The notes under the pieces: model-generated | The model's input: the letters and a program-made list of their open reading frames with translations, nothing else | What the model was told of the DNA's origin: nothing | Database searches by the model: none | Assembly: GCA_965224085.1 (NCBI GenBank) | Contig: CBDCYI010000011.1 | Location: 1,184,001-1,248,000 of the forward strand | Source of the DNA: Candidatus Marinacidobacterales bacterium | Lineage (GTDB): Bacteria > Acidobacteriota > Vicinamibacteria > Marinacidobacterales > SMYC01 | DNA length: 64,000 nt | Reading direction: 5' to 3' | In this document: one piece after another, positions 1 through 64,000 of the stretch | How positions within the stretch are numbered: the stretch's first letter is position 1 | How the letters are laid out: each line of letters opens with the position of its first letter | Translations under genes and position numbers: made by a program

Positions 1-610
1 CGGCAAGATCGTTTCCACGACGAAGCCGGTGCTTGTGATGAGCGCCCTATTCGCCGTTTTATGGAACGCGATCTCGTCGCCTCTTTGGTTCATGATTCCG
101 GAGATCGTGGAGAACGAGAACAAGCTCGCGCTTCTCGCGTTCATGTTCCCCGTGGTGGGCGGCGGGCTCATCTTTTGGGCGCTACGGAATTTCGCCCGCT
201 ACAAGAAGTTCGGCGAATCCGTCTTCGAGATGCGCACCCTTCCTGGCGTTATCGGAGGCCCACTCGCGGGGACGATCCAAACGACCGTTAATGTGCGTCC
301 CGAGGACGGCTTCGAGCTTACTTTGAGCTCGGTGCGGATCCGCCAAACTGGCAGCGGCAAGAATCGAAGCACGCAACAGACGGTGCTTTGGCAGAAATCG
401 CACGTGATCGCGCGCGAGCTCCTCGCCCACGATTTGAGACGCTCCGCGATCCCTGTCTCGTTCGAAATACCCTTCGACGCGAAAGCTTCGGATGAGTCGA
501 ATGGAATCGATCCTCCGCGTCTGATTACTCGAGCGCAGTCGTTGAGCCGTCGACGGGCCAGTCTTTTTCGATCGCGAGCCGCTCCATCGCCTCGACCCGC
601 TCGGCGCTGA
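1..610 (+). CDS. Membrane protein, partial at the window edge; 3' end probably truncated near 510
   Basis: Two hydrophobic helices (ALFAVLWNAIS, LAFMFPVVGGGLIFWAL) followed by a soluble domain. Beyond about 510 the ORF overlaps the convergent M48 gene and looks non-coding. Confidence 0.55.
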   Translation, partial: GKIVSTTKPVLVMSALFAVLWNAISSPLWFMIPEIVENENKLALLAFMFPVVGGGLIFWALRNFARYKKFGESVFEMRTLPGVIGGPLAGTIQTTVNVRPEDGFELTLSSVRIRQTGSGKNRSTQQTVLWQKSHVIARELLAHDLRRSAIPVSFEIPFDAKASDESNGIDPPRLITRAQSLSRRRASLFRSRAAPSPRPARR

Positions 611-1346
611 CGGGGTGGGTGGCCAGGTAGGTGGAAAGCGATCGCTCGATCCTGCCTTCGGGGGCGGGAAGCTTCTCGAAAAAATCGGTCGCGCCGCTCA
701 CGTGACCGAACTCCGCGACGACGAGAGACAGACCAAAAGCGTCGGCTTGCGACTCTTGCTCCCGGCTGAAGGCCCGTCCCGTGATTTGGCCCGAGAGCGC
801 GACGAGATCTCCGGCGGCACCGCTTCGGCGCATAGCCACCATTATCAGCGCGAGGGTCAAACTTCGCCCGAGGCTCCGCAAGTGATCTCGGCCCGCGTAG
901 TGCCCGAGCTCGTGGCCGAGGATGAAGGCCAGCTCGTTCTCGCTCTCGACCTCCTTCATGAGCCCGGTGGTGACGAGAACTTGGCCGCCAGGAAAGGCGA
1001 GCGCATTCGGGAGCTCGTCGTCGAGAAGCCCGACGTGCAAGCCGTCGGGGCGCTCGGGCCAATGGGCGGAGATGCGGGCCATCAGATCCTCGAGACGCCG
1101 TTGATAAAGATAGGCGCTTTCGTCTTCACTCTCCGGCTGATAGGCGAGCTCCTCGAAGTCAGGAAACATCCGAGACTCCCAAGAGCGAGGGACATAGGGT
1201 ACGAGGCGGTCGATGAGAAGAGCCGTCGCCCCTAAAATAACGCCCATGATCGCGATGAGGCCGATCAACATCACGAGCCCGTCTTTAATGGGATTGCGCG
1301 GCTGGGCGTTAACGTCGTCCCGCGGCAAGCGCGGCTCGTGTCTCAC
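525..1346 (-). CDS. M48 family zinc metallopeptidase
   Basis: PNALAFPGG, HELGH (HExxH), FSREQESQAD and LATHP motifs; N-terminal TM helix. Confidence 0.92.
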   Translation of the reverse strand: MRHEPRLPRDDVNAQPRNPIKDGLVMLIGLIAIMGVILGATALLIDRLVPYVPRSWESRMFPDFEELAYQPESEDESAYLYQRRLEDLMARISAHWPERPDGLHVGLLDDELPNALAFPGGQVLVTTGLMKEVESENELAFILGHELGHYAGRDHLRSLGRSLTLALIMVAMRRSGAAGDLVALSGQITGRAFSREQESQADAFGLSLVVAEFGHVSGATDFFEKLPAPEGRIERSLSTYLATHPVSAERVEAMERLAIEKDWPVDGSTTALE

Positions 1347-1837
1347 GGAGCGGCCGGTGCGCGACCTGTGAGCTTTAGCCCCGTTCCAAAGGCGAGAATC
1401 TCCACGGCGGCGGTGCCTTTATTGTTGCCGGACGAGCTCGCGATGCGCGACGTCTCGAGCCGCACATTGCTGACCGCATGACAGCCGCGCGCGCGCGCAT
1501 TCTCTTTCATTCGCATGATGGCTTCGCGGCGTGCACGGTCGAGGAGCGGTTCGTAAGACTTGATACGGCCTCCAAAAAACATGCGAAGCCCTGCGAGGAA
1601 GCGTTTGAAATAGTCGACTGAGATGACCACGCTTCCCGATACGAGCGTGGTCGCGACGATCTCTTCGTCGCGCGGCTCGTAGGGAAACGTGACCGTGATG
1701 AAGCGACGAGAGGCGTGCTCGCGCATGCGCAGCTTACGGTAGTGCTTCTTTTCGATGGCGCTACCAATGAAATAAGCACCGACGAGCACCGCAAGCGGCA
1801 CGAGAAGCTGGACGAGCATTGAGGGTGACGCGTCCAT
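1343..1837 (-). CDS. YbjQ/UPF0145 family protein with N-terminal TM helix
   Basis: GGRIKSYEPLLDRARREAI..M and NVRLETS...AFGT family pattern; overlaps the M48 gene by 4 nt. Confidence 0.85.
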   Translation of the reverse strand: MDASPSMLVQLLVPLAVLVGAYFIGSAIEKKHYRKLRMREHASRRFITVTFPYEPRDEEIVATTLVSGSVVISVDYFKRFLAGLRMFFGGRIKSYEPLLDRARREAIMRMKENARARGCHAVSNVRLETSRIASSSGNNKGTAAVEILAFGTGLKLTGRAPAAP

Positions 1838-1840
1838 CCG

Positions 1841-2155
1841 TCAGTCCACCTTGACGGCCGTGCCGTAAGCGAAAAGCTCGGCAGCGCCCTGGGCCACGGA
1901 GCTCGTGGTGAAACGCACGTTGACGACGGCATTCGCGCCGACGGATTTAGCTTGTTCCGTCATGCGCTCGATCGCCTCTTGGCGTGCTTCGATGAGAAGC
2001 TCGGTATAGCCCTTGAGCTCGCCGCCCACGATGTTCTTGAAGCCCGCCATGATGTCGCGGCCGATGTGCTTGGCGCGCACGGTGCTGCCCGTGACGACAC
2101 CGTAGAACTCTTGAATCGTTTTTCCTGGAATATTCTCGGTATTGCTCAGAATCAA
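1841..2155 (-). CDS. ybjQ: YbjQ/UPF0145 family protein
   Basis: GRDIMAGFKNIVGGELKGYTELL..AR..A, GANAVVNVRF and AYGTAV signature; GGAGG RBS upstream. Confidence 0.93.
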   Translation of the reverse strand: MILSNTENIPGKTIQEFYGVVTGSTVRAKHIGRDIMAGFKNIVGGELKGYTELLIEARQEAIERMTEQAKSVGANAVVNVRFTTSSVAQGAAELFAYGTAVKVD

Positions 2156-2190
2156 GTGAACCTCCCCTGTTTTAGAATGTCTGTAAACCG

Positions 2191-2619
2191 TTAATCGTCG
2201 TGGTCGACGGGACGTCGCGTCTGTTTCACGCCCGCGCGCCGGCGCTTGGCCTCGAGGCGGCGCGCTCGCGCTCGCGCTCGCGCCGAGACCTTTTTTCGTT
2301 CACGCTTCTTGGGTATCTCGGTGGCGCGGCGGACGAGCTCGACGAGGCGCTCGATGGCGTCTTCACGGTTCCTCGACTGTGATCGAAAGCGGCTCGCTTC
2401 GATCGTCACGACACCCTCGGACGTCATCTTGTTTCCGGCGATTTTGCGAAGCCGCGTGCGCACGTCGTCCGGAAGGGAGGGCGAGCTCTCGGCGTCGAAA
2501 CGAAGCTGTACCGCGGTCGACACTTTGTTGACGTGCTGACCGCCGGGGCCGCCCGCTCGGACGAATTTCAGGTCGATCTCCCACTCGTCCAGCTCGATTT
2601 CATCGGTTACAGGAATCAT
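2191..2619 (-). CDS. arfB: Alternative ribosome rescue factor ArfB (YaeJ)
   Basis: GGPGGQHVNKVSTAV (GGQ motif), RSQ..NR..A..RL and a basic C-terminal tail. Confidence 0.95.
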   Translation of the reverse strand: MIPVTDEIELDEWEIDLKFVRAGGPGGQHVNKVSTAVQLRFDAESSPSLPDDVRTRLRKIAGNKMTSEGVVTIEASRFRSQSRNREDAIERLVELVRRATEIPKKRERKKVSARARARARRLEAKRRRAGVKQTRRPVDHDD

Positions 2620-2881
2620 CTACTTAATAAGGATAACGCCGCGCGAAAGCTTTTGCCCGCTTCCGGTATAATCCGGCCCTTCGTGAGTGTATAGGGTAAG
2701 AGCGGTGACCCATAGGTCTTCGCTGTCGCCGATATCGAGAAGAGTGAATGGGTCGAAATCTAAACTCGCCGCCGCGCTCTCACTGTCCTGTACGCAAAGC
2801 GAGCCGCGTAATAGCCTCATCTTCGCATCGAGCGCCGACGCTACAACGCTCGACCCGACAATGAAGCGCCGGTAGGGGGGG

Positions 2882-4000
2882 CTACACCGCAACAAGAGGG
2901 GGTGGTTCAACTCTTCCCGGGCAGAGTTCATACGACGGCGCCGGTTCACCGACTCGGTCGGCTGAACGACGGTACGCGGCCATTTGCTCTTTGCCGAAGT
3001 CCAGCTCCGCCATGTACAAGTTGTGGCAGTGGCACATGAGCCGAATATTCTTCGCGCTACGATCGCCACCGAGTCCGTAAGCGTCGTTGTGATGGTACTC
3101 GAGCCGGTGGCGCTCGGGACATCGTTTGCCGTCAGGAGTGACGAACGTGCATCGCCCGCCATCTCGTGCCCACACGTAACGCTTCACCGCGGCAGCGATG
3201 CCACGCACACCCGGCGACGTGTCGGCGTCTTCGACTTTCGTTCTCGGATGATTCGTCTTCCCGAAACGCTTGGCTTCGAGCCGCTCGAGCTTCTCGCTCA
3301 CGGCCGCGTCGATGACCGAAGCGAGGTCACTGCCGGGAATGAGCGCCTCGAGCCGCTGGAGCTTGTCGCGAAGCGCGGCGCTAGCCGTGAACCGTACTTC
3401 GAAACGCGCCGGCGAAAGTGGCGCGACCGCCGGCCGCTTTTCAGGGATCGCCGGAGCGGCCGGAGGCGGCTCCGGCTCCTCGCGCGTGACAGCTCTGTCC
3501 GGGAAGAGTTCGTCCGACGATTCGGACGATTTGGACCGGGCCTGCCGTTGCGGCCTCTTTCGAATCGTCGGTGGAACATCCGGTTTCGGAGCCAACTCCG
3601 CCACGAGCTCTTCGAGGGCACGTTTGCTCTTGTGAGTGGCTCTTGCCAAGACCTCTTCGCAATTGGCCTCGGTGAGATGCTTTGAGATCACGGTGATACC
3701 ACACAAATGAATGCGACCATCCTCGAGCATCGCGAGGAGCATGGGAAATCTGCGTGACAGCCGAGCGGCGCTGATTCGCCGATAAGCTTCCGCTTCAGAT
3801 AAATGTAAAACGTCCATGCAGTAGCTGAACATCGACGGCGAAGCTTCTTTGGCGTAGAGACGCCGCGCATCGACTTCAGCGATATGCGCGACGAGCACAG
3901 CCTCGCCACGCCGCGACTGTTTCGAGACATCCGCCAGTCGAACAAGAAGCTCGTCATCCGATAATGCCGAGAGCGATTTCAAATCGTCCTTTGTGCTCAT
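2882..4000 (-). CDS. DUF222-like domain plus C-terminal HNH endonuclease
   Basis: N-terminal LVAHIAEVDARRLY...SMFSYC...LSEAEAYRRI.AARL; C-terminal VWARDGGRC...C...LEYHH...N...C.CHN (HNH). Confidence 0.85.
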   Translation of the reverse strand: MSTKDDLKSLSALSDDELLVRLADVSKQSRRGEAVLVAHIAEVDARRLYAKEASPSMFSYCMDVLHLSEAEAYRRISAARLSRRFPMLLAMLEDGRIHLCGITVISKHLTEANCEEVLARATHKSKRALEELVAELAPKPDVPPTIRKRPQRQARSKSSESSDELFPDRAVTREEPEPPPAAPAIPEKRPAVAPLSPARFEVRFTASAALRDKLQRLEALIPGSDLASVIDAAVSEKLERLEAKRFGKTNHPRTKVEDADTSPGVRGIAAAVKRYVWARDGGRCTFVTPDGKRCPERHRLEYHHNDAYGLGGDRSAKNIRLMCHCHNLYMAELDFGKEQMAAYRRSADRVGEPAPSYELCPGRVEPPPLVAV

Positions 4001-4238
4001 AGGTTCTTATAGCACGGACTTTTTCGACGCTCACAGTTCCAGCGTGATCCACACCAACGCGCCGAAACACTTTCGAAGTCTCCTCGAACGAGAGAGCATG
4101 GCTGTCGCTTCGTTGCCGTACACAGAGACCCCCAACGGATCGAGCGCGAGGTCTTTTTGCAAATCGCGTGCAAAAATCCGTCAAGGAGAAAATGGGTCCG
4201 GACCGAACTTTTATTCAACTCTTCCCGGGAAGAGTTGA
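2909..4238. repeat. Three copies of a 20-24-bp palindrome (core AACTCTTCCCGGGAAGAGTT) at 2909-2928, 3491-3510 and 4215-4238
   Basis: 4215-4238 TCAACTCTTCCCGGGAAGAGTTGA is a perfect palindrome. 2909-2928 AACTCTTCCCGGGCAGAGTT and 3491-3510 AGCTCTGTCCGGGAAGAGTT are variants. Confidence 0.85.
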
Positions 4239-4373
4239 CGTTCACTCGGCAGAATCAAAACGATACTGGCGCCCGGAAACGCGGGACTTCAACGTGCTTT
4301 TACGACCTCGATCCGCTCTTCCCGATCGAAGACTGAGAGGCCATAATGTCTCGTTCGGAGAAAGGAGATTCTC

Positions 4374-4856
4374 ATGGTTCCAGCCATCCAGCCCACGGTG
4401 CAGCTGTTCAAAGTCAGCCAGCACCTCTTCCGTCGAGCTCTAAAGGATCTCGAGCCCGAGGCGCTCAAACGCCACCCCGCCGAATCGAACCCCATGATAT
4501 GGCTAGCAGGACATGTGACCCATGCGCGTATCGGCCTATCCAAAATCACTGGCGGCGAGCGGGAGCTTCTATGGCGGGAGCTCTTCGGCCGCCACTCACA
4601 TTTTCGCGACGACGGAGACTATCCAGGTCTCTCGGAGATCCAGAAGGTCTTTGCCGAAGTCACCGATGAGCTGACCGAGCGCTTCGGGAGCCTCACGGAA
4701 GAAGAGTTCGCCAAACCTTCGGGCTACGACGCCCCTATCGAGGATAAAAGCGTCGCAGGCACGATCACGTTTTTCGCCTACCACGAGTCGTACCATGTCG
4801 GTCAGATGGCCTATGTCCGAAAGTGGTTGGGTCGGGGCGGGATTATCGACGGTTGA
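4374..4856 (+). CDS. DinB/DUF664 family protein
   Basis: N.MIWLAGHV...HESYHVGQM metal-binding His pattern; AAAGGAG RBS. Confidence 0.9.
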   Translation: MVPAIQPTVQLFKVSQHLFRRALKDLEPEALKRHPAESNPMIWLAGHVTHARIGLSKITGGERELLWRELFGRHSHFRDDGDYPGLSEIQKVFAEVTDELTERFGSLTEEEFAKPSGYDAPIEDKSVAGTITFFAYHESYHVGQMAYVRKWLGRGGIIDG

Positions 4857-4858
4857 AG

Positions 4859-4900
4859 TGTCAATAAATTGTTGACAGTAATGATTTTTACCGCTACCAT
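4859..4900 (+). promoter_or_regulatory. Sigma70 promoter for the tRNA array, with a palindromic operator over the -35 box
   Basis: TTGACA (4872-4877), 17-nt spacer, TACCAT (4895-4900). Inverted repeat TGTCAA-N7-TTGACA at 4859-4877. Confidence 0.8.
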
Positions 4901-4921
4901 GAAGACCAGTTGGTGAAAGAT

Positions 4922-5011
4922 ATGTTGATGCAGCGTCCAAAGGATTGGCTAGGCCAAGGTCGGGGTTTCCGCCCGGATAGTAATGGCCTCGAGGGGGTTG
5001 CTGACTACTGA
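4922..5011 (+). CDS. Putative leader peptide, 29 aa (MLMQRPKDWLGQGRGFRPDSNGLEGVADY)
   Basis: Short ORF between the promoter and the terminator. Its last codons cover the predicted antiterminator strand. RBS is weak. Confidence 0.5.
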   Translation: MLMQRPKDWLGQGRGFRPDSNGLEGVADY

Positions 5012-5035
5012 CGTAAAACAGCCAGTCACAAGGGC

Positions 5036-5068
5036 GCCCACCTCGGAAGCAACCGAGGTGGGCTTTTT
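5036..5068 (+). terminator. Intrinsic terminator/attenuator upstream of the tRNA genes
   Basis: 11-bp stem GCCCACCTCGG / CCGAGGTGGGC, loop AAGCAA, followed by TTTTT. Confidence 0.88.
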
Positions 5069-5147
5069 GCATTTAGGGGACTTTTTCTTGAGAAACGCAG
5101 TCGTTCAAACGGTGGAGGTGTGCCCAAGCGGCGCGACTCTTCTCAGA

Positions 5148-5225
5148 GGCTTCGCGGAGCAGCCAGGAGTGCTCGTCCGGTTGTCAGCCGGAAGGTCGCG
5201 GGTTCGAATCCCGCCGGAGCCGCCA
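5148..5225 (+). tRNA. tRNA-Asp(GTC), atypical (C at position 8)
   Basis: Acceptor GGCTTCG/CGGAGCC, D stem GAGC/GCTC, anticodon arm TCCGG-TTGTCAG-CCGGA, T arm GCGGG-TTCGAAT-CCCGC, G73 and encoded CCA. Confidence 0.88.
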
Positions 5226-5232
5226 TTTTCGT

Positions 5233-5309
5233 CGGAGTGTAGCGCAGACTGGCAGCGCGCCCGGCTTGGGACCGGGAGGCCGATGGTTCGAATCCATCCG
5301 CTCCGACCA
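5233..5309 (+). tRNA. tRNA-Pro(TGG)
   Basis: Acceptor CGGAGTG/CGCTCCG, anticodon arm CCCGG-CTTGGGA-CCGGG, T arm GATGG-TTCGAAT-CCATC, A73 and CCA. Confidence 0.92.
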
Positions 5310-5322
5310 GTTTGTGTTCGAT

Positions 5323-5397
5323 TGAGGCGTGGTCGATGGGTAAGGCACCCGGTTGTTACCCGGGCTCATGTAGGTGCGAATCCTACCGCGGCTTCCA
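5323..5397 (+). tRNA. Degenerate tRNA, anticodon GTT (Asn); probable pseudo-tRNA
   Basis: Anticodon arm CCCGG-TTGTTAC-CCGGG and T stem GTAGG/CCTAC are intact and CCA is present. T loop is TGCGAAT and the acceptor stem has 3 mismatches. Confidence 0.65.
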
Positions 5398-5421
5398 TCG
5401 TAGGAATGCAAGTTGGCTCGA

Positions 5422-5503
5422 GCGGCCGTGGTGTCTACGGTCAGCATGCCTGGATGCCATCCAGTCGGTGTCTTTTTCAGTTCGAATCCGTTCGCTCGCT
5501 CCA
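5422..5503 (+). tRNA. Degenerate tRNA-Gly(GCC); probable pseudo-tRNA
   Basis: Acceptor GCGGCCG/CGCTCGC, GCC in the anticodon loop, TTCGAAT loop, T73-CCA. The T stem is disrupted by a T-rich stretch. Confidence 0.6.
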
Positions 5504-5516
5504 AGAGGCCTGCTAG

Positions 5517-7206
5517 CTAGTACCCGTCCTGACAGGTGTAAGAGGTTGAGAAAAAAGGGGTAATCGCAAATTTAGGGCTAGCCTTCTGAGGGAGTGTCGT
5601 TTAGTATCGAGTCGACAAAAACGCAGATTCTAAACGACTTAACTCCAAAGGAGACCAGCCCTAAATGCGAAAAACGATCAACCCACAACCAAGCCTTCGC
5701 GAGCCCTGGCTGGAGCTGGAGCACGCACGCGAACTCGAAACGATATCATCGCTGCTCGATGCCCATCCTAAGCTCAATGAGCTGGTACTGCAAGACCTGA
5801 GGTCGGTCACCCCATCGGCAGGGAGCGATGTTGGTCGTGGGGGAATGAGCGCGGAGCAGGTTCTCCGGGCGTTGTTGGTCAAGCAGCTGAATCAGTTCAC
5901 CTATCGGGAGCTGGCGTTTCACTTGGCAGACTCTCGAAGCTATCGGACGTTTTGCCAGCTCGGCATCATAGAGCCGAGCCCGTCGAAGTCGACCCTAGCA
6001 GCAAACATCAAAGCCGTGAAGTTCGAAACGCTGGAGAAAATCAACCGAGAGCTGGTGAGTGTTGCCGAGAAGACCGCGATCGAAAAAGGAAGAAAAGTAC
6101 GAGTGGACTGCACGGTAGTGGAGTCGAATATTCATTCTCCTACGGACTCCGAGCTTCTTTATGACTGCGTCCGAGTTCTCACTCGCCTCATGTGCCGAAC
6201 TCGCGAACTGCTGGGTACAGTAGTGGTCTTCGGCAATCGAACGCGTCGAGCGAAGAGACGTCGACTGGGAGTTCTAAACGCGAAGGATAAGGAACAAAGG
6301 CGTCGCGTCTATCGAGATCTACTGAAGGTGTCGGAAGAAACCTATCGCTCCGCTCAACGCGTTGCAGACCAGTTGGACGAGTCCGGCTTGACCGAGCCGG
6401 TGAAGCGAGCGAGTGCGGAGAAGATCGCCGCGGATTTTAAGCACTTTCTCGTCCTCACCGAAAAAGTCATCAACCAAACTCGGCGTAGAGTGATTGATGA
6501 AGAGCGTGTGCCTGCGGAGGAAAAGGTCGTTTCGATCTTCGAAGAACACACCGACATTATTCGCAAAGACCGGCGCGAGACTCTCTACGGTCACAAGGTG
6601 TGTTTGACTGGTGGCTCGTCCTCGATGATTTTGGATTGCGTGATCTTGGATGGGAATCCGTCCGATTCAACTCTCGCGGAAACCATGATCGACCGTCAAG
6701 TCGAACTCTACGAACGGGCCCCGCGCCAGGTTGCCTACGATGGCGCGTTTTCTTCAAAGGCAAACTTGGAAGCCATCAAAGGCAAGGGAGTTGAAGATGT
6801 TGCCTTTACCAAGGCTCACTTCGCGGTGACCGATATGGTCAAGAGTTCCTGGGTCTATCAACGCCTACGGCGATTTCGCTGCGGAATCGAAGGCGTCATT
6901 TCGTTCTTGAAACGAGTCTTTGGTCTCGACCGATGCACATGGCGCTCATTGCCTTCTTTCAAATCCTACGTATGGAGTTCCATCATCACCTGCAACCTGT
7001 TGGTAATGGCAAGGCACCTATTACGATAATAATGATTGCTCTTACTGCGTTTATAGCCATGGATTGCTGACGATTCGCCTCTCGTTTCGTCCAAGATTTT
7101 CATTCGCTTCCGAGCCTACGAGGTGCCGACTGAAAACGTATAATACCCACATCTTCGATAGGCCTCTCGTACACCACAAGTTATGGTGTTTCTGGACAGG
7201 AACTAG
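5517..7206 (+). mobile_element. Complete insertion sequence (ISNCY/IS5-like DDE)
   Basis: Imperfect TIRs CTAGTACCCGTCCTGACA and TTTCTGGACAGGAACTAG. CTAG is duplicated on both flanks (5513-5516 and 7207-7210). Confidence 0.85.
5665..7029 (+). CDS. DDE transposase (ISNCY/IS5-like), 454 aa
   Basis: VRVDCTVVESNIHSPTDS, SIFEEHTDIIRK, AYDGAF and R.GIEGVIS.LKR motifs; AAGGAG RBS. Confidence 0.93.
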   Translation: MRKTINPQPSLREPWLELEHARELETISSLLDAHPKLNELVLQDLRSVTPSAGSDVGRGGMSAEQVLRALLVKQLNQFTYRELAFHLADSRSYRTFCQLGIIEPSPSKSTLAANIKAVKFETLEKINRELVSVAEKTAIEKGRKVRVDCTVVESNIHSPTDSELLYDCVRVLTRLMCRTRELLGTVVVFGNRTRRAKRRRLGVLNAKDKEQRRRVYRDLLKVSEETYRSAQRVADQLDESGLTEPVKRASAEKIAADFKHFLVLTEKVINQTRRRVIDEERVPAEEKVVSIFEEHTDIIRKDRRETLYGHKVCLTGGSSSMILDCVILDGNPSDSTLAETMIDRQVELYERAPRQVAYDGAFSSKANLEAIKGKGVEDVAFTKAHFAVTDMVKSSWVYQRLRRFRCGIEGVISFLKRVFGLDRCTWRSLPSFKSYVWSSIITCNLLVMARHLLR

Positions 7207-7290
7207 CTAGAGGCTGTTGCAAAAGCCCGTTTAGCGTCAAGGCGTTCATTTGTTTGAGCACAGGAGTGAGGCCGTTGGTTGTACTGCTTG

Positions 7291-7636
7291 TTAGGAACGC
7301 GCCTGTCGGGCACGGTCGAGCGTATTTTGCTTGTTGATGTCCGCGAGTTCTCGCAGACAATCCTGCAAGCTCTGCCATGCGGCGACGCCTTCGCGGATAC
7401 GCTTGTGTGCGGCTTGGGGCACATAGTAGCCGGTAGTCTTGCCGTGCTTGCCACGAAAATTGATATAGAGGTGAGGGCCATGCTTTGGCCCGGGCCCGTG
7501 GCACCGACAAGTGGGCGTACCGCAGGTACGATAGGTTTCGGAGGGTGTGCCGAAGATCGCCCTTCGCGCATATTGTTGAATCTGTTGTAGGAGCTGGTCC
7601 CGACGTTTACGTGGATCGGAATGAAGGGTTCGGCAT
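7291..7636 (-). pseudogene. DUF6788-like small protein (IS-associated), frameshifted near its start
   Basis: CGTPTCRC..G.KHGP.LY Cys/His motif. The ATG at 7636 is out of frame with the body of the gene by one base. Confidence 0.65.
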
Positions 7637-8477
7637 TTTCGCTGTCCTTTCTTCGCCGCTTGACTCGAGCGATCGATATGAGGTTTTGGCTGATAACGCA
7701 CCACCCGACGTAACGCTTGAATCCTCGGTCGCCCTTGTAGGTGGCGCGAAGCATAGCGAAGCGGTGCTTGAGGGTGCTGATGCGGGACTCGACGCCCCCG
7801 CGCCACTTGAGGGCTCGACGGAACCAGCGCTTTTTTTGAACCTTGGCTCGTTTTTTCGAGGGTCGTCCTCGAGCCGGCAACACCACTTTCTTTACACCGA
7901 GATCTATGGCCTTGCGTTCATTGTCTGCCGAAAAGAATCCGCGGTCAGCGGTCGCCATCTCCGGCGCACGAGCGAACTGTTTTTTGTGTTGCTCCAGCGC
8001 GGGCATCCACTGAGTTTGGTCCGCCGGATTGCCTGCGGCAACTTCGTAGTGGCTAACAATGCCGTTCTCCACCTCATCAATTCGCACGAGTCGTCCAAAC
8101 TCGGTCGGCTTCCATGTTTTGCCTTTTCGGATCACGGCCGTATGCTCCTCGAACAGGCTGACGATCTTGTCCGGATGGTGACGATGGCCCCCTAAAACAC
8201 GGGCCTTTGTCTGAGCTAACACCTTTTTGCACAGTGGCAGATAATGTTCGAGTTGGCTCTGATTGCTTATGATGCTCACCAGCGAACCCACGACCGGAAG
8301 CTTTCCGCTCTTGAGCGACTGAATAACCTCGTCGGCTTGCCGGACCACGCTGCGCGCCGTGCCCATGAGCTTGCGATAACTTTGCTTGAACTTGACTTGG
8401 CTCGATTCGGTGAACGACTTGCTGGCGCGGTCGATCTCAAGCTGCCTGTTTTTCGTTGATCGGCTGTGGTCCACCAC
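7607..8477 (-). pseudogene. Second ISNCY/IS5-like transposase, 5'-truncated (ends approximate)
   Basis: DKIVSLFEEHT.VIRKGK..K.TEFG, ATADRGF and R.GVESRIS.LK motifs. The N-terminal part is absent, and the ORF reads through into the DUF6788 region. Probable IS end near 7210 (GAGGCTGTTGCAAAA). Confidence 0.8.
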
Positions 8478-8546
8478 CTAGTCTCCCCTCACGTGGTTTT
8501 TGATTCTCTACCATCGACAAACATACTACCACTCCGTCAGGCGTAT

Positions 8547-10313
8547 TCAGCCCGCGGGAATCTGGAGAATCCGGATCGTGGGGCCCATGATCCGGCCCGG
8601 CTCCGGGGCGAACTCCCTCACGAGCGGGCAGATGTTGAAGAGCTTCTCGTAGCTCCGCGCCCGTTGGCTGTCGGTCCCGAACCGGTCGTACACCGTCGAG
8701 GACACGATCAAATATTGCACTCCGGCATCGCGGTAGTCTCGGACTGCCGTGCGCGCGAGGATCGATTCTTGGGTGATGCGAAATCGCTCGGGATCCAGAA
8801 CCGGCGTATGCCGCTCGACACCAAAGTGCGTGTCTTTAGGGAAGCGTCCTTCGATCCACACGGCCGCGAGTGAGCCCGTATCCACGAGCGTGGCGACCCG
8901 ATTGTGACGGAGTGTCATGTCGATCGGAAAGAGTAGGACGAGCGCGGTCATCAGGGCGACGAGCGTCGCGGACTGAATCGCCGGAAGGCGCCCCGGTCGG
9001 TCGACCCGGGCCTCGAGTCGCCGGCCGATGTCGGCGATCGTGAGACCGGCCAGGATGGCAAGGAAGGGATAGACCGGCATGAGGTTCCCCTCGAAGTAGA
9101 TCTTCTGCGAGCTGTAGAAGCTGTAATAAAGGATGGGGAACGCCAGGAACACGGTGAGCCTCCGATCGATGCGGTAGAGCGCGATGGCGAGACCGAGGAG
9201 GCCGAAGAGAAGCGGAAACAGGCCCGCGCCATAGCGCACGGTGTAGCTCGCGTGTGTGTACCAGTTGTCGACGCCCGACACGCCGGCGCGGCCGCTGAAG
9301 CCGTAGTTGTATATCCCGTAGCCCACGTCGTCGACGAAACGGGCGAGGTCGGCGAAGAAGTAAGGGCAGCCGACGGTGAAGCCGGCGACGGAGCCGGCAG
9401 CGCCGAGGTAGAGATCGGGCCCGGAAAGAAACGCCAGGCCCCGGCGGAAGAGGACGGCGGCTACGAACGGGATGAGAAGAAGCGCCGCGTTGTACTTCAC
9501 CGCCACGGTGAAGCCGACGGCGGCGCCCGCCGCGAAGGCGAGCGAGCGGCCCCCGCGATCGAGGTAGATCACGGTGACGAGAACGCTCACGGTGGAGAAG
9601 AGAACGAGCAGGGAATCGGGCTTGTTGTATTGAGAAACCTCGACGACGCCCGGGGCCACCGCCAGAATGGCGGCCGCCAACAGGCCGATACGGGTGCTGA
9701 AGACCCACCGGCCCAGCAGAAAGACGACGAGGACCACGAGGGTTCCGGGAATCACGCCCGCGCTGAAACGTCCCCAGAACAACATGTCTTCGACCTGCAG
9801 CTCGTGGATGCTCTCCCAGCGACCCCTTCCTGCAAGCAGGAAGTAGACGACGAGAAACGTCGCCACGTTCACATAGGGCTGGACGCTCGGGTGGTGCCAA
9901 TAGCGCGGGTTCATGTCGCCGCGCTTGATCATCTGCAAGTACGAATGGACGTACTCGTACTCGTCGGGAATGTAACTTTGGGGAAGCCCGCTCTTGACTC
10001 CGTCGTAACGAAGCGCGAAGGCGACGGCGAGAATGGCGGCAAGTAGGAGTGGGGTTTGGAAGCGGCGGAGGAGCGCCACGAGCGCTTGCCGATCACGCGG
10101 CAGGCCGTAGTGGGTCGCCAGAAACCAGGCTGCCGTGACGGTGAAGAGCGCGACGGCCAGCATCTTCCGCGAGACCGCCGGCTCCGCGAACTGGAGGTAG
10201 TAGGCGTTCGTGAGCAGCGTGGCCGACGAGACGACGAGGAGCGCGAAGCCAACGAGGCCACGGCTCCGCTTACTGGGGTGCCAGAATCCGCCGCCCCCGA
10301 GGCTCTCTGTCAT
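8547..10313 (-). CDS. GT-C fold glycosyltransferase (GT39/ArnT-like), multi-pass membrane protein
   Basis: Many TM helices, a PDE motif in the first loop and VKYN. The ATG at 10313 overlaps the sdhB stop codon (ATGA). Confidence 0.82.
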   Translation of the reverse strand: MTESLGGGGFWHPSKRSRGLVGFALLVVSSATLLTNAYYLQFAEPAVSRKMLAVALFTVTAAWFLATHYGLPRDRQALVALLRRFQTPLLLAAILAVAFALRYDGVKSGLPQSYIPDEYEYVHSYLQMIKRGDMNPRYWHHPSVQPYVNVATFLVVYFLLAGRGRWESIHELQVEDMLFWGRFSAGVIPGTLVVLVVFLLGRWVFSTRIGLLAAAILAVAPGVVEVSQYNKPDSLLVLFSTVSVLVTVIYLDRGGRSLAFAAGAAVGFTVAVKYNAALLLIPFVAAVLFRRGLAFLSGPDLYLGAAGSVAGFTVGCPYFFADLARFVDDVGYGIYNYGFSGRAGVSGVDNWYTHASYTVRYGAGLFPLLFGLLGLAIALYRIDRRLTVFLAFPILYYSFYSSQKIYFEGNLMPVYPFLAILAGLTIADIGRRLEARVDRPGRLPAIQSATLVALMTALVLLFPIDMTLRHNRVATLVDTGSLAAVWIEGRFPKDTHFGVERHTPVLDPERFRITQESILARTAVRDYRDAGVQYLIVSSTVYDRFGTDSQRARSYEKLFNICPLVREFAPEPGRIMGPTIRILQIPAG

Positions 10314-11083
10314 CGCGTCGACCGGCGGTTTGTGTGCGTCACGCCTTTCAATTTGGCTCTTAAATAATCGCGATTCATCTTCGCGATCCAGTCGACGCTG
10401 ATCGCTTTCGTGCAGACCGCTTCGCACTCGCGATAGTTGGAACAGCTCCCAAAGAGCTCGGACTCCATCTGCTCGACCATACTGACCGCACGCGTGTCAC
10501 GCTCCGGCTGTCCTTGGGGGAGAAGACTGAGATGGCCGACTTTCGCGGCGGTGAAGAGCTGCCCGGCGCCATTGGGACATTGTGCGACGCAGGCGCCACA
10601 GCCGATGCAAGTGGCGGCGTCGAAAGCGTCGTCGGCGACGTCTTTCGGGATCGGCATCAAATTGGCTTCGGGGGCGCTCCCAGTGTTGACGGAGATGAAG
10701 CCTCCCGCTTGGATGATGCGGTCGAAGGCGGACCGGTCGACCATCAAGTCCTGCACGATCGAAAAGCGGTCGCGCGCCACGGCTCGATGACGATTGTGTC
10801 GCCGTCTACGAACTCGCGCATGTGGAGCTGACACGTCGTCGTGCGCGCTCTCGGCCCGTGCGCTTGACCGTCCACCATCATGCTGCACGCGCCGCAAATG
10901 CCTTCGCGGCAGTCATGGTCGAAACCGACCGGACGCTGGCCTTGTTCTTCGAGGCGCTCGTTTAACATGTCCAGCATTTCCAGGAAGGAATAGTCTGGGC
11001 TGATGTCGTCGACTTCGTAGGTCTGAAGCGCGCCCGGAGCGTTTCTTCGTCTCCTGGCGCCAGACTTTCAGGGTCAACCTCAC
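10310..11083 (-). pseudogene. sdhB: Succinate dehydrogenase/fumarate reductase Fe-S subunit with two frameshifts (about 11040 and about 10765)
   Basis: [10 protein letters not shown] start, then [14 protein letters not shown], then CIGCGACVAQCPN and FGSCSN..EC..VC; the protein is split across three reading-frame segments. Confidence 0.88.
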
Positions 11084-12993
11084 TATTTATAGCTCCTTTG
11101 GGTGAGCTGCACGGCTTCGAACTCGAGGGGCTCGTTGTGAAGCGTGGGGGACGAGAAGTCTCCCGTGTGCTCCCAAGCGGAGACGTGGATGAAGTTCTCG
11201 TCGTCGCGCAAAGCTTCGCCTTCGCTCGTTTGGGATTCTTCCCGGAAGTGGCCGCCGCAGGACTCTTTGCGATCGAGCGCGTCGATGCACATGAGCTCCG
11301 CGAGCTCGAAGAAATCGGCCACGCGGCCCGCGCGCTCGAGCGACAAGTTCAACCCTTCGCCGTTTCTCGTGAGATTCAAATTGGCGTGAAACTCTTCGCG
11401 CAGCGCTGGAATCTTCTGGAGCGCGCTCTCGAGCGCTGCCTCACTCCGTGACATCCCGCACTCTTCGCGCACGATTTGGCCGAGCTCGCGATGGAACGAG
11501 TCCACCGTACGCTTGCCGTTCGCTTTCATGAATTTTGCGAGGCGTTCGGACACTTCTTTCTCGGTTTGCTGAAACGCCGCCCCACTCGAGCTCGCGGTCT
11601 CACCGAGATGCGGAGCGAGGTAGCTTGCGAGCGTATAAGGCACGATGAAGTAGCCGTCGGCTAGTCCTTGCATGAGCGCGCTCGCGCCGAGACGGTTCAC
11701 ACCGTGATCGGAGAAATTGGCTTCACCAATGACGAAGAGACCATCGACGTTGCTCATCAAGTTGTAGTCGACCCAGAACCCGCCCATCGTGTAGTGAGGG
11801 GCGGGGTAGATGCGCATCGGAACTTCGTAGGGATTTTCACCCGTGATGCGCTCGTACATCTCGAAACGGTTTCCGTATTTCGCTTCGATGGCGTCGCGGC
11901 CTAGGCGTCTAATTGCGTCGGCGAAGTCGAGGTAGACGCCGTTTTTCAACGGGCCCACGCCCCGGCCGTCGTCGACGACGCCTTTGGCGTTGCGCGAGGC
12001 GACGTCGCGAGGGACGAGGTTCCCAAAGCTCGGATAGCGACGCTCGAGATAGTAGTCCCGCTCGCCGTCCGGAATGTCGCGCGCCCGGCGGCTGTCCGCC
12101 GCGTTTTTCGCGACCCAGATGCGGCCATCGTTTCTGAGCGATTCGCTCATCAGTGTGAGCTTCGACTGGTACTCGCCTGATTGCGGGATGCACGTCGGGT
12201 GGATTTGGGTGAAGCAAGGGTTGGCAAAGAGCGCGCCGCGGCGGTGCGCCCGCCACGCCGCCGTGACGTTGCACGCTTTCGCGTTCGTCGAAAGAAAGTA
12301 GACGTTGCTGTAGCCGCCGGTGGCGAGCACGACAGCGTGTCCAGCGTGCGAGGCGATCTCACCGCTCACGAGGTCGCGGGTCACGATGCCCTGCGCCCGG
12401 CCGTCTTCGACGACGACGTCGAGCATCTCGGTGCGCGAGAACATCTGGACCGTTCCGGCGTCGATTTGGCGCGCCAGAGCTTGATAAGCGCCGAGCAAGA
12501 GCTGTTGTCCCGTTTGTCCGCGCGCGTAGAACGTCCGCGCCACCTGGGCGCCGCCAAACGAGCGGTTGTCCAAAAGCCCGCCATATTCACGCGCGAAGGG
12601 GACCCCTTGCGCGACCGCCTGGTCGATGATCTCGACACTGACTTCGGCGAGACGGTAGACGTTGGACTCACGGGAGCGGAAGTCGCCGCCTTTGATCGTG
12701 TCGTAGAAGAGGCGGAACGTGCTGTCGCCGTCGTTGCGATAGTTTTTCGCGGCGTTGATGCCGCCTTGGGCCGCGATCGAATGCGCGCGTCTCGGGCTGT
12801 CCTGGAAGCAGAAGCACTTCACGTTGTAGCCCGCTTCCCCTAGGGTGGCCGCGGCGGCAGCGCCCGCGAGGCCCGAGCCGACGACCACGATTTCGAACTT
12901 CCTCCGGTTGTTGGGCGCGACCAGCTTCAAATGGTCGCGGTAGCTGCTCCATTGCGACTCGAGCGGTCCCGACGGTGCCTTAGCGTCCAACAT
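11083..12993 (-). CDS. sdhA: Succinate dehydrogenase/fumarate reductase flavoprotein subunit
   Basis: [24 protein letters not shown] (FAD-His), QIHPT, HYTMGG and NRLGASAL motifs. Confidence 0.96.
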
Positions 12994-13005
12994 AACATCA
13001 ACAAG

Positions 13006-13659
13006 TCACGAAACGATGCCCGTCAGCACGGCGAGGGGTACGCTTACGAACCCGAGGCTCACCACGACCGCGAAAGCGACGGCGAAGTAGCGCCGCCAGG
13101 CGTTGTAGCTCGGATGGTTGAGGCCGAGCGATTGAAACATGCTCCACAGGCCGTGATAGAGATGCATCCCGAGCAGCAGGTTTGCCGCGACATAGATGAG
13201 CGCTATCGGCGCGACCTGAAAACCGTTGACCAAGTTGGCGTAGGGACTGCCGATCACGAAGTTGTGATGGACGTTCCCCCAAGTCAAGTGCATGAGGTGA
13301 TAGACGATGTACAAAGCAATGAGATAACCGCTCCAGCGCATCGTTCTGGCCGCGTAGTCGAGCTGCATGTTCTGGCGGGTCTCGTAGTCTTTGTCACGCG
13401 CGCGCCGGTTGATGAGCGTGAGAGACGTCGCCGACCACACGTGGAGAACGAGCGCTAGGGTCAGGGCGCCGCGGACGAGCCAAAGAATTCCTGACTCGTG
13501 GAAAAGAGGCATTCCCATTTCGCGCAAGAATTCCGCATAGGCGTTGAATTTTTCGGCGCCTTGGAAGACTTTCAGGTTTCCGGTCATGTGGCCGAGGATC
13601 CATCCGAAGAGGATGAAGCCGGTCACCGCCATGATGGATTTCTTCGCGATCGAAGACAT
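13006..13659 (-). CDS. sdhC: Succinate dehydrogenase cytochrome b subunit (b558 type)
   Basis: KK.IMAVTG, HM.GNL, HL and HLYHG.WSMFQSLG heme-ligand helices; directly upstream of sdhA. Confidence 0.93.
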   Translation of the reverse strand: MSSIAKKSIMAVTGFILFGWILGHMTGNLKVFQGAEKFNAYAEFLREMGMPLFHESGILWLVRGALTLALVLHVWSATSLTLINRRARDKDYETRQNMQLDYAARTMRWSGYLIALYIVYHLMHLTWGNVHHNFVIGSPYANLVNGFQVAPIALIYVAANLLLGMHLYHGLWSMFQSLGLNHPSYNAWRRYFAVAFAVVVSLGFVSVPLAVLTGIVS

Positions 13660-13739
13660 TCTCTACTAAAGCTTACTTATCTTTGATCTGATCGCGCAAT
13701 CCCAGGTTGCTGATCAATCGATGAACATAGTTAGTGTCT

Positions 13740-14273
13740 CTTCCGGGGATGGTCGAAACCCCTCGCCTTTAGGCGAAGAGAAGATCGTGGTATTGTGGCC
13801 GCGTGCGTCACTACAGGCACGGAGCGCACACGAAAACGGACCTAAAAGCGCACATCGTTTGGATACCGAAATATCGTAAAAAGGTTTTGATCGGTCCAGT
13901 AGCGGTTCGTGTGCGCGATCTGATTCGTCAGATCGCGATGGAACATGAGCTGCACATAATCTCGGGTAAGGTTGCACGCGACCACGTCCACGTGTTCGTA
14001 TCCTACCGACCACACCAGGACCTGAGTACGATCGTGCAGTGGCTAAAAGGAATAAGCTCCCGAGTACTCCTTCAGGAGTTTGCTCACCTGAGGAAGAAGT
14101 TTTGGGGCCGGCACTTCTGGGCCCGAGGATATCTGGCGGTGAGTTCAGGAAGCATAACGGACGAGATGGTAAAGGAGTACATAGACTCCCAGGATGGCGA
14201 GCCTCTTCACGACGACAGTCAATTTCCAATTGACAGCCCTTGAAGCAACCGCCTTCTAGGCGGTGGTTGTTCA
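13740..14273 (+). mobile_element. IS200/IS605-family element (tnpA only); left end approximate
   Basis: Subterminal hairpins TCGCCTTTAGGCGA (about 13763-13776) and ACCGCCTTCTAGGCGGT (about 14248-14264); right end ...GTTCA. Confidence 0.8.
13803..14243 (+). CDS. tnpA: IS200 family Y1 (HUH) transposase
   Basis: HIVWIPKYRK, DHVH (HUH), LKG.SS, FWARGY and the catalytic Y in EYIDSQ. Confidence 0.95.
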   Translation: MRHYRHGAHTKTDLKAHIVWIPKYRKKVLIGPVAVRVRDLIRQIAMEHELHIISGKVARDHVHVFVSYRPHQDLSTIVQWLKGISSRVLLQEFAHLRKKFWGRHFWARGYLAVSSGSITDEMVKEYIDSQDGEPLHDDSQFPIDSP

Positions 14274-14274
14274 C

Positions 14275-15233
14275 TTCCTGTCCAGAAACACCATAACTTG
14301 TGGTGTACGAGAGGCCTATCGAAGATGTGGGTATTATACGTTTTCAGTCGGCACCTCGTAGGCTCGGAAGCGAATGAAAATCTTGGACGAAACGAGAGGC
14401 GAATCGTCAGCAATCCATGGCTATAAACGCAGTAAGAGTAATCATTATTATCGTAATAGGTGCCTTGCCATTACCAACAGGTTGCAGGTGATGATGGAAC
14501 TCCATACGTAGGATTTGAAAGAAGGCAATGAGCGCCATGTGCATCGGTCGAGACCAAAGACTCGTTTCAAGAACGAAATGACGCCTTCGATTCCGCAGCG
14601 AAATCGCCGTAGGCGTTGATAGACCCAGGAACTCTTGACCATATCGGTCACCGCGAAGTGAGCCTTGGTAAAGGCAACATCTTCAACTCCCTTGCCTTTG
14701 ATGGCTTCCAAGTTTGCCTTTGAAGAAAACGCGCCATCGTAGGCAACCTGGCGCGGGGCCCGTTCGTAGAGTTCGACTTGACGGTCGATCATGGTTTCCG
14801 CGAGAGTTGAATCGGACGGATTCCCATCCAAGATCACGCAATCCAAAATCATCGAGGACGAGCCACCAGTCAAACACACCTTGTGACCGTAGAGAGTCTC
14901 GCGCCGGTCTTTGCGAATAATGTCGGTGTGTTCTTCGAAGATCGAAACGACCTTTTCCTCCGCAGGCACACGCTCTTCATCAATCACTCTACGCCGAGTT
15001 TGGTTGATGACTTTTTCGGTGAGGACGAGAAAGTGCTTAAAATCCGCGGCGATCTTCTCCGCACTCGCTCGCTTCACCGGCTCGGTCAAGCCGGACTCGT
15101 CCAACTGGTCTGCAACGCGTTGAGCGGAGCGATAGGTTTCTTCCGACACCTTCAGTAGATCTCGATAGACGCGACGCCTTTGTTCCTTATCCTTCGCGTT
15201 TAGAACTCCCAGTCGACGTCTCTTCGCTCGACG
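14275..15233 (-). mobile_element. 5'-truncated inverted copy of the IS at 5517-7206 (equivalent to 6244-7202)
   Basis: Reverse complement of 6244-7202 with identical translation (one SNP noticed in the 3' non-coding part). It lacks the terminal CTAG and the 5' half. Confidence 0.93.
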
Positions 15234-15593
15234 GCGTTTCGAGGAAGCCAGGGGCGGCGTCATCGTCGAGCTCGAATCCGTCAGCCTGAGCCGCGGCGTG
15301 CCAGCTGCACTGAGATGGCTCGTCGGCCGCTATCTCGACTCCGTGCCCCGTGAGTCCATCGCGGCAACGCTCGAGCCGATCCAGCGTGAAGCGCCTCGCA
15401 CGTTTGTGACCTATCGACCAAAGGCCAAGCTGACCGAGATCGACAACCCAAAGGGGCCCACCAGGGCTCCTTTGGGTTGTCTAAGGCTTCCGCGAAGCGG
15501 CGCGGCTGGCCCAGAAATTTTCCCCGCCGCTGAGCCTGGAAGTCTAGACGCAACTCACGCCGCGCTTCGTACCCCGGCTCAACTATCGGTCCT

Positions 15594-16016
15594 TCAAGTC
15601 GCATCTCGACTTTGAACAGCGATTCTATTCACGGCGCGCTTTACGACCTCTCTTCTGTAACGGGAAGTATCCTGAGGCTGTGCACCCGCATCCACGTCGT
15701 ATCTTGCCGTTATGGTAAAATTTCCTTCTGCCGGCTGTGATTGCATAAAGATCTTGACACGCGTGGGGTACGGGTTTTCTTTATCTCCAGCCCATTCCCA
15801 GGTTATCGTCCCAACGAGGTCTGGCGCGTCCGATTGGTTGACGCTTGCTCCGGCTGCAGCGAGCGCTTCTTCCAGATCCGCTGTGATTTCTTCAGCATAT
15901 TCACCTTCGAGCTGAATTTCACCGATGGCAACTCCTTCAAGTCGTGTTGATGACCCGCAGCTCATGCCCATCCCTGCAATAAGGAGAACAACAAGAAACA
16001 GAAGCACTCGTTTCAT
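15594..16016 (-). CDS. Hypothetical lipoprotein
   Basis: Signal peptide MKRVLLFLVVLLIAGMGMSC with a lipobox-like Cys; AAGGAAGG RBS. Confidence 0.7.
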   Translation of the reverse strand: MKRVLLFLVVLLIAGMGMSCGSSTRLEGVAIGEIQLEGEYAEEITADLEEALAAAGASVNQSDAPDLVGTITWEWAGDKENPYPTRVKIFMQSQPAEGNFTITARYDVDAGAQPQDTSRYRREVVKRAVNRIAVQSRDAT

Positions 16017-16346
16017 GATTCCTTCCTTTCTCTTAATCCACCGTCTCTATGGCTGCCTAACACCAAGGCCGGGTCGAAGTGAAGCAGGAATACCAACGCC
16101 GCCCTTGATTGGTGGCGCCAGGATCGGTGGCGGCGTCATCATACACCTCCCGACGCGCCGATGTGACCCCTCCGTTCGACCATCGCCGAAGATGTCGTCC
16201 TCGCCGCTGTGGATCTGTCCTTCGGCGTCGTGTCATCGTTTGTCGATTCCTCCAGTGTGCGACGCACATGACAACGGAGTCTCGGCGCTCCTATAACTTT
16301 GGTAGCGGCCGATGAGATACTTCAACAGAAGCGAGGAGCGTAGCCC

Positions 16347-16805
16347 ATGACCGAAGCGAAGGCGTTTCAGCGACCGAGTCGAATAGAGGCCCTCTTCAAT
16401 CGTTTGATGGGCAGGCTTGTCGCAATCGGGCTGGGCCCCGGATACATGCGTGTTCTCGATGTCCGAGGGCGAAAGTCGGGGCGCGTGCTCTCGACCCCCG
16501 TCAACCTACTCGAGCTGGACGGCGCGCAGTATCTTGTGGCGCCCCGAGGAAACACAAATTGGGTTCGAAATGCCCGGGCTGCAGGTCGGGTGAAGTTGCG
16601 TCGCGGCAGCAGTAGCTTCAACTATCGGGTCGAGGAGATTCCCCCGGAGGAAAGGCCGGATGTTCTGAAGGCGTATCTGAGCGCATACGCTCGGGAAGTA
16701 CGCCGCTATTTCTCAGTGCAGGATGGAGCGGACCGTGAGGCCTTCTTGGCCGCCTCCGCCAAGAACCCCTTGTTTAGGCTGCATGTCACCGACGAAACTG
16801 TCTAG
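16347..16805 (+). CDS. Deazaflavin (F420)-dependent nitroreductase family protein
   Basis: GRKSG...STP, YLVA.RG.T.WVRN.RA.G motifs; GAGGAG RBS. Confidence 0.85.
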   Translation: MTEAKAFQRPSRIEALFNRLMGRLVAIGLGPGYMRVLDVRGRKSGRVLSTPVNLLELDGAQYLVAPRGNTNWVRNARAAGRVKLRRGSSSFNYRVEEIPPEERPDVLKAYLSAYAREVRRYFSVQDGADREAFLAASAKNPLFRLHVTDETV

Positions 16806-16859
16806 CGGCCAGAAGGATGTGGGAGCTCGGCCGCTGCTTCCGCGCCCTGGCTCTTGGGT

Positions 16860-17267
16860 TCATTCTCGCTTCGCGGGTAGGACGTCTCGGCCGGACTCCT
16901 TCCAGGCCTCGATCCCGCCCTCGAGGATTCAGGCATTGAATCCGAGCTCTCGGAGACGCGCCGCGGCGCGCCGGCTGATGAGGTGTCCATGCGCGCAGTA
17001 GACGATGATCTCACGATCTTTCGGAAGCTCGTGACCCCATTCGCCGACGAGCTTTGGATCTTGCCATTTCGCCGAGGCGATCAATTGGGGCGCCTCATCA
17101 AAATCTGAGGCCAGGCGAACGTCGAGCAGGAGGGGCTGCTGCTCTTCTTCGAGCATTTTGTGAAGCTCATCGAGCGTGACCGCGTAATCAGCCGCGTTCT
17201 CGCGGCAACCTTGGGCGGACCCGAGAAGCCCCAGGACAGGCACGAAAATCGCTACACGGACATTCAT
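16860..17267 (-). pseudogene. Exported rhodanese-domain protein with an in-frame TGA at 16929-16931
   Basis: LLDVR, IVYCAHG..S..AA..L...GFNA*ILEGGIEAW; the family motif continues in frame past the stop. Confidence 0.8.
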
Positions 17268-17519
17268 AGACTTACCTCTCGCGCCAATTTAGACGGGAAC
17301 GAGGGTAGGATCAAGACCTCGTCGAGTCGGACACGTGCTCTGTCCTTCTCGACTGCAAACGCATCGTCCTCACGCACATGAGCGCCGACATGCTCGCGCA
17401 CCTTCCCGATCTCGCACTCGAGGCGGCGCACGGCGAAATCGTTCTTTGACAGGGTCGAGTTTCGACGTGACCTGACCAACGCTTCTATTCTGTAAGGTCT
17501 GTCAGGGCGGGCAAACCCG

Positions 17520-17969
17520 CTACTTCACGAAGTCATCGAACTGCTCGGCGAGCCAGTCGAAAGCGCCTGGGATCAGATCCCACGGGCCTATTAGCTCGTG
17601 AGAGCAATGGAGCGCGTCTTGAACCTCTTCCCCATCTGTTGGAAGCTCCAAATTGAGAAGGGCGGCTGCGGCGATGGGATTCTCTTCTAACGCGCGCCCG
17701 AGCGCCTTCCGCGATCGCTTTCCATCTCCGTGACGCCCAAAAGCGGCGAGTGCGTCGGCGTATTGCCACAGCGACTCCTCACTAGACTCGTAGACTTCGA
17801 TGTGATGTTCGGCGTCCTGGAACCGGCGCGCTTCCAGTAGCGCTGTGAGGAGGCAATAGCGAACGGACTGGCGGTCGCCTTCATCGTGCTCGAGAACTTG
17901 CTCGAAACAGGCCATCGCTTTGTCTGCCTCGTCTACATTCTCGAGCGCATGCCCGAGGCCGTGAAGTGC
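17520..17969 (-). pseudogene. TPR-containing protein, C-terminal fragment cut by the adjacent IS
   Basis: Helical TPR-like pattern (LGHAL...A..CFEQVL...D.QSVRY.L). The 5' end abuts the IS TIR. Confidence 0.6.
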
Positions 17970-19056
17970 TGCCTTGGTGCACAACTCCGATAGAGGCCGA
18001 GAGCTCGCTTGGCCCCGACTCCCATCATCCGATCATCTCGCTATCAGGCATCCCGAGCGCCGTCATGGTGTTGAGAATCTTGCACCCGATCCTTGCCTCG
18101 ACTCTCTGTGCCGCCAACCCTCTCGCTCGCATCGCTGAGCCCACGATAGCCTTGTAGCGATGGAACGTTGTCTCGACTTTGCTCCGTTTGCTGTAGCCCG
18201 ATTCTGTGTGCCACTTTCGTTTGCCGAGCCGAGCTTGTGCTGCAATGTTGCGATTGCGCTGTCGGCTGCTCGCCGGCCCCGATGCGAGCTGGGCGCCCTT
18301 GCGCGGCGGTATCAGCACCCTCGGCGAGCGATGAGCGCTGTGATTCTCGATTGCCTCATAGACGCCGCTGGCGTCGTATGCGGTGTCAGCTCTGGCCGAT
18401 GAGATGGGACTGTCGCTCTGTCCGACAAGCGATGCAACCCGCGATGAATCGCGGGCTCTTTTGCTCGTCAGCTCGCAGGCGACGACTTCGCCAGTCTGCT
18501 CGTCGACACACAGATGGAGCTTGCGATAGTCTCTGCTATTTGGTGCTCTGCGCAGCTGGCCGGCGTGGACAGCGAGACCGCTGCTGTCGATCAAGATGTG
18601 CAACGGCGTCTTCTGCTTGTCTTGGTAGAAGGGGACCTTACCCAGCTTCGCCTTGCGCCTCGAGATCGTGGTGTGATCGGGCACATCATTGTCTAGCTTC
18701 ATCAGAGCGAACAACGATCGCAGCAATCCCTCGCTCTGCCTAGATGACAGATGAAACACCATGCCCAGGGTGACAGCCGTCTCGATGGCGTGGTTCGACT
18801 ACTTGCGTTGACGGCCCGGTTTCCTCCTCCTCGGCCGGGGCGCGTCCCAGTTCACAAGCTTGCCGGCGGTGAGCGAGATCCAGACGGTCAGGCTCCCACG
18901 GTTGCGTAGACCCGCCTCATATTCACGCCAATTCCTCACGCGATAGGCCTTCTTCACATACTTCCGCTGAGTGCGTTTGAAAATGCTCATGGGGAACCTC
19001 GAATCCGTGAGTAAAGGACAATTGTGGACCGAGATCGCGAGTTGTGCACCAAGGCA
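17970..19056 (-). mobile_element. IS5-family (IS903-like) element with 18-bp perfect TIRs and no TSD
   Basis: TGCCTTGGTGCACAACTC (17970-17987) and GAGTTGTGCACCAAGGCA (19039-19056). The two flanks are fragments of unrelated genes. Confidence 0.9.
18025..18990 (-). pseudogene. IS5/IS903-group transposase with an in-frame TAG at 18799-18801
   Basis: YRVRNWREYEAGLRNRGSLTVW...GRQRK*SNHAIET...PDHTTISRR, IDSSGL, ADTAYD and RSKVET..HRYK. Confidence 0.9.
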
Positions 19057-19317
19057 CAGCGAAGGCGATATTTTAGAGCCCAATCAGGTCGTCAGGGCAC
19101 GGGAACGATTGGGCGACCGAGGGCGAGATATCCGCATGTTGCCCGGCGGCCATCTGACGATCCCAGAACAACCGCAGCCACTCTCTCGAATCATCGAAGA
19201 GGTTGCCCCCTCTAACAGCGAGGAGTCAAACAAGACCACGGGCTGCAAGGTTCTCGCTTTTTCACTCGAGCCTGGGCTGACAAGACGCGTCGTATGGACC
19301 CGCCAGTGCAAGATCCG

Positions 19318-20556
19318 CTACGAGGACATCCCGCGTGCCGCCACCGGCCAGACCGCCTCGACACGCTCGTTTCGCACGGCGTACATGCGGTCGTAGAGGT
19401 TCACGACGGGGTCGCAGTGGGAGACGATCAGCTCGAGCTTGTCGCCGACTCGGTACGTGCGGCTGGCTTTTTCGTAACCGATCGACCCGAACTCGTCCGA
19501 GCCCGATCGATAGGTGATACCGCTCTCGCCTTTCACGATTGGCCACGGTCGGTTGATCGTGCACGCCTTCGCGCCCGCGTCCGCGGTGGCGCGGCCTTCG
19601 TACTGATCGTTCAGCACCGTGGTCAAAATCGTCAAGGACGGTGCGAAATCGGAGTACACCTCGGGGTCGCTCTCACCACCGATGGCAAGATACTGGGCAT
19701 CCATGAAGACATAGCTTCCCACCTGCACGTCGGTCAAGCCTTCGGTGTCGTGGTCGATGTTGTAAGTGCCCGTCCCACCGCCGCTGAAGATCTCGGTGTT
19801 CAGCCCGGACCGCTTCAATGACGCCAGCGTTTCAGCGGCAGGCACAAGCCGCTCGAGCGTCTGTGCTTTCCTCTTTTCGAAACCCTTGACGTGTTGAGAC
19901 CCGCCGTCGTAACAGAGCATGCCGCGGAGCTTCAAACCGGGGAGCCGGTCGACGTGACGCGCGAGCTCGAGAGCCGGCTCGCCGGGCGTGATACCGGTGC
20001 GATGCCTTCCAGGGTCGACATCGATGACAACGTCCGCTGCCAGACCGAAAGCCACCGCCGCCTCGGAGAGCGCACGCGCGTTGGCAGGGCTGTCCGTAGC
20101 CTGGATGAATTGGTTGCACCATTTGCGCAAAGCCATCGCCCGCTGGATCTTGTACGGCGTCACGTTGGTGGTCGTCATGAGAATCCGGTCGATGCCGTGC
20201 TCGAACATCACCTCGGCTTCGCTCACTTTGGCAACGCAGATCCCCACGGAGCCACTAGCAAGCTGGAGCCGAGCGATGGCCGGGCACTTGTGGGTTTTGA
20301 CGTGCGGCCGGCTCGCGATGCGGTTGCGGCGGACCATCTGCTGCATCGCGCTTAGGTTGGCCTCGAGCGCATCGAGGTCGACAATAAGCGCGGGAGTGTC
20401 GAGATCCCACTTCGAGATTCCCACCTCGCGGGCGGACTCCACGGTTACGGGGCGCGGCTCCGCTCCTGAAGCAGTCGCTGAAGAGCCAGCTGTCCAGATG
20501 CCCGCGGCACCGCCAGCTTGAAGAAATCGACGGCGTGAGACGACATGGTCGGTCAT
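19318..20556 (-). CDS. DSD1/D-threonine aldolase-like PLP enzyme (fold type III) with a Tat signal
   Basis: SRRRFLQ Tat motif; DTPAL..D, RPHVKTHK (PLP Lys), SGGGTGT, Q.GSYVFMD and HCDPVVNL. Confidence 0.9.
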   Translation of the reverse strand: MTDHVVSRRRFLQAGGAAGIWTAGSSATASGAEPRPVTVESAREVGISKWDLDTPALIVDLDALEANLSAMQQMVRRNRIASRPHVKTHKCPAIARLQLASGSVGICVAKVSEAEVMFEHGIDRILMTTTNVTPYKIQRAMALRKWCNQFIQATDSPANARALSEAAVAFGLAADVVIDVDPGRHRTGITPGEPALELARHVDRLPGLKLRGMLCYDGGSQHVKGFEKRKAQTLERLVPAAETLASLKRSGLNTEIFSGGGTGTYNIDHDTEGLTDVQVGSYVFMDAQYLAIGGESDPEVYSDFAPSLTILTTVLNDQYEGRATADAGAKACTINRPWPIVKGESGITYRSGSDEFGSIGYEKASRTYRVGDKLELIVSHCDPVVNLYDRMYAVRNERVEAVWPVAARGMSS

Positions 20557-20936
20557 AGTGACACCTGTATATGCCAATCGCTGCACGATCGCAACGGCCG
20601 AGCTCGCCTCTAGCGCGTACGGTGCCAAAACTCAGCCGCGCCGGCTGTGGAGTGTTGGCAGGGCTTTAAGGCAATTCGGTGCGAAGCCCACGCGGGGCGC
20701 GCGGGTCTGCACGTTTTCACAACACGCCGACAGTCGGATCTAGTCCTGGCCCTTTCCAATGACTCCGTAAGATCCAGTGAGGGTCAGCTTAGAAACCGTA
20801 GCGCTTTCACACGCCGGGCAACCGTACGGCTGTCGGCTCCGTTGAACGTGACTACCACACTAGCCTCCTGCGGCAAAGCTAGTCACGCCTGCACGGCTAG
20901 ACGCCGCAGTCCGCTTCGCTTATCAGCCTGACTTGC

Positions 20937-23345
20937 CTACACACCTGCAGCCTTGAGCTCGGCGAGCACACGCTCGTCCCGGAACGGAACCCGGCGAAGA
21001 CGCACTCCAGTCGCGTCGTAGATGGCGTTGGCGACGGCCGCGATCAGCGGTTTGCATACAGCTTCGCCGGCTCCGTAGGGCGGCAGATCGGGCCGGTCCG
21101 GATGGGGATCTCCGTTGACCAGGACGACGTCGATCGCGGCCGGCGTGTCGGCATGGGTGAGGCTGGGATGAGAACGCCAATCCACACTCGTGACCCTTTC
21201 GGTGTTGAAGCGCACCTCCTCGTGGAGCGCGCGGCTCAGCGAGTGGAGCATCCCGCCCTCGATCGTGCCGCGCAACCCTTCGGGATTGATGACCAGGCCG
21301 CAGTCGTGTGCGCAGACGAGCCGCTTGACCCAGACGTGACCGGTCTCGCGATTCACCTCGACCTCGGCAATCTCCGCGACCACGGTCTGGCTGCGGTAGG
21401 AGTACGCCATTCCACGCCCCGTCAAGATGGCTTCAGCGTCGCGTGGTTTCGGCGAGACGCGGGTATCCCACCCGTAGGCATCCGCGGCCGCGCGAATGGC
21501 CGCGATCGAGCGCGCTCGTCTGAACCCGCTGTCGTCGTCGGTGCTGGCGGTGAGCAGCCTCAGTCGAAAGGCAACCGGATCAGCTTGCGCCGCCACCGCA
21601 AGCTCGTCGATGAACGATTCGGACGCGAAGGTCACCTGTGGTCCGTTCGGATCCCGAAGGTTCCCGGTTCGAAGCGGCGTTTCCCAGACCGCGGGAAGGC
21701 GTACGACCTTCCCCGTCACACGCCGGTTCGGGATCGCATACAGGTCCGTGGGTGTCGTCGCCCGGCCGGCGTTCGGCGTCTCTTTCCTCGCCCCAATGAG
21801 TTGTGCGATCAAAACCGTCTCGACCTCGTTGTACCCAACGTGATTGTAGTCGGCGCTCTGAGCCTTGTAATCGAACGCAACGACATTTCCCTCTGCGTCC
21901 AACCCTCCACGTAACGTGAACGTATAAGGGGGACCCTTCGTATCCCAGGCGGTCTCTTCGTCCCGCATCCACTGCACGCGAACCGGCCGGCCGATCTCTT
22001 TCGCCAGAAACGCCGCCTCGAAGCCGGCGTCGTCTGCGGCCGTGCGTCCGTAGGACTGAGGCCCTTCCATCCATACCACGCGCACCTGATCCTTTGACAT
22101 CCCAAGAAACTCGGCGACCCCGCGCCGCATGCCGTAGGATTTCATGTCGTTCGAATAGATCGTCATCTGACCGTCCGACGGGTCGGCCAGGGCATGGGCT
22201 GGACCGAAGGCCGTGTGCCCTTGGAAAGGGAAGTCGTATTCGGCTTCGACAACCGTCGCTGCGCTCTCGAGAGCCGCCTCCGGATTGCCCACCACATCCG
22301 GATCCCAGCTCGACATGGGCGTTGCACCGCGCATATACCCGTAAAGCTCGTCGGATGTCGGGAACGGCGCAGCCGCCGGCTTCTCCCAGTCGATTTTGAG
22401 TTTTCTGGAGGCGTCGATCGCCTGCTCCTCCCGCTCGCAGACCACCGCCACATAATTGCCTTTGCTGACCACTCGGATGAATCCCGGCAGATCCTTGACG
22501 GAAGACTCGTCGATGCGGATGAGTTTCGCGCCGACAACCGGTGGCCTGACGTTGCGAGCATGCACCATTCCCGGAAGCTTGACATCCACCGCCCATGTCA
22601 GCGACCCGTCCACCTTGGGTGGAATGTCGTAGCGCTCTCGAGATTGGCCGACGTTCCGGAGCTCTTGCACCGGCTTGACCACGGCTCGGCCGGTGGTCTC
22701 GTTGACGTTTTCCCCCGTCAGCGTGACATGGAACTGCTTCCCATCGATAAGCTCCGCGTAGGTGACTCTCTTCGAGGGATCCGACTTCAGCGTGATCACG
22801 GCGTTGTTAACATTTAGCTGCTCGACAGGTACCCCTAACCTTTTTTCGGCCAGCTCCAGCAAGACGCGTCTGGCCTCGGCGGCCACCCTTCGCATCGGCC
22901 AACCATCTCTCTGTATCGCATCGGAGCCACCGGATCCCCCCTGGTCCGGCGTGACGTCGGTGCTGCCCATGATGACGTTGGTGTCATCGTAGGCGATATC
23001 TAGCTCGTCGGACATCATCTGCCGAAACGCGGTTCCCGTCCCCTGGCCGCAATCGGTCTTACCGACAAAAAAGGTCGCCGTATTGTTCTCATGAATGACG
23101 ATCCACGAATCGAGTTGCCTGAAGTCGGGGTCGGGATACGGGCCCGCTGCCTGGGTTGCAGCCGCTTCGCCCTGCGCAGCCACAACGAGCGCGCTGGCAG
23201 GGGAGATGGCCGCCGCGCTGAAGCTCACCACGAAGATACCCGAGGTCTTGAGGAAATCCCTCCGGGAAGTCGCAGCGCTCCGCTGCTCCAGCGCGTCCTT
23301 GATCTGTTTCGGGATCTGTTTCGGGATACTCGTGAAGGTTGTCAT
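20937..23345 (-). CDS. Xanthine dehydrogenase-family molybdopterin-binding subunit (IorB-like) with a Tat signal
   Basis: SRRDFLK, GQGTGT, AHDCGLVINP...IEGG and GAGE...AVANAI.DATG.RLR.VPF. Confidence 0.93.
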   Translation of the reverse strand: MTTFTSIPKQIPKQIKDALEQRSAATSRRDFLKTSGIFVVSFSAAAISPASALVVAAQGEAAATQAAGPYPDPDFRQLDSWIVIHENNTATFFVGKTDCGQGTGTAFRQMMSDELDIAYDDTNVIMGSTDVTPDQGGSGGSDAIQRDGWPMRRVAAEARRVLLELAEKRLGVPVEQLNVNNAVITLKSDPSKRVTYAELIDGKQFHVTLTGENVNETTGRAVVKPVQELRNVGQSRERYDIPPKVDGSLTWAVDVKLPGMVHARNVRPPVVGAKLIRIDESSVKDLPGFIRVVSKGNYVAVVCEREEQAIDASRKLKIDWEKPAAAPFPTSDELYGYMRGATPMSSWDPDVVGNPEAALESAATVVEAEYDFPFQGHTAFGPAHALADPSDGQMTIYSNDMKSYGMRRGVAEFLGMSKDQVRVVWMEGPQSYGRTAADDAGFEAAFLAKEIGRPVRVQWMRDEETAWDTKGPPYTFTLRGGLDAEGNVVAFDYKAQSADYNHVGYNEVETVLIAQLIGARKETPNAGRATTPTDLYAIPNRRVTGKVVRLPAVWETPLRTGNLRDPNGPQVTFASESFIDELAVAAQADPVAFRLRLLTASTDDDSGFRRARSIAAIRAAADAYGWDTRVSPKPRDAEAILTGRGMAYSYRSQTVVAEIAEVEVNRETGHVWVKRLVCAHDCGLVINPEGLRGTIEGGMLHSLSRALHEEVRFNTERVTSVDWRSHPSLTHADTPAAIDVVLVNGDPHPDRPDLPPYGAGEAVCKPLIAAVANAIYDATGVRLRRVPFRDERVLAELKAAGV

Positions 23346-23839
23346 CAGCCCACCTTCCTTTCGGACGCGGCGACACCTGCAGAGGATTCTCCCGCGGCAC
23401 GTTTGACCGCCGCCTGGATCCGGTAATAGGTCATACACCGGCACATGGCGCTCGCCATACCCTTACGGATTTCGGCGTCCGTCGGATTCGGATTTCGGTC
23501 CAGAAGCGCCTTGGCCGTCATGATCTGCCCGTTCTGGCAGAAGCCGCACTGTGGAACCTGCTCGTCGATCCAGGCCTGCTGCACCGGGTGCAGAGTGCCG
23601 TCTTTGGCGAGTCCTTCGAGCGTGGTTATCTCGCCTTTGACTCGGGACGTCGGCGTCACACACGACCGTGTCGCCACACCGTTGATGATCACCGTGCACG
23701 CCCCGCACTGGCCGAGTCCGCAACCAAACCGCGGGCCTCGCAAGCCGAGATCGTTTCGCAAGACGTAGAGCAGTCGGGTCGAAGGGTCGATATCCACGGT
23801 GTGGTTCGTGCCGTTCACGTTCAATGTCACGTTGCTCAT
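23345..23839 (-). CDS. (2Fe-2S)-binding small subunit (IorA/CoxS-like)
   Basis: GCGLGQCGACTV, SC, QCGFCQ.G and CRC motifs. Confidence 0.95.
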   Translation of the reverse strand: MSNVTLNVNGTNHTVDIDPSTRLLYVLRNDLGLRGPRFGCGLGQCGACTVIINGVATRSCVTPTSRVKGEITTLEGLAKDGTLHPVQQAWIDEQVPQCGFCQNGQIMTAKALLDRNPNPTDAEIRKGMASAMCRCMTYYRIQAAVKRAAGESSAGVAASERKVG

Positions 23840-24276
23840 CGTCCATGCTCCTTAGACATCGGATGGATGGGTCAAAGGCGCGTACGATTTTCCTGCCGGT
23901 CTGAAGTTCATCGGATCGTATCGCCTCTAATGAGGTGGCTGGCTAGCAACGATCACGCTAGCGCGCAATGACTGTACTGGATCGCGGCCGATTCGACAAA
24001 TGAAACAGATGGGTCTGCGCCGCAGCTGAGGGCGACGTCCTGCTCAGTAGGATCAGCGGTAGCGCCGGTCCCATCGGCACGCGCCGCATCGCGCTCGCGC
24101 ACGAAACCGGCGGCTGGACCGAAGCGCACTGGGCGTCGGTCCGGCTGAGACCTACTTCGGCGCCTTCATCGTTCACGAAGGCCACCCTACGAGCTCGACC
24201 GGCCGCGTCCCTGGCGTGCCTTGACGTCGAGAATGGCGAGCGCAAGTGGAAGGTCGATGGCATCCATTAGTACCTA

Positions 24277-24305
24277 TTGACGATACTATCGTTTGTCGCT
24301 ACCAT
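24277..24305 (+). promoter_or_regulatory. Sigma70 promoter with an internal palindromic operator; probably gives a leaderless transcript
   Basis: TTGACG (24277-24282), 17 nt, TACCAT (24300-24305). Palindrome ACGATA-C-TATCGT at 24280-24292. The GTG start is 7 nt after the -10 box. Confidence 0.7.
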
Positions 24306-24311
24306 TAAAAG

Positions 24312-24785
24312 GTGAAACACCCAGGCGAGTACCTCAAAGAGAGCTTCCTCGACCCCCTCCGCATCACGCCCTACCGGTTGGCGAAAAGCATCGGCGTCCA
24401 CCAGACGCGAATCTCCCAGATCTTGCACGGCAAGCGTGGCATTACCCCAGACACGGCCGTGCGGCTCGGAGCATTCTTCGGCGTGCCACCCCGATGGTTC
24501 ATGGACCTGCAAGTGCGCTACGACCTTGTTCGAGCCGCGTCCTGCGCGGAAGGAATAGAGCAGTTCCCAGGTCGATACTGGGTCCGTCCGAGCGGCGCCC
24601 GGTGGCTGGATCCTGCTCCCCTGGCTCAACCGACTACCCATCGTATCGACCCCGAGTTCCGAGAGCGAGTTCGCGCTCAGGCGGCGCTGTCGCCGACGCG
24701 CCGGCGTCGCCAACTCGTTGCCGTCGAGTACGACAACGGAATGAAGGCCGTCGTCGGACAGGAGATCGATGAACCGCCTTCATGA
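24312..24785 (+). CDS. HigA-family HTH antitoxin-like protein with a C-terminal extension
   Basis: HPGEYLKESFL.PL.IT.Y.LA..IGV...RISQI..GKR.IT.DTA.RL..FFG...W..LQ..YDL. Confidence 0.88.
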   Translation: MKHPGEYLKESFLDPLRITPYRLAKSIGVHQTRISQILHGKRGITPDTAVRLGAFFGVPPRWFMDLQVRYDLVRAASCAEGIEQFPGRYWVRPSGARWLDPAPLAQPTTHRIDPEFRERVRAQAALSPTRRRRQLVAVEYDNGMKAVVGQEIDEPPS

Positions 24786-25275
24786 ACTTGACGCAGTCGT
24801 TGCGGCCAACGTGATCGAGGACGCCATCGAGATTGGGGAACTGCTGTCCCGTCTAAGGGTTCCTCACGCGCTGATCGGTGGACTGGCGGTTGGGCTCAAC
24901 GGTTTCCCACGCGCCACGAAAGACGTGGACTACCTCGTCGGATTGGAGGCCTTCGAGAAGACCGCACCGGTCCTCGTCTACCGGTCGGAGCTGAAGGACC
25001 GTATCGAGATGGCCGTCGTCGACCTGCTCGCCGTACCCGACGCATTCCCGTGCCTCGCCGATCAACTGGCGGTCGTGGAGGTTGGCGAGGTACACGTCAT
25101 CGCTCCCGAGGCTCTCATCCTGATGAAGTTATCCGCCAATCGCCCACAGGATCGCGCCGACGTCGCGCGCCTTCTCGACGCCGTCATCGACGAACGGGGC
25201 GTTGCCTCCTATCTCGCCGAAAACGCGCCTGACTTGCTCAACCGCTTCGCCGAGCTCGTCGACGAAGTGCGATGA
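24769..25275 (+). CDS. Nucleotidyltransferase (pol-beta superfamily, AbiEii/MenT-like)
   Basis: LIGGLAV...G..RATKDVD and LILMKL.A.R.QD.AD motifs; overlaps the upstream gene. Confidence 0.82.
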   Translation: MNRLHELDAVVAANVIEDAIEIGELLSRLRVPHALIGGLAVGLNGFPRATKDVDYLVGLEAFEKTAPVLVYRSELKDRIEMAVVDLLAVPDAFPCLADQLAVVEVGEVHVIAPEALILMKLSANRPQDRADVARLLDAVIDERGVASYLAENAPDLLNRFAELVDEVR

Positions 25276-25773
25276 GTCGCAGGCATCTGTGAACCGGCGA
25301 CTCCCGCACTCCACCAAACCTGTGCCTCGTCTATCGTAGCTCACGAAGCTCGGGTTCATTGCGTCCAATCGTCGCAGCAGCCCACCTAGATCATCCGCGT
25401 CATGTCCAAAAAATACGAACGGCGCCGAACGCTCGACGCCCAGAGGCGCTCACGAGATCGCAGGGACGAACCGACAGCGCGCCGGTTCGGCCAGAGGCGA
25501 GCGCCGAGCGGATCCCTGGTACCGTCCTCGGGCGCACACCGACTCCTACGCGCCTCGCGGAGCCGCCCAACCGCTCGCGACAGCGGACGCTCCATGACGA
25601 CTCCCGGCGTCGAGAGACATCGGCAAAACCTATCGGTTCGACCGATTGGTTACAACCACCGACTCTGCACGTGCGGAGTTGGAGATAAAACGTCCGATCA
25701 TCTGACGCATCCAGCGTACAGGGAGGAAACGAAACCCAAAACTCGTCTTATACCTATATAAGGAGTCGCGCCC

Positions 25774-26850
25774 ATGATTCTGCGGTTCAAGAACTATTTC
25801 TCGCACCTCGAACGACGCACACATGCGGAGCTCGATTCTTCGGCCGAGAAGCTGGTGCGGGGAGAGAAACGAAACGTCGCTCTGCTCATCGCTTATCTTT
25901 CAGAGATGTCGCGGCGAAAGACCGCGCTCGAGCTCGGCTACAAGAGCCTCTTCGACTATTGCGTCAACAGACTGAAGCTGAGCGAGGGCTCTGTCGCGCG
26001 TCGCATTCAAGTGGCTAACGTGGCCAGGCGGTTTCCGCAGATGCTCGTTGCGTTGGCTGAGAACACGATCACCTTGACGGCCGCGGGACTTCTCGCTCCG
26101 CACCTTCGCACCAACAATGCCGATAAGTTGATCTCCGATGGCGCCGGCCTTTCCTCCCGTGCCGTCGAGGAGTGTCTCGTCGCGTTACAGCCGCGGGCCG
26201 TCTTTCGATCGTCGATCCGCAAGCAGCCAAGGGCGACCAAGAACACTCCGAAAGCGGCGCCTGCGCCACCATCAGGTGTGCCGCCCACTCCGAGGCCGCC
26301 GACCCCTCCCGTCGTGCAACCCGCGCGCCCCGAGACGTTCAACTTCCGCTTCTCCGCCGACAAGGAATTCAAAGAAAAGCTCGAGCGGTTGGCGGAGGTG
26401 ATGGGCGTCGAGAATCCCGCACAGCATATGGCCGAGCTTTTAGGGGCGGCCGTCGATCTCGCGCTCGAGAAGAAGGATCCGAAGAAGAAACTCGAAAGAC
26501 GCCGGAAGCGAGAAAGCCAACGCCAAACGCCCGAGTCGCGACCTCGCGCGCGCAGGGTGTCACCAAAAGTAACAGAAGTGCCCTCACGCTATGTGACGTC
26601 GGCGGTGCGCGAGCGTGTGTTCGCTCGCGCGGGGTACCAATGCGAGTATCGAAGTTGGGACGGGACGCGGTGCAGCTCGCGCACGGGGCTAGAGCTCGAG
26701 CATACACGGCCGTTCGGCGTTGTTCCAAGCCACGACGAGAAGCTGCTGAAAGCCTTGTGCCGTGCGCATAACCGTTTGGCCGCCGATCGTTTCTACGGCA
26801 CCGAGTTCATGGAAGCGAAGGTTGCGGAGGCCCGATCGCGCTCGGGCTAG
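25774..26850 (+). CDS. DUF222-like domain plus HNH endonuclease (paralog of 2882-4000)
   Basis: LGYKSLFDYC...L.LSEGS..RRI.VA...RRFP; VFARAGYQCEY....RC....LELEH...LC.AHN. Confidence 0.85.
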   Translation: MILRFKNYFSHLERRTHAELDSSAEKLVRGEKRNVALLIAYLSEMSRRKTALELGYKSLFDYCVNRLKLSEGSVARRIQVANVARRFPQMLVALAENTITLTAAGLLAPHLRTNNADKLISDGAGLSSRAVEECLVALQPRAVFRSSIRKQPRATKNTPKAAPAPPSGVPPTPRPPTPPVVQPARPETFNFRFSADKEFKEKLERLAEVMGVENPAQHMAELLGAAVDLALEKKDPKKKLERRRKRESQRQTPESRPRARRVSPKVTEVPSRYVTSAVRERVFARAGYQCEYRSWDGTRCSSRTGLELEHTRPFGVVPSHDEKLLKALCRAHNRLAADRFYGTEFMEAKVAEARSRSG

Positions 26851-27141
26851 TCGTCAGTCGGGACGCGACGCTAAAACGTTGGCTCACGGTTCGGGGACTC
26901 TCTCGATGCGAGAACTGCGTTTCGAAAGACGAAATCGAGAAGATCTTGCGCGAACACATCACCCGGGCATCGGATATCAGCGAGTGCAGCATCCCGCCCT
27001 CCATCGTGCCGGCAACCCATCGGGGTTGATGACAACGCCGCAGTCGTGCGTGCCTCCGGATCACATTCCCGGTTGACTCATCCACGTTGTTTTGATATCT
27101 ATTGAACCGAAATTAATCAAATCGTCACACGCGCTCCACTC

Positions 27142-27780
27142 ATGGGAGAAGACGGTATGGCTCGATCCAAATCCAAGACTCCATCGGAGGGTCCGGACGC
27201 CGACTACATAGTCGAGCTGTTCAAGGCTTTGGCCGACCCGATCCGGCTTCGAATCATGGGTCTCCTTGTCGAGGAGGAGCGGTGTGGGCAGGAGCTGGCG
27301 GAGACGCTCAACCTGGCCCCCGGGACGGTCACCCACCACCTGCAGATGCTCCGGCGGCTCGGTCTGCTGAACGAGCAGCGGCGGCCGCCCTATACCTACG
27401 TCAAGCTCGACTACTCGAAGCTGCGCCAGGCGATCGTCCCCTTTCTGAAGAAAGAGAGGGTGCAACAACTCGCGGCCGGCCCGGATGTCGACCGAGAGAA
27501 GCGGTGGGTCCTGAACGCGTTCTTCGACGGAGCGACGCTCAAGTCGATCCCGGCCCAGAGACGGAAGAAGGAGATCGTCTTCGAGGAGATTCTTCGTCGT
27601 CTGCCCGCCAAGAGCTCCTTCAAGGAAGCGACACTCAGCCGGCTCCTCGAGAAGATCCACCCTGACTTCTGCACCATCCGTCGGGAGTTCATCATGGGTC
27701 GCTACATGGAGCGCCAGGATGGGGTCTATAGCTGGACGGAAAAGGGCCGGTCGGTTCGAGCGGGAGCGCGGCAGAGTTGA
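27142..27780 (+). CDS. ArsR-family regulator with a C-terminal DUF2087 domain
   Basis: FKALADPIRLRI...ELA..L......THHL..L (ArsR HTH); L.SIPAQRRKK...DFCTIRRE.I (DUF2087). Confidence 0.88.
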   Translation: MGEDGMARSKSKTPSEGPDADYIVELFKALADPIRLRIMGLLVEEERCGQELAETLNLAPGTVTHHLQMLRRLGLLNEQRRPPYTYVKLDYSKLRQAIVPFLKKERVQQLAAGPDVDREKRWVLNAFFDGATLKSIPAQRRKKEIVFEEILRRLPAKSSFKEATLSRLLEKIHPDFCTIRREFIMGRYMERQDGVYSWTEKGRSVRAGARQS

Positions 27781-28068
27781 TCCCGACCGTGATCGGTAAC
27801 TTCTCGCTCGCCCAGACGGCCCCCGCGTAGTGTCTTGAGCGCTGCTCCCGCATGACGTCGTCAGCCAGACGAGGAAGGTCTTGAGCACGCGATCACCTGA
27901 ATCGCCCGGAGTCCACTTGCGCCGCCGCTGCTCTTCGTCACGGGCTTGGGCTGGGTTGGTTTCTCGGTCGTAGATAATTTCCGCGTGCTGCCCATACGAG
28001 AGCTTGGGGGCGACCCATCCTCGGTCTTGTTCGGACAGGCCCGAGCGCGGTCAGCGCCCCGCGCCTCG

Positions 28069-29410
28069 TCACATCGCGACGCGCGCGAGGGTCTCCGTTG
28101 AGCTGGATGCTGCGGCCCTCGAGGTAACGGGAGCAGCGTCGGGCGACCTCACGTTGTGCGGGAACACCGACGCGGGGAAGGCGCGGGTCGACCATCGCGG
28201 TGCCTCGATCGCCTGCTGGACGTTCATGTCGAAGTCGACCACGTTCATGAGTGTCTGCACCGTGCGTTGGATCTGGTCGTCGCCGCCGGGGCTGCCGATG
28301 ATCATGAACGGCTCGCCGTCTTTCATCACGAGCGTGCTCTGCAGCGTCGAGCGCGGCCGCTTGCGAGGCTCGAGCGACTTCGCCTCGCCAGGCACCAGCG
28401 AGTAGTAGTCGCCCCGGCAGTTGAAGATGAATCCGAGATCGCCCATCACAACGCCCGTGCCGAACCCGCTGTGCAGGCTGGGCTCGAAGCTTACCATGTT
28501 CCGGTCCTTGTCGACCACGGCGATGTAGCTCGTGTCCTCCTCGGAGTAGTCCGCCTCGCCCACGTTCACACGCACCTCCGGCCCCGGCTCCAGCCGAAGG
28601 GCCTCCTCGGTCACCTTCGTGAACTTCTCGGGGTCCCCCGGACGAATTTCGGTCGAGGCCTTGTTCGGATCGATCAGCTTGCGGCGCTCGGCGGCATAGG
28701 CCTTTGACAGGAGGCCGTCGAACGGGATTCGCACGAAGTCGGTATCGCCGAGCTGCTCGCGATCCGCGAAGGCGAGCTTGAGCGCTTCCGCGCTCAGATG
28801 GATGTAATCGGCGCTGTTGTGCCCGAACTTCCCGAGCTCGTAGCCCTCGAGGATGTTCAGCATGAACAACTCGGCCGGCCCCTGGGTCGACGACTGGTTC
28901 TTGTACACCTCAAATCCACGGTAGTTGGTCGACACAGGCGTTTCGACCTGCGCGGTGTAGGCGGCGAAGTCCTCGTAGCGGTACAGACCCCCGTTCTCCT
29001 CCGAGAAGTCCGCCATGGCGCGAGCGATGTCACCCTTGTAGAAGCGGTCGCGTGCCGACCGGAGCGCTTCACTCCGTCCCTTGCCGATCGCCGCCTGTTC
29101 CGCCTCGATGAGCTTGCTCAGCATGCGCGCTGCGTCCGGATTGCGGAAGATCTCGCCGGGCTCAGGGGCCACGGCCGTCGGGGTAGTACACCTTCATCGT
29201 CGTCGGGTATTTATGGATCTTCTGCGAGCGCCCAATCGAGCGCGCGAGGCCCTCGCCCATGGGGAAGCCGTTCTCGGCGACGTCGATGGCCGGCTCGAGC
29301 ACCTGGGCGAACGACATCGTACCCCACCGGTCGAGCATCACGTACCACGCATCGATCACGGCCGGCATAGACGCCGAGAGCAGACCGTCGCTCGAGCTCA
29401 TCGATCGCAA
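28069..29410 (-). pseudogene. ggt: Gamma-glutamyltransferase, truncated at both ends with a frameshift near 29165
   Basis: FYKGDIA, the catalytic DTSYIAVVD..RNMVS, PRKRPRSTL and GSPGGD.Q motifs; N-terminus missing. Confidence 0.85.
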
Positions 29411-29752
29411 CCGTCCCGCCGCGGCGGAAATCGCTCAGGAGCCCGGCGCCTGGAAGCTGGCGTTAAAGGATCGTCAAGTCCTGCTCCTCGGGAAAGCCTA
29501 CGAGGGCCGCGCGATGTCGGCCTTCGAGTACTACGGTCACAATCGCGAAAAGCTGCTTGAGCGAGTCCGACAGGGTTCTCCAAACCTATCGCGCGCTTTC
29601 ACTCGACGTAGAGCCGCAAGGACCCCTGGCATGTGGTCGAGAATCCAGAGATGTCCCTCTCCGCGCAGGGGAGTCGAGGCACGGCCCGATGTCTCATCTT
29701 CTCGACGACAAATCGCGCTCGGACGGGTACAATTCATCTGGAAGGAGAGACG

Positions 29753-30102
29753 ATGCGCCTCAAGTCCCTGGTCGCGGTCGTCGTTGCCTCCCTCGCCGCA
29801 GGGATCAGTCTCGGTCAGTTCTCGTTGTTCGAGCGCTTGGACCTCGGCGGGGAGCCGGATCTCTCGAGCGCGCCGGAGTTCGTGTTCGCGCGCGTGCAGT
29901 TCGAGGGAACGTCCGGGCGCCGCCGCGGGGGATGGGCACACGACTACCCGCGGGCCGAGCAGAACCTTCTCAGAATCCTCGACGAGCTGACAGCCGTGCA
30001 CACCGAGCCCGCCGCCCACACGATCGTCTCGCTCGCGAGTCCCGAGATCATGAAGTACCCCGTGCTGTATTTCAGCGAGCCTGGCACGTGGGGCCTCACG
30101 GA
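29753..30102 (+). pseudogene. DUF4159-domain protein, 5' part (interrupted by the IS256/twintron)
   Basis: Signal peptide, FVFARVQF, WAHDYPRAEQNL and YP.LY.SEPG.W. It joins in frame to 39423 once the element and one TSD are removed. Confidence 0.9.
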
Positions 30103-30199
30103 GGGGATGGTCGAGTAGCTCAGCCATTCGGCTTTCGCCCTCACAGATCCGAGCGTGCGGCTTTCCCGCACTCGGCTCCTCCTGAAGGTATACCCGAAA

Positions 30200-31579
30200 T
30201 CAGACAAGGCAAGGTAGTCGGGACGGAGTGAGGTGAGGGACTGGTAGGGGAAAGCGCTCCAACAACAAGTGAAAACGAGGCCAGGTCATTCGGCGCTGAC
30301 TCCGCCGACGAAGGCTTCGAAACCACAACCGTGTCACCTCCTCAGAAAAGGATTGGAGAGAGCGGATGTTGCTGGGAAGTCCGTAGTACGCGTAGTGACC
30401 GCGCAGCACCTGGCAAAGCCAGCGATGCTGGACGGCGACTGGAGCATGCATACGTTGCTTCGCGCGAAGCCGTAGCGACTTGAGTTTGGCTCGTAGCCGC
30501 TGGCTCTGCGTTTTGCGCTTCACGACGAAACGGCCATCGCGGGTTCTCCCACAATAATGAGTGAAACCCAGGAAAGCGAACGTCGCACACCGCCGAAGGC
30601 CCCGTTGCTCGCGTGACAAGGAAGGTAATCTCCCGAACTCGAGCAAACGGGTCTTGTTCTCGTGGAGCGCAAGCCCGAATCGGGCTAGTCGCTCCTTGAG
30701 CGCTCTCATCATCCTGCTGGCATCGGTCCGATGCTGGAAGCCCATGACGAAGTCGTCAGCGTATCGCACGATGGAAATACGGCCTTGTGCTTCGAGCCGG
30801 CGCCATCGATGAACCCACAGATCTAGAACGTAGTGCAGAAAGACGTTAGCCAAGAGCGGGCTCACACCTGCCCCTTGCGGTGTCCCTTCAGTTGTCTCGC
30901 TCCACTCTCCTTTCTCCAGTACGCCGGCTCGCAACCACTGACGGATGAGTCGAAGGATGCGTTTGTCGGCGACCCGGTGCGAAAGCATCCGCATCAACCA
31001 CTCGTGGTCCACCGAGTCGAAGAACTTGCGGATGTCCGCGTCGAGAACCCAGTTCACGCGTTGCGTCATGAGCGCGGTGTGGAGCGCGTGCAACGCTTGG
31101 TGCGGGCTCCGTCCGGGCCGAAACCCGTACGAGAACCCGATGAAATCGACTTCGTAGACGGCGCTCAAAACCTCGGCTACCGCTCCTTGGACAATCTTGT
31201 CTTCCAGTGCGGGGATGCCAAGAGGGCGCTTTCCGCCATCCGACTTAGGAATGTACACGCGCCGCACCGGTAGTGGTCGGTAGCGACCGGCGTGTACCCG
31301 CGAGCAAAGATCCTTGATGTTGCTCACGAAGTTCTTCTCGTAATCGGCGACAGTCTCTCCGTCGACACCAGCGCTTGCGCTGCGCTTCAACCGACGAAAC
31401 GCTCGATAGAGCGCTTCGTGATCCACGTGATGCAGCAACGCAGTGAACCGAGCCTTTCTATCTCGCTTCGCTGCTTCGTTCACCCGCGTGAGATTTGGCG
31501 GTAAGGCGACCCGGCGCTGTGTCCGGACCTTAGCCCTCTCCCGTGGGTTCCCTCCAGGCCGATCCCTTCCCTCCACCAT
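30200..31579 (-). CDS. ltrA: Group II intron A reverse transcriptase/maturase (no endonuclease domain); start uncertain
   Basis: RPLGIP, SYGFRPGR, DADIRKFFD, GTPQG, RYADD and FLGF motifs plus domain X. Confidence 0.93.
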   Translation of the reverse strand: MVEGRDRPGGNPRERAKVRTQRRVALPPNLTRVNEAAKRDRKARFTALLHHVDHEALYRAFRRLKRSASAGVDGETVADYEKNFVSNIKDLCSRVHAGRYRPLPVRRVYIPKSDGGKRPLGIPALEDKIVQGAVAEVLSAVYEVDFIGFSYGFRPGRSPHQALHALHTALMTQRVNWVLDADIRKFFDSVDHEWLMRMLSHRVADKRILRLIRQWLRAGVLEKGEWSETTEGTPQGAGVSPLLANVFLHYVLDLWVHRWRRLEAQGRISIVRYADDFVMGFQHRTDASRMMRALKERLARFGLALHENKTRLLEFGRLPSLSREQRGLRRCATFAFLGFTHYCGRTRDGRFVVKRKTQSQRLRAKLKSLRLRAKQRMHAPVAVQHRWLCQVLRGHYAYYGLPSNIRSLQSFSEEVTRLWFRSLRRRSQRRMTWPRFHLLLERFPLPVPHLTPSRLPCLV

Positions 31580-31606
31580 CTCGTTGCCTTCGATAGCTTC
31601 CTCAGT

Positions 31607-33639
31607 GTCGGGTCGGAGGGGGCGCACCGCAGCGCTGACCCCCGTCCGCCGCTCAAACCGGACATACAGTTTTCCCGTATCCGGCTTTCACAAAGGTTGG
31701 ATTATTCATCGCGGCTTGATGGAAGGAATCAGGAAGACAAAGCGTACGAGGCCCATCTCATCGTAGAGCTGACGCTCCGGGAGCTGCTTCCACCCCCGAC
31801 AGCGCCAGCGTTTGAACCGATGCGACCAGATACGTCGCAGGATCCAACGATCGAGACGCGCGAAGAGCTTGCGGACGTGAGCTTTATGATAGTAAAGACC
31901 CCAACCGCGAATAACCGGGTTGATCTCGTCGATTAGCTGCTGCGTACTCACAGGAGCTTTGCGACAGGTCCGTCGCCGAATCTGATCCTTGAAGTGCTGG
32001 AGCGACTTCTGTCGAGGGTACGCGTACAGGTCACCCTTGCGGACACCCGTACGGATCTTGTGTGAGGGTAGGGCCAAAGGGCGACTACCCCGCTTGATCT
32101 TGTATCCCAAGAACTCGAAGCCGTGTGCAACGTGAACGATACGAGTCTTCTCCACGTTCAAGGTTACACCCAACGTCGTAAGGATCATCCGGGCTTCGGC
32201 CAGCACCTTCTGGGCCTCTGCCTTGGTGCAGCATGTCACGACCCAGTCGTCGGCATACCGCGTCAGGCGATAGCCACGATGGCGCATCTCCCGATCAAAC
32301 GGAGTCAAAAGGACGTTACTTAAGATCGGTGAGACCACACCGCCTTGCGGTGCACCTTGCTCGGTCGGGAGCCGTCTCCCCTCCGCCATGCAGCCTGCTT
32401 TGAGCATGCTGCGAATAAGACGAAGGACGCGACCATCCGACACTCGCTTGGCAACAAGAGCGAGGAGCTTCTCATGGTCCACAGTCCCAAAGAAATTGGA
32501 AAGATCCGCATCCACGATCCACTCGTAACCCTCTTCGATCTCTTGCCAGATCTTGCGTAAAGCATCCTTTGTCGATCTTCCTCGTCGATATCCGAAGCTG
32601 GCGGCATCGAACACCTGCTCGAAGATCGGTTCCAACCGGTTCTGCAGTGCCTGCTGACACACGCGGTCATAAACGGCCGGAATGCCGAGCGGGCGGAACT
32701 TTCCCGGTTGTCCAGCCTTGGGAATGAGTTTCTGCCGAACAGGTAGTGGACGATAGGCATCGGTCTTGAGCTCCTCATGGAGTCGGTTGAGGTGCGCATC
32801 AAGCTGCTCCTCAAACTCGTCCAGAGTTTGTCCATCGATGCCACCGGCACCCTTGTTCCGCTTCACTCGGTTCCAGGCCAGCTCCAAGTTCTTCCGCTTG
32901 TATATCTTGTCCACCAGAGAGTGGACCTTCCTCTCACCCGTTGGGTTCAACCAGGCCGACAGTTTCCTCGGACGATCACTTCTGGGTCTTTCACTAAAGG
33001 AACTTATCCGCGTCATCGCCCTTACTCGTCTGTCATCCTTGTTGTCACCAACCACCTTTGCCAGCCCCCTTCCCCAGCCCACTCGGCTGCCGATCTCTCG
33101 ATCACACGACTTTCACCGCGCTTCAGGTACTATTGGGCTGTCCGACGACTCACCCGGCTTCACTTCCCATTTCGCTCTCGCTTATAGGGTCGCTTATCCC
33201 GACGCCACTCGGGAACCCAATGAGCCCTCCTGGGGTCACGTCCAGATCTTCCGTACCGTGCCGTCCGCAAACACCTTGATTCGGTGGGTGAATGAGAACG
33301 CCTTCGCCTCCATAGTGCAGGCTCGACCTTGCCCCACCTTTGGCCGACCGGTTCATCAACGGGGTCGCCCCCTCGATTACGGCCCGGTACTGCTCCGCAT
33401 ACCCTTCAGATTCCACCTCGCGGTGGACACCCTGTCCTCCAGTTGTCCAGTGGACAGAACCCGAACTTAGGTACATCCCCTTGGCAGTAGCCATCGTTTC
33501 CAACTTCGTGCCCGTTTAGGGTTCTCCTTATCCGCGTTCCCCGGCCAGCGAGGCGTTACCCCCGCTTTTGGATATGGCGCTCCTCATCCGAGCACCAGAG
33601 GGACTTCAACCTTCCTGATCTGGACGCTGCCCAGCACAC
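31607..33639 (-). mobile_element. Group II intron B (inner, class F-like, tentative), left copy
   Basis: 5' GTGTG at 33639 and 3' ...CCGACCCGAC at 31607; mirror image of 35878-37910. Confidence 0.92.
31706..33016 (-). CDS. ltrA: Group II intron B reverse transcriptase/maturase (no endonuclease domain)
   Basis: RPLGIP, SFGYRRGR, DADLSNFF, GAPQGG and RYADD motifs; INPVIRGW..YY in domain X. Confidence 0.94.
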   Translation of the reverse strand: MTRISSFSERPRSDRPRKLSAWLNPTGERKVHSLVDKIYKRKNLELAWNRVKRNKGAGGIDGQTLDEFEEQLDAHLNRLHEELKTDAYRPLPVRQKLIPKAGQPGKFRPLGIPAVYDRVCQQALQNRLEPIFEQVFDAASFGYRRGRSTKDALRKIWQEIEEGYEWIVDADLSNFFGTVDHEKLLALVAKRVSDGRVLRLIRSMLKAGCMAEGRRLPTEQGAPQGGVVSPILSNVLLTPFDREMRHRGYRLTRYADDWVVTCCTKAEAQKVLAEARMILTTLGVTLNVEKTRIVHVAHGFEFLGYKIKRGSRPLALPSHKIRTGVRKGDLYAYPRQKSLQHFKDQIRRRTCRKAPVSTQQLIDEINPVIRGWGLYYHKAHVRKLFARLDRWILRRIWSHRFKRWRCRGWKQLPERQLYDEMGLVRFVFLIPSIKPR

Positions 33640-34134
33640 ACTATGAATCGGTCCGACTTCCGGCCTCAGCTCAGCACCGCGCTTCGGTTTTCCCTTGCGC
33701 GACGCCCCCATCGGTGACCATTCCGATGGACCCGGCCGGACCTCCTGGGTCCCGAAAGGAACTCTTCGTACGTGATGTGGTCCACGACCCCGGCGGAGCG
33801 TAACCATCTCGCGATAGCGATGGCCCACATGCTGCCTTCATTGACGGGAATCAACTCGGCCTTCCGCGATATTCAGCATTTCGAGGCTACATTCACACAC
33901 CCTGCACGACCCCTGTCTACGCTTCGGACCCCGCGTTGCCACGACGCCCGCAAGACTCGGTCCCGACCTGTCCGCTACGACTTTTGGTCGGATTGGACTT
34001 CCACCCATAGGCTCCTTTCAGTTAGCCCAGCGCACTCCCGCCGGCTGTTGAATTTGGGGTAGCGGCGGCTCCTTGGCCGGCCTAAGAATAGGTCTGCCAA
34101 ACAACCGTCTCCAGAGGGGGACAAGGAGCCACCA

Positions 34135-35430
34135 ATGCCTAGGAAATCAAAGAAGCCAGTAAGAAAGCAAACGCACTCGCCTACGGGCAAGGTAGTTGGC
34201 CAAGCCGGTCAGATACTGCTACCGATGATAGCTGGGATCGCGGCCACGAAGGCGGATCTGACGGAATGGGTGTACGAGCAAGGACTGACAGCTCTGCACC
34301 TACTGCTCAGAGAGGACGCCGAGGAGGTCGCGGGGCTCAAGGGCAAGCACGAGAAGGAGCGAACTCATAACCACTGGGGGAGCACGAACGGAGAGCTGAG
34401 CTTCGGTGGTCGTCGCATCCAAGTGTCGCGACCTCGAGTGCGTTCGAAGTCTGGTGAGGAGGCGTCGCTTCCACACTTCGAAGCCTTCCGCGAAGAAGAC
34501 CCGCTTCCAGAGCGAGTGTTGAATCAGATCTTGGTGGGGGTATCGACCCGAAATTACGAACGGAGTCTGGACAAACCCGCGGCCAAGTTGAAGTCTCGTG
34601 GCACGAGCAAGAGTGCCGCCAGCCGTCACCTCGTAAGCCAGACGACGAAGAAGCTCGAGCAATACCTGTCTCGGCGGCTAGAGGAGTACGAACTTGCGGC
34701 ACTGATGATGGATGGCCTTGAGGTGGCCGGCCAGACCGTCGTCGTAACTCTCGGTATCACAATAGATGGAACGAAGGTGCCCCTGGGTATATGGCTGGGC
34801 TCGACGGAAAACTCTCGGGTGTGCACCGCGATGTTGCAGGACCTTCTCGAGCGAGGCTTGCGCGTCGATGAGTCGATTCTCTGTGTAGTGGACGGAGGCA
34901 AAGGTATCCGCAAGGCACTCGTCGACGTGTTGGGGGATCTCGCGGTCATCCAAAGGTGCCAGATCCATAAACTCCGAAATCTTCGCTCGTACCTTCCCAA
35001 GTCTCGTCACGCCTACGTGCTCCAGACGATGAAGAAAGCCTACAAGTGCAAGAGTGCCGACAAGGCGCGCAAGCGACTTCAGGCATTGGTGTCGTGGCTC
35101 GAGCGAAACAGCCACGATGAAGCTGCCGGAAGCCTTCGCGAAGGGATGGAAGAGACGCTCACGGTCGTGAAGCTCGCTCTGCCCGAGTTACTTCGCCAGT
35201 CTCTTGCCACGACGAACGCCATTGAGAATCTCAACGGAACCATTCGAAGAGTATCGAGAAACGTCAAGCGTTGGAAGAGTCCTTCGATGGTTCGCCGATG
35301 GACCGCTCTCGGCGTCGTCACGGCGGAGAAGAAGTTCCGGCGTATCAAAGGCTATCGCCATATGGGCGCTCTCGTTCACGCGCTTAGAAGCAAACAGAAA
35401 TCTCTTGACAGCGATGAGTTTGCTGCCTAA
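34135..35430 (+). CDS. IS256-family (Mutator-like) DDE transposase
   Basis: GVSTR.Y, LMMDG, VVDGGKG, QRCQIHK.RN and TTNAIE.LN..IRR; AAGGAG RBS. Confidence 0.95.
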   Translation: MPRKSKKPVRKQTHSPTGKVVGQAGQILLPMIAGIAATKADLTEWVYEQGLTALHLLLREDAEEVAGLKGKHEKERTHNHWGSTNGELSFGGRRIQVSRPRVRSKSGEEASLPHFEAFREEDPLPERVLNQILVGVSTRNYERSLDKPAAKLKSRGTSKSAASRHLVSQTTKKLEQYLSRRLEEYELAALMMDGLEVAGQTVVVTLGITIDGTKVPLGIWLGSTENSRVCTAMLQDLLERGLRVDESILCVVDGGKGIRKALVDVLGDLAVIQRCQIHKLRNLRSYLPKSRHAYVLQTMKKAYKCKSADKARKRLQALVSWLERNSHDEAAGSLREGMEETLTVVKLALPELLRQSLATTNAIENLNGTIRRVSRNVKRWKSPSMVRRWTALGVVTAEKKFRRIKGYRHMGALVHALRSKQKSLDSDEFAA

Positions 35431-35877
35431 GAGTATTCACAGGTGCCGCCGCTACCCGACCAAATTCAACAGCCGCCGGGAGTGCGCTGGGCTAACTGAA
35501 AGGAGCCTATGGGTGGAAGTCCAATCCGACCAAAAGTCGTAGCGGACAGGTCGGGACCGAGTCTTGCGGGCGTCGTGGCAACGCGGGGTCCGAAGCGTAG
35601 ACAGGGGTCGTGCAGGGTGTGTGAATGTAGCCTCGAAATGCTGAATATCGCGGAAGGCCGAGTTGATTCCCGTCAATGAAGGCAGCATGTGGGCCATCGC
35701 TATCGCGAGATGGTTACGCTCCGCCGGGGTCGTGGACCACATCACGTACGAAGAGTTCCTTTCGGGACCCAGGAGGTCCGGCCGGGTCCATCGGAATGGT
35801 CACCGATGGGGGCGTCGCGCAAGGGAAAACCGAAGCGCGGTGCTGAGCTGAGGCCGGAAGTCGGACCGATTCATAGT

Positions 35878-37910
35878 GTGTGCTGGGCAGCGTCCAGATC
35901 AGGAAGGTTGAAGTCCCTCTGGTGCTCGGATGAGGAGCGCCATATCCAAAAGCGGGGGTAACGCCTCGCTGGCCGGGGAACGCGGATAAGGAGAACCCTA
36001 AACGGGCACGAAGTTGGAAACGATGGCTACTGCCAAGGGGATGTACCTAAGTTCGGGTTCTGTCCACTGGACAACTGGAGGACAGGGTGTCCACCGCGAG
36101 GTGGAATCTGAAGGGTATGCGGAGCAGTACCGGGCCGTAATCGAGGGGGCGACCCCGTTGATGAACCGGTCGGCCAAAGGTGGGGCAAGGTCGAGCCTGC
36201 ACTATGGAGGCGAAGGCGTTCTCATTCACCCACCGAATCAAGGTGTTTGCGGACGGCACGGTACGGAAGATCTGGACGTGACCCCAGGAGGGCTCATTGG
36301 GTTCCCGAGTGGCGTCGGGATAAGCGACCCTATAAGCGAGAGCGAAATGGGAAGTGAAGCCGGGTGAGTCGTCGGACAGCCCAATAGTACCTGAAGCGCG
36401 GTGAAAGTCGTGTGATCGAGAGATCGGCAGCCGAGTGGGCTGGGGAAGGGGGCTGGCAAAGGTGGTTGGTGACAACAAGGATGACAGACGAGTAAGGGCG
36501 ATGACGCGGATAAGTTCCTTTAGTGAAAGACCCAGAAGTGATCGTCCGAGGAAACTGTCGGCCTGGTTGAACCCAACGGGTGAGAGGAAGGTCCACTCTC
36601 TGGTGGACAAGATATACAAGCGGAAGAACTTGGAGCTGGCCTGGAACCGAGTGAAGCGGAACAAGGGTGCCGGTGGCATCGATGGACAAACTCTGGACGA
36701 GTTTGAGGAGCAGCTTGATGCGCACCTCAACCGACTCCATGAGGAGCTCAAGACCGATGCCTATCGTCCACTACCTGTTCGGCAGAAACTCATTCCCAAG
36801 GCTGGACAACCGGGAAAGTTCCGCCCGCTCGGCATTCCGGCCGTTTATGACCGCGTGTGTCAGCAGGCACTGCAGAACCGGTTGGAACCGATCTTCGAGC
36901 AGGTGTTCGATGCCGCCAGCTTCGGATATCGACGAGGAAGATCGACAAAGGATGCTTTACGCAAGATCTGGCAAGAGATCGAAGAGGGTTACGAGTGGAT
37001 CGTGGATGCGGATCTTTCCAATTTCTTTGGGACTGTGGACCATGAGAAGCTCCTCGCTCTTGTTGCCAAGCGAGTGTCGGATGGTCGCGTCCTTCGTCTT
37101 ATTCGCAGCATGCTCAAAGCAGGCTGCATGGCGGAGGGGAGACGGCTCCCGACCGAGCAAGGTGCACCGCAAGGCGGTGTGGTCTCACCGATCTTAAGTA
37201 ACGTCCTTTTGACTCCGTTTGATCGGGAGATGCGCCATCGTGGCTATCGCCTGACGCGGTATGCCGACGACTGGGTCGTGACATGCTGCACCAAGGCAGA
37301 GGCCCAGAAGGTGCTGGCCGAAGCCCGGATGATCCTTACGACGTTGGGTGTAACCTTGAACGTGGAGAAGACTCGTATCGTTCACGTTGCACACGGCTTC
37401 GAGTTCTTGGGATACAAGATCAAGCGGGGTAGTCGCCCTTTGGCCCTACCCTCACACAAGATCCGTACGGGTGTCCGCAAGGGTGACCTGTACGCGTACC
37501 CTCGACAGAAGTCGCTCCAGCACTTCAAGGATCAGATTCGGCGACGGACCTGTCGCAAAGCTCCTGTGAGTACGCAGCAGCTAATCGACGAGATCAACCC
37601 GGTTATTCGCGGTTGGGGTCTTTACTATCATAAAGCTCACGTCCGCAAGCTCTTCGCGCGTCTCGATCGTTGGATCCTGCGACGTATCTGGTCGCATCGG
37701 TTCAAACGCTGGCGCTGTCGGGGGTGGAAGCAGCTCCCGGAGCGTCAGCTCTACGATGAGATGGGCCTCGTACGCTTTGTCTTCCTGATTCCTTCCATCA
37801 AGCCGCGATGAATAATCCAACCTTTGTGAAAGCCGGATACGGGAAAACTGTATGTCCGGTTTGAGCGGCGGACGGGGGTCAGCGCTGCGGTGCGCCCCCT
37901 CCGACCCGAC
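35878..37910 (+). mobile_element. Group II intron B (inner), right copy, inserted in domain III of intron A
   Basis: 5' GTGTG after ...ATTCATAGT. EBS1 ACTATG (36201-36206) is the exact complement of CATAGT. D5 AAGCCGGATACGGGAAAACTGTATGTCCGGTTT; 3' ...CCCGAC, followed by ACTGAGGAAG. Confidence 0.93.
36501..37811 (+). CDS. ltrA: Group II intron B reverse transcriptase/maturase
   Basis: Translation identical to 31706-33016; YADD motif. Confidence 0.94.
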   Translation: MTRISSFSERPRSDRPRKLSAWLNPTGERKVHSLVDKIYKRKNLELAWNRVKRNKGAGGIDGQTLDEFEEQLDAHLNRLHEELKTDAYRPLPVRQKLIPKAGQPGKFRPLGIPAVYDRVCQQALQNRLEPIFEQVFDAASFGYRRGRSTKDALRKIWQEIEEGYEWIVDADLSNFFGTVDHEKLLALVAKRVSDGRVLRLIRSMLKAGCMAEGRRLPTEQGAPQGGVVSPILSNVLLTPFDREMRHRGYRLTRYADDWVVTCCTKAEAQKVLAEARMILTTLGVTLNVEKTRIVHVAHGFEFLGYKIKRGSRPLALPSHKIRTGVRKGDLYAYPRQKSLQHFKDQIRRRTCRKAPVSTQQLIDEINPVIRGWGLYYHKAHVRKLFARLDRWILRRIWSHRFKRWRCRGWKQLPERQLYDEMGLVRFVFLIPSIKPR

Positions 37911-37937
37911 ACTGAGGAAGCTATCGAAGGCAACGAG

Positions 37938-39317
37938 ATGGTGGAGGGAAGGGATCGGCCTGGAGGGAACCCACGGGAGAGGGCTAAGGTCCGGACACAG
38001 CGCCGGGTCGCCTTACCGCCAAATCTCACGCGGGTGAACGAAGCAGCGAAGCGAGATAGAAAGGCTCGGTTCACTGCGTTGCTGCATCACGTGGATCACG
38101 AAGCGCTCTATCGAGCGTTTCGTCGGTTGAAGCGCAGCGCAAGCGCTGGTGTCGACGGAGAGACTGTCGCCGATTACGAGAAGAACTTCGTGAGCAACAT
38201 CAAGGATCTTTGCTCGCGGGTACACGCCGGTCGCTACCGACCACTACCGGTGCGGCGCGTGTACATTCCTAAGTCGGATGGCGGAAAGCGCCCTCTTGGC
38301 ATCCCCGCACTGGAAGACAAGATTGTCCAAGGAGCGGTAGCCGAGGTTTTGAGCGCCGTCTACGAAGTCGATTTCATCGGGTTCTCGTACGGGTTTCGGC
38401 CCGGACGGAGCCCGCACCAAGCGTTGCACGCGCTCCACACCGCGCTCATGACGCAACGCGTGAACTGGGTTCTCGACGCGGACATCCGCAAGTTCTTCGA
38501 CTCGGTGGACCACGAGTGGTTGATGCGGATGCTTTCGCACCGGGTCGCCGACAAACGCATCCTTCGACTCATCCGTCAGTGGTTGCGAGCCGGCGTACTG
38601 GAGAAAGGAGAGTGGAGCGAGACAACTGAAGGGACACCGCAAGGGGCAGGTGTGAGCCCGCTCTTGGCTAACGTCTTTCTGCACTACGTTCTAGATCTGT
38701 GGGTTCATCGATGGCGCCGGCTCGAAGCACAAGGCCGTATTTCCATCGTGCGATACGCTGACGACTTCGTCATGGGCTTCCAGCATCGGACCGATGCCAG
38801 CAGGATGATGAGAGCGCTCAAGGAGCGACTAGCCCGATTCGGGCTTGCGCTCCACGAGAACAAGACCCGTTTGCTCGAGTTCGGGAGATTACCTTCCTTG
38901 TCACGCGAGCAACGGGGCCTTCGGCGGTGTGCGACGTTCGCTTTCCTGGGTTTCACTCATTATTGTGGGAGAACCCGCGATGGCCGTTTCGTCGTGAAGC
39001 GCAAAACGCAGAGCCAGCGGCTACGAGCCAAACTCAAGTCGCTACGGCTTCGCGCGAAGCAACGTATGCATGCTCCAGTCGCCGTCCAGCATCGCTGGCT
39101 TTGCCAGGTGCTGCGCGGTCACTACGCGTACTACGGACTTCCCAGCAACATCCGCTCTCTCCAATCCTTTTCTGAGGAGGTGACACGGTTGTGGTTTCGA
39201 AGCCTTCGTCGGCGGAGTCAGCGCCGAATGACCTGGCCTCGTTTTCACTTGTTGTTGGAGCGCTTTCCCCTACCAGTCCCTCACCTCACTCCGTCCCGAC
39301 TACCTTGCCTTGTCTGA
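37938..39317 (+). CDS. ltrA: Group II intron A reverse transcriptase/maturase; start could be 37938 or 38034
   Basis: Translation identical to the left copy; YADD motif. Confidence 0.93.
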   Translation: MVEGRDRPGGNPRERAKVRTQRRVALPPNLTRVNEAAKRDRKARFTALLHHVDHEALYRAFRRLKRSASAGVDGETVADYEKNFVSNIKDLCSRVHAGRYRPLPVRRVYIPKSDGGKRPLGIPALEDKIVQGAVAEVLSAVYEVDFIGFSYGFRPGRSPHQALHALHTALMTQRVNWVLDADIRKFFDSVDHEWLMRMLSHRVADKRILRLIRQWLRAGVLEKGEWSETTEGTPQGAGVSPLLANVFLHYVLDLWVHRWRRLEAQGRISIVRYADDFVMGFQHRTDASRMMRALKERLARFGLALHENKTRLLEFGRLPSLSREQRGLRRCATFAFLGFTHYCGRTRDGRFVVKRKTQSQRLRAKLKSLRLRAKQRMHAPVAVQHRWLCQVLRGHYAYYGLPSNIRSLQSFSEEVTRLWFRSLRRRSQRRMTWPRFHLLLERFPLPVPHLTPSRLPCLV

Positions 39318-39422
39318 TTTCGGGTATACCTTCAGGAGGAGCCGAGTGCGGGAAAGCCGCACGCTCGGATCTGTGAGGGCGAAAGCCGAATGGCTGAGCT
39401 ACTCGACCATCCCCCTCACGGA

Positions 39423-39821
39423 AGCCGAGGCGGTGAACTTCCGCGAATACCTGTCGCGGGGTGGGTTCGCGATTTTCGATGACTTCGACGGCGAATGGGA
39501 TTGGCAGGTCTTCGAAGCGAACATGGCCGAGGTGCTCCCTGGCCGGCACTTCGAGCTCTTGGAAGAATCCGATCCCATCTACCAGAGTTTCTTCTCCATC
39601 GAGGATCTCGACGTCATCACGCACCCTATGGGTCACGCCTATCCGCCGATGTTTTTCGGCATCCGCGACGACGCCGGCCGCCTGCAGGTCGTGGCCAACT
39701 TCAACAACGACATCGGGGACTACTGGGAGTGGTCGGACCAGGGTTGTGGTACCCGATTGACTTGTCGAACGAAGGCTACAAGCTCGGGGTCAACTACGTG
39801 ATTTACGCACTCACGCATTAG
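39423..39821 (+). pseudogene. DUF4159-domain protein, 3' part, with an extra frameshift near 39743
   Basis: EA.NFREYL.RGGFAIFDDF, NNDIGDYWEWSD, then YKLGVNYVIYALTH in a shifted frame. Confidence 0.88.
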
Positions 39822-39897
39822 CGGGGACCGAGACTCCTCGGTCGTGAACGCAGACGGAACCGACGTCACTCTTTTGACGTGTCACCCGGGCAGGGAT

Positions 39898-41046
39898 TCA
39901 TTCAGACGTTCTAGTCGGTGTCAGTCTCAGCATGCGCCCGGTGCTGTTGCCTTCGTCGTCCTCGAGGACCCAGATGGCGCCGTCCGGCCCATCGACGACG
40001 CTCCGAATCCGTGCACCCATGTCGTAGCGCTCGACCTCGCGGGCACCTTCGCCGTCCAGCTCGATACGCATGATCGCGCGGGACGAGAGCCCCGCGACGA
40101 ACGCATCACCGCGCCAGTCGGGGAACAGGTCGCCGCGATAAATCATCAAGTCGCCCGGCGAGATGACGGGTGTCCACCACACGGCCGGTTCCTCGAACTC
40201 CGGATGCGTGTCGTGGTCGGGTATCTCACGCCCGTCGTAATGGTCGCCGTTGCTGACGATCGGATAACCGTAATTCGCTGAACGCATGACGCGGTTCAGC
40301 TCGTCGCCGCCCCGCGGCCCCATTTCGATATCCCAGAGCTGACCGTCGAGACCGAATGCCAGCCCGAGCACATTGCGGTGGCCGAGCGACCAGATCTGCG
40401 GATAGACCCCTTCATCGTCGACGAGCGGATTCTCGTCGTAGTGGTCGACGAAGGGATTGTCGTCCGGAACCGAACCGTCATCGTGCAAGCGTAGGACCTT
40501 GCCCAAGTTCGCCTGCATGTCCTGGGCCGGTGTGAATTTCTGGCGGTCTCCAGACGCGATCCACAGGTAACCCTCGTCGTCGAACAACAGCCGGTGCCCG
40601 TAGTGGCCGTAACCGACGACCTTGGGATACTGGCGCCAGATGACCTCGAAGTCGGACAGTCTTCCGCCGCGCCTGGTCTCGGTCAGCACCGCTCGGGCGA
40701 CGGCTGCGCCCCGGCTATCGCCCACACCGGACTCGGCGTAGCTCAGGTAGATCACGTGGTTCTCGGCAAAATTCGGGTGCAGAGCGACGTCACCCAGGCC
40801 TCCTTGGCCGCCGTAAGCGACGTCCGGCATACCGCGGATGCCCCGGGACTTCTGGCCGTCCTGGGTGACGATGAACAAGTTGCCCTTCTTTTCCGTCACC
40901 AGCATGCGGCCGTCCGGTAGGAAGGCGAGGGCCCAGGGCTCGTCAAATGAGGTGATGGGCTCGATCTCGAAGGGCAGCTCCATTTGTGCTCGTGCCCCAG
41001 CCGTCATGAACATGCTCAACCCGATCACGGAGAGTCGTCTAAGCAT
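39898..41046 (-). CDS. PQQ-dependent soluble sugar dehydrogenase (YliI/GSDH family)
   Basis: PWALAFLPDG, GQGGL.DV.LHP.F, IWSLGHRN, EMGPRGGDELN and NYG.P; signal peptide. Confidence 0.93.
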   Translation of the reverse strand: MLRRLSVIGLSMFMTAGARAQMELPFEIEPITSFDEPWALAFLPDGRMLVTEKKGNLFIVTQDGQKSRGIRGMPDVAYGGQGGLGDVALHPNFAENHVIYLSYAESGVGDSRGAAVARAVLTETRRGGRLSDFEVIWRQYPKVVGYGHYGHRLLFDDEGYLWIASGDRQKFTPAQDMQANLGKVLRLHDDGSVPDDNPFVDHYDENPLVDDEGVYPQIWSLGHRNVLGLAFGLDGQLWDIEMGPRGGDELNRVMRSANYGYPIVSNGDHYDGREIPDHDTHPEFEEPAVWWTPVISPGDLMIYRGDLFPDWRGDAFVAGLSSRAIMRIELDGEGAREVERYDMGARIRSVVDGPDGAIWVLEDDEGNSTGRMLRLTPTRTSE

Positions 41047-41674
41047 TTGGTCGCCTCGTTTGTTACGCGTTTTTTCGATCGATATGTCGTGTAGACAGAT
41101 TCATCACCGCGATGCGACGCCGGTGCCATATTCGTTCAGACCCTCCACTGTAACGAAAGACGCCAAGCCGCGCCAGCCGCTTTTCGCTCTCGCCGGATGG
41201 AGCTACGGGGAGCGTTCTTATATAGAGGATGGCAGTCTCCTTGGAAGGCGGCTGGCTTCCGCGATGGTCCTCGAACGGCTGGAGCTCCTCAAACAGGTGC
41301 GTGGGTCCCCGACGTGCACGGCGGGCGCTGCCCATCTTGTAGAGCAACGAGGTGGACCCCGGCGTTCGTACCGAGGGCGTGGCGCTCGAAGTAGAGGTGC
41401 CACCCGAGGAGGGTAGGACAATCCGCCGTAGTTGTGCTTATCGGTGGCGAGCCACGGGGTCCGGCACGCATCCCAGAGCAATGAGGAAGACGAAAAAGAT
41501 CAGCAGGGTAGAGGAGAGAGGCCGCGTCACTGAACGTTTAGAAACGCACCCCGTCACGTTCGATGTCACGGCCCAGGCGGTCATATTAAGAAGGATGAGA
41601 ACGGGGAGCCGACGGGAGAATTCGTGGAGCGAGCACCGCCACAGCTACTCGACCTCATTCCATCGTTGGCTCCG

Positions 41675-42560
41675 ATGACCGACTATGAGCTCAGTCGCAA
41701 TCTGGTCGAGGGAACCCAACTGGCGGTGGCCAGCGGACTCACCACGCTTCACGATGCGGGCTCCGGGACGAGCTACGAGGACGTACAAAGGGAGCTTAAG
41801 CTCTACGAGGTGGGTCTCCTCCGCGTACGGATCAATCAGATGGTCAACGAGGAGGCGGCCAAAAAGCTCGGCAAGCCGCTCAACTACGAGAACAAATTCT
41901 TCGTTCAGTCGGTCAAGACGCTCTTGGACGGAGCCTTGGGCTCGAGGGGTGCTCATTTCCTCGAGGAGTACAGCGACTATCCGGAATTTCGCGGGGAGCC
42001 CAGACGATCGGAAGTCGAAACGACTCAATCGGCGGTTAATCTATTGAACATCGGCTTCAACATGAGAATCCATACCATTGGCGACGCGGCCAATCGGATT
42101 GCACTCAATGCCTTCGAAAAAGCTCTGAAGGAGACCGGGACCGACGGCAAGGATGCCAGGTTCGCTCTCGAGCATTGTCAGGTGCTGACTCCCGAAGACA
42201 TCCCTCGACTCGCCGAGCTCGGTGTGATCGCGTCGATGCAGCCGCTTCATGCAACCGAGGACATGCACTTCGCCGAAGCCCGGTTGGGACCGGCGCGTAT
42301 GGAAGGTGCCTATGTTTGGAAAACGCTGCTGGATTCCGGTGTCGTGGTCGCGACAGGAACGGACTATTCCGTCTCTCCCTACAATCCTTTTTATACGTTG
42401 CACGCCGCGGTGACCCGGCAGGACCGGGACAATAACCCTCCCGGTGGCTGGTTCCCCAAGGAGGCCATGAGCCGGGAAGAGGCGCTACGGGCCGCCACGA
42501 TGGCGGGCGCGTACGCGATGCACGCGGAAGGCGTCCTGGGGTCGATCGAGGTCGGGAGCT
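41675..42560 (+). pseudogene. Amidohydrolase-3 (YtcJ-like) internal fragment
   Basis: K..LDGALGSRGA, IHTIGDAAN, EHCQ, SMQP.HA, GTD and GSIEVG motifs; both ends missing. Confidence 0.82.
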
Positions 42561-42581
42561 GGCACGACGACGATCCCGGGG

Positions 42582-42758
42582 TTACGGCTTCTTTCGGCGT
42601 TTTGCCCAGGCGGCCGCCCCGATGCCGAGCGCGACGAGTGCGATCGTAGCTGGCTCGGGAATGCCTGGGCCGGGCAGGGGGCCGGGCTGGGCGAGAGCGA
42701 CGCCCGAAAGGCTCATCAACAGTGCCGCGATCGACGCTCGCTTCACGATTCTCTGCAT
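42582..42758 (-). CDS. Minimal PEP-CTERM sorting-domain protein (58 aa)
   Basis: Sec signal ending ALA, then QPGPLPGPG, IPEPATIALVALGIGAAAW and basic tail KRRKK. Confidence 0.85.
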   Translation of the reverse strand: MQRIVKRASIAALLMSLSGVALAQPGPLPGPGIPEPATIALVALGIGAAAWAKRRKKP

Positions 42759-42798
42759 GTCCGTCCATTCCCTTTCGTCCAAAATAGCAGTGCTTGGA

Positions 42799-42897
42799 TG
42801 CAATTCGCGTACCTCCGAACGAAAGTGCTTTGATTTCTATTTTTTACAAGCCGTTCGGGATAATTAGGCGGTGCGAAAACTGTAATGTTTTTCGACA
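42799..42897 (-). promoter_or_regulatory. Sigma54 promoter and candidate enhancer-binding-protein site for the PEP-CTERM gene
   Basis: Minus-strand AGGTACGCGAATTGCA (GG-N10-GC, 42799-42814); TGT-N11-ACA (TGTAATGTTTTTCGACA) at 42881-42897. Confidence 0.7.
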
Positions 42898-43277
42898 ACA
42901 ATCGCGCCGGAGCAGTCAAGCAACCAGTGTACTTCTTGATACTTGCGGCCAAACTCCGTCTTCCGTAAGAGATTCCGACGCCTCGTACCACGACGATGGT
43001 GAATCGCCACGTGACGCCAGCACGGTCGGTCCTTTAGTGAAGCGCTGGCGACGTTTGGTCGCCGCGGCAAAATTGCCTCACTCGTTCAGGGTCGACGAAC
43101 AGTACGTAAGCCGCCGGCATCGCGAGGAATTGCCAGATCTGGAGCGTCAGCGCGATACCCAGATGAAAGAAGAATCCGGCCAGAAAGTACCACGGTTGGA
43201 AGCGTCGCATGTGGAGTCCGATCTTTAGCTTTAGCGAGGGCGGGAAAGAACCCTCCCGCCGGCTCCAGCCGAGCGGG

Positions 43278-44237
43278 CTAGAGCAGCGCTTGCAAGCGCG
43301 GAGAGAGCGTTGAATCGAGCTGGGCGAGTAGGGTGAAGGGTCGGCGGTAGCCGCCGAACGAGAAGTACTCGGTCAGTGAGCCGATCCGCACTTGCCGGCG
43401 TGTGAAGACCTGCTTGAAGTAAAGCTCGAGGGAGCCGCGGTTGGGCCAATGACCTTCGACTTCCAACTCCACGTCGCCGAAGTGCGCCTCGAGATCCTGA
43501 CGGATCTCGGGCAGGCGCTCTTCCACCGACCGTGCGGTGACGCCGATCTTGTGCAGCTGGGCGCTGTCTGCGCGAACGCGAAGCAGGTACAGGCCCAGCG
43601 AGAACAGGCGCGCGAGCTGCGCGCGATAGAGCCGTACGTCCATCGCGTTTCGTTCGTCCCCGTCGCGGGCGACGTCCTCGAGTCGATCGAGCTTCCTGAG
43701 GGCCGCGCGTTCCTGCGCGCTGGCGAGCTCGCTCAACGTAAGGCGGTAGCGCGTGGCTCCGGCGATCTGCTCGCCCCATGCGGTGTGGCGGTGCGAGCCA
43801 ACCCCGTTCACCCAGCGTTCACCGCGGGGGACCTCTTCGATGAGCTGTGCGTCGACGAGGCGCGCGAGTGCCGAGCGACGCCAGCCCCGGAGCGAGGTGT
43901 GGTTGATCGGGCACCGAAGCAGTTGCGCGCACAGGCGCAGGTCGGCGCGACCGAGCGGCTCCAGGGTCGCGAAGTCGTCGTAGAGCGGAACGCGCGCCGA
44001 GGCCCGCTCGTGTGACTCGCGGCACGTGGCGCCGTCGTGCGCGAAGTGTGGCGCGAGGATGCGGCCCTTCTTGGCGATCAGCCCGGTGGAGCAGTACGGA
44101 CAAGCGAGCGCCGTTCGACCCCGTTCGACCACTTCGACGGCGATGAGCTCTCCGGCGGCATCAACACCGTGGTGCAGGAAGCGGCGCGGGACGTCCCGGC
44201 TACTGTGCCTAGCAGATCGAACCCTTGCTCTCGGCAT
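43278..44237 (-). CDS. CoiA-like Zn-ribbon fused to a GIY-YIG/T5orf172-like nuclease domain
   Basis: CPYC...LIAKKG....HFAH....C at the N-terminus; LYLL.......KIGVT...EERL..I...E......EYF at the C-terminus. Confidence 0.72.
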   Translation of the reverse strand: MPRARVRSARHSSRDVPRRFLHHGVDAAGELIAVEVVERGRTALACPYCSTGLIAKKGRILAPHFAHDGATCRESHERASARVPLYDDFATLEPLGRADLRLCAQLLRCPINHTSLRGWRRSALARLVDAQLIEEVPRGERWVNGVGSHRHTAWGEQIAGATRYRLTLSELASAQERAALRKLDRLEDVARDGDERNAMDVRLYRAQLARLFSLGLYLLRVRADSAQLHKIGVTARSVEERLPEIRQDLEAHFGDVELEVEGHWPNRGSLELYFKQVFTRRQVRIGSLTEYFSFGGYRRPFTLLAQLDSTLSPRLQALL

Positions 44238-44396
44238 AGTTCGAATACCCGTTCAAAAGACGCCGCTACCACCAGCGGCATTAGAACATAGTTCGTGATC
44301 CGCCCGCGCCTCGATGGTGCCCTGCATATCGTTTCGGATGATGCGTTGCCCGTTCCGTCTTTGCGGATCGGCGCCGAACCTCGTCGGCGGACTTCG

Positions 44397-45401
44397 CTAC
44401 TCCGGTTCGTCGCCCGCTGATGTCGTCGCGATTCTCTCGACGAGCGCGAGGTTCACTCGGTCTGATGAGGCCTCCCACATCCGGCGCGCAAGGCCCTCGA
44501 GCTGGTTGCGGTCGGGGCGGGTGATCGATACGCCAGCCGCCACCAGCGCCTCCAATGCGGATTCCTCCGCGCGACGATAGGCCTCGCGTTCCGCGGCCAC
44601 GGCCCTTTTGGCCGCGAGGCGAACCGCTTCCTGCTCTACGGCTGAGAGCGATTCGAAGACGCGCTCGCTCATGACCAGAGGCGCGACCAGATACATCCAG
44701 CCGATCTCGGCCCAGTGCGGCGCCACCTCGTAGAAGCGTTTCGAAACATAGTTGGAGCGTGCCGCCTCGGCGCCGTCGATGACCCCTTGCTCCAGTGCGG
44801 TGTAGACCTCGCCGTAGGCCATGGGCAGCGGGCTCGCTCCAAAGGTTTCGAAAGCTCGGAGGTGCAGAGGATTCTCCATCGTTCGAATCTTGAGGCCGGT
44901 CATGTCCTGGACCGCATCGACTTGGCGGTCTCTCGTCATGAGATGTCGCAAGCCCACGTCGAAGTACCCGAGTAGGCGAAGTCCCTTCGCGCGCAGCGGC
45001 TCACCGAAGCTCTCTCCGATGGGACCGTCCAGAACGCGGTACATGTGCTCGCGGTCACGAAACAGATAGGGAAGGTCGAAGACGAGGAGCTCCGGAGCGA
45101 ACGTGGCCAGGGGTGCGTTCGACGGACAGGCGAGCTCGACCGCGCCGACAATTGTGAGCTCGATGACCTCGCGCTCGCTTCCGAGAGCGCTATTGGGGTA
45201 GACGTCGACGACGATGCGCCCGTTGGTTGCCCTCGCGAGCTCTTCGCCGAAGACTTCAAGACCCAGCACGGTCGGCTCGTTCGGCGCGCTGGAGGAGCTC
45301 GCCTTCAGGACGAGGACCGAATCCCGCTCGGACCCGCAGCCCGCTCCCGCGAGGCAGACCGCGACCAAGAGGGCCAAGAAGGAATGACCTCGACGCGTCA
45401 T
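44397..45401 (-). CDS. dctP: TRAP transporter substrate-binding lipoprotein
   Basis: Lipobox AGAGC; YPNS.LG.E, DLPYLF, GLKIR and M.YGEVYTAL.QG.IDG.E. Confidence 0.93.
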   Translation of the reverse strand: MTRRGHSFLALLVAVCLAGAGCGSERDSVLVLKASSSSAPNEPTVLGLEVFGEELARATNGRIVVDVYPNSALGSEREVIELTIVGAVELACPSNAPLATFAPELLVFDLPYLFRDREHMYRVLDGPIGESFGEPLRAKGLRLLGYFDVGLRHLMTRDRQVDAVQDMTGLKIRTMENPLHLRAFETFGASPLPMAYGEVYTALEQGVIDGAEAARSNYVSKRFYEVAPHWAEIGWMYLVAPLVMSERVFESLSAVEQEAVRLAAKRAVAAEREAYRRAEESALEALVAAGVSITRPDRNQLEGLARRMWEASSDRVNLALVERIATTSAGDEPE

Positions 45402-46669
45402 AAGAGCCCGAACCAGCGGGGAAGTATGGTGACCGTCTCCGGGACGAGGGTGATCAACACTTGGACGGCGATCATGGCGGCGATCGGCCGAACCGTCCAG
45501 CCCGCGACGTCACTCACGCTCTGACCCGCGATCGAGCAGGCGACAAAGAGCGTCGCTCCGTAAGGCGGCGTCACCATGCCGATACACAGGTTGACGGCGG
45601 CCAACACTCCGAAGTGCACCGGGTCGACGCCGAATTGGATCGCGAGGGGGAACAGGATGGGCATGATCACGATGATCGCGGAGATGCTCTCCATAAACGT
45701 GCCGACGACGATCAGGACGATGTTCGCCGCCAGGAGAAACGAGAGCTGGCTACCCATCGAGGATGACAACGCCTCTCCCAGCCGATCGGGCACGCGCCCC
45801 ACCGCGATGATCCACGCCAGCAAGAAAGCGGTGGTGGCGACGAACATCACCACCGAAGAGCGCAGCGCCGCGGTGACCAGCAGTCGCTCGAGGTCTTTCA
45901 GTTTCAGCTCGCGATAAACGATGAGCCCGACGACTAGGCCGTAGGCGACGGCGATCCCCGCGGCCTCCGTGGCGGTGAAGACGCCTGCGAGGATACCCCC
46001 GAGCACGAGGACCGGCATGCCGATAGCGGGGAGCGCCTGCCAGAGCGCGGCCGCAAAGGAAGTCTCCTCGAGGACTTCCGTTCGCAGCTTGCGCTCGTAC
46101 CGCCGCGCTTGGTCTAAGCTCGACGCGACGAGGGCGCCGGCGATGAGAACGCCCGGCAGCATCCCGCCAATGAAAAGCGCGGCGATGGACGTCTCTGTGA
46201 CGTAGCCCATGACTATCATGATGATGCTCGGCGGAATGATGGTGCCGATCGCCCCGCCGGCGGCTTGAAGCGCCGCCGCGAAACCGATGGGATAGCCGCG
46301 CTCTCTCATGGCCGGGATCATCATGGAGCCAACGGCTGCGGTGCTGGCGCTGGAGCTTCCCGAGATCCCGGCGAAGAACATTGACGACGTGATGGAGACG
46401 ACGGGGAGTCCGCCCCGCAGACGCCCCACGATCGCGATGGCCCGGCTCGAGATCCCGCAAGCATTCATCAGCTCGCCCGCGAGAATGAAAAGCGGCACCG
46501 CCATCAGCGCCCAGGAGTCCAGGGCCGCGAAGGCTCTCTGCGCGATGACCTCGAGGGGTATCTGCCCGTTCACGAGCAAGGCGGCCGCGCCACTCAAGCC
46601 GATGCCGAAGGCGACCGGCACGCCCAGAGCGAGCAGGAGGACGAGGCTGATGAAAACGGCGGCAATCAT
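45398..46669 (-). CDS. dctM: TRAP transporter large permease
   Basis: AVPLFILAG.LM, GISGSS, IIPPSI, G.FTATEA, DPVHFG and TPP.G..LF. Confidence 0.93.
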   Translation of the reverse strand: MIAAVFISLVLLLALGVPVAFGIGLSGAAALLVNGQIPLEVIAQRAFAALDSWALMAVPLFILAGELMNACGISSRAIAIVGRLRGGLPVVSITSSMFFAGISGSSSASTAAVGSMMIPAMRERGYPIGFAAALQAAGGAIGTIIPPSIIMIVMGYVTETSIAALFIGGMLPGVLIAGALVASSLDQARRYERKLRTEVLEETSFAAALWQALPAIGMPVLVLGGILAGVFTATEAAGIAVAYGLVVGLIVYRELKLKDLERLLVTAALRSSVVMFVATTAFLLAWIIAVGRVPDRLGEALSSSMGSQLSFLLAANIVLIVVGTFMESISAIIVIMPILFPLAIQFGVDPVHFGVLAAVNLCIGMVTPPYGATLFVACSIAGQSVSDVAGWTVRPIAAMIAVQVLITLVPETVTILPRWFGLL

Positions 46670-47145
46670 CGACGCGTTGCTCCCGCCGCGGGGCTTTCGC
46701 GTCGCCGTTGTTCGACGAAGAGCGAAGCCGCGACCGTCGTGATCAAGAGCCCGCTCGTCGGGACGGCGAGATAGGGCCAAATCATCGAGATGCCGAGGGC
46801 CGGAGAGACTTGGAGAGCCGCGACCGGAAGCATCCGGAGTCCGAATACGGTGAGCAGCAAGCCAAAGAGTCCCACGAGAAGATGATTCAGCGATCGAATG
46901 AGTCGCTTTGGCGCGGGGGGGAGCCGAGGCGTCAAGTAGTCCACGGCAAGGTGCAGGCCTTTCCGAAGGCAGATGGGCGACGCCAGCAGAACGAGCCACA
47001 CTTGCAGATACCGCGCAAGCTCCTCCGTCCAGCTCGGCGGCCTGCCGAGCACGTATCGGGCCACCACCTGGTACACGACGAGGGCTGCGATGGTCGCCAG
47101 GAGGGCTGCTATGATCTTCTCGAGCTTTTTGAGCAGAGAGGTCAC
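46666..47145 (-). CDS. dctQ: TRAP transporter small permease
   Basis: QVVARY....SWTEELARY...W and HL.VD motifs; four TM helices. Confidence 0.92.
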   Translation of the reverse strand: MTSLLKKLEKIIAALLATIAALVVYQVVARYVLGRPPSWTEELARYLQVWLVLLASPICLRKGLHLAVDYLTPRLPPAPKRLIRSLNHLLVGLFGLLLTVFGLRMLPVAALQVSPALGISMIWPYLAVPTSGLLITTVAASLFVEQRRRESPAAGATRR

Positions 47146-48206
47146 CTCAGAGAGGCCTCCGGCTTCAGGGTGTCGATGAAGATTTCCCTGCCGGTGCGTG
47201 AGGACTCGTAGATCGCAGAGACGATGGCGAGGGAGGCCCGTGCGTCCTCTCCGATGAGTATGGGATCGCGATCGTCACGAACGGCGTCGGTCATGTCCTG
47301 AAGTTGAACGCGATGACGCGTCTGTGGGTACGCCCAGGGATCGTCGATGTCGGTGAGAGGCGAGGGTGGATCGACTTCTTCCTGAGGATAGTCCTTGACG
47401 TCCCAGAGAAGAATCTTGTCGTATTGCGCGTTCGCCACGACGCTCCCGTTCTCGCCGTGGATCTCGAGCCGCGATTTGAGGGCCGGGCGTACCGAGGTTG
47501 TACTCTCGATGACGCCCATCGCGCCGTTCTCGAAGCTCACGAGCGCCGCGGCGGTGTCCTCGACTTGGATCACGTGCCGCTTCGTCGCGACGCGACCCAT
47601 GACCGATTTCACCGGCCCCACGATCCATTGGAGTAGGTCGATGATATGGATGGACTGCGTCATCAGGCATCCGCCCCCCTCGAGCTCCCGTGTACCTCTC
47701 CACGCCGCGGAGGCGTAGTACGCAGCCGTCCGTGAGGACTTGTCGATGGCGTCCGCGAGATGGATCTTGCCCAAAGCACCCGAGGCGACGAGCTTCGTCA
47801 GCTTGGCCCCGACCGAGCCGAAACGCATCTGGAAAATGACTCCCAGCTTCGTGCCGTTCTCCCGACAGACACGGATCATATCGTCGGCCTTCGCCAGCGT
47901 GGTCTCGAGTGGCTTCTCGACCAGGACGTGCTTTCCGGCCTCCGAGGCCGCGATGACGATCTCTCTGTGGGAGCCGGTGGGCGTCAGCACGCAGATGACG
48001 TCGACGGCGTCGTTGTCGAGAAGGTCTCGATAGTCCGTGGCCCAGCGTTCCACGCCGTACTCATCGGCAAAGCGTTGGACGTTCTCCTCGTTTCGCGAGC
48101 AGACGGCTACGAGCTTCGCCTCGTCGACGAACGAGAGTTCCCTGGCGTGGAAGCCCCCGGCCATTCCCGTTCCTACCAGGCCAAAGCCGACGATTCCGTT
48201 TTTCAA
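47142..48206 (-). CDS. Gfo/Idh/MocA family oxidoreductase
   Basis: GTG..G, TP...H, AGKHVLVEKP, WRG....GGG.L..Q.IH.ID and VED.A motifs. Confidence 0.93.
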   Translation of the reverse strand: MKNGIVGFGLVGTGMAGGFHARELSFVDEAKLVAVCSRNEENVQRFADEYGVERWATDYRDLLDNDAVDVICVLTPTGSHREIVIAASEAGKHVLVEKPLETTLAKADDMIRVCRENGTKLGVIFQMRFGSVGAKLTKLVASGALGKIHLADAIDKSSRTAAYYASAAWRGTRELEGGGCLMTQSIHIIDLLQWIVGPVKSVMGRVATKRHVIQVEDTAAALVSFENGAMGVIESTTSVRPALKSRLEIHGENGSVVANAQYDKILLWDVKDYPQEEVDPPSPLTDIDDPWAYPQTRHRVQLQDMTDAVRDDRDPILIGEDARASLAIVSAIYESSRTGREIFIDTLKPEASLR

Positions 48207-48575
48207 CTCGCTCCTCCGGATTCGGGATGGTGAAGCTCGGGACTCGACGACCCGTCAGGAACGCGTCACCGAGCTCTTCGGAAACGCCGGGCCGCCATCT
48301 GAAAGAAGCGAGGCGGTACCGACGCATGCGACGGTGATTCGCCGCACATCGTATCACCGTCTTCATTTCCATTATTTGGTTGCCGCGCATCCGCTGAGCG
48401 TTACGGGTTTTCGCGGGAGCAATGGGAGCTCTCTCGGGCTCCAACACTGTGGGTGGTCGGCGCCGCTCTTCCGACTGTGATACACCGAGTTACGAACCAT
48501 GAGCCTTGAAAGGGCCCAGCCCCTTGGGCGCCGCGGAGGGCTCTGGAGAGCGCGCAACCGTAGGAGGACGTCGGC

Positions 48576-49010
48576 ATGAGTAGAACCGCCATAGCCTTGT
48601 TCGTCGGGATCTTGCTGGGAGCGGCCGGGGCGCGGCTGTACGTCCCGTCGTCGGAGGCCACTTCGGAGGAGCAGGCCGAGCCGGAGACTCCCGTGACGCT
48701 TCCCGACCTTCCCGAGCCGTACTATAAGGTGCTCTTCGAAAACGACGCCGTGCGCATCGTCGATCACCGGCTTGCACCAGGAGAGAGAGAACCCGAGCAT
48801 ACCCACGCGCCCATGGTGGGCTACTTCATACAGGGCGCCACCGTGATGGTTACCGAAGCCGACGGCTCCACCTCGGAGGTGACCCTCCCGACCGGCCGGT
48901 TCGGCGGGGCGGACAATCGCACGTGGTGGACGCATTCACTGGAGAACACGGGGGACACAGCCCTCCACTCCATCCTGGTCGAGTTCAAGAACGAGCAGCC
49001 GAGACGCTGA
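48576..49010 (+). CDS. Cupin-domain protein with N-terminal membrane anchor
   Basis: VLFEND.VR....L.PGE....HTH and HSLEN.G......VE.K; AGGAGG RBS. Confidence 0.85.
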   Translation: MSRTAIALFVGILLGAAGARLYVPSSEATSEEQAEPETPVTLPDLPEPYYKVLFENDAVRIVDHRLAPGEREPEHTHAPMVGYFIQGATVMVTEADGSTSEVTLPTGRFGGADNRTWWTHSLENTGDTALHSILVEFKNEQPRR

Positions 49011-50479
49011 ACGGCTGCGACTCCGTCCGGATAATGGGATGGGGATAGGCGGGTTCGCTCGGCTCTCACCGGTTGATCAGTAGTCGAACATCTCTCCGTC
49101 CAACCTCGGTGTATGGACTGGCAGTCGACGCGCCGGCATGAGTTGCTCGAACGCGTATCCAAGGGCCAGCAACCGAGCTTCACTGAACGCCGGCCCAATA
49201 AAGCTGATAGCAACGGGCAACGCCGGATCGGAAGTAAATCCCGCAGGGACGATGAGGTCAGGCCAACCCGCGGCATTCGCAAGATGCGCGGCGCTCCCCC
49301 GACCAGATCCGGAGGATCGCGACGGACGCTCGGCCTCCTCGATGAGAGAAGATGGTCGCGTGCGGGTCGGTACGATAAAGGCGTACAGCTCCATGTCATG
49401 CAGGTACCACTGCAGACTGTCTCGCACGATCTTCCGGCCTTCGTTTAACGCCCGAGCGTACGGCACATCCTCGGTCGTTCCTGCTTCCAGCTCTCGCTGG
49501 TAAGACTCCAAACGATTGGGATTCGGCACCCAGCCCTCTGGCGTTTCTTCGGTTATCTTTTCCGTCAATTCAATGACATCGGCATGGGATTTTGGGAGAC
49601 CATTCGGAAGATTCTCGAGGTAGGCGGTAATCTGCTCTGGAAATTCCGGGTTGCGTATGCCGCGATACAACCCTCCGGCCAAGCCCGATAAGAAACGGGG
49701 AAACTCGACGTCCACAATCTCCGCGCCGTGATTACTCATTACCCGCGATAGCCGTCTCGATCACGGCATCGACACCGGGATCGCTTCCCATATAGTCTCG
49801 CAAAACACCCAGACGGGCCCCTTTCAAAGCACCCGGATCGAGCGCATCGGTGTACGTGTCGAGAACGTGATCGACAAGCACTTCGGTGGCCGAATCGCGC
49901 GGGTCCCTTCCCGCCATGACCTCGAGCACAACGGCAAGGTCGGCGACATTGCGCGCCATGGGTCCAACCGTATCGAGGGAGAGTGAGAGGGGGATAATGC
50001 TGCCACGACCGGTGAGGCCGAATGTCGGCTTGAGGCCGGCAATCCCATTGGCTGCGGAAGGCCCACGAATCGATCCGCCCGTGTCCGTGCCCACTCCGAA
50101 TACGGCAAATCCCGCCGCAATGCCGGCACCCGTTCCGCCGCTGGACCCGCTTGGCGAGCGTTCGGGATCATGCGGATTGCGAATTTGACCGCCCAGTGTG
50201 CTGATCGCCGCACCGCTGGCAAACTCGCTCATGTTGGCCTTACCGATGATGATACAACCCGCTTCCCGCAAACGCCGCGCCTGCTCCGCGTCTTGTTCGG
50301 GTTGGTAGTCGCGCAGTGCGTAGAATCCCGCCGTGGTGGGAAGATCTTTCGTTTCTACATTGTCCTTCAAGAGTACCGGAATACCATGTAGCAGTCCTCG
50401 GGGGCCATGCTCCAAGCGTTCCTTGTCGAGGAGTCGCGCTTCGGCCAAGGCTTCCGGATTCAGGGTGATGATTGCGTTC

Positions 50480-50925
50480 GGGGCTTATATACATGACTAG
50501 ACAAGCCCCTATTTGGATTCACGAATCAGAAAAAAGCCCTCATAGATGAGCAAGGAGACCGCAAACGGCACCATAACCAGCCACAAGGTCCCGCTCTCCA
50601 GTCCACTGCCCGCCATCTTCGCCAAGTAATTGTAGGCGTATAAATGAACCAGCGCCCCCACCAGGACCGTCACCACGAGCCGAGGCCATTCGGTTTCGCC
50701 CCGCATCGAACCGAGGATTTTCTCGATGAAAACGAGTACGAGGGCGACGACTGCGAAAGGGTCGATCCAATCGAATATGGGCTTGGCCGCAGCGGGATTG
50801 ACGGCGTAGAAGAAGTTGTTGAGCGTCAAAACGAAAGCTACGGCGAGCATGAAGCATCCTTTTAGTGACCGCATATTTCATCTTCTCCTATTCTTCTGTC
50901 GTGTCTAGTCATGGATATAAGCCCC
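50480..50925. mobile_element. Non-autonomous mobile cassette (MITE/MIC-like) with 24-bp TIRs and 8-bp TSD, carrying one passenger gene
   Basis: TIRs GGGGCTTATATACATGACTAGACA (50480-50503) and TGTCTAGTCATGGATATAAGCCCC (50902-50925), 1 mismatch. TSD TTGCGTTC at 50472-50479 and 50926-50933. Confidence 0.93.
50509..50874 (-). CDS. Four-TM hypothetical membrane protein (cassette passenger)
   Basis: Four hydrophobic segments; fills the space between the TIRs. The AGGAG RBS fits the ATG at 50881 better, so there may be an early frameshift. Confidence 0.7.
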   Translation of the reverse strand: MRSLKGCFMLAVAFVLTLNNFFYAVNPAAAKPIFDWIDPFAVVALVLVFIEKILGSMRGETEWPRLVVTVLVGALVHLYAYNYLAKMAGSGLESGTLWLVMVPFAVSLLIYEGFFLIRESK

Positions 50926-51679
50926 TTGCGTTCAGTGCCGGTCCTTCTTCTTCGTAGGCTTCGATTCGAGCAAGAACGAGCTCCGTGAGCCGCTCGCTGG
51001 TAAGCGAACCTGCGGTCATGGCCTCCTGAATCTCGAAGATGGTGGCAGAGGTGAGATCGAATTCGGCGGCCTTGGCCGGGCTCGCTATCGACGGGACAAA
51101 GGCTGCTAGCACCATCCCGGCGGACGCATTGAATCTGAGCGCTCTACAAATTGTCATCAAGTCGACCTGTACCTGTTTCAAATGGAGACCGGGGAGCAAT
51201 TCCTGTCATTTTTTCCGAAGCGTAACACAGCGCAGCGGAGCAGCACACGAGAGGGAGATCGCCCTCGGGCTGGCTAAGCTAACCTGGACGCTGCCAATCA
51301 GACCGAGGTCTCGCATGGTGGATTTCTGTCGCTCGGGCTGGTTGGTCAGGAGAACTTCCCGAGTTGACGAGCCCGAACGACGGAATCCTCTGGGTTCAAA
51401 GCGAGTGTTGGCGCAGCGCCTCACATCCACGCCGTCGTTTCCAGGGACCGAATCGGGTTTCGCCGGCGTCCGCTGCACAGCGTCTCCCAAGGCAGCCGCC
51501 AGTATGAGAGAACTGCTGATTGGCGAAGCGAGCACTAAGCCGTGGTGCTGTCGCCGCGAGACAGCTGGCGGAAGCGGGCCACGCGTGCACTTCAAGAGGC
51601 CGCCGAGAGGCTCGCAAGCAACACGCGCGAGTTGGCGGACGAGGAATCCCGTGCGGGCGGTTCACGTCGAAATCGTTCA

Positions 51680-52230
51680 GCTGGCCAAGCTCCGAAAGCT
51701 CCTCGTGGGACAAACGACGAGACATCTCTTTGAACGAACGGCTCGACGCGCGCACTCCCGACTTCGAGAAGCACGAACGGTCTCAGGAGCCCGCGCAGGT
51801 CATCCGCCTGTCGTGGTGGGTAAACGACGCGGACATCCGCGGATCGCCAAGTCGGATCGGCGGTTTCCACATTGAGTACCACCTCGGCTCCCGGTACGGA
51901 GAGATTCGAAACCAGCGCATCGAAGTAACTTTCTCTCTCTCGCGTCGCCGCTTCGCCCTCGCTCTTCCAGTTGCCGACCATGGGAACTGCATCCACTCGA
52001 CCGGGTTCGATCTTGAGATCCAGGTCCTCGGAAAACCGCCCGATGAGCGCAAAGCCTTTTGACAGTGACGTGCCTCCCTTCAGCCAGAGCTCGAATCCCG
52101 TGTCGAGAAGAGCCCAAAGGGTGTGCGTAACCCAGTAATCCTTTTCGACGAGGGCAAGGGAAAGGCTACGCTTGTCAGCAACGATACGGACGAGGGCGTC
52201 AAAATCGGGATCCTCGTGTACGAAGCTCAC
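51680..52230 (-). pseudogene. AbiEii/AbiGii nucleotidyltransferase toxin, 3'-truncated (end approximate)
   Basis: VEKDYWV, KGGTSLSKGF.LI.RFSEDLD motifs; the C-terminal catalytic half is missing. Confidence 0.85.
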
Positions 52231-52740
52231 GCGTCAGCGTCCGCAATCGCCGACTCGACGCGCTCGAAGGTTTTCTTGGTTCCGTAGCGCACGGCCACGT
52301 CATGTAGTCGGGCTCGGTCGAATCTCCCGTGACGAAGCGCGCGTGCGAGGGTGACGGCCAGATCGACGGGGGACGCCGAAGCCTGTTCCGGATGCTCGAA
52401 AAGATCTACGACGAACCACTCGGGGCTGGGTCTCCTGGGAAACGCCACACGCCGAAGCCGAAACCGTCGTCCCCCCAGGTCGAACGTTCCCGAGCTAAGC
52501 ACCAGTGAACACGAATGGCGAGCCGTCGAGAAACGCACGGACGAGCGCTCCATCCGTGGGTGGAACGGTACCGAATCGACTCCGCGAGGGATGGGCGAAG
52601 AGCCCGTGCGCGAGACGGACAAGGCGACACTCGCGAACGAGACGGTTAGCCAGCCGCGGAGCATTCACCCCCCAGCGCGCAAACTCACGCGTGCGGTACA
52701 CCCGCCCTGGCTTCAATTTTGGATTCGACGCTGTCGGGAT
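52227..52740 (-). pseudogene. AbiEi-like (DUF6088-type) antitoxin with an internal deletion/frameshift (start approximate)
   Basis: PGRVYRT..F........L..LV....LVRLAHGLF..P..SRFG.VPP; the C-terminal part is in another frame and overlaps the toxin start (ATGA-type overlap GTGA). Confidence 0.72.
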
Positions 52741-52904
52741 TGTATTTATTATCCTGAAATAATAGTACCATATATACCCTAACATATCAAATACGCTTGT
52801 ACTTAGAACGGCTTCTGCCGTCGAACGAAGTTTCACGCGCGCCGCCAGAAAGACCACCGGACCCATTCCAAGTCCGATCCGGCGGAAGGAAGAACGATGC
52901 CTGA

Positions 52905-53255
52905 ACGAGACCGTGGACGTCTTGGTCGAGCGCGGTCTAGTCACTTCGGGCGAAACGCTCGCCCGGGTCTTGCCACAGATGACTTCCGGACTTCGCGCCA
53001 TAGGGATCACGGAACCGACGCTAGGCCAACTGTACGCTGGGATCTATCGAGCGTTCCGGAGGCGGCGGTCACTGCTCCTGCTGAATCTCCAGAAACAGAT
53101 CCAAGGTCGAAGAGCTACCGTGGGTCGCGGCAATCGAGCGGTTTCGCAGTGACAGCCTGTCCAGCCGAGAGCTCGCAAGGCAGACGCTCGAGGAAGTCAC
53201 CATTTTTAACGCTGACCTCATTTCCGCAGGCGATTCTTCCGAACAAGCTCCTCCC
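52905..53255 (+). pseudogene. Internal fragment of a conserved hypothetical protein, frameshifted
   Basis: Protein-like SGETLARVLPQ...YRAFRRRRSLLLLNL..Q, continuing as EELPWV...FPQAILPNKLL in another frame; no start or proper end. Confidence 0.5.
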
Positions 53256-53602
53256 ACGAGACCATCCGATGCCCGTCGTTTTCTTGGGTGGTCAAAGACG
53301 AAACATTGGCTACTGGAAACGCTGAAATGAACGCTCATCGCTGCGAGAACACACCTGCGAGGATGCCTCCGAGCACGAGGACCGGCATGCCGATAGCGGG
53401 GAGCGCCCGCCAGAGCGCGGCGGCAAAGGAAGTCTCCTCGACGGCTTCCGTTCGCGGCTCACGCTCGTACCGCTGCGCTTGGTCCAAGCTCGACGCAACG
53501 GCGTCCTGAGCTCAACGACGTAGGTCGTTGATAGCACACCCTCACGAGTAGCCACGAGCGACAGGTTTCAGGAGAGACGCCGCACGTGAGAGGGAAGAAT
53601 TC

Positions 53603-54075
53603 CTACTTGATGAGGTACAGCTCATCCTGTGGCGGTGACAGGTACTCGACTCCATTTTCGGTGGCAATTGCCTGCTCGTGATCCCACCAGAACAGATACT
53701 GGTCTTCGTGCTCGGAGGAGGGCCAGGGCAGATAGATGAAGTATTCCAGAACAAAATGGTGGTTTGGCGGAAGGGGTATGTCCCACATCCATTCCGGGCC
53801 GTTCGAGCCAATCCTGGGACCGAAATAATTCTCGAATTTCCTCTCGCGGGCTCCTTTCCCCATGCCATGGCAATCGATATTGAGGTTGGCCGTGTAGTTC
53901 CTGACGATTTCACGAGGCGTAAGCCCCACCTTGATGGTCTCTGCCAGGATCATGTCGACCTTCTTGTACTCTGCCCAGATTCGCTTGATGTCCGCAGGCG
54001 GTTGTGTCTCTCCCTCGCGGAGCACATAGGCGTAGGTTCCCTGACTCGGGGCTGCAACGATATCGCCTCGCTGGA
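53603..54075 (-). pseudogene. M24 (Xaa-Pro peptidase-like) C-terminal fragment
   Basis: IQRGD, AYVLREGET.PP, D.HGMG, LE and DHEQ metal-site residues; 5' part missing. Confidence 0.6.
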
Positions 54076-54107
54076 TCGGCACGTTTTCGTGGCCCGCGGT
54101 GCGCCCC

Positions 54108-54929
54108 CTATGTGAAACCCCGGTGCCTCTCCGGCGAAAGGTGGTCACGCCGACTGTCGTCACCCATAGCGAGCGCGATGTCGCCCGCGCTTTTCAGGCG
54201 TTGTTCCTTCCTCTTGCGCAGGCAGCGTTCGAGCAATCGGCGCATCGAAGGCGTCGTGCTCTCCGGCAGCGCCTCCCACTCCGGTGTGCGCTCGACGATT
54301 TTGGCGAGCGTATCGGTCACGGTCTCTCTGGCGAAAGCTTTCCTTCCCGTGAGAGCCTCATAGAGACAGCAGCCGAACGCCCAAGTGTCCGTCCGTTTGT
54401 CGATGGTCTTCCCGCGCGCTTGCTCCGGGCTCATGTAGGACGCGGTGCCGATGATGACGCCGAGCGCGGTGCCTCTGGTCAACGTGGGAGACTGAGACGA
54501 ATCTGGCGCCGAGTCTTGCTCGCCAACGAAGGCTTTCGCTAAACCAAAATCCAAAATCTTCGGCTTCCCATCCGGCAAGATCTTGATATTCGCGAGCTTC
54601 AAGTCCCTGTGGATGATCCCCTTGTCGTGCGCGGCTTCCAGGCCTTCAGCGATCTGGATGAACAACGGGATGGCCTCATCGATAGAGATCGGGCCTTGCG
54701 CGATCCTCTCCGCTAGCGTCTCGCCTTCCACCACCTCCATCACCAGAAACTGCTGGCCGTCGTGCTCTTCGAATCCGTGCAGCGTCGCGATGTTACTGGG
54801 CTAGGAGCCGCGCTTCGCGCTCGAAGCGGTCCAGACGTTCTTGGTCTCGCGCAAACTCCTCGGGTAGGACTTTGATGGCGACATCTCGGCCAAGCTTGAT
54901 GTCGCGGGCTCGGTAGACTTCACCCATGC
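54108..54929 (-). pseudogene. Hanks-type Ser/Thr kinase fragment; N-terminus cut by a group II intron, with a small deletion near 54800
   Basis: [36 protein letters not shown] and GTASYMSPEQ. Confidence 0.88.
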
Positions 54930-56085
54930 GTGCGTCCAGCTAAGGCTGGCGTGTTCAGTGGGAGTCAGTCCCACCGGGGCAAGAGCCAGAAGCCCCGTAG
55001 CTTGGATAGCAGGAAGGAGGGAAACCGAATGACCTGAAGCCTATCGACAAAGCCATCGTAAGGGATGGTGAGCGAGTCATCGGGCCGTAACGCAAGTGAA
55101 CGCAGAAGTAGCCTCGAAAGAAGTCACTCCGGAGGCCGAGCCCTTGTTTGGGGGGTGAAGGCAGCATGGGACGTCGCAGATTGGCCGAAGCGTCCTCGCA
55201 CTCCGGCGGGGTCGCAGCGACAGCACGGTGACAAGGACACGCTAAGCAACTGGAGAGGCCCTCCTCGTCCCATAGGGAGACCCGTGAAGCAACGCCGTCA
55301 GTATAACCGGCATCCCCCGGGAAATCGGACGGCAGGCGAGAGGGAGTCGGAGGGGTCCATATTAGCGATGAAGCGGAGTAATGCCCGTGGAGCGAAGGGG
55401 CCCTACTGTACAAGGAATCTTTTGACCAATGGGAGGCAGAGGCGATGACACAAGCGCCGATAGAGCTGCAAGACCTGAGACGAAAGATATATGCGAAGGC
55501 GAAGGCGGATAAGCGCCATCGCTTTTGGGGCATCTACGTCCACATCTGCAAGGAGGAAACGCTTCGCAAAGCCTACGACCGGGCAAAGGCCAACGGCGGC
55601 GCCCCGGGAATTGATGGGGTGACGTTCGAGTCCATTGAGGCCTCGGACGGAGGGGTTGCGAGTTTCGTCGAGCAGTTACGGGACGAGTTGGTGAGAGACG
55701 ACTACCGGCCCCAGCCGAATCGGCGCAAGGAGATACCCAAGGACGGCGGCAAGAAAGTCCGCGTGCTGGGTATTCCCACGATCCGAGACCGGGTGGTGCA
55801 AGGTGCCGTCAAGCTCATCTTGGAGCCCATTTTCGAGGCAGACTTCCAACCAGGCTCGTTTGGGTACCGGCTTAATCGGAGTGCTCATCATACGATACAT
55901 CGGGTCGTGGTGAGCATCACTCAGGAAAAGACACGCGTCATCGATTTGGATTTGAAAAGCTACTTCGACAATGTCAGGCACCACATATTGATGGAGAAAG
56001 TGGCTCGTAGGGTCAGCGACCGACAAGTGCTTCGCCTGTTGAAGTTGATGCTCAAAGCGAATGGCAAGAAAGGAGTTCCTCAGGG
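54930..56085 (+). mobile_element. Group II intron C, 5' half only
   Basis: 5' GTGCG at 54930; D1/D3 motifs (GAAGGCAGCAT, GGAGTCGGAGGGGTCCATATTAGCGATGAAG...GAAGGGGCCCT); D5/D6 absent. Confidence 0.85.
55445..56085 (+). pseudogene. ltrA: Group II intron RT/maturase truncated after the PQG motif
   Basis: APGIDG, R.LGIPTIRDR, DLDLKSYFD and GVPQG, then a junction; no YADD. Confidence 0.9.
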
Positions 56086-57243
56086 CTCGGCCGCATTGTG
56101 CGGGTAGGCGTTCCAATCGTCGATGCGCCCTTTCCACGCCGGGCGGTAGTCGAGCCGGGCATGGTTGCCGTAAATCGTGTAGGTGAATGTTGACACCAGC
56201 ACACACAACGACGCCCGCGGTTTGCCGTGAAGTGCGCACACGAAAAAAGGCATCGCGTCGTAGTGGTCACCGCACACGATACGCGCGGCGTACACGCCGC
56301 AGGGGAGATCCTCCGGGATGGTGAACGAGAAGTCCGTCTTCCAGCCGAAGTCATAGATGTCGTCTTCGTGAAAGTGAATCGCGCCGTATTGCCCCGGTGC
56401 GTGACGCCAGCACATCTCGTTACCGTCCCAGCGCGCGCCGGTCATAGCACGCGCCGGCAGGTTGATGAGCTCACCGTGGAGCGCCAAAGCGGTATCTTCG
56501 ATGCGGGTGGTCGAGATACCGCGGCTGAAGTCCCATGCGGCCACCGGAGGGTCGAGGGGCGTGTCGGCGGAGAGAGCTTCCGCAGTGAACGCACGAGCGA
56601 AGATACGAGGGGAGTCGATCTTTCCGTTGTAGAGGTGGCTTGCGGTATCCTTCGTGAACAGGATCTGGTCAACGGCTGACGTGTCCGCGTCCGTGTGCAT
56701 CGTGATCCAGAACTCGCTCGCCACCCCGTCCGACAACGGCAGGCTGCCGACTCGGAGCTCTCCCGCGTCGGCATGAAGCGCCAGAAACACCCGGTACCAG
56801 CGTCGATGGATGAGAGCAGAGCCGGTGCTGACCTTTGCGCCCCCCACGCGCCCCTCGATGCTCCCGGTACTGTCGAGCGACAAGCGGGCGAGCGACTCGG
56901 TGCCGGCGCCCAAACACATGATTACCTGCTCGCCCCCTCCGACAGCGGTCGGCCAGATGTCGGCAACCAGAGTGAAGGAATCCATCGACGGGAGACGGGC
57001 GGCGGTTTTGATGAGCGCATACGAGCCGGGTGAGAACGATTGCTCGCGAGAGGGATAGCTGCCCTCGAACTCGGACGCTACCGGATTCTCGATGAGACCG
57101 GGACCGGCCGGATTGGGATCGGCGCATACCACCCGCACCAGCCGTGCGTGGTAAGGATCGCGCGAAAGGCTGCTGACCTTGAACTCGATGCTTTCGCCGG
57201 CGCGCACCGACAATCGATTGGTATAGCCGATCAATGAAAGCAT
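56086..57243 (-). pseudogene. N,N-dimethylformamidase large-subunit family protein, 3'-truncated
   Basis: GY..RLS...GE.I.FKVSS, DPNP.GPG, LamG-like region, YGAIHFHEDD and TFTY..Y.N; ends at the junction with the intron fragment. Confidence 0.8.
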
Positions 57244-57323
57244 GATAAGGATCCTCTCTCGCAGCCTGGCTGGAACGCAATTGCCCTTACAGAGCCCTAC
57301 AGAGCCTTACAGAGGATGCATCG

Positions 57324-59012
57324 ATGATTCGAATGTCGCTCGTCGCCGTTACCGTTATTGCGCTATGCGCCTGCCTCCCGCTGTTTGCCCAAGAGCCCGA
57401 ACCCGCGCCGTCGCTCCGGCCCCGTGTGGATGCGGTGTTCTCCCGCTGGAACAGCACCAACAGTCCGGGCTGTGCGGTCTCCGTCGTCAAGGACGGCACG
57501 ATCGTCTATGGGCAAGGCTATGGGATGGCCAACCTCGACCACGACGTTCCCATCCGCACTGACACTGTCTTCCACGTGGCCAGCGTGTCCAAAGAGTTCG
57601 CCGCGGCCGCGATTGCGCTGCTGTCGCTAGCGGGGAAGCTCTCTCTCGACGATCCGATCCAGAAGCACTTGCCGTGGGTCGCTGATTTCGGACACGCGAT
57701 CACCATTCGCAATCTCGTACACCACAACAGCGGCTTGCGAGATCAGTGGAGTCTGCTCGGAATGTCCGGGTGGCGCTACTCGAAGGACCAGATCACGAAC
57801 GACGACGTGATCTATCTGATCGAGAGGCAGCGGGATCTGAACTTCGTGCCCGGCGATCGGTATCTCTACTCCAACACCGGCTATACGCTGATGGGCTTGA
57901 TTGTGAAGAAGGTGAGTGGACAGACGCTGCGGGAATTTACGACGGAGCGCATCTTCAAACCCCTTGGCATGACGCGAACGCACTTCCGCGACGATTTCTC
58001 CGCAATCGTGAAGGACCAGGCCTTCGGCTATCGCTGGGACGACGACACGAAGGCGTTTCATACGAGCGTGACCAACTTCGATACCGTGGGTGCGACCAGC
58101 CTCCTCACGACCGTCGAGGACATGGCCCGCTGGGATCGGAACTTTATCGATCCCGTGGTCGGCGGACAGGCATTTCTAGACCTGATGCACCAGCGTGGGA
58201 TTCTCAACGACGGCGAGCTTCAGGATTACGCCTTCGGATTGGTCCACGGCGCCTATCGAGGGCTCCCGACCGTCGGGCATGGCGGCTCCGACGCCGGTTA
58301 CCGCGCCCACTTTGTTCGATTCCCGGACCAGAGCTATAGCTTCGTCACGCTCTGTAACCTCGCGCAGACGAATCCAGGGCGATTGGCGCGGGACGTTGCG
58401 GACATCTATCTCGAGGAATACCTCGAGTCTGTCACCGAAGAAACGGCAGCCGAGATGAAGCCCGTCGCGCTGACGGACGACGCCATGGCGCGCATCGAAG
58501 GTACCTACTTCTCCGAGAATCTGGCGATCGTCCTTCGGGTCCAACGCGACGAGGAGGCGCTCCGGCTCAGCTTCGGTGGCCGACCGTTCGAGATGATCCA
58601 CACGGGAGACGGTAGGTTCGCCGTCCCTGAGATGGGCCGTGCGATGCGGTTCGAACCTGCCACCGGCGCCGTCGAACGTGTCCGGTTCTGGCTCGTCGGC
58701 GAGGAGCACGACGCCGAGTCTGCGATGAAGCTGGCCCCGTCGGAGATGGGCGAGGCCGCCTTGCAGGAGTTCGTCGGAAACTACAGCAGTCCGGAACTGC
58801 CCGTGACCTATCACATCGACCTGAAGGAGGGGCAGTTGACCATCCACTGGCTCAAGCGCGCCCCTCGACCGCTCACGCTGGTAAGCGCAGACTGGCTGAC
58901 GGGAGACGATGTCGGCAGTCTCCGTTTCCGGCGTGACGCCAGCGGGCAGATCGCGGGATTTACCCTCGATTCCGGGCGAGTCCGTAACTTCCGATTCGAG
59001 CGCGTGAGGTGA
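57324..59012 (+). CDS. Serine hydrolase (beta-lactamase class C/PBP family), secreted
   Basis: ASVSK (SxxK), YSN and HGG motifs; signal peptide. Confidence 0.93.
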   Translation: MIRMSLVAVTVIALCACLPLFAQEPEPAPSLRPRVDAVFSRWNSTNSPGCAVSVVKDGTIVYGQGYGMANLDHDVPIRTDTVFHVASVSKEFAAAAIALLSLAGKLSLDDPIQKHLPWVADFGHAITIRNLVHHNSGLRDQWSLLGMSGWRYSKDQITNDDVIYLIERQRDLNFVPGDRYLYSNTGYTLMGLIVKKVSGQTLREFTTERIFKPLGMTRTHFRDDFSAIVKDQAFGYRWDDDTKAFHTSVTNFDTVGATSLLTTVEDMARWDRNFIDPVVGGQAFLDLMHQRGILNDGELQDYAFGLVHGAYRGLPTVGHGGSDAGYRAHFVRFPDQSYSFVTLCNLAQTNPGRLARDVADIYLEEYLESVTEETAAEMKPVALTDDAMARIEGTYFSENLAIVLRVQRDEEALRLSFGGRPFEMIHTGDGRFAVPEMGRAMRFEPATGAVERVRFWLVGEEHDAESAMKLAPSEMGEAALQEFVGNYSSPELPVTYHIDLKEGQLTIHWLKRAPRPLTLVSADWLTGDDVGSLRFRRDASGQIAGFTLDSGRVRNFRFERVR

Positions 59013-59199
59013 AGCCCGCTGGAGGATCACGATCCCGCAGCTCACCACCACACGAGCGGGCTCTGACTGGGGAAGTGTCGCCTCGATCGCGGTCGTCATC
59101 GCCGCGTCGGTCACCGACAACGCTTCCGGGGCTGTTACGGGAGTCGATCCTGTAAGATCCGTGGGCGCCGGGAAAGTCGCCGACCCGAGGAGAACATCC

Positions 59200-60807
59200 A
59201 TGCTGATCTTCAATCCCCGTCATACCCGTCATCCCCGCCAGGCGGCGAGGCTTCGATGGTCCGTGCTGGCCCTAACCGTTTCTGTGCTCATGCCCGGGTG
59301 CTCGCCCGAAGAGGAGAATGCCGAGGAGAATGCCGAGGAGAAGGCCGGCCAGCCCGGATTGACCCGGCATCCCAACGTCCTTTTCATCTCGCTCGACGAT
59401 ATGAACGACTGGGTGGGGCCTCTGGCGGGGAACGACCAGACCATCACGCCTTCGTTGGATCGGTTCGCAAGACAGGGCGTCACGTTCCGGCGCAATTATG
59501 CCCCAAGCCCTGGCTGCAACCCTTCCCGTTCCGCCACCCTGACGGGTTTACACACCTACCGGTCGGGGATGTATTCGAACTACCAGGACTGGCGGAGAGT
59601 GCCCGCGCTGCAACAGGTCCAGACGCTCGGCCAACACTTCCGCAATGACGGTTATTACACGGCGGGCGCCGGCAAGATCTTTCACTACGAACAGGTCGAT
59701 GCCATCGGTTGGGACGACTACTACCCGAGCATCAAAAACCCGATGCCTGCGGACGACCTTCCTGAAACACGGCCCGTCAACATGCCGCCCTTCGAGTTCA
59801 TGTACGGCATGTTCGATTGGGCACCGCTCTCCATCACCGAGGAAGAAGCCGCTGATTTCGAGACCGTCACGTACATCACCGAGCAGTTGGAGAAAGAGCA
59901 CGACAAGCCGTTCTTTCTCGCCGCCGGCATCTATCGTCCTCATCTCCCCTGGTATGTACCGCAGGCATACTTCGACAAGTTCCCAATCGAGTCCATCAAA
60001 AAGCCGGCGGTGCTCGAGGACGACATTGCGGACCTGGGGCCGGTCGCCAGGGAGCTCATCGGGCGTGGAGGCGACTACCACCGTCACGTGGTCGAGGCCG
60101 ATCAGTGGAAAAAGGCCATCCAGGGATACCTGGCGTCCATCGCCTTTGCCGACGCGATGGCTGGACGCCTGCTCGACGCCCTGGAAGAAAGTCCTCATGC
60201 CGACAACACCATCGTCGTGATCTGGTCGGATCATGGATGGCAGTTGGGGGAGAAGTCGCATTGGAGAAAATTCGCCCTGTGGGAAAACGTGATTCGCACG
60301 GTTCTGATGATCCAGGTTCCCGAAGGGCTTCTGGCGATGCCACAGGGATCGGCGGTCGGCGAAGCGACGGACAACCTAACCTCGCTCCTGGACATCTACC
60401 CGACGCTGGTCGAGCTGTGCAACCTCTCGGAGCGCGATGACCTCGACGGGGTCAGCCTGGTCTCGTTGCTGGCCAATCCCCGGCAAGAGACGCCGCGATC
60501 GGTGATCACCACATACGATTACGGCAGTTACTCGGTTCGCAGCGGACAATGGCACTACATCCGCTACATCGATGATTCCGAGGAGCTCTACGACCTTGTC
60601 GACGACCCCGAGGAGTGGACCAACCTGGCGTCAGACCCGCGCTTCGCGCAGACCAAGGGTGAGCTGGCCGCGTCCATTCCCGAGGATCCGATCGACCTGC
60701 CCGAAGAATCGTTGCTGGAGCTTCAGGAACACCATGTTCCTCCGTTCAGGTCCAAAGCCTATTTCTTCAGCCCGGAAAGAGCGGAGTGGATGAAGAGGTT
60801 CGAGTGA
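59200..60807 (+). CDS. Formylglycine-dependent sulfatase (iduronate/choline sulfatase-like), possible lipoprotein
   Basis: NVLFISLDD, CNPSR (CxPxR), GKIFH, RPHLPW and SDHG..LGEK..W.K; 12-bp tandem repeat (EENA x3) at 59311-59346. Confidence 0.93.
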   Translation: MLIFNPRHTRHPRQAARLRWSVLALTVSVLMPGCSPEEENAEENAEEKAGQPGLTRHPNVLFISLDDMNDWVGPLAGNDQTITPSLDRFARQGVTFRRNYAPSPGCNPSRSATLTGLHTYRSGMYSNYQDWRRVPALQQVQTLGQHFRNDGYYTAGAGKIFHYEQVDAIGWDDYYPSIKNPMPADDLPETRPVNMPPFEFMYGMFDWAPLSITEEEAADFETVTYITEQLEKEHDKPFFLAAGIYRPHLPWYVPQAYFDKFPIESIKKPAVLEDDIADLGPVARELIGRGGDYHRHVVEADQWKKAIQGYLASIAFADAMAGRLLDALEESPHADNTIVVIWSDHGWQLGEKSHWRKFALWENVIRTVLMIQVPEGLLAMPQGSAVGEATDNLTSLLDIYPTLVELCNLSERDDLDGVSLVSLLANPRQETPRSVITTYDYGSYSVRSGQWHYIRYIDDSEELYDLVDDPEEWTNLASDPRFAQTKGELAASIPEDPIDLPEESLLELQEHHVPPFRSKAYFFSPERAEWMKRFE

Positions 60808-61058
60808 ATGGTGGGCATAGCTCAATACACGCTTTGAAGCCTCTGTTTAAGCGCTCTGGGAATCGTTCGGGACGAACGATTACAGCGTGACCTTTCTTCT
60901 TGCCTGGTAAGCCAGCCGACTGCCCGAGCTGGCCTTCCCCGAGTTTGCTTGGGTCTTGAGAAAATGGGTTCGCCGATTGGATGGCGAGGCTCGGGGAAGC
61001 TCAGTCGTCGTCGGGCTCTGCGGATCTGACTGGGCAGAGCTCGTTACGATGGGATCTT

Positions 61059-62291
61059 CTACCGGCGTCCTGCGGGTACCAGCCTCACGATCGGCGTTGG
61101 CGCGCCATCGAAGCCGCGCGCGTCGCCGTCCACCGCCACGTAGATCAGTCCATCAGGGCCTTGCCGAACGTCGCGGAGGCGACCCATCCCATAGATCAGC
61201 GTCTCTTGCCGGACGACCCGCTTTCCCTCGAGCCGGAGACGGACGAGCTGCTGTCCGCGCAGGCTCGCGACGAGCATGTCGCCCTTCCACTCGGGGAATC
61301 GCTCGCCCGTGTAGAAGAGCATCCCGGAGACGCCGAGCGACGGCACCCACACGTACGTCGGCGGCTCCATACCGTCTTTGTGCGTGCCCTTGTGAATCGC
61401 CAGGCCGGTGCGATAGTGCACGCCGAAACCCACCACAGGCCAACCGTAATTGAGACCTGGTCGGATGAGGTTGAGCTCATCACCGCCCTGTGGGCCGTAC
61501 TCGTTGAGCCACACGTCGCCCGTTTCGGGATCTAGCGCAAGTCCCTGGGCGTTGCGGTGTCCGTAGGTCCAAATCTCTGACAGCGCCACGGCCCCACCGA
61601 CGAAGGGATTGTCGGTAGGCACCCGGCCGTCGTCGTGGAGCCTCACCGTCGTCCCATTGTGGTTCGAGAGGTCCTGGGACGGGTGCTTCGACAGGTCGCC
61701 GGTGGACGGCCACTGCCGATCGCCGAGGGTCACGAAGAGGTAGCCGCTCCGATCGAATGCGAGTCGTCCGCCCCACTGCGAGCTTCGGTCGCTCCCATTT
61801 CCGAACGCGTCGGCGTGGAAAATCTCCTCGACGTCCGACAGGCGCTCGTGCTCGAAGCGCCCCCGCGCCACGGCGATATTGCCGAGACCGTCCGCGCCGG
61901 GCTTCGTGTAACTGAGGTAAAGAAGCCGATTCGAAGCGAAGTCGGGGTGAAGTATGACGTCGCGCATGCCCGCTTGCTCGCGCCCGTCCATCGACATCGC
62001 GCCGCGCCCCAGCGCGAGAACGTCGGGCAGTCCGGCGACCGGCTGGGGTAGCAACTTTCCCTGACGCACGATTCGCAGCCGACCGGGACGCTCGGTGACG
62101 AGCAGGTCCCGCTCGGGCGTGAAGGCCATGGCGAACGGGTGGACGAGGCCGGCGACGACCATCTCGATCGTGAAGTCGTGGTAGGCGGTCTGGATCACCG
62201 AACCGACAGGCGACTTCTGGCCTGCGGCGGCTTGCGACCAAACGCCGAGCGTCAGCGCGACGGGCACGATGGCTCGGTTCAACCTGTACAC
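61059..62291 (-). CDS. PQQ-dependent soluble sugar dehydrogenase (YliI/GSDH family)
   Basis: TERPGRLR, LHPDF, GGRLAF, IWTYGHRNAQG and GGDELN...G.NYGWP. Confidence 0.92.
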   Translation of the reverse strand: MYRLNRAIVPVALTLGVWSQAAAGQKSPVGSVIQTAYHDFTIEMVVAGLVHPFAMAFTPERDLLVTERPGRLRIVRQGKLLPQPVAGLPDVLALGRGAMSMDGREQAGMRDVILHPDFASNRLLYLSYTKPGADGLGNIAVARGRFEHERLSDVEEIFHADAFGNGSDRSSQWGGRLAFDRSGYLFVTLGDRQWPSTGDLSKHPSQDLSNHNGTTVRLHDDGRVPTDNPFVGGAVALSEIWTYGHRNAQGLALDPETGDVWLNEYGPQGGDELNLIRPGLNYGWPVVGFGVHYRTGLAIHKGTHKDGMEPPTYVWVPSLGVSGMLFYTGERFPEWKGDMLVASLRGQQLVRLRLEGKRVVRQETLIYGMGRLRDVRQGPDGLIYVAVDGDARGFDGAPTPIVRLVPAGRR

Positions 62292-62342
62292 GCGGTTACC
62301 TCACGTTCAAGTCTAGGAAATCGGGCCGTACGTCCAGGGGAG

Positions 62343-63446
62343 TCATGCTACGTCGAGCACGGGATTGGCAACAACCTCGCTTCGCGGCGTGATCCCCAAT
62401 CCAGGTGCAAGCGACGCGGCCATTCGCCCCCGAGCTCTTTGCGGCGCTCCCTCGGCGGTACGGACCGTCACGTAGCTATTGAAATCGGTTGCTGTAAACA
62501 GGAATTCCGTGGGAGTGCTATGTGCCAGGTGAGCGATCGCAGCCGTCACGATGTCGCCTCCCCACGCGTCTTCGATCGTCACGGCGATGCCCAGCGAGAC
62601 GCATAGATCACGGGCCTGCCGCGTCTTGGTAAGCCCGCCAAACTTGCCGATCTTTAGATTGACGACGTCCATCGCGTGATCGGCACTGGCACGCAGTAGG
62701 ATGTCCATACCATCAATCGATTCGTCCAAAACGAATGGATGGTCCGTGCGATGGCGAATTGCCAAACACTCGGCGTAGCTGGCACAGGGTTGTTCGATAT
62801 AGACATCGATATCGCGCACTTTGCGAACCACTCGAGCGGCTTCGTGCATGAGCCATCCCGTGTTGGCATCCGCGATGAGCTTGTCTCCGGTCTCCATTAA
62901 GTCCGCGACCGCGCGTATACGTTCTACATCGACGTCGGGATCTCCGCCGACCTTCAGTTGGAATCTTCGATAGCCCTCGGAGCGATAACCGGCGACTTTC
63001 GCCGCCATCTCTTCGGGAGATTCTTGAGAGATAGCGCGGTAAAGCACAAAGTCCTCGTCGTATCGTCCGCCCAACAACGCGCAAAGCGGCATTTGACAGC
63101 TCTGACCGAGAATGTCCCAGCACGCCATGTCCAAAGGCGATTTCACGTAGGGGTGGCCCTTGAGGGCCGCGTCCATTAATTGGTTGACTCTTCCTAGCTG
63201 AGTGGGATCTTCTCCGATCAAGTGCGGAGCAAGCTTCGCAATCCCTGCTCGCACACCCTCTGCGTACGACGGCAGATAGAACGGACCCAAGGGACATATT
63301 TCGCCATGGCCCACGATGCCGGCATCGGTCTCGATTCGGACAATCGTGCTGTCAAACACCGAAACCGACTTGCCGCCGGACATGTGGTAGCTGCCCTCAT
63401 GCAGCGGCAGTTCGACTCGATAGGCCGTGATTCTTTCAATCTTCAT
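62343..63446 (-). CDS. Mandelate racemase/muconate lactonizing enzyme family (hydroxyproline dehydratase/epimerase-like)
   Basis: G.GE.CPLG..YLP, DMACWD..G, QLKVGG, DAN.GW, EQP, DE and NLKI. Confidence 0.9.
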
Positions 63447-63448
63447 TC

Positions 63449-64000
63449 TTAAGCCTCGGTTGAATCACTGGCGTGATTCTTAGTACGGAACGCGTCAGCC
63501 AGAGCCGAGATTCCGGCATAGCTAGCAATGACGACAACGACCCATCGCATGACATCGAGGGGCAGTGATGTGACAAAGTACGCGGCAGCTAGTACCGCCG
63601 GGATTCCACCGATGGTCAATCCCAGTGCGACTTTGACGTTTAGCCGCGTCGATCGCAAGAACCAGAAACTGCACACCGGCATAATAAACGCCGCCGCCCC
63701 CATCATGACCGGAAATGCCGACTTCGGATCGAGGCCCAGCAAGCTGAACAGAACAACGGACGGAGCATACATCCCGATTCCAATGGTCTGTAGAGCGGCA
63801 AATACGAAAAATGCGAACACTGCGAAAGCGAAACCGAAAGCGCCGAGAGACTCCGACCCCGAATAGTTGTCGGGCATTCGGCCTAAGCCTGTGGCCGCAA
63901 AGAATGCTGAGCCGATGAGTAGCGCAAGGCCAACACCTATGCGAATGGGTCGACCTGGAAGTCTGATCACGATAGGCGCACCGAACGCCGCGCCCATAAT
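63449..64000 (-). CDS. TauE/SafE (TSUP) family membrane protein, partial at the window edge
   Basis: Multi-TM; [12 protein letters not shown] and AFPVMMG...F.MP patterns. Confidence 0.7.

Follow-up and report, generated by a model that had tools for sequence, protein, structure and literature searches.

Transcription of bacterial tRNA genes is generally regarded as constitutive or as controlled with growth rate at the promoter. At positions 4859–5068 of the window, the 64,000-nt stretch of Candidatus Marinacidobacterales DNA analyzed here, a strong intrinsic terminator stands between a promoter and a set of tRNA genes, which raises the question of how these tRNAs come to be transcribed. The original prediction interpreted this segment as an attenuator that is switched by a ribosome on a short upstream reading frame (uORF), and the promoter, the palindrome over its −35 box, the 29-codon ORF, the terminator, and the tRNAs were all found at the predicted positions (Table 1). 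Our analysis partly supports this interpretation, with a corrected antiterminator. We read 4859–5068 as the region controlling an accessory tRNA array, in which the terminator is gated by an antiterminator and the ribosome serves as sensor, and give this reading a probability of about 0.4; from the comparisons and folding models described below, we infer that the switch functions in the cell and is set by the ribosome.

Table 1. Features of the leader and the tRNA array, in positions of the window.
Feature	Position	Strand	Details	Basis or remark
Inverted repeat TGTCAA-N7-TTGACA	4859–4877	.	Right half is the −35 box	A/T-rich tract between the halves
Sigma-70-type promoter TTGACA-17-TACCAT	4872–4900	+	10/12 consensus matches
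Inverted repeat GTAA-N6-TTAC	4878–4891	.	Within the promoter spacer	Possible operator
Small 5′ hairpin ACC-AGUU-GGU	4905–4914	+	At the presumed transcript start	Predicted folds
uORF	4922–5011	+	29 codons, ATG start, TGA stop at 5009–5011	Sequence; open in close variants
5′ domain helix	4951–4989	+	AGGCCA 4951–4956/UGGCCU 4984–4989; encloses variable-length hairpin 4959–4978	Folds
Conserved motif AAUGGCCUCGAGGGGGUUGCUGACUAC	4982–5008	+		5′ strand of the predicted antiterminator
Inner hairpin	5003–5027	+	GACU 5003–5006/AGUC 5024–5027; CUG 5008–5010/CAG 5019–5021	Fold; contains the uORF stop codon
Intrinsic terminator	5036–5068	+	11-bp stem, 6-nt loop, TTTTT	Kept in 4/4 sequences
tRNA-like fragment	5113–5147	+	Resembles part of a long-arm (class II) tRNA (5′ strand and D-arm)	By eye; directly precedes tRNA-Asp
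Accessory tRNA-Asp (GTC)	5148–5225	+		ARAGORN and Rfam, 49.6 bits
Accessory tRNA-Pro (TGG)	5233–5309	+		ARAGORN and Rfam, 64.9 bits
Chimeric "tRNA-Asn (GTT)"	5325–5397	+	Non-standard acceptor pairs	cmscan, 35 bits

A terminator between the promoter and an accessory tRNA array

Only one copy of the leader is present in its genome, G000. BLAST searches of 61 genomes, this one included, found the whole unit at 79% identity in G003, which belongs to the same genus and whose homology to the window begins just upstream of the promoter; the promoter, terminator, and tRNAs in G012, from another genus of the family; and the array in G001, on a contig that begins inside it. A search with the promoter pattern added L045, a metagenome contig carrying a close, intact version with a DinB gene upstream as in the window. 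Contigs from two sequencing runs contributed two further variants, X10 and X13, whose loose ends continue into tRNA-Asp sequence; another contig, X9, ends at 4934. The comparative sample comprises four full sequences (window, L045, G003, and G012), three of them close kin, and G012 is the sole distant homologue. In all six instances with a leader (G000, G003, G012, L045, X10, and X13) accessory tRNAs follow it, the first tRNA varying by locus (Asp in four, Asn in G012), and the upstream genes differ among loci.

Outside these instances the element was hardly met. The terminator pattern matched in 3 of 19 family genomes. A covariance model built on the 3′ half of the leader and run against 55 genomes of the order returned the three known genomes and one ordinary gene terminator in G018, and did not find the element in 52 genomes of the order; G027 enters the BLAST and order counts solely as a genome without the leader. 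Among the 150 other genomes of a phylum sample (151 including G000), we observed only three matches, all to the terminator alone and without tRNAs, and viral contigs gave no match to either the promoter or the terminator pattern. The promoter-pattern match in L044 was a chance one inside a gene, as was the single terminator-pattern match among genome contigs, which fell within a coding region, and single tRNA-Asn matches in family f2 and in G058 proved to be housekeeping genes and not arrays. By these sequence counts the unit is rare and has a patchy distribution, which is what one expects of accessory DNA. The original prediction had also pointed to a nearby arfB gene; it lies 2.2 kb from the unit in the window (2191–2619, on the other strand) but its distance to the array is about 1 Mb in G003 and about 1.4 Mb in G012, so that its proximity in the window is coincidental.

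The units of G003, L045, and G012 are headed by a corresponding promoter, with TACTAT as −10 box in G012, and an A-rich tract that may be UP-element-like lies immediately upstream of the −35 box in all four loci. The leader RNA, which ends in the terminator, measures about 165 nt. Nine of the eleven pairs of the terminator stem (5036–5063) are G-C, the TTTTT tract comes next, and the hairpin has an energy of −24.9 kcal/mol; just 29 perfect-stem terminators of comparable quality occur across the 6.87-Mb genome. Promoter and terminator, both retained in the four full homologues, exceed chance as judged by sequence comparison (the promoter pattern itself occurs at a rate of 2 sites per 2.5 kb searched, against 0.8 expected); the 29-codon ORF is by itself unremarkable. 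A scan for sigma-70-type promoters revealed no second one on the plus strand between terminator and tRNAs at any of the four loci. As predicted, the terminator separates the only recognizable promoter of this type from the tRNAs at each of them. In G012, where the first tRNA starts 6 nt past the T-run, the tRNAs can thus be obtained solely by read-through.

Intact relatives carry five tRNAs in the order Asp-Pro-Asn-Gln-Arg(GCG). Alignment with these arrays indicates that the third tRNA of the window is a chimera, composed of the 5′ part of Asn-GTT and the 3′ part of Gln-TTG after a deletion between the T-arms, that an insert of about 80 nt resembling a tRNA is present at about 5420–5499, and that an insertion sequence (IS) with its transposase at 5665–7029 interrupts tRNA-Arg about 12 nt into the gene. 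Compared in this way, the window array is decayed, with two intact tRNAs and the chimera preceding the IS cut. The fragment at 5113–5147 received no ARAGORN call and is retained in L045 and G003. The genome contains 57 tRNA genes, and Asp-GTC, Pro-TGG, and Asn-GTT each have a housekeeping copy elsewhere, at C11:462400 for tRNA-Asp and at C9:828717 for tRNA-Pro, to which the accessory tRNA-Pro is 77% identical. With five tRNAs in intact relatives and three calls in the window, the array is smaller than the long tRNA arrays (L-arrays or tRNA array units) that PMC4758250 delimits at 20 or more densely packed genes.

A predicted antiterminator in the leader RNA

Folding the four full leaders only as far as the terminator loop predicted an antiterminator of like architecture in each of them. 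Promoter and terminator aside, no part of the leader is better conserved than the 5′ strand of this structure: positions 4982–5003 show no differences between the window and G003 and are largely retained in G012, in which the 5′ half of the leader is rewritten. This strand contains a nearly invariant G-rich motif, UCGAGGGGGU (4989–4998), that is extended by 5000–5006 and resembles the 3′ arm of the terminator. The predicted pairs join UCGAGG 4989–4994 with CCUCGG 5041–5046, GGGU 4995–4998 with GCCC 5036–5039, and GCU 5000–5002 with GGC 5033–5035, all closing over the inner hairpin at 5003–5027. A hairpin is predicted at this position in all four sequences, built from non-homologous pairs (CUAC/GUAG in G003 and G012). 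Because the antiterminator pairs with the 5′ arm at 5036–5046, its formation would exclude the terminator hairpin.

The energies of the predicted antiterminators (−24.2, −23.3, −26.9, and −31.9 kcal/mol in the four sequences) compare with −24.9, −24.9, −19.2, and −24.0 kcal/mol for the terminator hairpins. As a control, the 50 nt preceding the 5′ arm were dinucleotide-shuffled 400 times; 1.0%, 2.5%, 0.5%, and 0% of the shuffles gained as much energy as the real sequence on pairing with that arm. Among 1234 terminator-like hairpins of the genome, 55 equal the leader in arm sequestration, 50 in energy gain, and 35 in both, placing it in the top 3–4.5% genome-wide. Of the 40 cells of the core helix alignment 38 are paired, the two unpaired ones both being in G012; 7 of the 10 pairs never vary and no compensatory changes were detected among the four sequences, so that the antiterminator is supported by conservation and energy, without covariation.

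A structure mutually exclusive with the terminator, a central element of the original prediction, is thus predicted in all four sequences and beats 97.5–100% of the shuffles, with a pairing that differs from the one first proposed. The latter was based on GGTTGCT at 4996–5002, which in the window exactly complements AGCAACC at 5048–5054, and on the complementarity of CCTCG (4987–4991) to CGAGG (5054–5058) and of TGACT (5002–5006) to AGTCA (5024–5028). As a conserved antiterminator the GGTTGCT/AGCAACC pairing fails: it is confined to the window and X10, which is nearly identical, and is broken in L045 (GGTTTTC), in X13, in G003 (loop AGCAAAC), and on both sides in G012, with none of the changes compensated.

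Upstream of the motif, the small 5′ hairpin is also predicted in several folds of L045 and G012 and in no fold of G003; by eye, AUU/GGU in G003 could form a wobble pairing. The helix of the 5′ domain has GAGAC/GUCUC as its equivalent in G012, and a 9-nt indel falls within the hairpin that it encloses. The only matches of a cmscan search of 3500–7500 at E values up to 1 were three tRNAs and, within them, a weak YrlA fragment; no Rfam family matched within 4900–5100. A T-box was rejected, as Rfam gave no match and the antiterminator, inspected by eye, lacks a conserved UGGN bulge. Based on these models, we consider it on balance probable that a conditional terminator gates the tRNA array.

The upstream reading frame and a candidate sensor

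In the mechanism that we favor, the sigma-70-type promoter would start a leader that ends in the terminator, and the downstream tRNAs would be made only if RNA polymerase passes it. Once the 5′ arm (5036–5046) has been made, the G-rich motif would capture it and block the terminator hairpin. The sensor would be a ribosome on the uORF, which spans the 5′ strand of the antiterminator and has its stop codon inside. A ribosome in step with the polymerase, at the last ∼10 codons or at the stop, would cover the motif and allow the terminator to form, whereas lagging initiation or elongation would leave the motif free, so that the antiterminator would form and the spare tRNAs would be transcribed.

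As proposed originally, the uORF covers the 5′ strand of the antiterminator and its frame is kept open in close variants, with 29 codons in the window and X10, 32 in L045 and X13 (the latter counted by hand from its table of differences), and 35 in G003. The overlap with the antiterminator strand is present in these five sequences and absent from G012, and in the window, L045, and G003 the inner hairpin contains the stop codon. Both indels in the uORF, of 9 nt and 3 nt, are multiples of three. Under random substitution, the chance of retaining the ATG without a new stop is 0.46 for 11 changes and 0.32 for 16 changes, and we estimate that an open frame together with two in-frame indels would arise by chance in a few percent of cases.

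The same layout does not extend to the distant homologue. In G012 the frame opened by the aligned ATG reaches its stop after 12 codons, ∼60 nt short of the motif, and the frame that crosses the motif is open for 42 codons with TTG as its sole possible start (no ATG or GTG). A ribosome modeled on the short G012 uORF never touches the motif, and the antiterminator is predicted regardless. Moreover, no typical Shine-Dalgarno sequence precedes the uORF. GGTGA sits 5 nt ahead of the ATG in the window and is altered to GATGA in X13; GGAG, GAGG, and AGGA are enriched 5–7 fold before the genes of this genome, whereas GGTG and GTGA are not.

The uORF peptide is not conserved, and only 2 of the 11 differences between L045 and the window are synonymous. 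Changes relative to the window are distributed over codon positions 1, 2, and 3 as 3/3/5 in L045 and 3/5/8 in G003, summing to 6, 8, and 13, and the third-position excess in these two comparisons is not significant. Codons for Asp, Pro, Asn, Gln, and Arg, the amino acids of the array, make up 11/29, 15/32, and 14/35 codons (38–47%) of the frames, compared to a fraction of 0.253 in the proteome; this content is matched or exceeded by 11%, 2.6%, and 9% of spurious ORFs, respectively. In the short G012 frame, 2 of 12 codons match the array (counted by hand). Codons matching the array are thus weakly enriched in the leader frames.

We modeled the effect of a ribosome by masking its position in the nascent RNA. 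The minimum-energy fold contains the antiterminator without a ribosome or with one at codons 5–16. Placing the ribosome at codon 20 or on the stop codon abolishes the antiterminator in this fold; in the window its energy then rises from −48.3 to −32.1 kcal/mol. To this extent the refolding agrees with the predicted loss of the antiterminator under a ribosome near the leader stop; a clean release of the terminator arm was not seen, as the C-rich 5′ arm still pairs upstream when the ribosome is at the stop (mean probability 0.41–0.84). Since the arm has these other partners, thermodynamic masking separates the two states uncleanly.

Taken as models, these results make ribosome sensing plausible, and the ribosome is the best single candidate for the sensor, which we put forward tentatively. 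A wider reading, in which the leader would report translation capacity and any ribosome lag would turn on the spare Asp, Pro, Asn, Gln, and Arg tRNAs, is doubtful. The causes of lag named for it are tRNA shortage or damage, ribosome-targeting compounds, and poor initiation.

Alternatives and relation to known systems

Serious alternatives to a switch set by the ribosome are a different sensor and a small RNA (sRNA) gene with leak-through. In the latter case, promoter, 165-nt RNA, and terminator would constitute a free-standing sRNA gene, the tRNAs would be supplied by constitutive leak-through, and the alternative pairing would be non-regulatory. The combination of a strong promoter, a structured RNA (fold z = −2.9 for the window leader), and a strong terminator fits such a gene, as does the terminator state being favored at equilibrium (−65.1 vs. 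−48.4 kcal/mol in the window), and trans-acting roles of terminated attenuator RNAs have been reported, as for rnTrpL. However, the RNA was never met without tRNAs behind it and is single-copy in its genome, conservation is poor in its middle but nearly complete in the segment competing with the terminator, and the antiterminator outperforms shuffled sequences in all four cases. Moreover, with a tRNA abutting the T-run, G012 would have no other source of transcription for its tRNAs. We regard an sRNA gene as unlikely, and a sensor other than the ribosome as somewhat less likely again. For the latter, the same terminator/antiterminator switch would respond to an RNA-binding protein, to a small RNA or tRNA on the motif, or to polymerase speed (NTP or ppGpp level), and the ORF would be incidental. 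This would account for a conserved core that is an RNA motif rather than a frame, with the changes in G012 falling on codon positions 1, 2, and 3 alike, for the lack of an ATG frame across the motif in G012 and of a typical Shine-Dalgarno sequence, and for a motif kept in sequence beyond its pairing ability, as if it were a binding site. On the other hand, there is no conserved aptamer-like 5′ domain, the 5′ half being strongly different in G012, no Rfam family including T-box was found in 4900–5100, no regulator gene travels with the unit, as the differing upstream genes indicate, and the frame is open in five of five close variants with both indels in frame.

Control could also be exerted mainly at the promoter by a repressor, as it is by TrcR at the trn operon of Anabaena, with leader and terminator being secondary. 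Two inverted repeats come into question. The TGTCAA/TTGACA palindrome (left half 4859–4864, 7 bases, right half 4872–4877), which the original prediction likened to an operator, is a weak candidate on sequence grounds. Its GTCAA half-site is retained in G003 and L045, but the spacing is N7 in the window and G003 and N6 in L045 and X10 (in X10 through a 1-nt deletion at 4865), and in G012 TGACAA replaces the left half, so that this half-site is missing. GTAA-N6-TTAC, in an unusually conserved promoter spacer, reads GTAG-N6-CTAC in G012, where both sides have changed and the symmetry is kept, in what is a single event. By eye, ATACTAC in the G012 spacer agrees at 7 of 8 bases with the TrcR site TGTAGTAT (PMC10272220) when the latter is read as its reverse complement, but the window spacer shows no match to this site, and a repressor would leave the conserved terminator and its competitor unexplained. 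As the main level of control, a promoter repressor is improbable; both layers could coexist, and one may act in addition to the switch.

Leader-peptide attenuators control amino-acid operons of the trp, his, leu, thr, ilv, and pheA type. The leader described here shares with them the promoter, the short ORF, the mutually exclusive antiterminator and terminator, the T-run, and read-through to the genes behind, and in both cases a ribosome at the end of the leader ORF favors the terminator, here as a prediction. In contrast to these systems, where biosynthetic enzymes are controlled, the genes downstream are tRNAs; there is no run of regulatory codons, those matching the array being weakly enriched; the ORF covers the antiterminator strand itself; and it is not kept in the distant homologue G012. 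A conserved 1:2 anti-antiterminator pairing was not found in the leader, so that the prediction for a leader without translation is read-through, not termination.

Closer to the logic of the original prediction are the ribosome-mediated attenuators of antibiotic-response genes in Bacillus subtilis, vmlR (PMC9226507) and bmrCD (PMC4191407), and the uORF of Escherichia coli topAI (PMC12121999). In these systems the uORF is reported to sense slowed translation in general, and stalling to open transcription downstream. In those systems the downstream genes encode resistance or toxin-antitoxin proteins, whereas the leader studied here precedes tRNAs and has no known or conserved stalling peptide motif.

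For spare tRNAs, the nearest precedent, and the only such operon studied, is the trn operon of Anabaena, which comprises 26 genes on a megaplasmid (PMC8421152, PMC10272220) and, according to PMC10272220, is induced by translational stress via the repressor TrcR at the −10 box. As described in these papers, its tRNAs resemble those of the present array in being silent or spare duplicates of housekeeping isoacceptors that occur sporadically and are thought to be helpful under translation stress; here, in contrast, at most five tRNAs are encoded, on the chromosome and behind a terminator. The terms "attenuat-", "terminator", and "leader" are absent from the main texts of both papers, and a search of the full-text literature, with subscription journals and supplements outside its scope, found no tRNA array joined with an attenuator or antiterminator.

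Because the array is decayed in the window genome, the switch may no longer matter there. If the proposed mechanism is true, gating by terminator and antiterminator would let the state of translation set the supply of tRNAs, a very direct feedback that differs from the repressor control in Anabaena, and the conditions that open the switch would offer a handle on the purpose of the accessory tRNA array.

Rearrangement of the tRNA array in the window

Comparison with close, intact relatives (the metagenome contig L045 and the same-genus genome G003) showed that ~85 nt between the T-arms of tRNA-Asn and tRNA-Gln are deleted in the window, and that the third tRNA of the array is a chimera of these two genes in which the acceptor stem pairing is lost. 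The chimera is followed by an insert that carries a T-loop-like GTTCGAATCC and has the 3′ terminus ...CTCGCTCCA. This insert looks like a degenerate tRNA; neither ARAGORN nor Rfam yields a tRNA call for it. At the end of the array, tRNA-Arg(GCG) (5507-5520) is interrupted after ~12 nt by an insertion sequence.

Features of the tRNA array locus in the window and its relatives (L039, array locus of G003; L038, array locus of G012, a genome from another genus)
Feature	Window	Relatives	Description
Promoter-spacer inverted repeat	4878-4891	L038 1079-1092	GTAA-N6-TTAC in window; GTAG-N6-CTAC in G012
tRNA-like fragment	5113-5147	L045 ~2307-2349; L039 ~1767-1801	resembles long-arm tRNA acceptor 5′ strand and D-arm
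Chimeric tRNA	5325-5397		5′ part Asn-GTT, 3′ part Gln-TTG
~80-nt insert	5420-5499		missing in L045 and G003
Insertion-sequence transposase	5665-7029		DUF772 and DDE_Tnp_1
Second DDE transposase	7203-8477		minus strand
GAGAGRTTGA-like tandem units		L039 1965-2005; L045 2515-2535	tRNA-Pro/tRNA-Asn spacer

A probable remnant and spacers in the relatives

The long-arm-tRNA-like fragment lies immediately 5′ of tRNA-Asp in all three close relatives (window, L045 and L039), where it is conserved, and is probably the leftover of a lost array member. The GAGAGRTTGA-like units vary in copy number between G003 and L045, and are nearly missing in the window. Directly 3′ of the G012 array there appears, by eye, to be a candidate gene for a GIY-YIG-type nuclease (L038 1800-2000).

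Promoter spacer and terminators

Within the G012 promoter spacer, ATACTAC is by eye close to the reverse complement of TGTAGTAT, the site of TrcR, the repressor of the Anabaena trn operon, as published in PMC10272220. Genome-wide, only 29 perfect-stem terminators (8 or more pairs without mismatch, 6 or more of them G-C, followed by T5 or more) were found in the 6.87 Mb of the genome containing the window, and classic strong intrinsic terminators are scarce in this organism.

What the first reader, a model, noticed from the sequence alone, without database searches (positions are those of the whole stretch)
30095..39422. Four-level nesting: gene > IS256 > group II intron in both terminal inverted repeats > second intron inside each
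Seen in sequence: an 8-bp direct repeat CTCACGGA (30095-30102, 39415-39422) brackets a 9312-bp insert in a DUF4159 gene, and removing the insert restores the frame (EPGTWG-LTE-AEAVNF). The insert begins GGGGATG and ends CATCCCC. After those 7 nt each end is interrupted by a 3926-bp group II twintron (30110-34035 on minus, 35482-39407 on plus). The TIR resumes at TCCCGCCGGCTGTTGAATTT and AAATTCAACAGCCGCCGGGA around an intact IS256 transposase. Established: IS256 elements make 8-9-bp TSDs and need intact TIRs; group II introns start GTGYG and end AY. Inference: the retroelements have symmetrically occupied both transposon ends and separated the cleavage tips from the subterminal binding sites by 3.9 kb. 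That should immobilise this IS copy while leaving its transposase able to create new intron targets in trans. I do not know of a described case with both TIRs occupied by twintrons.
Basis: partly seen in the sequence, partly recalled or inferred. Interest (0 to 1): 0.95.

Follow-up and report, generated by a model that had tools for sequence, protein, structure and literature searches.

The report
Nested introns in both transposon ends
A jumping gene sitting inside a bacterial gene has had both of its ends invaded by a self-splicing intron that specialises in such ends, and each intron copy carries a second intron that specialises in other introns; the layering is real and tidy, but each layer is of a kind already described.

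Summary
An IS256-family insertion sequence (1460 bp without its guests) sits in a DUF4159 gene with an 8-bp target duplication. Each terminal inverted repeat is split 7 bp from the tip by an identical 3926-bp group II twintron.

It is not a one-off or a fold-back artefact. In this genome 12 of 14 ends of this IS are occupied and 2 are empty. None of the 4 full-length copies has both ends free. In 11 other genomes the same IS has uninterrupted ends.

The outer intron belongs to a compact, endonuclease-less lineage. Its relatives in other phyla also sit next to IS256-family ends, with EBS1/IBS1 covariation. The 7-bp distance from the tip is shown by target duplications in 3 of those loci.

The inner intron homes into domain IV of other introns.

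Immobilisation of the IS is an inference. The "new targets in trans" idea has nothing to act on in this assembly.

Precedents exist: RmInt2 in both inverted repeats of ISRm17, and the Thermosynechococcus twintrons. I rate it a new variant of a known kind, of moderate interest. No long read could be laid across the structure.

The parts
29633..30102 (+). 5' part of the interrupted DUF4159 gene, up to and including the left copy of the target duplication
   Evidence: ORF 29633-30118 matches PF13709 profile positions 2-67. Sequence read.
30095..30102 (.). Left copy of the 8-bp target-site duplication, CTCACGGA
   Evidence: The empty-site joint 30093->39414 has 9 nt of ambiguity in runs X1 and X2.
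30103..30109 (+). Left 7-nt tip of the IS (GGGGATG), cut off from the rest of IRL
   Evidence: The same tip is contiguous with TCCCG... in other genomes.
30110..31606 (-). Left twintron: 3' segment of the outer intron (IEP ORF, D5-D6)
   Evidence: RF00029 at 30110-30180 scores 53.2 bits against 40. The ORF 30200-31627 is the mirror of the right-hand RT. The arm is identical to the right arm.
31607..33639 (-). Left copy of the inner intron (2033 nt), inside domain IV of the outer intron
   Evidence: RF00029 at 31607-31689, RT ORF 31706-33082. 100% identical to all 7 copies in the genome.
33640..34035 (-). Left twintron: 5' segment of the outer intron (D1-D3 and the start of D4)
   Evidence: RF02005 at 33778-34001 scores 140.9 bits against 49.
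34036..34057 (+). Inner 22 nt of the left inverted repeat (IRL)
34135..35430 (+). IS256-family (Mutator-type DDE) transposase, 431 aa, intact
   Evidence: PF00872 at E 4.5e-42. NF033543 scores 224.9 bits against 150. The same 431-aa ORF is present in all 4 full-length copies.
35460..35481 (+). Inner 22 nt of the right inverted repeat (IRR); it is the 5' exon of the right twintron and ends in IBS1, CGGGA
35482..35877 (+). Right twintron: 5' segment of the outer intron (starts GTGCG; EBS1 loop UUCCCG at about intron nt 186-191)
   Evidence: RF02005 at 35516-35739. EBS1/IBS1 covariation.
35878..37910 (+). Right copy of the inner intron (starts GTGTG, ends GAC). Its RT/maturase ORF is 36435-37811.
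   Evidence: Boundaries come from comparison with uninterrupted outer-intron copies. RVT_1 and GIIM. TIGR04416 scores 393 bits against 300. RF00029 at 37828-37910 scores 41.3 against 40. YADD present.
37911..39407 (+). Right twintron: 3' segment of the outer intron. The IEP ORF probably starts at ATG 37938 and ends at 39317. D5-D6 lie at 39337-39407.
   Evidence: RVT_1. TIGR04416 scores 365.3 bits against 300. RF00029 scores 53.2 bits. YADD, AGC triad and 5-nt D5 loop.
39408..39414 (+). Right 7-nt tip of the IS (CATCCCC); it is the start of the 3' exon
   Evidence: 12 of 12 outer-intron 3' ends in the genome are followed by CATCCCC.
39415..39422 (.). Right copy of the target-site duplication, CTCACGGA
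39415..39801 (+). 3' part of the interrupted DUF4159 gene
   Evidence: ORF 39310-39801 matches PF13709 profile positions 62-191.

Best explanation
The locus is the product of a chain of three target specificities, not a coincidence.

(1) An IS256-family insertion sequence transposed into a DUF4159 gene and made an 8-bp duplication. This IS is 1460 bp, has 29-bp TIRs and is common at 94-97% identity in related genomes.

(2) A compact group II intron without an endonuclease domain then retrohomed into the same site in each TIR. The intron is 1893 nt and its domain 5 has the 5-nt loop described for classes IIE/IIF. The site lies 7 bp inside the tip, with 5' exon ...CGGGA and 3' exon C.... The EBS1 loop UUCCCG pairs with CGGGA. 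Because the TIRs are inverted repeats, the two introns face outward in mirror image.

(3) A second intron (2033 nt) inserted into each outer intron 27 nt upstream of the outer IEP's likely start codon. It homes to a ...TAGT|A site at the start of domain IV of other group II introns. Alternatively the 3926-nt twintron retrohomed as one unit.

Shown:
- the anatomy;
- the empty and occupied versions of every site;
- the lineage-wide association of the outer intron's relatives with IS256-family ends;
- EBS1/IBS1 covariation.

Inferred:
- the order of events;
- that the IS copy is immobilised, because its cleavage tips are 3.9 kb from the subterminal repeat;
- that intron spread has effectively shut down this IS in this genome.
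For: Anatomy

Census in the same genome
- There are 4 full-length IS cores, all with an intact 431-aa transposase.
- 14 inner-TIR ends were found. 11 abut an intact outer-intron 5' end, 1 abuts a truncated one and 2 are empty, reading ...CCGGGA|CATCCCC.
- 12 of 12 outer-intron 3' ends are followed by CATCCCC and then unrelated flanks.
- A second copy, C4:252508-259772, has a twintron at one end, a single outer intron at the other and its own 8-bp duplication, CCCGGCAG. That asymmetry cannot come from a fold-back.
- The outer intron also exists without the inner one: 4 full copies of 1893 nt.
- The inner intron exists once outside the outer one.

Other genomes
- The IS core is found in 16 of 41 relatives' genomes.
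- 11 of 11 loci read from other genomes have both ends uninterrupted. 6 have perfect 8-bp duplications.
- The outer intron at near-identity was found only in G000, plus a 534-nt piece in G002, among 55 genomes of the order.
- The inner intron was found in 1 of 41 genomes.

Lineage of the outer intron
- Of 79 loci encoding RT relatives, 8 have an IS256-family transposase ending about 200 nt upstream of the intron, on either strand.
- 3 Bradyrhizobium loci show target duplications that place the intron 7 nt from the tip, with the far end empty.
- 1 locus, L041, has related introns in both ends of one IS.
- In the window's outer intron plus 19 hand-picked relatives (20 sequences), the EBS1 loop changes together with the last 5' exon bases. 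There are three compensatory types.

Inner intron
- Its only other home, C9:853583-855615, is inside a third, ORF-deleted group II intron. RF02003 scores 120 bits upstream of it.
- An unoccupied copy of that third intron lies at C4:1590845-1591737.

Population data
- Runs X1 and X2 carry the empty DUF4159 site.
- X7 contigs bridge IS core -> outer -> inner and inner -> outer 3' end -> tip.
Against: - No read or contig spanning the whole 9.3 kb was available, since only contigs were served. The exact pairing of two full twintrons on this one copy therefore rests on the assembly.
- No contig listed shows the occupied DUF4159 junctions in an independent run. X7's contig stops 2 nt beyond the tip.
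- Splicing, retrohoming and loss of transposition were not tested.
- The RNA run X14 shows only an IS end joined to CATCCCC at another locus. That could be an intron-free IS rather than a spliced transcript.
- The IIE/IIF class assignment rests on ribozyme size and the 5-nt D5 loop only.
- No EBS2/IBS2 pairing could be identified. Five or six base pairs cannot explain the specificity seen.
- Not all relatives sit in IS ends. L044 lies beside virB8/virB9-like genes.
- For 6 of 10 loci checked, no opposite IS end was found.
Confidence: 0.85

Rival explanations
1. Assembly artefact. The inverted 3.9-kb arms come from a fold-back (chimeric) read or a collapsed or mirrored repeat, and the real IS copy has at most one occupied end.
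For: The arms are identical apart from 1 base in 3955. No spanning read could be examined. The genome holds many identical copies of both introns, which are hard to place.
Against: - Both unique DUF4159 flanks lead through a 7-nt tip into an intron 3' end, and the flanks carry a proper 8-bp duplication.
- The single mismatch lies in the TIR, at one of the three positions where IRL and IRR differ in other genomes.
- All intron copies in the genome are 99.5-100% identical, so identity of the arms is not special.
- Doubly occupied copies recur with asymmetric content (C4: twintron plus single intron; C5), which a fold-back cannot produce.
- A related doubly occupied IS exists in an unrelated MAG contig, L041.
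Confidence: 0.05
2. The 9.3-kb composite (IS plus two twintrons) is itself the mobile unit. It transposed into DUF4159 with the introns already aboard, so the IS is not immobilised.
For: The duplication lies outside the 7-nt tips, as expected whichever form moved. The empty site in related populations shows the insertion is recent, while all intron copies are identical.
Against: - The three doubly occupied copies differ in content: twintron/twintron, twintron/single, and single/truncated twintron. They are therefore not copies of one composite.
- IS cores differ by 0.1-0.9% while the introns are about 100% identical, so the introns spread after the IS copies diverged.
- From general knowledge of DDE transposases, recalled and not tested here, the subterminal binding site and the cleavage site must be contiguous.
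Confidence: 0.07
3. The two arms are identical because of gene conversion between inverted copies after independent, older invasions, not because the invasions were recent.
For: Among the 4 full-length copies, 6 of 17 variable columns lie at TIR positions -6, -8 and -10 next to the introns. There they form mosaics of the IRL and IRR types. The same positions are almost invariant in 10 copies from other genomes. This is what heteroduplex spilling from the intron into the 22-nt inner TIR would give.
Against: Intron copies at unlinked loci on four contigs are equally identical, which conversion within one IS does not explain. The empty DUF4159 allele in X1 and X2 argues that the whole structure is young. 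This rival concerns timing only and is compatible with the main explanation.
Confidence: 0.25

Closest known systems
RmInt2 in the inverted repeats of ISRm17 (Sinorhizobium meliloti GR4; PMC4615759 and PMC5894124, passages read)
   Same: An endonuclease-less group II intron whose natural target is the left and right inverted repeat of an insertion sequence. This gives two sites per IS on opposite strands. The related RmInt1 is said to block the spread of its host IS.
   Different: - RmInt2 is class D (IIB3). The outer intron here has the 5-nt D5 loop and small size described for IIE/IIF.
- The host IS here is of the IS256 family. The family of ISRm17 was not seen in the passages read.
- No twintrons are mentioned for RmInt2.
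- Whether single ISRm17 copies carry RmInt2 at both ends is in Fig. S1, a supplement I could not open.
Thermosynechococcus elongatus twintrons and IS-targeting introns (PMC2882425, passages read); Methanosarcina acetivorans nested introns (known to me only as cited in that paper)
   Same: One intron family inserts at a conserved site at the start of the ORF, in domain IV, of another intron family. The inner copies are identical to each other. The authors discuss mobility either as a composite or separately, and also note introns that target insertion sequences.
   Different: - There the inner introns are ORF-less and depend on the outer IEP. Here the inner intron has its own intact RT/maturase.
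- Here the inner intron lies 27 nt upstream of the outer IEP's likely start, not between two ATGs.
- There the twintrons are not described as sitting in IS ends.
Group IIE/IIF introns (PMC3753933, passages read)
   Same: Small ribozyme (450-700 nt without the IEP), a 5-nt loop in domain V, no endonuclease domain, and EBS1/IBS1 critical for splice-site choice.
   Different: That paper deals with self-splicing in vitro. The passages I read say nothing about IS ends as natural targets. Class membership of the two introns here was not tested by phylogeny.
Group IIC introns (PDB relatives GsI-IIC RT 6ar1; E. rectale/R. intestinalis RTs 7uim, 5hhj)
   Same: These are the closest solved RTs for both IEPs. 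They share small size, lack of an endonuclease and short exon pairing. The 67-69% DNA relatives of the outer intron in G003, G010 and G012 sit after hairpins and in tandem arrays.
   Different: The PDB holds few intron classes, so nearest-in-PDB is not a class assignment. The outer intron is found at one defined sequence (the IS end), not after terminators.

Membership tests
IS256 family insertion sequence | Single DDE transposase of the Mutator/IS256 type | tested here: met
   NF033543 scores 224.9 bits against a cut-off of 150. PF00872 at E 4.5e-42.
IS256 family insertion sequence | Terminal inverted repeats and an 8-9-bp target-site duplication | tested here: met
   With the introns removed, the TIR is 29 bp: 28 of 29 matching in this copy and 26 of 29 in copies from other genomes. 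The 8-bp duplication is seen here, in C4 and in 6 of 11 loci from other genomes.
IS256 family insertion sequence | Copy-out/paste-in transposition through a circular intermediate | not testable with these tools
   Needs PCR for circle junctions.
Mobile group II intron (outer, 1893 nt) | Ribozyme domains: 5' GUGYG, D1-D4, D5 with AGC, D6, 3' AY | tested here: met
   Starts GTGCG and ends GAC. RF02005 scores 140.9 bits against 49. RF00029 scores 53.2 against 40. D5 fold.
Mobile group II intron (outer, 1893 nt) | Intron-encoded RT/maturase in domain IV | tested here: met
   TIGR04416 scores 365.3 bits against 300. YADD present. Pfam gave no endonuclease domain.
Mobile group II intron (outer, 1893 nt) | EBS1-IBS1 pairing with the 5' exon; occupied and empty homing sites | tested here: met
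   The UUCCCG loop pairs with CGGGA. Covariation is seen across the outer intron plus 19 relatives, 20 sequences in all. There are 12 occupied and 2 empty ends in this genome.
Mobile group II intron (outer, 1893 nt) | Splicing and retrohoming activity | not testable with these tools
   Identical copies at many loci suggest recent mobility, but there is no direct assay.
Mobile group II intron (inner, 2033 nt) | Ribozyme domains and RT/maturase | tested here: met
   Starts GTGTG and ends GAC. RF00029 scores 41.3 bits against 40. TIGR04416 scores 393 against 300. RVT_1, GIIM and YADD are present. The D1-D4 model RF02001 reaches only 27.9 bits against 32, below its gathering score.
Twintron | A complete intron inside another intron, with the uninterrupted outer form also known | tested here: met
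   The inner intron lies at outer nt 396/397. The genome holds 4 uninterrupted outer copies and 6 copies carrying the inner intron. The joint 35877->37911 appears in runs X1 and X2.
Group IIE/IIF class | Small ribozyme; 5-nt loop in domain V | tested here: met
   The outer intron has about 465-510 nt outside the ORF and a GAAAG loop. The inner has about 656 nt and a GAAAA loop. The criterion is taken from PMC3753933 (passages).
Group IIE/IIF class | IEP groups with class E or F in a phylogeny; alpha' at the tip of a D1d3 stem-loop | not tested
   No reference set of classified IEPs was at hand.
Class D introns of the RmInt1/RmInt2 type | IEP of class D, IIB3 RNA structure | not tested
   S. 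meliloti plasmids hold an RT 67% identical to the outer IEP. Its 3' exon starts with C, whereas RmInt2 is described as using a U-A EBS3/IBS3 pair (PMC4615759). It is therefore probably a different intron, but this was not resolved.

The most novel reading that the evidence does not exclude
The outer intron lineage does not merely recognise a sequence that happens to lie in IS256-family ends. It may exploit the transposition reaction itself.

The intron sits in the strand that serves as template when copy-out replication is primed from the flanking 3'-OH left by transposase cleavage, 7 nt inside the tip. An endonuclease-less intron RNP reverse-spliced there would find a ready primer. The transposase would then stand in for the missing endonuclease domain, and the intron would act as a built-in brake that fires when the IS becomes active.

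The distance of 7 nt is seen in the window's IS (tip GGGGATG) and is TSD-verified in three Bradyrhizobium IS copies (tips GATCGTG/GGTCGTG). A third tip type, GGTGCCG, shows the same conserved 7-nt 3' exon but could not be verified. That is compatible with this reading, but equally with a conserved TCCC motif at TIR positions 8-11. The outward orientation of the introns follows from TIR symmetry and is not independent evidence.
Probability: 0.12. Interest if true: 0.8.

Novelty: new variant of a known kind. Interest (0 to 1): 0.5.

Why it matters
The locus is a clean natural example of stacked genetic parasitism. A gene is hit by an IS, the IS by an intron that specialises in IS256-family ends, and that intron by a second intron that specialises in introns. 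Empty and occupied states of every level are preserved in one genome and its relatives.

In this genome no full-length copy of the IS keeps two intact ends, while relatives without the intron carry many intact copies. That makes it a good system for testing whether retrohoming introns can shut down an IS family.

The outer intron's relatives sit in IS256-family ends in several phyla. I did not find this described in the papers searched. It would give a defined, short DNA target for studying how endonuclease-less introns of this compact type find their sites.

Tried and rejected
- EBS2/IBS2. A script listed all pairings of 6 nt or more between the 5' exons and the first 396 nt of the outer intron. 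Besides EBS1, nothing stood out from what a GC-rich sequence gives by chance, so no EBS2 is claimed.
- Hairpin in the 5' exon, as for IIC targets. By eye, 6-bp stems can be drawn in IRL and IRR in different registers. I did not test this and make no claim.
- Long-read confirmation. Only Logan contigs were served. No listed piece spans the stretch. Parts without cover in X1, X2, X7 or X14 say nothing.
- Spliced RNA. The RNA run X14 gave low-depth contigs over parts of both introns, and an IS end joined to CATCCCC with a different flank. This fits an intron-free IS elsewhere as well as a spliced transcript, so it is not used as evidence.
- Opposite IS ends. For 6 of 10 relatives' loci (L042, L043, L047, L054, L055, L068), no convincing opposite end or duplication was found.
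- S. meliloti pHRC017 (L118) and Bradyrhizobium p1 (L119). tblastn with the window's transposase found nothing. Pfam gave only a sub-threshold Transposase_mut match (E 0.0069) beside the L118 intron. The plasmid gene tables are incomplete.
- Truncated twintrons at C4:891077 and C5:2155234. The DNA beyond the break matches other repeated elements. I did not follow this up.
- Literature. Six searches found no paper on introns specific for IS256-family ends or on twintrons in IS ends. The library lacks most subscription journals. In particular, Toro et al. 2002 on class E introns and Dai & Zimmerly 2002/2003 were seen only as references. Supplements, including Fig. S1 of PMC4615759, were not opened.

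Full report
OBSERVATION

- CTCACGGA occurs at 30095-30102 and 39415-39422.
- Between the two copies lie 9312 bp that begin GGGGATG and end CATCCCC.
- The repeat finder reports inverted arms 30103-34057 and 35460-39414 of 3955 nt. A script finds a single mismatch in them, in the inner part of the TIR.
- The ORFs on either side, 29633-30118 and 39310-39801, match successive parts of PF13709 (DUF4159). Frame arithmetic shows they join in frame once the insert and one repeat copy are removed.
- The same empty-site joint, 30093->39414 with 9 nt of ambiguity, is present in contigs of two public runs from two studies, X1 and X2.

THE THREE ELEMENTS

The insertion sequence
- The central ORF, 34135-35430, is an IS256-family transposase. 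It scores 224.9 bits on NF033543 against 150, and matches PF00872.

The outer intron
- Each arm holds an outer group II intron of 1893 nt.
- It starts GTGCG and ends GAC.
- RF02005 covers D1-D4 at 140.9 bits against 49. RF00029 covers D5-D6 at 53.2 bits against 40.
- Its RT/maturase scores 365.3 bits on TIGR04416 against 300, has YADD, and shows no endonuclease domain.

The inner intron
- It is 2033 nt, at 35878-37910 and mirrored at 31607-33639.
- It starts GTGTG and ends GAC.
- Its RT/maturase has GIIM, scores 393 bits on TIGR04416 against 300, and has YADD.
- RF00029 scores 41.3 bits against 40. The D1-D4 match, RF02001, stays below its gathering score at 27.9 against 32.
- It lies at outer-intron nt 396/397, 27 nt upstream of the outer IEP's likely ATG at 37938.

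Class
- Both domain 5 hairpins fold with 5-nt loops, and both ribozymes are small.
- PMC3753933 (passages read) gives these as traits of classes IIE/IIF.
- The nearest solved RTs for both are IIC RTs, but the PDB holds few classes.
- I did not test class by phylogeny.

CENSUS IN THE SAME GENOME

The genome has 12 contigs and 6.87 Mb.

IS copies
- BLAST finds 4 full-length IS cores, 99.1-100% identical, plus fragments.
- All four have the intact 431-aa transposase ORF.

IS ends
- A motif search finds 14 inner-TIR ends:
  - 11 abut an intact outer-intron 5' end.
  - 1 abuts four intron bases followed by unrelated DNA.
  - 2 are empty and read ...CCGGGA|CATCCCC (C4:895324 and C7:303).
- All 12 outer-intron 3' ends are followed by CATCCCC and then different flanks.
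- Of the 8 ends of the 4 full-length copies, 7 are occupied. No copy has two free ends.

Other doubly occupied copies
- The copy at C4:252508-259772 has a twintron at one end, a plain outer intron at the other, and its own duplication, CCCGGCAG.
- The copy on C5 has a plain outer intron at one end and a truncated twintron at the other.
- These asymmetric cases show that double occupancy is a recurrent biological outcome. A fold-back artefact would not produce them.

Intron copies
- The outer intron exists 4 times without the inner one.
- The inner intron exists 7 times, all 100% identical: 6 inside outer introns and 1 elsewhere.

OTHER GENOMES

- The IS core occurs in 16 of 41 related genomes, usually in many copies at 94-97% identity and across two families of the order.
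- In all 11 loci read from 11 other genomes, both ends are uninterrupted. 20 of 22 tips read GGGGATG/CATCCCC. 6 loci have perfect 8-bp duplications and one has 7 of 8.
Intron-free copies do end in the reconstructed TIR.
- The outer intron at near-identity was found only in G000, plus a 534-nt 3' piece in G002 that is also followed by CATCCCC. That is 2 of 55 genomes of the order.
- The inner intron was found only in G000, 1 of 41 genomes.
- The unpublished genome G027 enters only the tally.

THE OUTER INTRON'S LINEAGE TARGETS IS256-FAMILY ENDS

A scan of one genome per species with the outer IEP returned 79 loci at 48-77% identity. They come from Bradyrhizobium, Sinorhizobium-type plasmids and MAGs labelled Binatia, Armatimonadetes, Gemmatimonadota, Acidobacteria and others.

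- In the closest ones, the 5' exon ends in GGGA or GCGA. The 3' exon begins with 7 conserved bases (CACGA[TC]C or CGGCACC) followed by unrelated sequence.
- tblastn with the window's transposase against all 79 loci finds an IS256-family transposase ending about 200 nt upstream of the intron in 8 loci, on either strand.
- In three Bradyrhizobium loci (L046, L048, L050), the opposite, empty IS end and an 8- or 9-bp duplication show that the 7 bases are the IS tip.
- In L041, an uncultured-proteobacterium MAG contig, the opposite end is also occupied by a related intron in inverted orientation. This is a second, independent case of both ends being taken.
- I aligned domain 1 of the window's outer intron with 19 hand-picked relatives, 20 sequences in all. 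These were relatives with a recognisable 5' end, chosen from the 79 loci plus two plasmid loci. A terminal loop changes together with the last 5' exon bases:
  - UUCCCG here with CGGGA;
  - UCGCG with CGCGA;
  - GCUGG with CCGGC;
  - CUCGCA with UGCGGG.
  The last four exon bases pair in 19 of the 20.
- Not every relative sits in an IS. L044 lies next to virB8/virB9-like genes. For 6 of 10 loci checked I found no opposite end.

THE INNER INTRON TARGETS OTHER INTRONS

- Its one site outside the outer intron, C9:853583-855615, lies inside a third group II intron. RF02003 scores 120 bits upstream of it and a weak D5-D6 match lies downstream. The RT ORF of that third intron is internally deleted.
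- An unoccupied copy of the third intron lies at C4:1590845-1591737, and a 72-74% relative lies in the window at about 54946-55513.
- Both homes share ...TAGT|A shortly before the host IEP's start.
- The twintron is therefore the product of a specificity, as in Thermosynechococcus elongatus (PMC2882425, passages read).

HOW IT MOST LIKELY CAME ABOUT AND WORKS

Order of events
- The IS inserted into DUF4159 with intact ends.
- The outer intron then retrohomed into each TIR. EBS1 pairs with CGGGA and the first 3' exon base is C.
- Five or six base pairs cannot account for the observed specificity, so further recognition must exist. I could not identify it.
- The inner intron then entered each outer copy, or the twintron moved as a unit. 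Identical copies do not allow a choice between these.

Timing
- The IS cores differ by up to 0.9% while the introns are about 100% identical.
- The empty DUF4159 allele dominates in runs X1 and X2.
- Both observations point to a recent intron burst.

Consequences for the IS
- Transposition works on DNA, so splicing cannot rejoin a tip to its TIR.
- That the copy is immobile is an inference from general knowledge of DDE transposases, and I did not test it.

A side observation
- Of 17 columns that vary among the four IS cores, 6 lie at positions -6, -8 and -10 of the two TIRs. These are the three positions where IRL and IRR differ in other genomes.
- At those positions the occupied ends show mosaics of the two types.
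- This would fit gene conversion between the inverted introns running on into the TIR, or co-conversion at homing.

COMPARISON WITH WHAT IS KNOWN

[quoted passage not shown] RmInt1 is said to block the spread of ISRm2011-2 (PMC4615759 and PMC5894124, passages).
- Mohr et al. list insertion into a conserved site of an IS or of another intron as a proliferation strategy (PMC2882425, passages).
- Every layer here therefore has a precedent.
- I did not find the following described in six literature searches:
  - an intron lineage tied to IS256-family ends at a fixed 7 bp from the tip;
  - twintrons in both ends of one IS;
  - a genome in which no full-length copy of the IS is left with two free ends.
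- The library lacks many subscription papers, and supplements were closed.

VERDICT

The finding is real and well explained. It is a new variant of known kinds, not a new category. Interest is 0.5. The main open point is direct long-read confirmation of this particular copy.

Noticed in passing
G000 IS ends: window 34041-34045 and 35472-35476; C4:256433, C5:2151630 and others: The TIR positions -6, -8 and -10 next to the intron are IRL/IRR mosaics in occupied ends of this genome, with one novel base. They are almost invariant in 10 copies from other genomes. They account for 6 of the 17 variable columns among the four IS cores. This suggests gene conversion between the inverted introns, or co-conversion at homing.
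   Followed up: partly
window 54946-56107 (+): A third type of group II intron. RF02003 (D1-D4-4) scores 118 bits at 54956-55095, and the RT ORF is truncated at 220 aa. It is 72-74% identical to the ORF-deleted intron on C9 that hosts the seventh inner-intron copy.
   Followed up: partly
window 6244-7202 and 14275-15233: A 959-nt inverted repeat, reported as 100% complementary, formed by parts of two DDE_Tnp_1 (IS5/IS1182-like) transposase genes. It brackets about 7 kb holding a PMT-type glycosyltransferase and a succinate dehydrogenase/fumarate reductase flavoprotein-like gene. It looks like a composite transposon or an invertible segment.
   Followed up: partly
window 5148-5394 (+): A cluster of three tRNA genes (Rfam RF00005).
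   Followed up: no
G000:C11:193429-195341: An outer intron sits in a 17-20-nt remnant of IRL. The rest of that IS has been replaced by the end of another repeated element, which has 8 or more copies in the genome. Mobile elements are nested further elsewhere in this genome.
   Followed up: partly
L020 / L024 (G003:C1:7979444-7985009): Introns 67-69% identical to the outer intron stand in a head-to-tail array about 2 kb apart, each after a GC-rich hairpin. This is terminator-type targeting, unlike the IS-end targeting of the window's intron.
   Followed up: no
L041 (MAG contig CAWGIP010000017.1, locus positions 1-4470): An IS256-family element in an unrelated MAG with related introns in both ends, in inverted orientation. 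This is an independent second case of double occupancy.
   Followed up: partly
runs X1 and X2 on window 30093/39414: The intact, IS-free DUF4159 allele is the form seen in two metagenome studies, at depths similar to the flanks. The insertion is therefore a strain-level polymorphism.
   Followed up: partly
L044 (Bradyrhizobium sp. LMG 9283 chromosome, locus positions 590-4470): A 71%-identical relative of the outer IEP sits directly after virB8- and virB9-like genes, not in an IS end. This looks like an ectopic site.
   Followed up: no

What the first reader, a model, noticed from the sequence alone, without database searches (positions are those of the whole stretch)
35464..35676. Outer intron appears programmed to target IS256 terminal inverted repeats
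Seen: the EBS1 hairpin TTGA-TTCCCG-TCAA (35663-35676) presents TCCCG, complementary to the last 5 nt of the 5' exon (CGGGA) at both ends, although the two TIRs differ just upstream (GCCGCCGGGA versus GCCGGCGGGA). A candidate EBS2, TGCTGAAT (35639-35646), pairs 7/8 with ATTCAACA (35464-35471), which is shared by both TIRs; it lies further upstream than a typical IBS2, so it is tentative. Inference: the intron reads TIR positions the IS cannot easily mutate. It gains two new targets per transposition and lands in non-essential DNA, a niche comparable to class C introns targeting terminators or attC sites.
Basis: partly seen in the sequence, partly recalled or inferred. Interest (0 to 1): 0.85.

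Follow-up and report, generated by a model that had tools for sequence, protein, structure and literature searches.

The report
Intron homing into IS256 transposon ends
A mobile self-splicing intron has inserted into both end-repeats of an IS256-type jumping gene by base-pairing with a short conserved sequence there, a targeting trick already described for one other bacterial intron.

Summary
An IS256-family element spans window 30103-39414 and has an 8-bp target duplication. Each of its two terminal inverted repeats (TIRs) is split 7 bp from the tip by the same 3926-nt twintron, reading outward.

The outer intron is 1893 nt without its guest. It looks like class E and its reverse transcriptase has no endonuclease domain. 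Its EBS1 loop (UCCCG, 35668-35672) pairs with the last five exon bases (CGGGA).

- In this genome, 11 of 11 5' junctions and 12 of 12 3' junctions carry the TIR motifs.
- In 26 distinct intron/target pairs from other genomes, the EBS1 loop changes together with the exon.
- Close relatives sit at the same 7-bp offset in other IS256-family TIRs.

Covariation, however, favours the conventional partner CAGC (35470-35473), not ATTCAACA.

The strategy is already published for RmInt2, a class D intron that targets the repeats of ISRm17 (an ISNCY element). So this is a new member of a known kind.

Three further points:
- Insertion probably disables the invaded IS end (inferred, not tested).
- Five related genomes carry dozens of intron-free copies of this IS.
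- IS copies invaded at both ends show exchange of TIR bases between the two ends.

The parts
30095..30102 (.). Left copy of the 8-bp target-site duplication CTCACGGA of the IS
   Evidence: Same 8 bases at 39415-39422.
30103..30109 (+). Outer 7 bp of the left TIR (IS tip, GGGGATG). It is the 3' exon of the minus-strand intron.
   Evidence: Uninterrupted TIRs in this genome and in relatives read ...CGGGA directly followed by CATCCCC.
30110..34035 (-). Left twintron: outer intron with an inner intron at 31607-33639. It matches the right copy without a mismatch over its 3926 nt.
   Evidence: Inverted repeat arms 30103-34057 / 35460-39414, BLAST, Rfam hits on the minus strand.
34036..35481 (+). Body of the IS256-family element, with the inner parts of both TIRs. 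Transposase gene at 34135-35430.
   Evidence: PF00872 at 144.7 bits. NCBIfam NF033543 IS256 family transposase at 224.9 bits, cut-off 150.
35470..35473 (+). Most likely IBS2 (CAGC, exon positions -12..-9)
   Evidence: Pairs with GCUG at 35640-35643. Compensatory changes in relatives. Tentative: 6 of 11 occupied targets in this genome read CATC here.
35477..35481 (+). IBS1 (CGGGA), the last 5 nt of the 5' exon. These are TIR positions 8-12 from the tip.
35482..39407 (+). Right twintron. The outer intron is 35482-35877 plus 37911-39407 (1893 nt without the guest).
   Evidence: 5' GTGCG. RF02005 at 35516-35739. Domain V/VI hit RF00029 at 39337-39407. Copies without the inner intron define the two parts.
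35639..35646 (+). EBS2 loop segment (UGCUGAAU, core GCUG at 35640-35643)
   Evidence: Unpaired stretch in the RF02005 alignment. The aligned segment varies with the exon in relatives.
35663..35676 (+). EBS1 hairpin. EBS1 is UCCCG at 35668-35672, and the following U can wobble-pair with a G at -6.
35732..35732 (+). Candidate EBS3 (G), pairing with the first 3' exon base C (39408)
   Evidence: The only alignment column that follows the +1 base, with one exception among 20 sequences. Tentative.
35878..37910 (+). Inner (guest) group II intron, 2033 nt (GTGTG...CGAC). It sits in domain IV of the outer intron just upstream of the outer RT start. Its own RT is at 36435-37811.
   Evidence: TIGR04416 at 393 bits. 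A joint 35877>37911 in contigs of two public runs shows the guest-free form.
37938..39317 (+). Outer intron reverse transcriptase/maturase, 459 aa from the ATG. It has YADD and no endonuclease domain.
   Evidence: PF00078. TIGR04416 at 365.4 bits, cut-off 300. YADD present and class D C-terminal motif absent.
39339..39372 (+). Domain V of the outer intron, with a 5-nt loop GAAAG
   Evidence: A 5-nt loop is the class E/F feature named in PMC3753933.
39373..39407 (+). Domain VI with a bulged A, and the 3' end ...CUCGAC
   Evidence: RF00029 alignment.
39408..39414 (+). Outer 7 bp of the right TIR (CATCCCC). It is the 3' exon of the plus-strand intron.
39415..39422 (.). Right copy of the 8-bp target-site duplication CTCACGGA

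Best explanation
The outer element is a mobile group II intron of the class E type. Its ribozyme is about 513 nt and it encodes a reverse transcriptase/maturase without an endonuclease domain. Its homing site is the terminal inverted repeat of an IS256-family insertion sequence.

Proposed mechanism:
1. The spliced intron RNA, bound to its protein, finds the TIR by base pairing. EBS1 (UCCCG) pairs with CGGGA at TIR positions 8-12. Probably EBS3 (G) pairs with the C at position 7. Weakly, EBS2 (GCUG) pairs with CAGC four bases further in.
2. The RNA reverse-splices between TIR positions 7 and 8.
3. The RNA is copied into DNA. Because there is no endonuclease, priming by a nascent strand at a replication fork is inferred.

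The two TIRs of an IS are inverted copies, so each IS offers the site once on each strand. Both ends can therefore be invaded, with the introns pointing outward, as seen here.

Shown by the data: the anatomy, the site specificity, EBS1/IBS1 covariation, and the same niche in relatives.

Inferred: RNA-mediated retrohoming, the priming mode, and loss of transposition function at a split TIR.
For: Anatomy:
- Exact intron ends lie inside a TIR whose uninterrupted form exists in this genome (2 empty ends) and in 60 copies fetched from five related genomes.
- An 8-bp duplication flanks the whole structure.

Site specificity in this genome:
- 11 of 11 5' junctions and 12 of 12 3' junctions carry the TIR motifs.
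- 7 of the 8 ends of the four full-length IS copies are occupied.
- Two chance occurrences of CGGGACATCCCC outside a TIR are not invaded.

Independent insertions:
- The three doubly occupied ISs differ in which end carries the inner intron. Different 8-bp duplications could be read for two of them; the right intron of the third is truncated.
- One full-length IS is occupied at one end only.

Relatives:
- EBS1 covaries with the exon.
- RT relatives of 64-77% identity sit in TIR-like targets in 12 of 14 loci that have enough upstream flank. A Mutator/IS256-type transposase lies next to 8 of those 14.
- An empty opposite TIR lies about 1.4 kb away in 4 loci, with matching 8-9-bp duplications in 3 of the 4.
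- One locus (L035) has two inverted introns around a 1.4-kb IS, with the duplication CGCCGTAA.

Protein and RNA families:
- TIGR04416 at 365 bits with YADD present.
- RF02005 at 140.9 bits and RF00029 at 53.2 bits.

Independent data: contigs of two public runs from two studies bridge the IS-intron junction.

Precedent: RmInt2 in the inverted repeats of ISRm17 was shown experimentally to retrohome there (PMC4615759, passages and section 6 read).
Against: - No RNA or splicing evidence was obtained. The RNA runs gave only scattered contigs of relatives.
- EBS2-IBS2 is weak. 6 of 11 occupied targets in this genome have a mismatch in the 4-bp helix. The two empty ends have the perfect CAGC.
- One copy (G000:C11:193429-195321) is not next to any IS256 transposase. 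Only 17 + 7 nt of TIR-like sequence surround it.
- Base exchange between the two TIRs of doubly occupied ISs shows that DNA-level recombination also acts at these ends. So not every feature of the present copies need come from retrohoming.
- Class E membership rests on indirect evidence.
Confidence: 0.88

Rival explanations
1. The introns are cargo. The IS acquired an intron once, and the whole composite (tip + intron + IS + intron + tip) transposes as a unit. In that case the TIR location reflects IS movement, not intron targeting.
For: The 7-bp tips and an 8-bp duplication flank the whole composite. An IS of a related superfamily that carries a group II RT gene as a passenger is mentioned in PMC3942029 (one passage read).
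Against: - No two composites have the same make-up. The ends differ in presence of the inner intron and in truncation.
- One full-length IS has one occupied and one empty end.
- Relatives L036, L039, L041 and L043 are occupied at one end only.
- 60 copies of the same IS fetched from five related genomes carry no intron.
- EBS1 covaries with the exon across unrelated targets.
Confidence: 0.04
2. The second end of an IS is filled at the DNA level, by recombination or gene conversion from the already invaded end of the same IS or from another copy, rather than by a second retrohoming event.
For: All three doubly occupied ISs have TIR patches (-10..-6) shifted toward the state of the opposite end. 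This affects 4 of 6 ends, and 7 of 8 changed bases equal the other TIR's base. The figure is 0 of 4 for singly occupied ends, 0 of 2 for empty ends, and 1 of 99 for ends in intron-free relatives.
Against: - Beyond the 3' junction only 7 bp are shared, which is too little for ordinary homologous recombination.
- The same pattern would arise from gene conversion after two independent insertions.
- It would also arise from cDNA synthesis running into the donor's 5' exon.
- The two ends of two of the three ISs differ in inner-intron content.
Confidence: 0.07
3. The 3955-nt inverted repeat is an assembly artefact or a single large inverted duplication.
For: The two arms match without a mismatch over the 3926 nt of the intron.
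Against: - The arms stop exactly at the IS tips, and the sequences beyond them are the two copies of a direct 8-bp duplication.
- The arms carry one mismatch inside the TIR.
- The same junctions occur at 9 other places in the genome.
- The junction also appears in contigs of two other public runs.
Confidence: 0.01

Closest known systems
[quoted passage not shown]
   Same: An endonuclease-less group II intron whose natural target is the inverted repeat of an IS, so each IS offers two sites on opposite strands. EBS2 pairing is relaxed (4 bp). Many copies occur in one genome and none in sister strains.
   Different: RmInt2 is class D. The class D C-terminal motif is absent here. ISRm17 is an ISNCY/ISDol1-group element (PMC10194956), not IS256. 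The position of the RmInt2 site within the repeat is in a supplementary figure that I could not see.
RmInt1 in ISRm2011-2 (class D; PMC4615759, PMC5894124, PMC1802570)
   Same: An intron that lives in an IS. PMC5894124 states that its insertion blocks the spread of the IS.
   Different: In the passages read, its target is named only as ISRm2011-2, not as an inverted repeat of it. That points to one site per IS, which is my inference.
Class E (IIE) group II introns, such as Cl.be.I2 and the S. meliloti class E intron (PMC3753933, PMC5894124; Toro et al. 2002, not seen)
   Same: Small ribozyme (about 513 nt here, 450-700 nt in the paper). 5-nt loop in domain V. EBS1 and EBS2 both in domain Id. 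RT 65-70% identical to introns on S. meliloti plasmids. One of those plasmid copies lies in the same kind of target.
   Different: No named class E protein was available for a tree, so class assignment is indirect. Whether the IS256-TIR niche of this clade is already described in the 2002 paper or in the intron database could not be checked.
Class C (IIC) introns at terminators and attC sites
   Same: Endonuclease-less introns that use a recurring, non-coding DNA motif as their landing site.
   Different: Class C introns lack EBS2, have a short EBS1, and recognise a stem-loop structure (PMC7923331, PMC4424553 passages). Here recognition is by sequence, with a 5-6-bp EBS1 and an EBS2. Domain V has the usual length of about 34 nt; that class C domain V is shorter is recalled, not read.
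Bacterial and archaeal twintrons that home into other group II introns (PMC4424553, section on twintrons)
   Same: A second intron sits at one fixed site inside the first. It is present in 6 of the 11 outer copies that have a 5' end.
   Different: Here the nesting has three levels: IS, intron, intron.

Membership tests
Mobile group II intron | 5' GUGYG, domain I, domain V and domain VI with a bulged A, and a 3' AY end | tested here: met
   GTGCG at 35482. RF02005 at 140.9 bits (gathering 49). RF00029 at 53.2 bits (gathering 40), with the bulged A and an end in AC at 39407.
Mobile group II intron | Intron-encoded reverse transcriptase/maturase in domain IV with an intact active site | tested here: met
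   TIGR04416 at 365.4 bits (cut-off 300). YADD present.
Mobile group II intron | EBS1-IBS1 pairing that defines the 5' exon | tested here: met
   UCCCG/CGGGA. Covariation in 26 intron/target combinations.
Mobile group II intron | Splicing and retrohoming activity | not testable with these tools
   Only inferred from 15 copies and fragments that are 99.8-100% identical to the window copy, and from empty sites.
Class E (IIE) introns | 5-nt loop in domain V and a small ribozyme of 450-700 nt (PMC3753933) | tested here: met
   Loop GAAAG between six base pairs. 1893 - 1380 = 513 nt outside the ORF. The paper gives both features for classes E and F together.
Class E (IIE) introns | RT groups with named class E proteins in a tree | tested here: inconclusive
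   65-70% identity to introns on S. meliloti plasmids, including a disrupted copy in strain GR4. PMC5894124 says GR4 holds one disrupted class E intron, but gives no coordinates in the passages read. No tree was made.
Class E (IIE) introns | Alpha' at the tip of a stem-loop in domain Id3, and an extra bulge there | not tested
   -
Class D introns (RmInt1/RmInt2) | C-terminal motif LX3AX3PXLF[V/A]HW (PMC4615759) | tested here: not met
   No match in the 459-aa protein.
Class C (IIC) introns | No EBS2, a 3-4-bp EBS1, and a target stem-loop just upstream | tested here: not met
   5-6-bp EBS1 and a covarying EBS2 segment. The target is one arm of a TIR, not a hairpin.
IS256 family insertion sequence | Single DDE transposase of the Mutator/IS256 type | tested here: met
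   NF033543 at 224.9 bits (cut-off 150). PF00872 at 144.7 bits.
IS256 family insertion sequence | Imperfect terminal inverted repeats, 8-9-bp target duplication, about 1.3-1.5 kb (family features recalled, not read) | tested here: met
   With the introns left out the element is 1460 bp. The first 29 TIR positions match at 28. 8-bp duplications. Relatives of 1457-1460 bp.

The most novel reading that the evidence does not exclude
A lineage of class E introns found in several phyla is a specialised hyperparasite of IS256-family transposons. It always enters 7 bp from the IS tip and retunes EBS1/EBS2 to each IS subfamily. By separating the cleavage site from the rest of the TIR, it sterilises the invaded end. 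It would then act as a natural brake on IS256 expansions. In this genome 7 of 8 ends of full-length copies are hit, while related genomes with dozens of copies have none. The inverted intron pairs it creates then drive gene conversion between the two IS ends.
Probability: 0.3. Interest if true: 0.65.

Novelty: new member of a known kind. Interest (0 to 1): 0.5.

Why it matters
It gives a second, independent case of an intron that uses transposon end-repeats as its landing site. The intron class and the IS family both differ from the first case, and the natural covariation is clear enough to read the targeting code directly from genomes.

If the split TIR is indeed dead, this is a mobile element that neutralises another mobile element. 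That would bear on how IS expansions are checked. The contrast with related genomes that hold many intron-free copies of the same IS makes this testable.

Class E introns are small and active in vitro (PMC3753933). A natural set of retargeted EBS1/EBS2 variants could help in designing gene-targeting tools.

Tried and rejected
1. The pairing exists. UGAAU/AUUCA is kept in 10 of the 11 targets in this genome, and the eleventh has G instead of A at -18, a wobble with the U. In L035 only a distal helix fits both ends. But the distal window does not separate own exons from foreign ones: 21 of 26 against 405 of 634 have 4 bp or more. The proximal window does: 21 of 26 against 232 of 646. The nearest relatives also show two compensatory changes in the proximal helix. 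I rank the distal register second and do not exclude it.

2. Class C analogy and class D membership. Both rejected; see the membership test.

3. Fold energy of a single sequence. It is not better than shuffles, so I did not use it as evidence.

4. EBS3. No alignment column follows the first 3' exon base without exception. One column does so with a single exception. Tentative only.

5. Search for the inverted partner TIR upstream of relatives' introns. It was found in 4 of the 17 loci where the search ran. In L035 the partner is itself occupied. The others may be solo or truncated ends.

6. tblastn with this transposase found a homologue next to 7 related loci. Pfam added L037. L038, L048, L057 and L061 have TIR-like exons but no IS256 transposase ORF in the upstream 1.7 kb.

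7. RNA runs X15 and X16 gave only short contigs, mostly 90-95% alike. No conclusion on transcription or splicing.

8. Literature searches. Searches found no open-access paper that describes a class E intron homing into IS256 TIRs. The library lacks Toro et al. 2002 (not held) and the intron database. Supplements, including Fig. S1 of PMC4615759, were closed. The claim 'not described' is therefore weak.

9. Structure prediction, complex prediction, the search for homologous proteins and the search of protein representatives were not used. Nothing in the question needed them.
Full report
WHAT IS THERE

The window holds an IS256-family insertion sequence whose two ends are each interrupted by the same nested pair of group II introns. 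The repeat finder gives inverted arms at 30103-34057 and 35460-39414, each 3955 nt long, with 1402 nt between them. Between the arms lies a 431-aa transposase gene (34135-35430). It matches PF00872 and NCBIfam NF033543 'IS256 family transposase' at 224.9 bits, above the cut-off of 150.

Rfam finds the following on each arm:
- a domain I-IV match, RF02005, at 140.9 bits (35516-35739 on the plus arm);
- two domain V/VI matches, RF00029 (37828-37910 and 39337-39407 on the plus arm).

Each arm also has two reverse transcriptase genes. Both match TIGR04416, the group II intron RT/maturase model, above its cut-off.

BOUNDARIES

The plus-strand unit starts with GTGCG at 35482. It ends with ...CUACUCGAC at 39407, after a domain VI with a bulged A. 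Its 5' exon ends in ...TTCAACAGCCGCCGGGA. Its 3' exon is CATCCCC, followed by CTCACGGA.

The minus-strand unit (30110-34035) has the 5' exon ...TTCAACAGCCGGCGGGA and the same 3' exon. The reverse complement of its flank gives CTCACGGA again.

So the IS runs from 30103 to 39414 and is flanked by an 8-bp target duplication. Each intron sits between TIR positions 7 and 8 counted from the IS tip, reading outward. With the introns left out the element is 1460 bp, and its two ends match at 28 of the first 29 positions.

TWO INTRONS, ONE INSIDE THE OTHER

A BLAST of the 3926-nt unit against the whole genome finds copies in which positions 1-396 are joined directly to 2430-3926.
- The outer intron is therefore 1893 nt.
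- The inner one is 2033 nt (35878-37910, GTGTG...CGAC).
- The inner intron lies between CATAGT and ACTGAGG, just upstream of the outer RT start at 37938.
- 6 of the 11 outer copies that have a 5' end carry the guest, and 5 do not.
- One guest stands alone at G000:C9:853579-855616, in a site that shares TAGT|A.

IS THE TIR THE TARGET?

In this genome the outer intron or a piece of it occurs at 15 places.
- All 11 copies with a 5' end are preceded by TTCAACA-N5-CGGGA.
- All 12 copies with a 3' end are followed by CATCCCC.
- 10 of the 11 5' junctions abut recognisable IS sequence. The eleventh has only 17 + 7 nt of TIR-like sequence, in a non-IS context.
- Uninterrupted ends (CGGGA directly followed by CATCCCC) exist at G000:C4:895324-895347, which is the other end of an IS invaded at one end, and on contig C7.
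- Of the 8 ends of the four full-length IS copies, 7 are occupied.
- Two chance occurrences of the 12-mer CGGGACATCCCC outside any TIR are not invaded.
- The three doubly occupied ISs differ in which end holds the guest intron. For two of them I could read different 8-bp duplications, CTCACGGA and CCCGGCAG. They were therefore invaded where they stand and not copied as composites.

THE PAIRING

The Rfam alignment places 35663-35676 as a stem-loop. The loop UUCCCGU presents UCCCG (35668-35672), which is complementary to CGGGA (35477-35481). The minimum-energy and centroid folds also contain the hairpin. The energy of the piece is no better than shuffles, so I give the fold itself no weight.

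The real test is comparison across relatives. The search for related loci with the outer RT returned 79 loci at 47-77% identity. nhmmer and MAFFT placed the 5' parts of 26 of them beside the window copy.

The aligned loop changes with the exon:

| Loop | Exon end | Loci |
|---|---|---|
| UCCCA | UGGGA | L034 |
| UCGCG | CGCGA | L035, L036, L057 |
| GCCAAA | UUUGGC | L033 |
| CCCGCA | UGCGGG | L055 |
| UUCAAA | UUUGAA | L050, L051 |
| UCAGAU | AUCUGA | L052 |

Over 26 distinct intron/target combinations, the helix anchored at exon position -1 averages 5.5 bp with the intron's own exon and 2.98 bp with other exons. A helix of 5 bp or more occurs in 21 of 26 own pairs against 90 of 620 crossed pairs. 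These sequences are related, so the numbers describe the pattern and are not probabilities.

EBS2

Two mutually exclusive partners exist:
- CAGC at -12..-9 (35470-35473), pairing with GCUG.

The proximal register is backed by compensatory changes:

| EBS2 | Exon | Locus |
|---|---|---|
| GCUG | CAGC | window |
| GUAG | CUAC | L032, L034 (the two RT relatives with the highest identity among those aligned) |
| UGUGG | CCACA | L061 |
| GGUGG | CCACC | L039 |
| UUGGC | GCCAA | L054 |
| GGGA | UCCC | L050 |
| UCGGA | UCCGG | L051 |

The proximal window separates own exons from foreign ones (21 of 26 against 232 of 646 with 4 bp or more). The distal window does not (21 of 26 against 405 of 634).

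Three things count against the proximal register.
- 6 of 11 occupied targets here read CATC, one mismatch in four.
- The two empty ends have the perfect CAGC.
- In L035 only a distal helix fits both ends.

I conclude that EBS2 pairing is short and tolerant. The same was reported for RmInt2 (PMC4615759), and for class E self-splicing, where EBS2 was dispensable in vitro (PMC3753933).

A candidate EBS3 (G at 35732) follows the first 3' exon base in 19 of 20 sequences.

RELATIVES OCCUPY THE SAME NICHE

14 loci have an RT of 64-77% identity and at least 1.2 kb of upstream flank. In 12 of them the 5' exon is TIR-like, of the form TTCAAC.., TACACCAC.. or TTTCCAC.., then five or six variable bases, then (C/T/G/A)G(G/C)GA. 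The exceptions are L033 and L046.
- A Mutator/IS256-type transposase lies directly upstream in 8 loci: L035, L036, L039, L040, L041, L043 and L047 by tblastn, and L037 by Pfam.
- In L036, L039, L041 and L043 the opposite, uninterrupted TIR lies about 1.4 kb away.
- In three of those four, 8-9-bp duplications flank IS plus intron. This puts the intron 7 bp from the tip, as here.
- L035 has two inverted introns around a 1.4-kb IS, with the duplication CGCCGTAA.
- A copy on a Sinorhizobium meliloti plasmid (65% RT identity) has the same kind of exons.

More distant relatives (63% identity or less) sit elsewhere. One of them, L055, lies in the loop of domain V of another group II intron.

WHICH KIND OF INTRON

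The RT has YADD, no endonuclease domain, and no class D C-terminal motif. The ribozyme part is about 513 nt, and domain V has a 5-nt loop. Both are features given for classes E and F in PMC3753933 (Introduction read).

The closest annotated relatives are introns on S. meliloti and Bradyrhizobium plasmids. They include a disrupted copy in strain GR4, for which PMC5894124 (passages read) reports one disrupted class E intron. I take the intron to be class E, but I made no tree with named members.

HOW IT MOST LIKELY WORKS

The intron RNA-protein particle recognises the TIR by EBS1, EBS3 and, weakly, EBS2. It reverse-splices between TIR positions 7 and 8 and is copied into DNA.

Without an endonuclease, priming from a nascent strand at a replication fork is expected. 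That is established for En-minus introns (PMC4424553, passage read). With one site on each strand of every IS, one site always faces the favourable strand. This is the argument made for RmInt2 (PMC4615759). These steps are inferred here.

Also inferred: an end in which 1.9-3.9 kb separate the tip from the rest of the TIR can no longer serve the transposase, so the intron would immobilise the IS it invades. PMC5894124 says that RmInt1 insertion blocks the spread of ISRm2011-2.

CONTEXT IN RELATED GENOMES

The last 82 nt of the IS occur in 14 of 40 other genomes of the same order, at up to 15 or more places each. In every case the match stops at the intron junction. The tally includes the unpublished G027, on which no claim rests.

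I fetched 60 such copies from five genomes. All 60 right ends are uninterrupted, and 39 of the copies are full length with both ends uninterrupted. The intron burst is thus private to this genome among those searched.

Contigs of two public runs from two studies bridge the IS-intron junction. They also contain the guest-free form of the outer intron.

AN UNEXPECTED DETAIL: BASE EXCHANGE BETWEEN THE TWO ENDS

In the 60 intron-free copies, the five bases at -10..-6 are fixed for each end.
- The left TIR reads TCCGG in 39 of 39 copies.
- The right TIR reads GCGGC in 59 of 60 copies.

In this genome the two empty ends and the four singly occupied ends have these canonical forms. The three doubly occupied ISs do not:

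| IS | Left end | Right end |
|---|---|---|
| window | GCCGG | GCCGC |
| C4 | TCCGG | TCCGA |
| C5 | GCGGC | GCGGC |

8 of the 19 substitutions among the four full-length ISs fall in these 10 positions out of 1446. 7 of those 8 changed bases equal the base of the opposite TIR.

It points either to gene conversion between the long inverted intron copies that runs a few bases into the TIR, or to transfer of donor exon bases during mobility. I could not tell which.

KNOWN OR NEW

The strategy is in print. RmInt2 is a class D intron, and all its copies lie in the inverted repeats of ISRm17. [quoted passage not shown] ISRm17 is an ISNCY/ISDol1-group element (PMC10194956, passage read).

Here the intron class (E-like) and the IS family (IS256) both differ, and the niche is shared by a clade found in several phyla. 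My searches found no open-access description of this. The founding class E paper (Toro et al. 2002) is not held.

VERDICT

It is a new member of a known kind and of moderate interest.

Noticed in passing
window 35878-37910 (and 31607-33639 on the minus strand); G000:C9:853579-855616: A second group II intron (2033 nt, own RT with a GIIM domain, weak RF02001 match) is nested in domain IV of the outer intron, between CATAGT and ACTGAGG. It is in 6 of the 11 outer copies that have a 5' end. It also stands alone once, in a site that shares TAGT|A. Together this gives three levels of nesting: IS, intron, intron.
   Followed up: partly
window 34041-34045 and 35472-35476; G000 C4:256434-257879 and C5:2150184-2151629: The 5-nt TIR patch at -10..-6 is fixed per end in 60 intron-free copies in relatives (left TCCGG, right GCGGC). 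It is mosaic or swapped in 4 of the 6 ends of the three doubly occupied ISs, and 7 of 8 changed bases equal the other end's base. This suggests gene conversion between the inverted intron pairs, or co-conversion of the 5' exon.
   Followed up: partly
G000:C11:193429-195321 (locus L184 2030-3922, minus strand): One complete outer intron lies outside any recognisable IS256 copy. Only 17 nt upstream and 7 nt downstream are TIR-like, and the next upstream ORF is an ADP-ribosylglycohydrolase fragment. It may be a solo TIR remnant, or a move that carried exon bases along. Unexplained.
   Followed up: partly
L055 446-2333: A more distant relative of the outer intron is inserted in the GAAAG loop of domain V of another group II intron (exons ...GAGCCGGATGCGGG | AAAGCCGCACGTCCGGTTCT). 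Its EBS1 matches that site.
   Followed up: no
G002, G003, G010, G012, G016 (loci L124-L183): The same IS (about 94-97% identical over its full length) is present in many copies in related genomes of two families, and none of the 60 fetched copies carries the intron. Such a conserved IS across families suggests recent horizontal spread of the IS.
   Followed up: partly
G000 C11:486544-487611, C4:1823517-1824760, C5:1938342-1939455, C5:2297164-2298277: Four 5'-truncated pieces of the outer intron keep the exact 3' junction with CATCCCC but have unrelated sequence upstream. The two on C5 have identical flanks on both sides, so they belong to a larger duplication.
   Followed up: no
G000:C4:1360216-1360232 (minus strand): A left TIR is followed by only the first four intron bases (GTGC) and then unrelated sequence. 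This may be the scar of a deleted intron.
   Followed up: no
window 54956-55095: A third group II intron domain I-IV match of another type (RF02003, 118.3 bits, plus strand).
   Followed up: no
window 5148-5394: A cluster of three tRNA genes (Rfam RF00005 hits).
   Followed up: no

What the first reader, a model, noticed from the sequence alone, without database searches (positions are those of the whole stretch)
35872..37920. Inner intron targets conserved domain III of other group II introns (obligate sequential splicing)
Seen: removing 35878-37910 restores GAAGTCGGACCGATTCATAGT|ACTGAGGAAG...GGAGGGAAGGGATCGG, the J2/3 plus domain III motif of the outer intron. The inner EBS1 loop ACTATG (36201-36206) is the exact complement of CATAGT. 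The inner intron's own D3 reads AATAGTAC, one mismatch from its target. Established: D3 is a catalytic effector, and twintrons are known in bacteria and archaea. Inference: this is a hyperparasite that homes to a widely conserved ribozyme motif. The host intron can splice or move only after the inner one is excised, and the variant own-D3 may reduce self-insertion.
Basis: partly seen in the sequence, partly recalled or inferred. Interest (0 to 1): 0.78.

Follow-up and report, generated by a model that had tools for sequence, protein, structure and literature searches.

The report
Intron lineage that invades other introns
A mobile group II intron sits inside the conserved domain III of another group II intron, and its many relatives in other bacteria and metagenomes do the same, so this looks like a lineage of introns that lives inside other introns.

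Summary
Window 35878-37910 is a complete group II intron that encodes a reverse transcriptase (RT) and has no endonuclease domain. [quoted passage not shown]

The genome holds 7 identical inner copies. Six are at this site. One is at the homologous D3 site of a different intron family. Five uninterrupted outer D3 sites also exist.

I examined 93 loci from other phyla and metagenomes whose RT is related; all those analysed are 62-82% identical. Of 67 usable 5' flanks, 54 end in TAGT and about 6 more are D3-like. Of 30 loci with enough downstream sequence, 24 carry an unrelated intron RT just downstream. Hosts fall in at least four Rfam D1 families.

The EBS1 loop (36201-36206) covaries with IBS1, which confirms the pairing. 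No EBS2-IBS2 pairing was found, so recognition beyond about 7 nt is unexplained.

Obligate sequential splicing and self-immunity through the intron's own D3 variant remain untested or weak. I found no published description of a D3-homing lineage. I call it a new variant of known twintron and intron-homing behaviour.

The twintron occurs twice in the window, once in each terminal repeat of an IS256-family element.

The parts
35878..37910 (+). Inner group II intron, 2033 nt, with 5' GTGTG and 3' GAC. One of 7 identical copies in the genome.
35872..35877 (+). IBS1 (CATAGT). These are the last 6 nt of the 5' 'exon' and form the 5' strand of the host D3 internal loop.
37911..37911 (+). Position +1 (A), the putative IBS3. 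It is A in 53 of 55 lineage members that have a 3' flank.
   Evidence: The EBS3 partner was not identified with confidence.
36195..36211 (+). EBS1 hairpin of the inner intron. Stem GCCT/AGGC; loop G-CACTATG-G; EBS1 is ACTATG at 36201-36206.
   Evidence: The stem covaries (GCCC/GGGC, GCTG/CAGC). The loop covaries with IBS1 (ACTACG with CGTAGT, TATTCG with CGAATA, AGTACG with CGTACT, and others).
36383..36390 (+). The inner intron's own D3 motif, AATAGTAC.
36501..37811 (+). Inner intron-encoded protein with RT and maturase (X) domains and a YADD motif. No endonuclease domain was detected. An upstream GTG at 36435 is an alternative start.
37828..37910 (+). Domains V and VI of the inner intron.
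   Evidence: RF00029, 41.3 bits
35482..35877 (+). Outer (host) intron, 5' part: D1 (Rfam D1D4-6 at 35516-35739), D2, J2/3 (GTCGGA), and the 5' strand of the D3 basal stem (35866-35872).
37911..39407 (+). Outer intron, 3' part: the rest of D3 (GGAGGGAAG at 37943-37951; 3' strand of the basal stem at 37952-37958), D4 with an RT ORF (open frame to 39317, YADD present), and D5/D6 at 39337-39407.
30110..34035 (-). Mirror copy of the whole twintron, with the inner intron at 31607-33639 (minus strand).
   Evidence: The arms 30103-34057 and 35460-39414 are 3955 nt long and differ at 1 position, in the 5' exon (34041/35476).
30103..39414 (.). IS256/Mutator-family insertion sequence (transposase 34135-35430). 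Each terminal inverted repeat is split 7 nt from its tip by a twintron. An 8-bp target duplication, CTCACGGA, lies at 30095-30102 and 39415-39422.

Best explanation
The inner element is an active, RT-encoding group II intron without an endonuclease domain. It belongs to a widespread and distinct clade. The clade's normal homing site is the internal loop just above the basal stem of domain III (D3) of other group II introns.

Shown:
- The intron's EBS1 loop (5'-ACUAUG) pairs with the conserved D3 word C(A/G)UAGU. Insertion occurs right after it, before a conserved A at +1.
- The motif is shared by structurally different intron classes, so one parasite can colonise several host families. In this genome it occupies two.
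- The inner intron and its hosts are found both joined and separate.

Inferred:
- Insertion is by retrohoming into the DNA copy of the host intron, primed at replication forks as in other introns that lack the endonuclease.
- The 2-kb insertion splits the host's D3, so the host ribozyme probably regains full activity only after the inner intron splices out exactly.
- Recognition beyond the roughly 7 paired nucleotides comes from protein contacts or from target structure.
For: Anatomy. The element has GTGTG...GAC ends, Rfam D5/D6, RT and X domains with YADD, and no endonuclease domain.

Activity. There are 7 copies, each 100% identical over 2033 nt. Six are in 6 of the 11 outer-intron D3 sites. 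One is in a D1D4-4-type intron at GGTAGT|AGCG, and an otherwise near-identical host copy (98.6-99.2%) is empty.

Specificity. None of the 140 other CATAGTA words in the genome is occupied (p = 3e-8).

Lineage survey. I examined 93 loci: 13 from genomes of Planctomycetota, Myxococcales, Gamma- and Betaproteobacteria and Acetobacteraceae, and the best 80 of at least 580 metagenome hits. RT identity is 62-82% in the 91 analysed; two distant loci at 41-44% gave no boundary.
- Of 67 usable 5' flanks, 54 end in TAGT. Six more are D3-like with one change in those last 4 nt.
- Of 74 usable 3' flanks, 59 start with A and carry a GGAG(G/C)(G/A)AAG-type tail.

The flanks are D3 halves.
- The segment at -15..-6 pairs with a segment after the tail. 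The mean longest helix is 5.90 nt against 5.38 for shuffled partners, and 0 of 200 shuffles reach the observed value.
- A natural empty copy folds as stem, internal loop, stem.
- Rfam finds host D1 upstream or host D5 downstream on the same strand in 14 of 20 loci and in 4 of 7 loci.
- A group II RT ORF follows in 24 of 30 loci. Host RTs are mostly 26-57% identical to one another and 29-48% identical to the inner RT.

Host range. Host D1 types are D1D4-1, -3, -4 and -6.

EBS1-IBS1 pairing. Of 67 members, 58 are fully complementary at 6 of 6 positions. Compensatory changes occur in 10 members of 6 kinds.

The clade is discrete. In 5000 plasmid records, 3 match at 60-80% identity and all the rest below 60%; the sampled rows below the best hit are at 37% or lower. 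The one plasmid member I checked is also in a D3 site.

The motif is general. Uninterrupted ..TAGTA D3 sites occur in 10 of 27 D1D4-6-like loci from other genomes of the phylum.
Against: - No experiment or decisive RNA data show splicing order or mobility. The RNA-library joint 35877>37911 also exists as DNA.
- No EBS2-IBS2 covariation was found. A candidate pairing to J2/3 failed: 17 A-C mismatches, Fisher p = 0.21. So 7 nt of pairing cannot by itself explain why 140 other CATAGTA words are unused. The extra determinant is unknown.
- The route could be through RNA: reverse splicing into host intron RNA, then cDNA synthesis and recombination. Nothing here separates that from a DNA target.
- Exceptions exist. 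Four 5' flanks are not D3-like (L073, L077, L092, L095). Two are head-to-tail junctions (L028, L091). One follows a 13-nt duplicate of the intron's 5' end (L090). One sub-clade is retargeted to CGAATA.
- For 5 of 30 loci with enough downstream sequence, no host RT was found. For 6 of 20 loci, Rfam gave no clear host hit (L076's hit was ambiguous).
- The D3 classification of flanks rests on my own regular expressions.
Confidence: 0.85

Rival explanations
1. One ancient twintron. The inner intron entered a D3 once, and the composite has since been inherited or transferred as a unit. On this view there is no D3 preference, only common descent.
For: Within this genome the six twintrons are identical, and their outer parts are 99.9-100% identical. 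Copying of the composite cannot be excluded for those six.
Against: Host RTs are mostly 26-57% identical to one another and fall in four Rfam D1 families, while the inner RTs are 62-82% identical. The same identical inner intron sits in two unrelated hosts in this genome. In Singulisphaera sp. Ch08, near-identical inner copies occupy two host families: L011/L014 versus L013, whose host RTs are 35% identical. Empty copies of both hosts exist.
Confidence: 0.03
2. RNA-level targeting. The inner intron reverse-splices into the exposed single-stranded D3 loop of host intron RNA (precursor or lariat). The event reaches DNA through cDNA synthesis and recombination, or through retrohoming of the invaded host.
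For: This would explain why only D3 sites are used, although just 7 nt are paired and 140 other CATAGTA words in the DNA are free. It would also explain why no EBS2-IBS2 pairing is detectable. The twintron is present at both ends of one IS.
Against: There is no direct evidence. From recalled literature, DNA is the established target for bacterial retrohoming and retrotransposition. An invaded host lariat would have a split D3 and should be impaired in reverse splicing. Conserved host positions at -18, -16, -14 and +4..+10 could equally be protein contacts on DNA.
Confidence: 0.12
3. The host intron tolerates the insertion. The outer intron splices and moves with the inner one still in place, so the composite is itself the mobile unit and splicing is not ordered.
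For: Identical twintrons lie at both ends of the same IS and at four other loci. From the literature: twintrons whose inner intron is never spliced are known in plant mitochondria, though there the insertion is in D4 (PMC7049729, passages). Composite mobility was considered for Thermosynechococcus (PMC2882425, passages).
Against: The insertion splits a conserved internal loop rather than a terminal loop or D4. While the inner intron is folded, the host's CAUAGU is paired to the inner EBS1. Empty and filled outer copies coexist at the same kind of IS end (for example the two ends of the IS at C4:256456-257857), as expected if the inner intron homes independently.
Confidence: 0.25

Closest known systems
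Thermosynechococcus elongatus twintrons: ORF-less TeI3 (F3) introns inside TeI4 (F1) introns. Source: PMC2882425, passages read.
   Same: [quoted passage not shown]
   Different: There the site is in domain IV, between the first two ATGs of the host ORF. The hosts are one related family, and the inner intron has no ORF and borrows the host's protein. Here the site is the catalytic-core D3 loop. Hosts span at least four Rfam D1 families, and the inner intron encodes its own RT.
Nested introns of Methanosarcina acetivorans (Dai & Zimmerly 2003). Known to me only through the review PMC4424553 (passage) and the paper's title. The paper itself is not held.
   Same: Repeated site-specific homing of group II introns into other group II introns, which gives them a 'perpetual homing site'.
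   Different: According to the title, homing there is into related intron ORFs (D4), within one archaeon. It is not a cross-class ribozyme motif across phyla.
Sequentially spliced twintrons of Euglena plastids and Trichodesmium. Sources: PMC4424553 (passage); PMC4649490 (passages).
   Same: An intron lies inside a structurally important part of another intron (domain I in Trichodesmium). The inner intron must leave first for the outer to fold.
   Different: Those are individual, fixed twintrons in particular genes. They are not a mobile lineage defined by its target. Splicing order is shown experimentally there and is not shown here.
Class C (IIC) bacterial group II introns. Sources: PMC4424553 and PMC12584367 introduction (passages).
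   Same: No endonuclease domain, short EBS-IBS pairing, no EBS2-IBS2 pairing, and a target defined by a generic structured motif rather than a unique gene.
   Different: IIC introns insert after terminator hairpins or attC sites. Here EBS1 is a full 6 nt and the target is the D3 loop of another ribozyme. Membership in IIC was not tested. The Rfam D1 resemblance is to D1D4-3 and is weak (27.9-32.7 bits).
RmInt1-type introns that home into insertion sequences (recalled; search listing only). This comparison applies to the outer intron.
   Same: The outer intron lacks an endonuclease domain and sits in a mobile element: the terminal inverted repeats of an IS256-family IS.
   Different: The target here is the inverted repeat itself, 7 nt from the tip, so both ends are hit.

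Membership tests
Mobile bacterial group II intron (inner element) | 5' GUGYG and 3' AY termini | tested here: met
   GTGTG at 35878 and GAC at 37908-37910. Both are conserved in homologs.
Mobile bacterial group II intron (inner element) | Domain V/VI matching the family model | tested here: met
   RF00029 at 37828-37910, 41.3 bits against a gathering score of 40.
Mobile bacterial group II intron (inner element) | Intron-encoded RT with a maturase (X) domain in domain IV | tested here: met
   RVT_1 at 1e-42 and GIIM at 1.4e-15. YADD is present.
Mobile bacterial group II intron (inner element) | EBS1-IBS1 pairing with the 5' exon | tested here: met
   ACTATG pairs with CATAGT. Of 67 members, 58 are fully complementary, with compensatory changes. 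The hairpin stem covaries.
Mobile bacterial group II intron (inner element) | EBS2-IBS2 pairing (IIA/IIB types) | tested here: not met
   No alignment column pairs with exon positions -7..-14 better than permuted intron-flank pairs do. A J2/3 pairing candidate was rejected.
Mobile bacterial group II intron (inner element) | EBS3-IBS3 or delta-delta' pairing with position +1 | tested here: inconclusive
   Position +1 is A in 53 of 55 members. Only 2 variant members are available, and the candidate column at window 36246 fits one of them.
Mobile bacterial group II intron (inner element) | DNA endonuclease (HNH) domain | tested here: not met
   Pfam finds no such domain, and the protein ends about 5 residues after the GIIM match. 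The intron is therefore an endonuclease-lacking type.
Twintron | A complete intron lies inside another intron, and precise removal restores the host | tested here: met
   Rfam finds outer D1 upstream and outer D5/D6 downstream. Natural uninterrupted outer copies are 100% identical across the junction.
Twintron | Ordered (inner first) splicing | not testable with these tools
   Only contig-level RNA-library data are available, and the joined form also exists in DNA.
Class C (IIC) introns | Insertion after a terminator or attC hairpin, with a 3-4 nt IBS1 | tested here: not met
   The target is a D3 internal loop and IBS1 is 6 nt.
IS256 / Mutator-family IS (the element that carries the twintrons) | Mutator-type transposase, terminal inverted repeats, 8-9 bp target duplication | tested here: met
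   Transposase_mut at 4.5e-42. Inverted ends are present. The 8-bp repeat CTCACGGA flanks 30103-39414. The expected duplication length is recalled, not checked.

The most novel reading that the evidence does not exclude
This is a cross-phylum clade of group II introns that are dedicated parasites of the group II ribozyme core. They recognise the D3 internal loop of any intron class through 7 nt of RNA pairing plus an unknown protein or structure read-out. By splitting D3, they make the host intron's splicing and mobility depend on the parasite's own excision. That sets up an intron-versus-intron arms race. The substitutions at position -2 seen in uninvaded D3 sites (CATATT at window 55358-55363; CGTAAT in L103) would then be resistance alleles, and the lineage's own AATAGT would be self-protection.
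Probability: 0.35. Interest if true: 0.85.

Novelty: new variant of a known kind. Interest (0 to 1): 0.75.

Why it matters
Twintrons, and homing of introns into other introns, are already known. The cases I could read about involve domain IV or the ORF, or a single fixed site.

A large mobile clade defined by homing to a conserved catalytic-core motif would be a new target strategy for group II introns. The known strategies are unique homing sites, terminator hairpins and attC sites.

It would have several consequences.
- It gives one parasite a host range across intron classes and phyla.
- It offers a natural system for asking how an RNP with only about 7 nt of pairing achieves high specificity.
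- It provides a natural switch that should silence a host intron until the parasite leaves.
- It matters for annotation. Pipelines that miss outer introns of twintrons (PMC8919778, passage) will misread these loci.

The window also shows a four-level nest: gene, then IS, then intron, then intron.

Tried and rejected
EBS2-IBS2. I scanned every column of a 64-sequence D1 alignment for 5-mers pairing with exon positions -7..-14. The best columns scored 2.8-3.3 of 5, which does not exceed permuted intron-flank pairs (maxima 2.95-3.42). The 5-6 bp matches I saw by eye in the window and in L008 are therefore not supported.

Pairing of the conserved intron motif GGRATCYGAARGG with the host J2/3 sequence GTCRG. 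Rejected: 17 of 39 pairs would be A-C mismatches (Fisher p = 0.21).

EBS3. Only two members have a variant +1 nucleotide, so the result is inconclusive.

RNA evidence. One call each of the look-up of sequencing runs and read laying. Two metatranscriptome-labelled runs hold parts of the stretch as contigs. X15 has one contig joining 35877 to 37911. The DNA run X2 has the same joint and the genome has empty copies, so this does not show splicing. Contigs cannot show transcript levels or ends. Parts without cover mean nothing.

Class assignment of the inner intron. Rfam gives only weak D1D4-3 matches. The plasmid tblastn shows no named relative above 37% identity apart from three clade members. 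I did not assign a Zimmerly or Toro class.

Literature. Seven answered searches and passages or sections of eight papers on twintrons and intron targeting gave no report of homing into domain III. A further search for a citable statement on D3 function (then) found none. The role of D3 as a catalytic effector is therefore recalled, not checked. Not held, so not checked: Dai & Zimmerly 2003 and Simon et al. 2008. Intron database notes and those supplements could hold a prior mention.

A first regular expression for D3 sites in the phylum loci found almost nothing and was replaced. One of the 11 hits (L114) is AT-rich and looks spurious, so I count 10 of 27.

Rows dropped.
- L019 and L020 (41-44% identity) gave no boundary and were not analysed.
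- L049 (the contig starts inside the intron) and L100 (only 9 nt of flank) were dropped from the 5' count.
- Seven 3' flanks shorter than 60 nt were dropped.
- L028, L090 and L091 were left out of the covariation and stem tests.
- L108 (unpublished genome G049) and the own-genome loci L111 and L130 were left out.
Full report
WHAT IS THERE

Window 35482-39407 (+) is a group II intron. Rfam finds D1 (D1D4-6) at 35516-35739 with 140.9 bits and D5/D6 at 39337-39407 with 53.2 bits. An RT ORF runs to 39317.

A second, complete group II intron lies inside it at 35878-37910.
- Its ends are 5' GTGTG and 3' GAC.
- Its D5/D6 is at 37828-37910 (41.3 bits against a gathering score of 40).
- Its ORF at 36501-37811 carries RVT_1 and GIIM and has no endonuclease domain.

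ACTATG is at 36201-36206 and AATAGTAC is at 36383-36390.

THE INSERTION SITE IS DOMAIN III

The site lies about 125 nt after the D1 model match and about 120 nt before the host's RT coding region.

A natural uninterrupted copy of the outer intron (L101) folds as follows:
- a 7-bp basal stem, CCGATTC with GGATCGG;
- an internal loop whose 5' strand is AUAGUA;
- a distal hairpin.

The inner intron sits between the U and the A of that loop. The inner intron's own D3 and the D3 of a third intron family fold the same way.

THIS GENOME

The inner intron has 7 copies, all 100% identical over 2033 nt.
- Six lie at the identical site of the outer intron.
- The seventh (C9:853583-855615) lies in a different, ORF-degenerate intron of Rfam type D1D4-4. 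Its site is GGGTCGGTAGT | AGCGTTGAAA..GGAGCAAAGGGGCCC, the homologous D3 position.

Both hosts also exist empty.
- The outer intron has 4 full copies and 1 fragment with an intact site.
- The D1D4-4 family has one copy with the same GGTAGT site (L102).
- That family also has two copies with a change at position -2: CGTAAT in L103, and CATATT at window 55358-55363.

The genome holds 145 free CATAGTA words. Occupied words are 6 of 11 in outer D3 sites against 0 of 140 elsewhere (p = 3e-8).

Contigs of run X2, from a different study than X1 (the best DNA holder and possibly the window's source), bridge both junctions. This is therefore not a mis-assembly.

THE LINEAGE

A scan of one genome per species with the inner RT gave 13 loci. 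Eleven are 62-80% identical. They come from Planctomycetota (including three loci in Singulisphaera sp. Ch08), a Myxococcales MAG, Gammaproteobacteria, Caballeronia, Paraburkholderia and an Acetobacteraceae MAG.

A metagenome scan with a 5-protein alignment gave at least 580 relatives. The best 80 are 66-82% identical and were kept.

I set boundaries by BLAST with the intron's ends.

5' flanks: 67 were usable.
- 54 end in TAGT. Of these, 51 have a GTC(A/G)G or GGCGGA-type J2/3 word 8-24 nt upstream.
- 5 have one substitution within TAGT and still carry the J2/3 word (CATATT twice, CGTACT, CACAGT, GGAAGT).
- 1 reads CGTAGC.
- 2 are head-to-tail junctions (L028, L091).
- 1 follows a 13-nt duplicate of the intron's 5' end (L090).
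- 4 are not D3-like (L073, L077, L092, L095).

3' flanks: 74 were usable.
- 59 begin with A and carry a GGAG(G/C)(G/A)AAG-type tail within 70 nt.
- 9 begin with A and have a shorter ..CGAAGGGCCGAA-type D3 or no recognised tail.
- 6 do not begin with A.

The consensus target over 49 unique flank pairs is ..gggaGtCgGa...g..CaTAGT | A.cg.tgaag.

THE FLANKS ARE HALVES OF HOST D3, AND HOSTS ARE DIVERSE

(i) Positions -15..-6 pair with a segment just after the tail. Examples are GTGCCCC/GGGGCAC, ACAACCC/GGGGTTGT and CCCTGTC/GACAGGG. The mean longest helix is 5.90 nt against 5.38 ± 0.13 for shuffled partners, and 0 of 200 shuffles reach the observed value.

(ii) Rfam at gathering threshold finds a host D1 upstream or a host D5/D6 downstream, on the same strand, in 14 of the 20 longest metagenome loci. 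At E ≤ 0.01 it does so in 4 of 7 genome loci. Host D1 types seen are D1D4-1, D1D4-3, D1D4-4 and D1D4-6.

(iii) Among 30 loci with at least 900 nt downstream and an ORF of at least 250 aa:
- 24 carry a same-strand group II RT that is not of the clade. These are 29-48% identical to the inner RT and mostly 26-57% identical to one another.
- 1 is a tandem clade copy.
- 5 have no RT.

The inner introns are much more alike than their hosts. That excludes a single inherited composite.

In the plasmid collection the clade is discrete. Three records match at 60-80% identity and all others below 60%. The Paraburkholderia hospita member is also in a D3 site.

HOW THE TARGET IS READ

The EBS1 assignment is confirmed by comparison.

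The hairpin stem covaries: GCCT/AGGC, GCCC/GGGC and GCTG/CAGC.

The loop covaries with the 5' flank:

| IBS1 (flank) | EBS1 (loop) | Members |
|---|---|---|
| CGTAGT | ACTACG | 3 |
| CGAATA | TATTCG | 3 |
| CGTACT | AGTACG | 1 |
| CATATT | AGTATG | 1 |
| AGGAGT | ATTCCT | 1 |
| GGAAGT | ACTTCT | 1 |

Overall, 58 of 67 members are complementary at 6 of 6 positions, 7 at 5 of 6, and 2 are the tandem or duplicated cases. The script picked the best 6-mer in the loop, which favours high scores, but the changes fall at the same loop positions.

Position +1 is A in 53 of 55 members.

No EBS2-IBS2 pairing was detectable, and a candidate pairing to J2/3 failed. RNA pairing therefore covers about 7 nt, yet the 140 other CATAGTA words in the genome are unused. 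Some further read-out must exist. It could be protein contacts with the conserved J2/3 and +2..+10 positions, or a structure of the target. I could not identify it.

OWN D3 AND SELF-INSERTION

The clade's own D3 word is distributed as follows among 63 members:

| Own D3 word | Members |
|---|---|
| AATAGT | 40 |
| CATAGT | 6 |
| AGTAGT | 6 |
| GGTAGT | 6 |
| other | 5 |

No self-nesting was seen. None of the 7 copies here is invaded, against 6 of 11 outer sites (p = 0.04). None of the 24 host RTs belongs to the clade.

However, insertions at sites mismatched at position -6 do exist: GGTAGT here and AGTAGT in L039. Protection by that one mismatch is at most partial.

DISTRIBUTION AND HISTORY

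In 151 genomes sampled from the phylum, only the window's own genome has a clade RT at E ≤ 1e-100.

D1D4-6-like introns occur in 24 of those 151 genomes. That count includes this genome and one unpublished genome on which I rest nothing. Ten of the 27 loci I examined show an intact, unoccupied ..TAGTA D3 site. The motif is therefore common while the parasite is patchy, as expected for a horizontally moving element.

I built a midpoint-rooted FastTree of 59 full-length members. It has no outgroup, and I did not inspect support values. It puts most members with non-D3 targets (L077, L092, L100, L095) in one subclade nested among D3-homing members. L097, whose 3' flank is still D3-like, falls there too. 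L073 lies elsewhere. D3 homing therefore looks ancestral for the sampled clade.

WHAT IS NOT SHOWN

Neither splicing order nor mobility route was shown. One contig in the RNA-library run X15 joins 35877 to 37911, but the same joint is present in a DNA run and in the genome's empty copies.

The host probably needs the inner intron removed, for three reasons. The first is recalled: D3 acts as a catalytic effector. The second is that the insertion splits a conserved loop rather than a terminal loop. The third is an analogy with Euglena and Trichodesmium twintrons (PMC4424553, PMC4649490; passages). This remains inference.

CONTEXT IN THE WINDOW

The whole twintron is present twice as a 3955-nt inverted repeat (30103-34057 and 35460-39414) with 1 mismatch. 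The repeat flanks a Mutator-family transposase gene at 34135-35430.

Each outer intron sits 7 nt from the tip of a terminal inverted repeat of the IS. The 9.3-kb composite is bounded by an 8-bp duplication, CTCACGGA. Other copies of the IS in the genome carry a twintron at one end and an empty outer intron at the other.

KNOWN OR NEW

The literature I could search and read describes homing of introns into other introns at domain IV or the ORF (Thermosynechococcus, Methanosarcina, Porphyridium, lycophyte mitochondria) or at domain I (Trichodesmium).

It notes that other group II introns are the commonest neighbours of group II introns (PMC7306698). A 2025 introduction that lists specialised target contexts does not mention D3.

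Seven searches found no D3-homing lineage. Two key papers on subscription were not held, a third (Michel et al. 2007) I did not look up, and supplements were closed. A prior note cannot be excluded.

I rate this a new variant of a known kind, with interest 0.75.

Noticed in passing
window 30095-39422: Four-level nest. A host gene is interrupted by an IS256/Mutator-family IS (8-bp duplication CTCACGGA). Both terminal inverted repeats of the IS are split 7 nt from the tip by the outer intron, and each outer intron carries the inner intron. The outer intron therefore homes into the IS end itself, which probably disables transposition.
   Followed up: partly
window ~54951-56100: A third group II intron (Rfam D1D4-4, 118 bits) with a 3'-truncated RT ORF (55445-56107). 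Its D3 site reads CATATT|A (55358-55364) and is empty. The change at position -2 would mismatch the inner intron's EBS1.
   Followed up: partly
L028:294/295 and L091:3399/3400: In two metagenome contigs the 3' end of a clade intron abuts the 5' end of the next copy. This could be a head-to-tail tandem, an intron-circle-derived junction or an assembly effect.
   Followed up: no
L090:~1500-1526: A 13-nt duplicate of the intron's 5' end lies between a GATAGT site and the intron proper.
   Followed up: no
L077, L092, L100: A sub-clade with EBS1 TATTCG, 5' flank ..GCGAATA, 3' end CCCGAG and non-intron flanks. This is a retargeted branch and serves as a natural control for the EBS1 assignment.
   Followed up: partly
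L058:2056-2238: An Rfam 5S rRNA match (42.3 bits) overlaps the D5/D6 match of an ORF-less host intron.
   Followed up: no
G000 C11:484183-487611 and C4:891077-895318: Rearranged or truncated IS, outer-intron and twintron fragments, for example an outer intron followed by 446 nt of IS and then outer positions 826-1893. This suggests recombination among the repeated copies.
   Followed up: no
window 5148-5394: A cluster of three tRNA genes (Rfam).
   Followed up: no
L011, L013, L014 (Singulisphaera sp. Ch08): The clade copies in this genome have frameshifted RT ORFs (longest open frames 377, 255 and 428 aa). They still sit in two different host intron families.
   Followed up: partly
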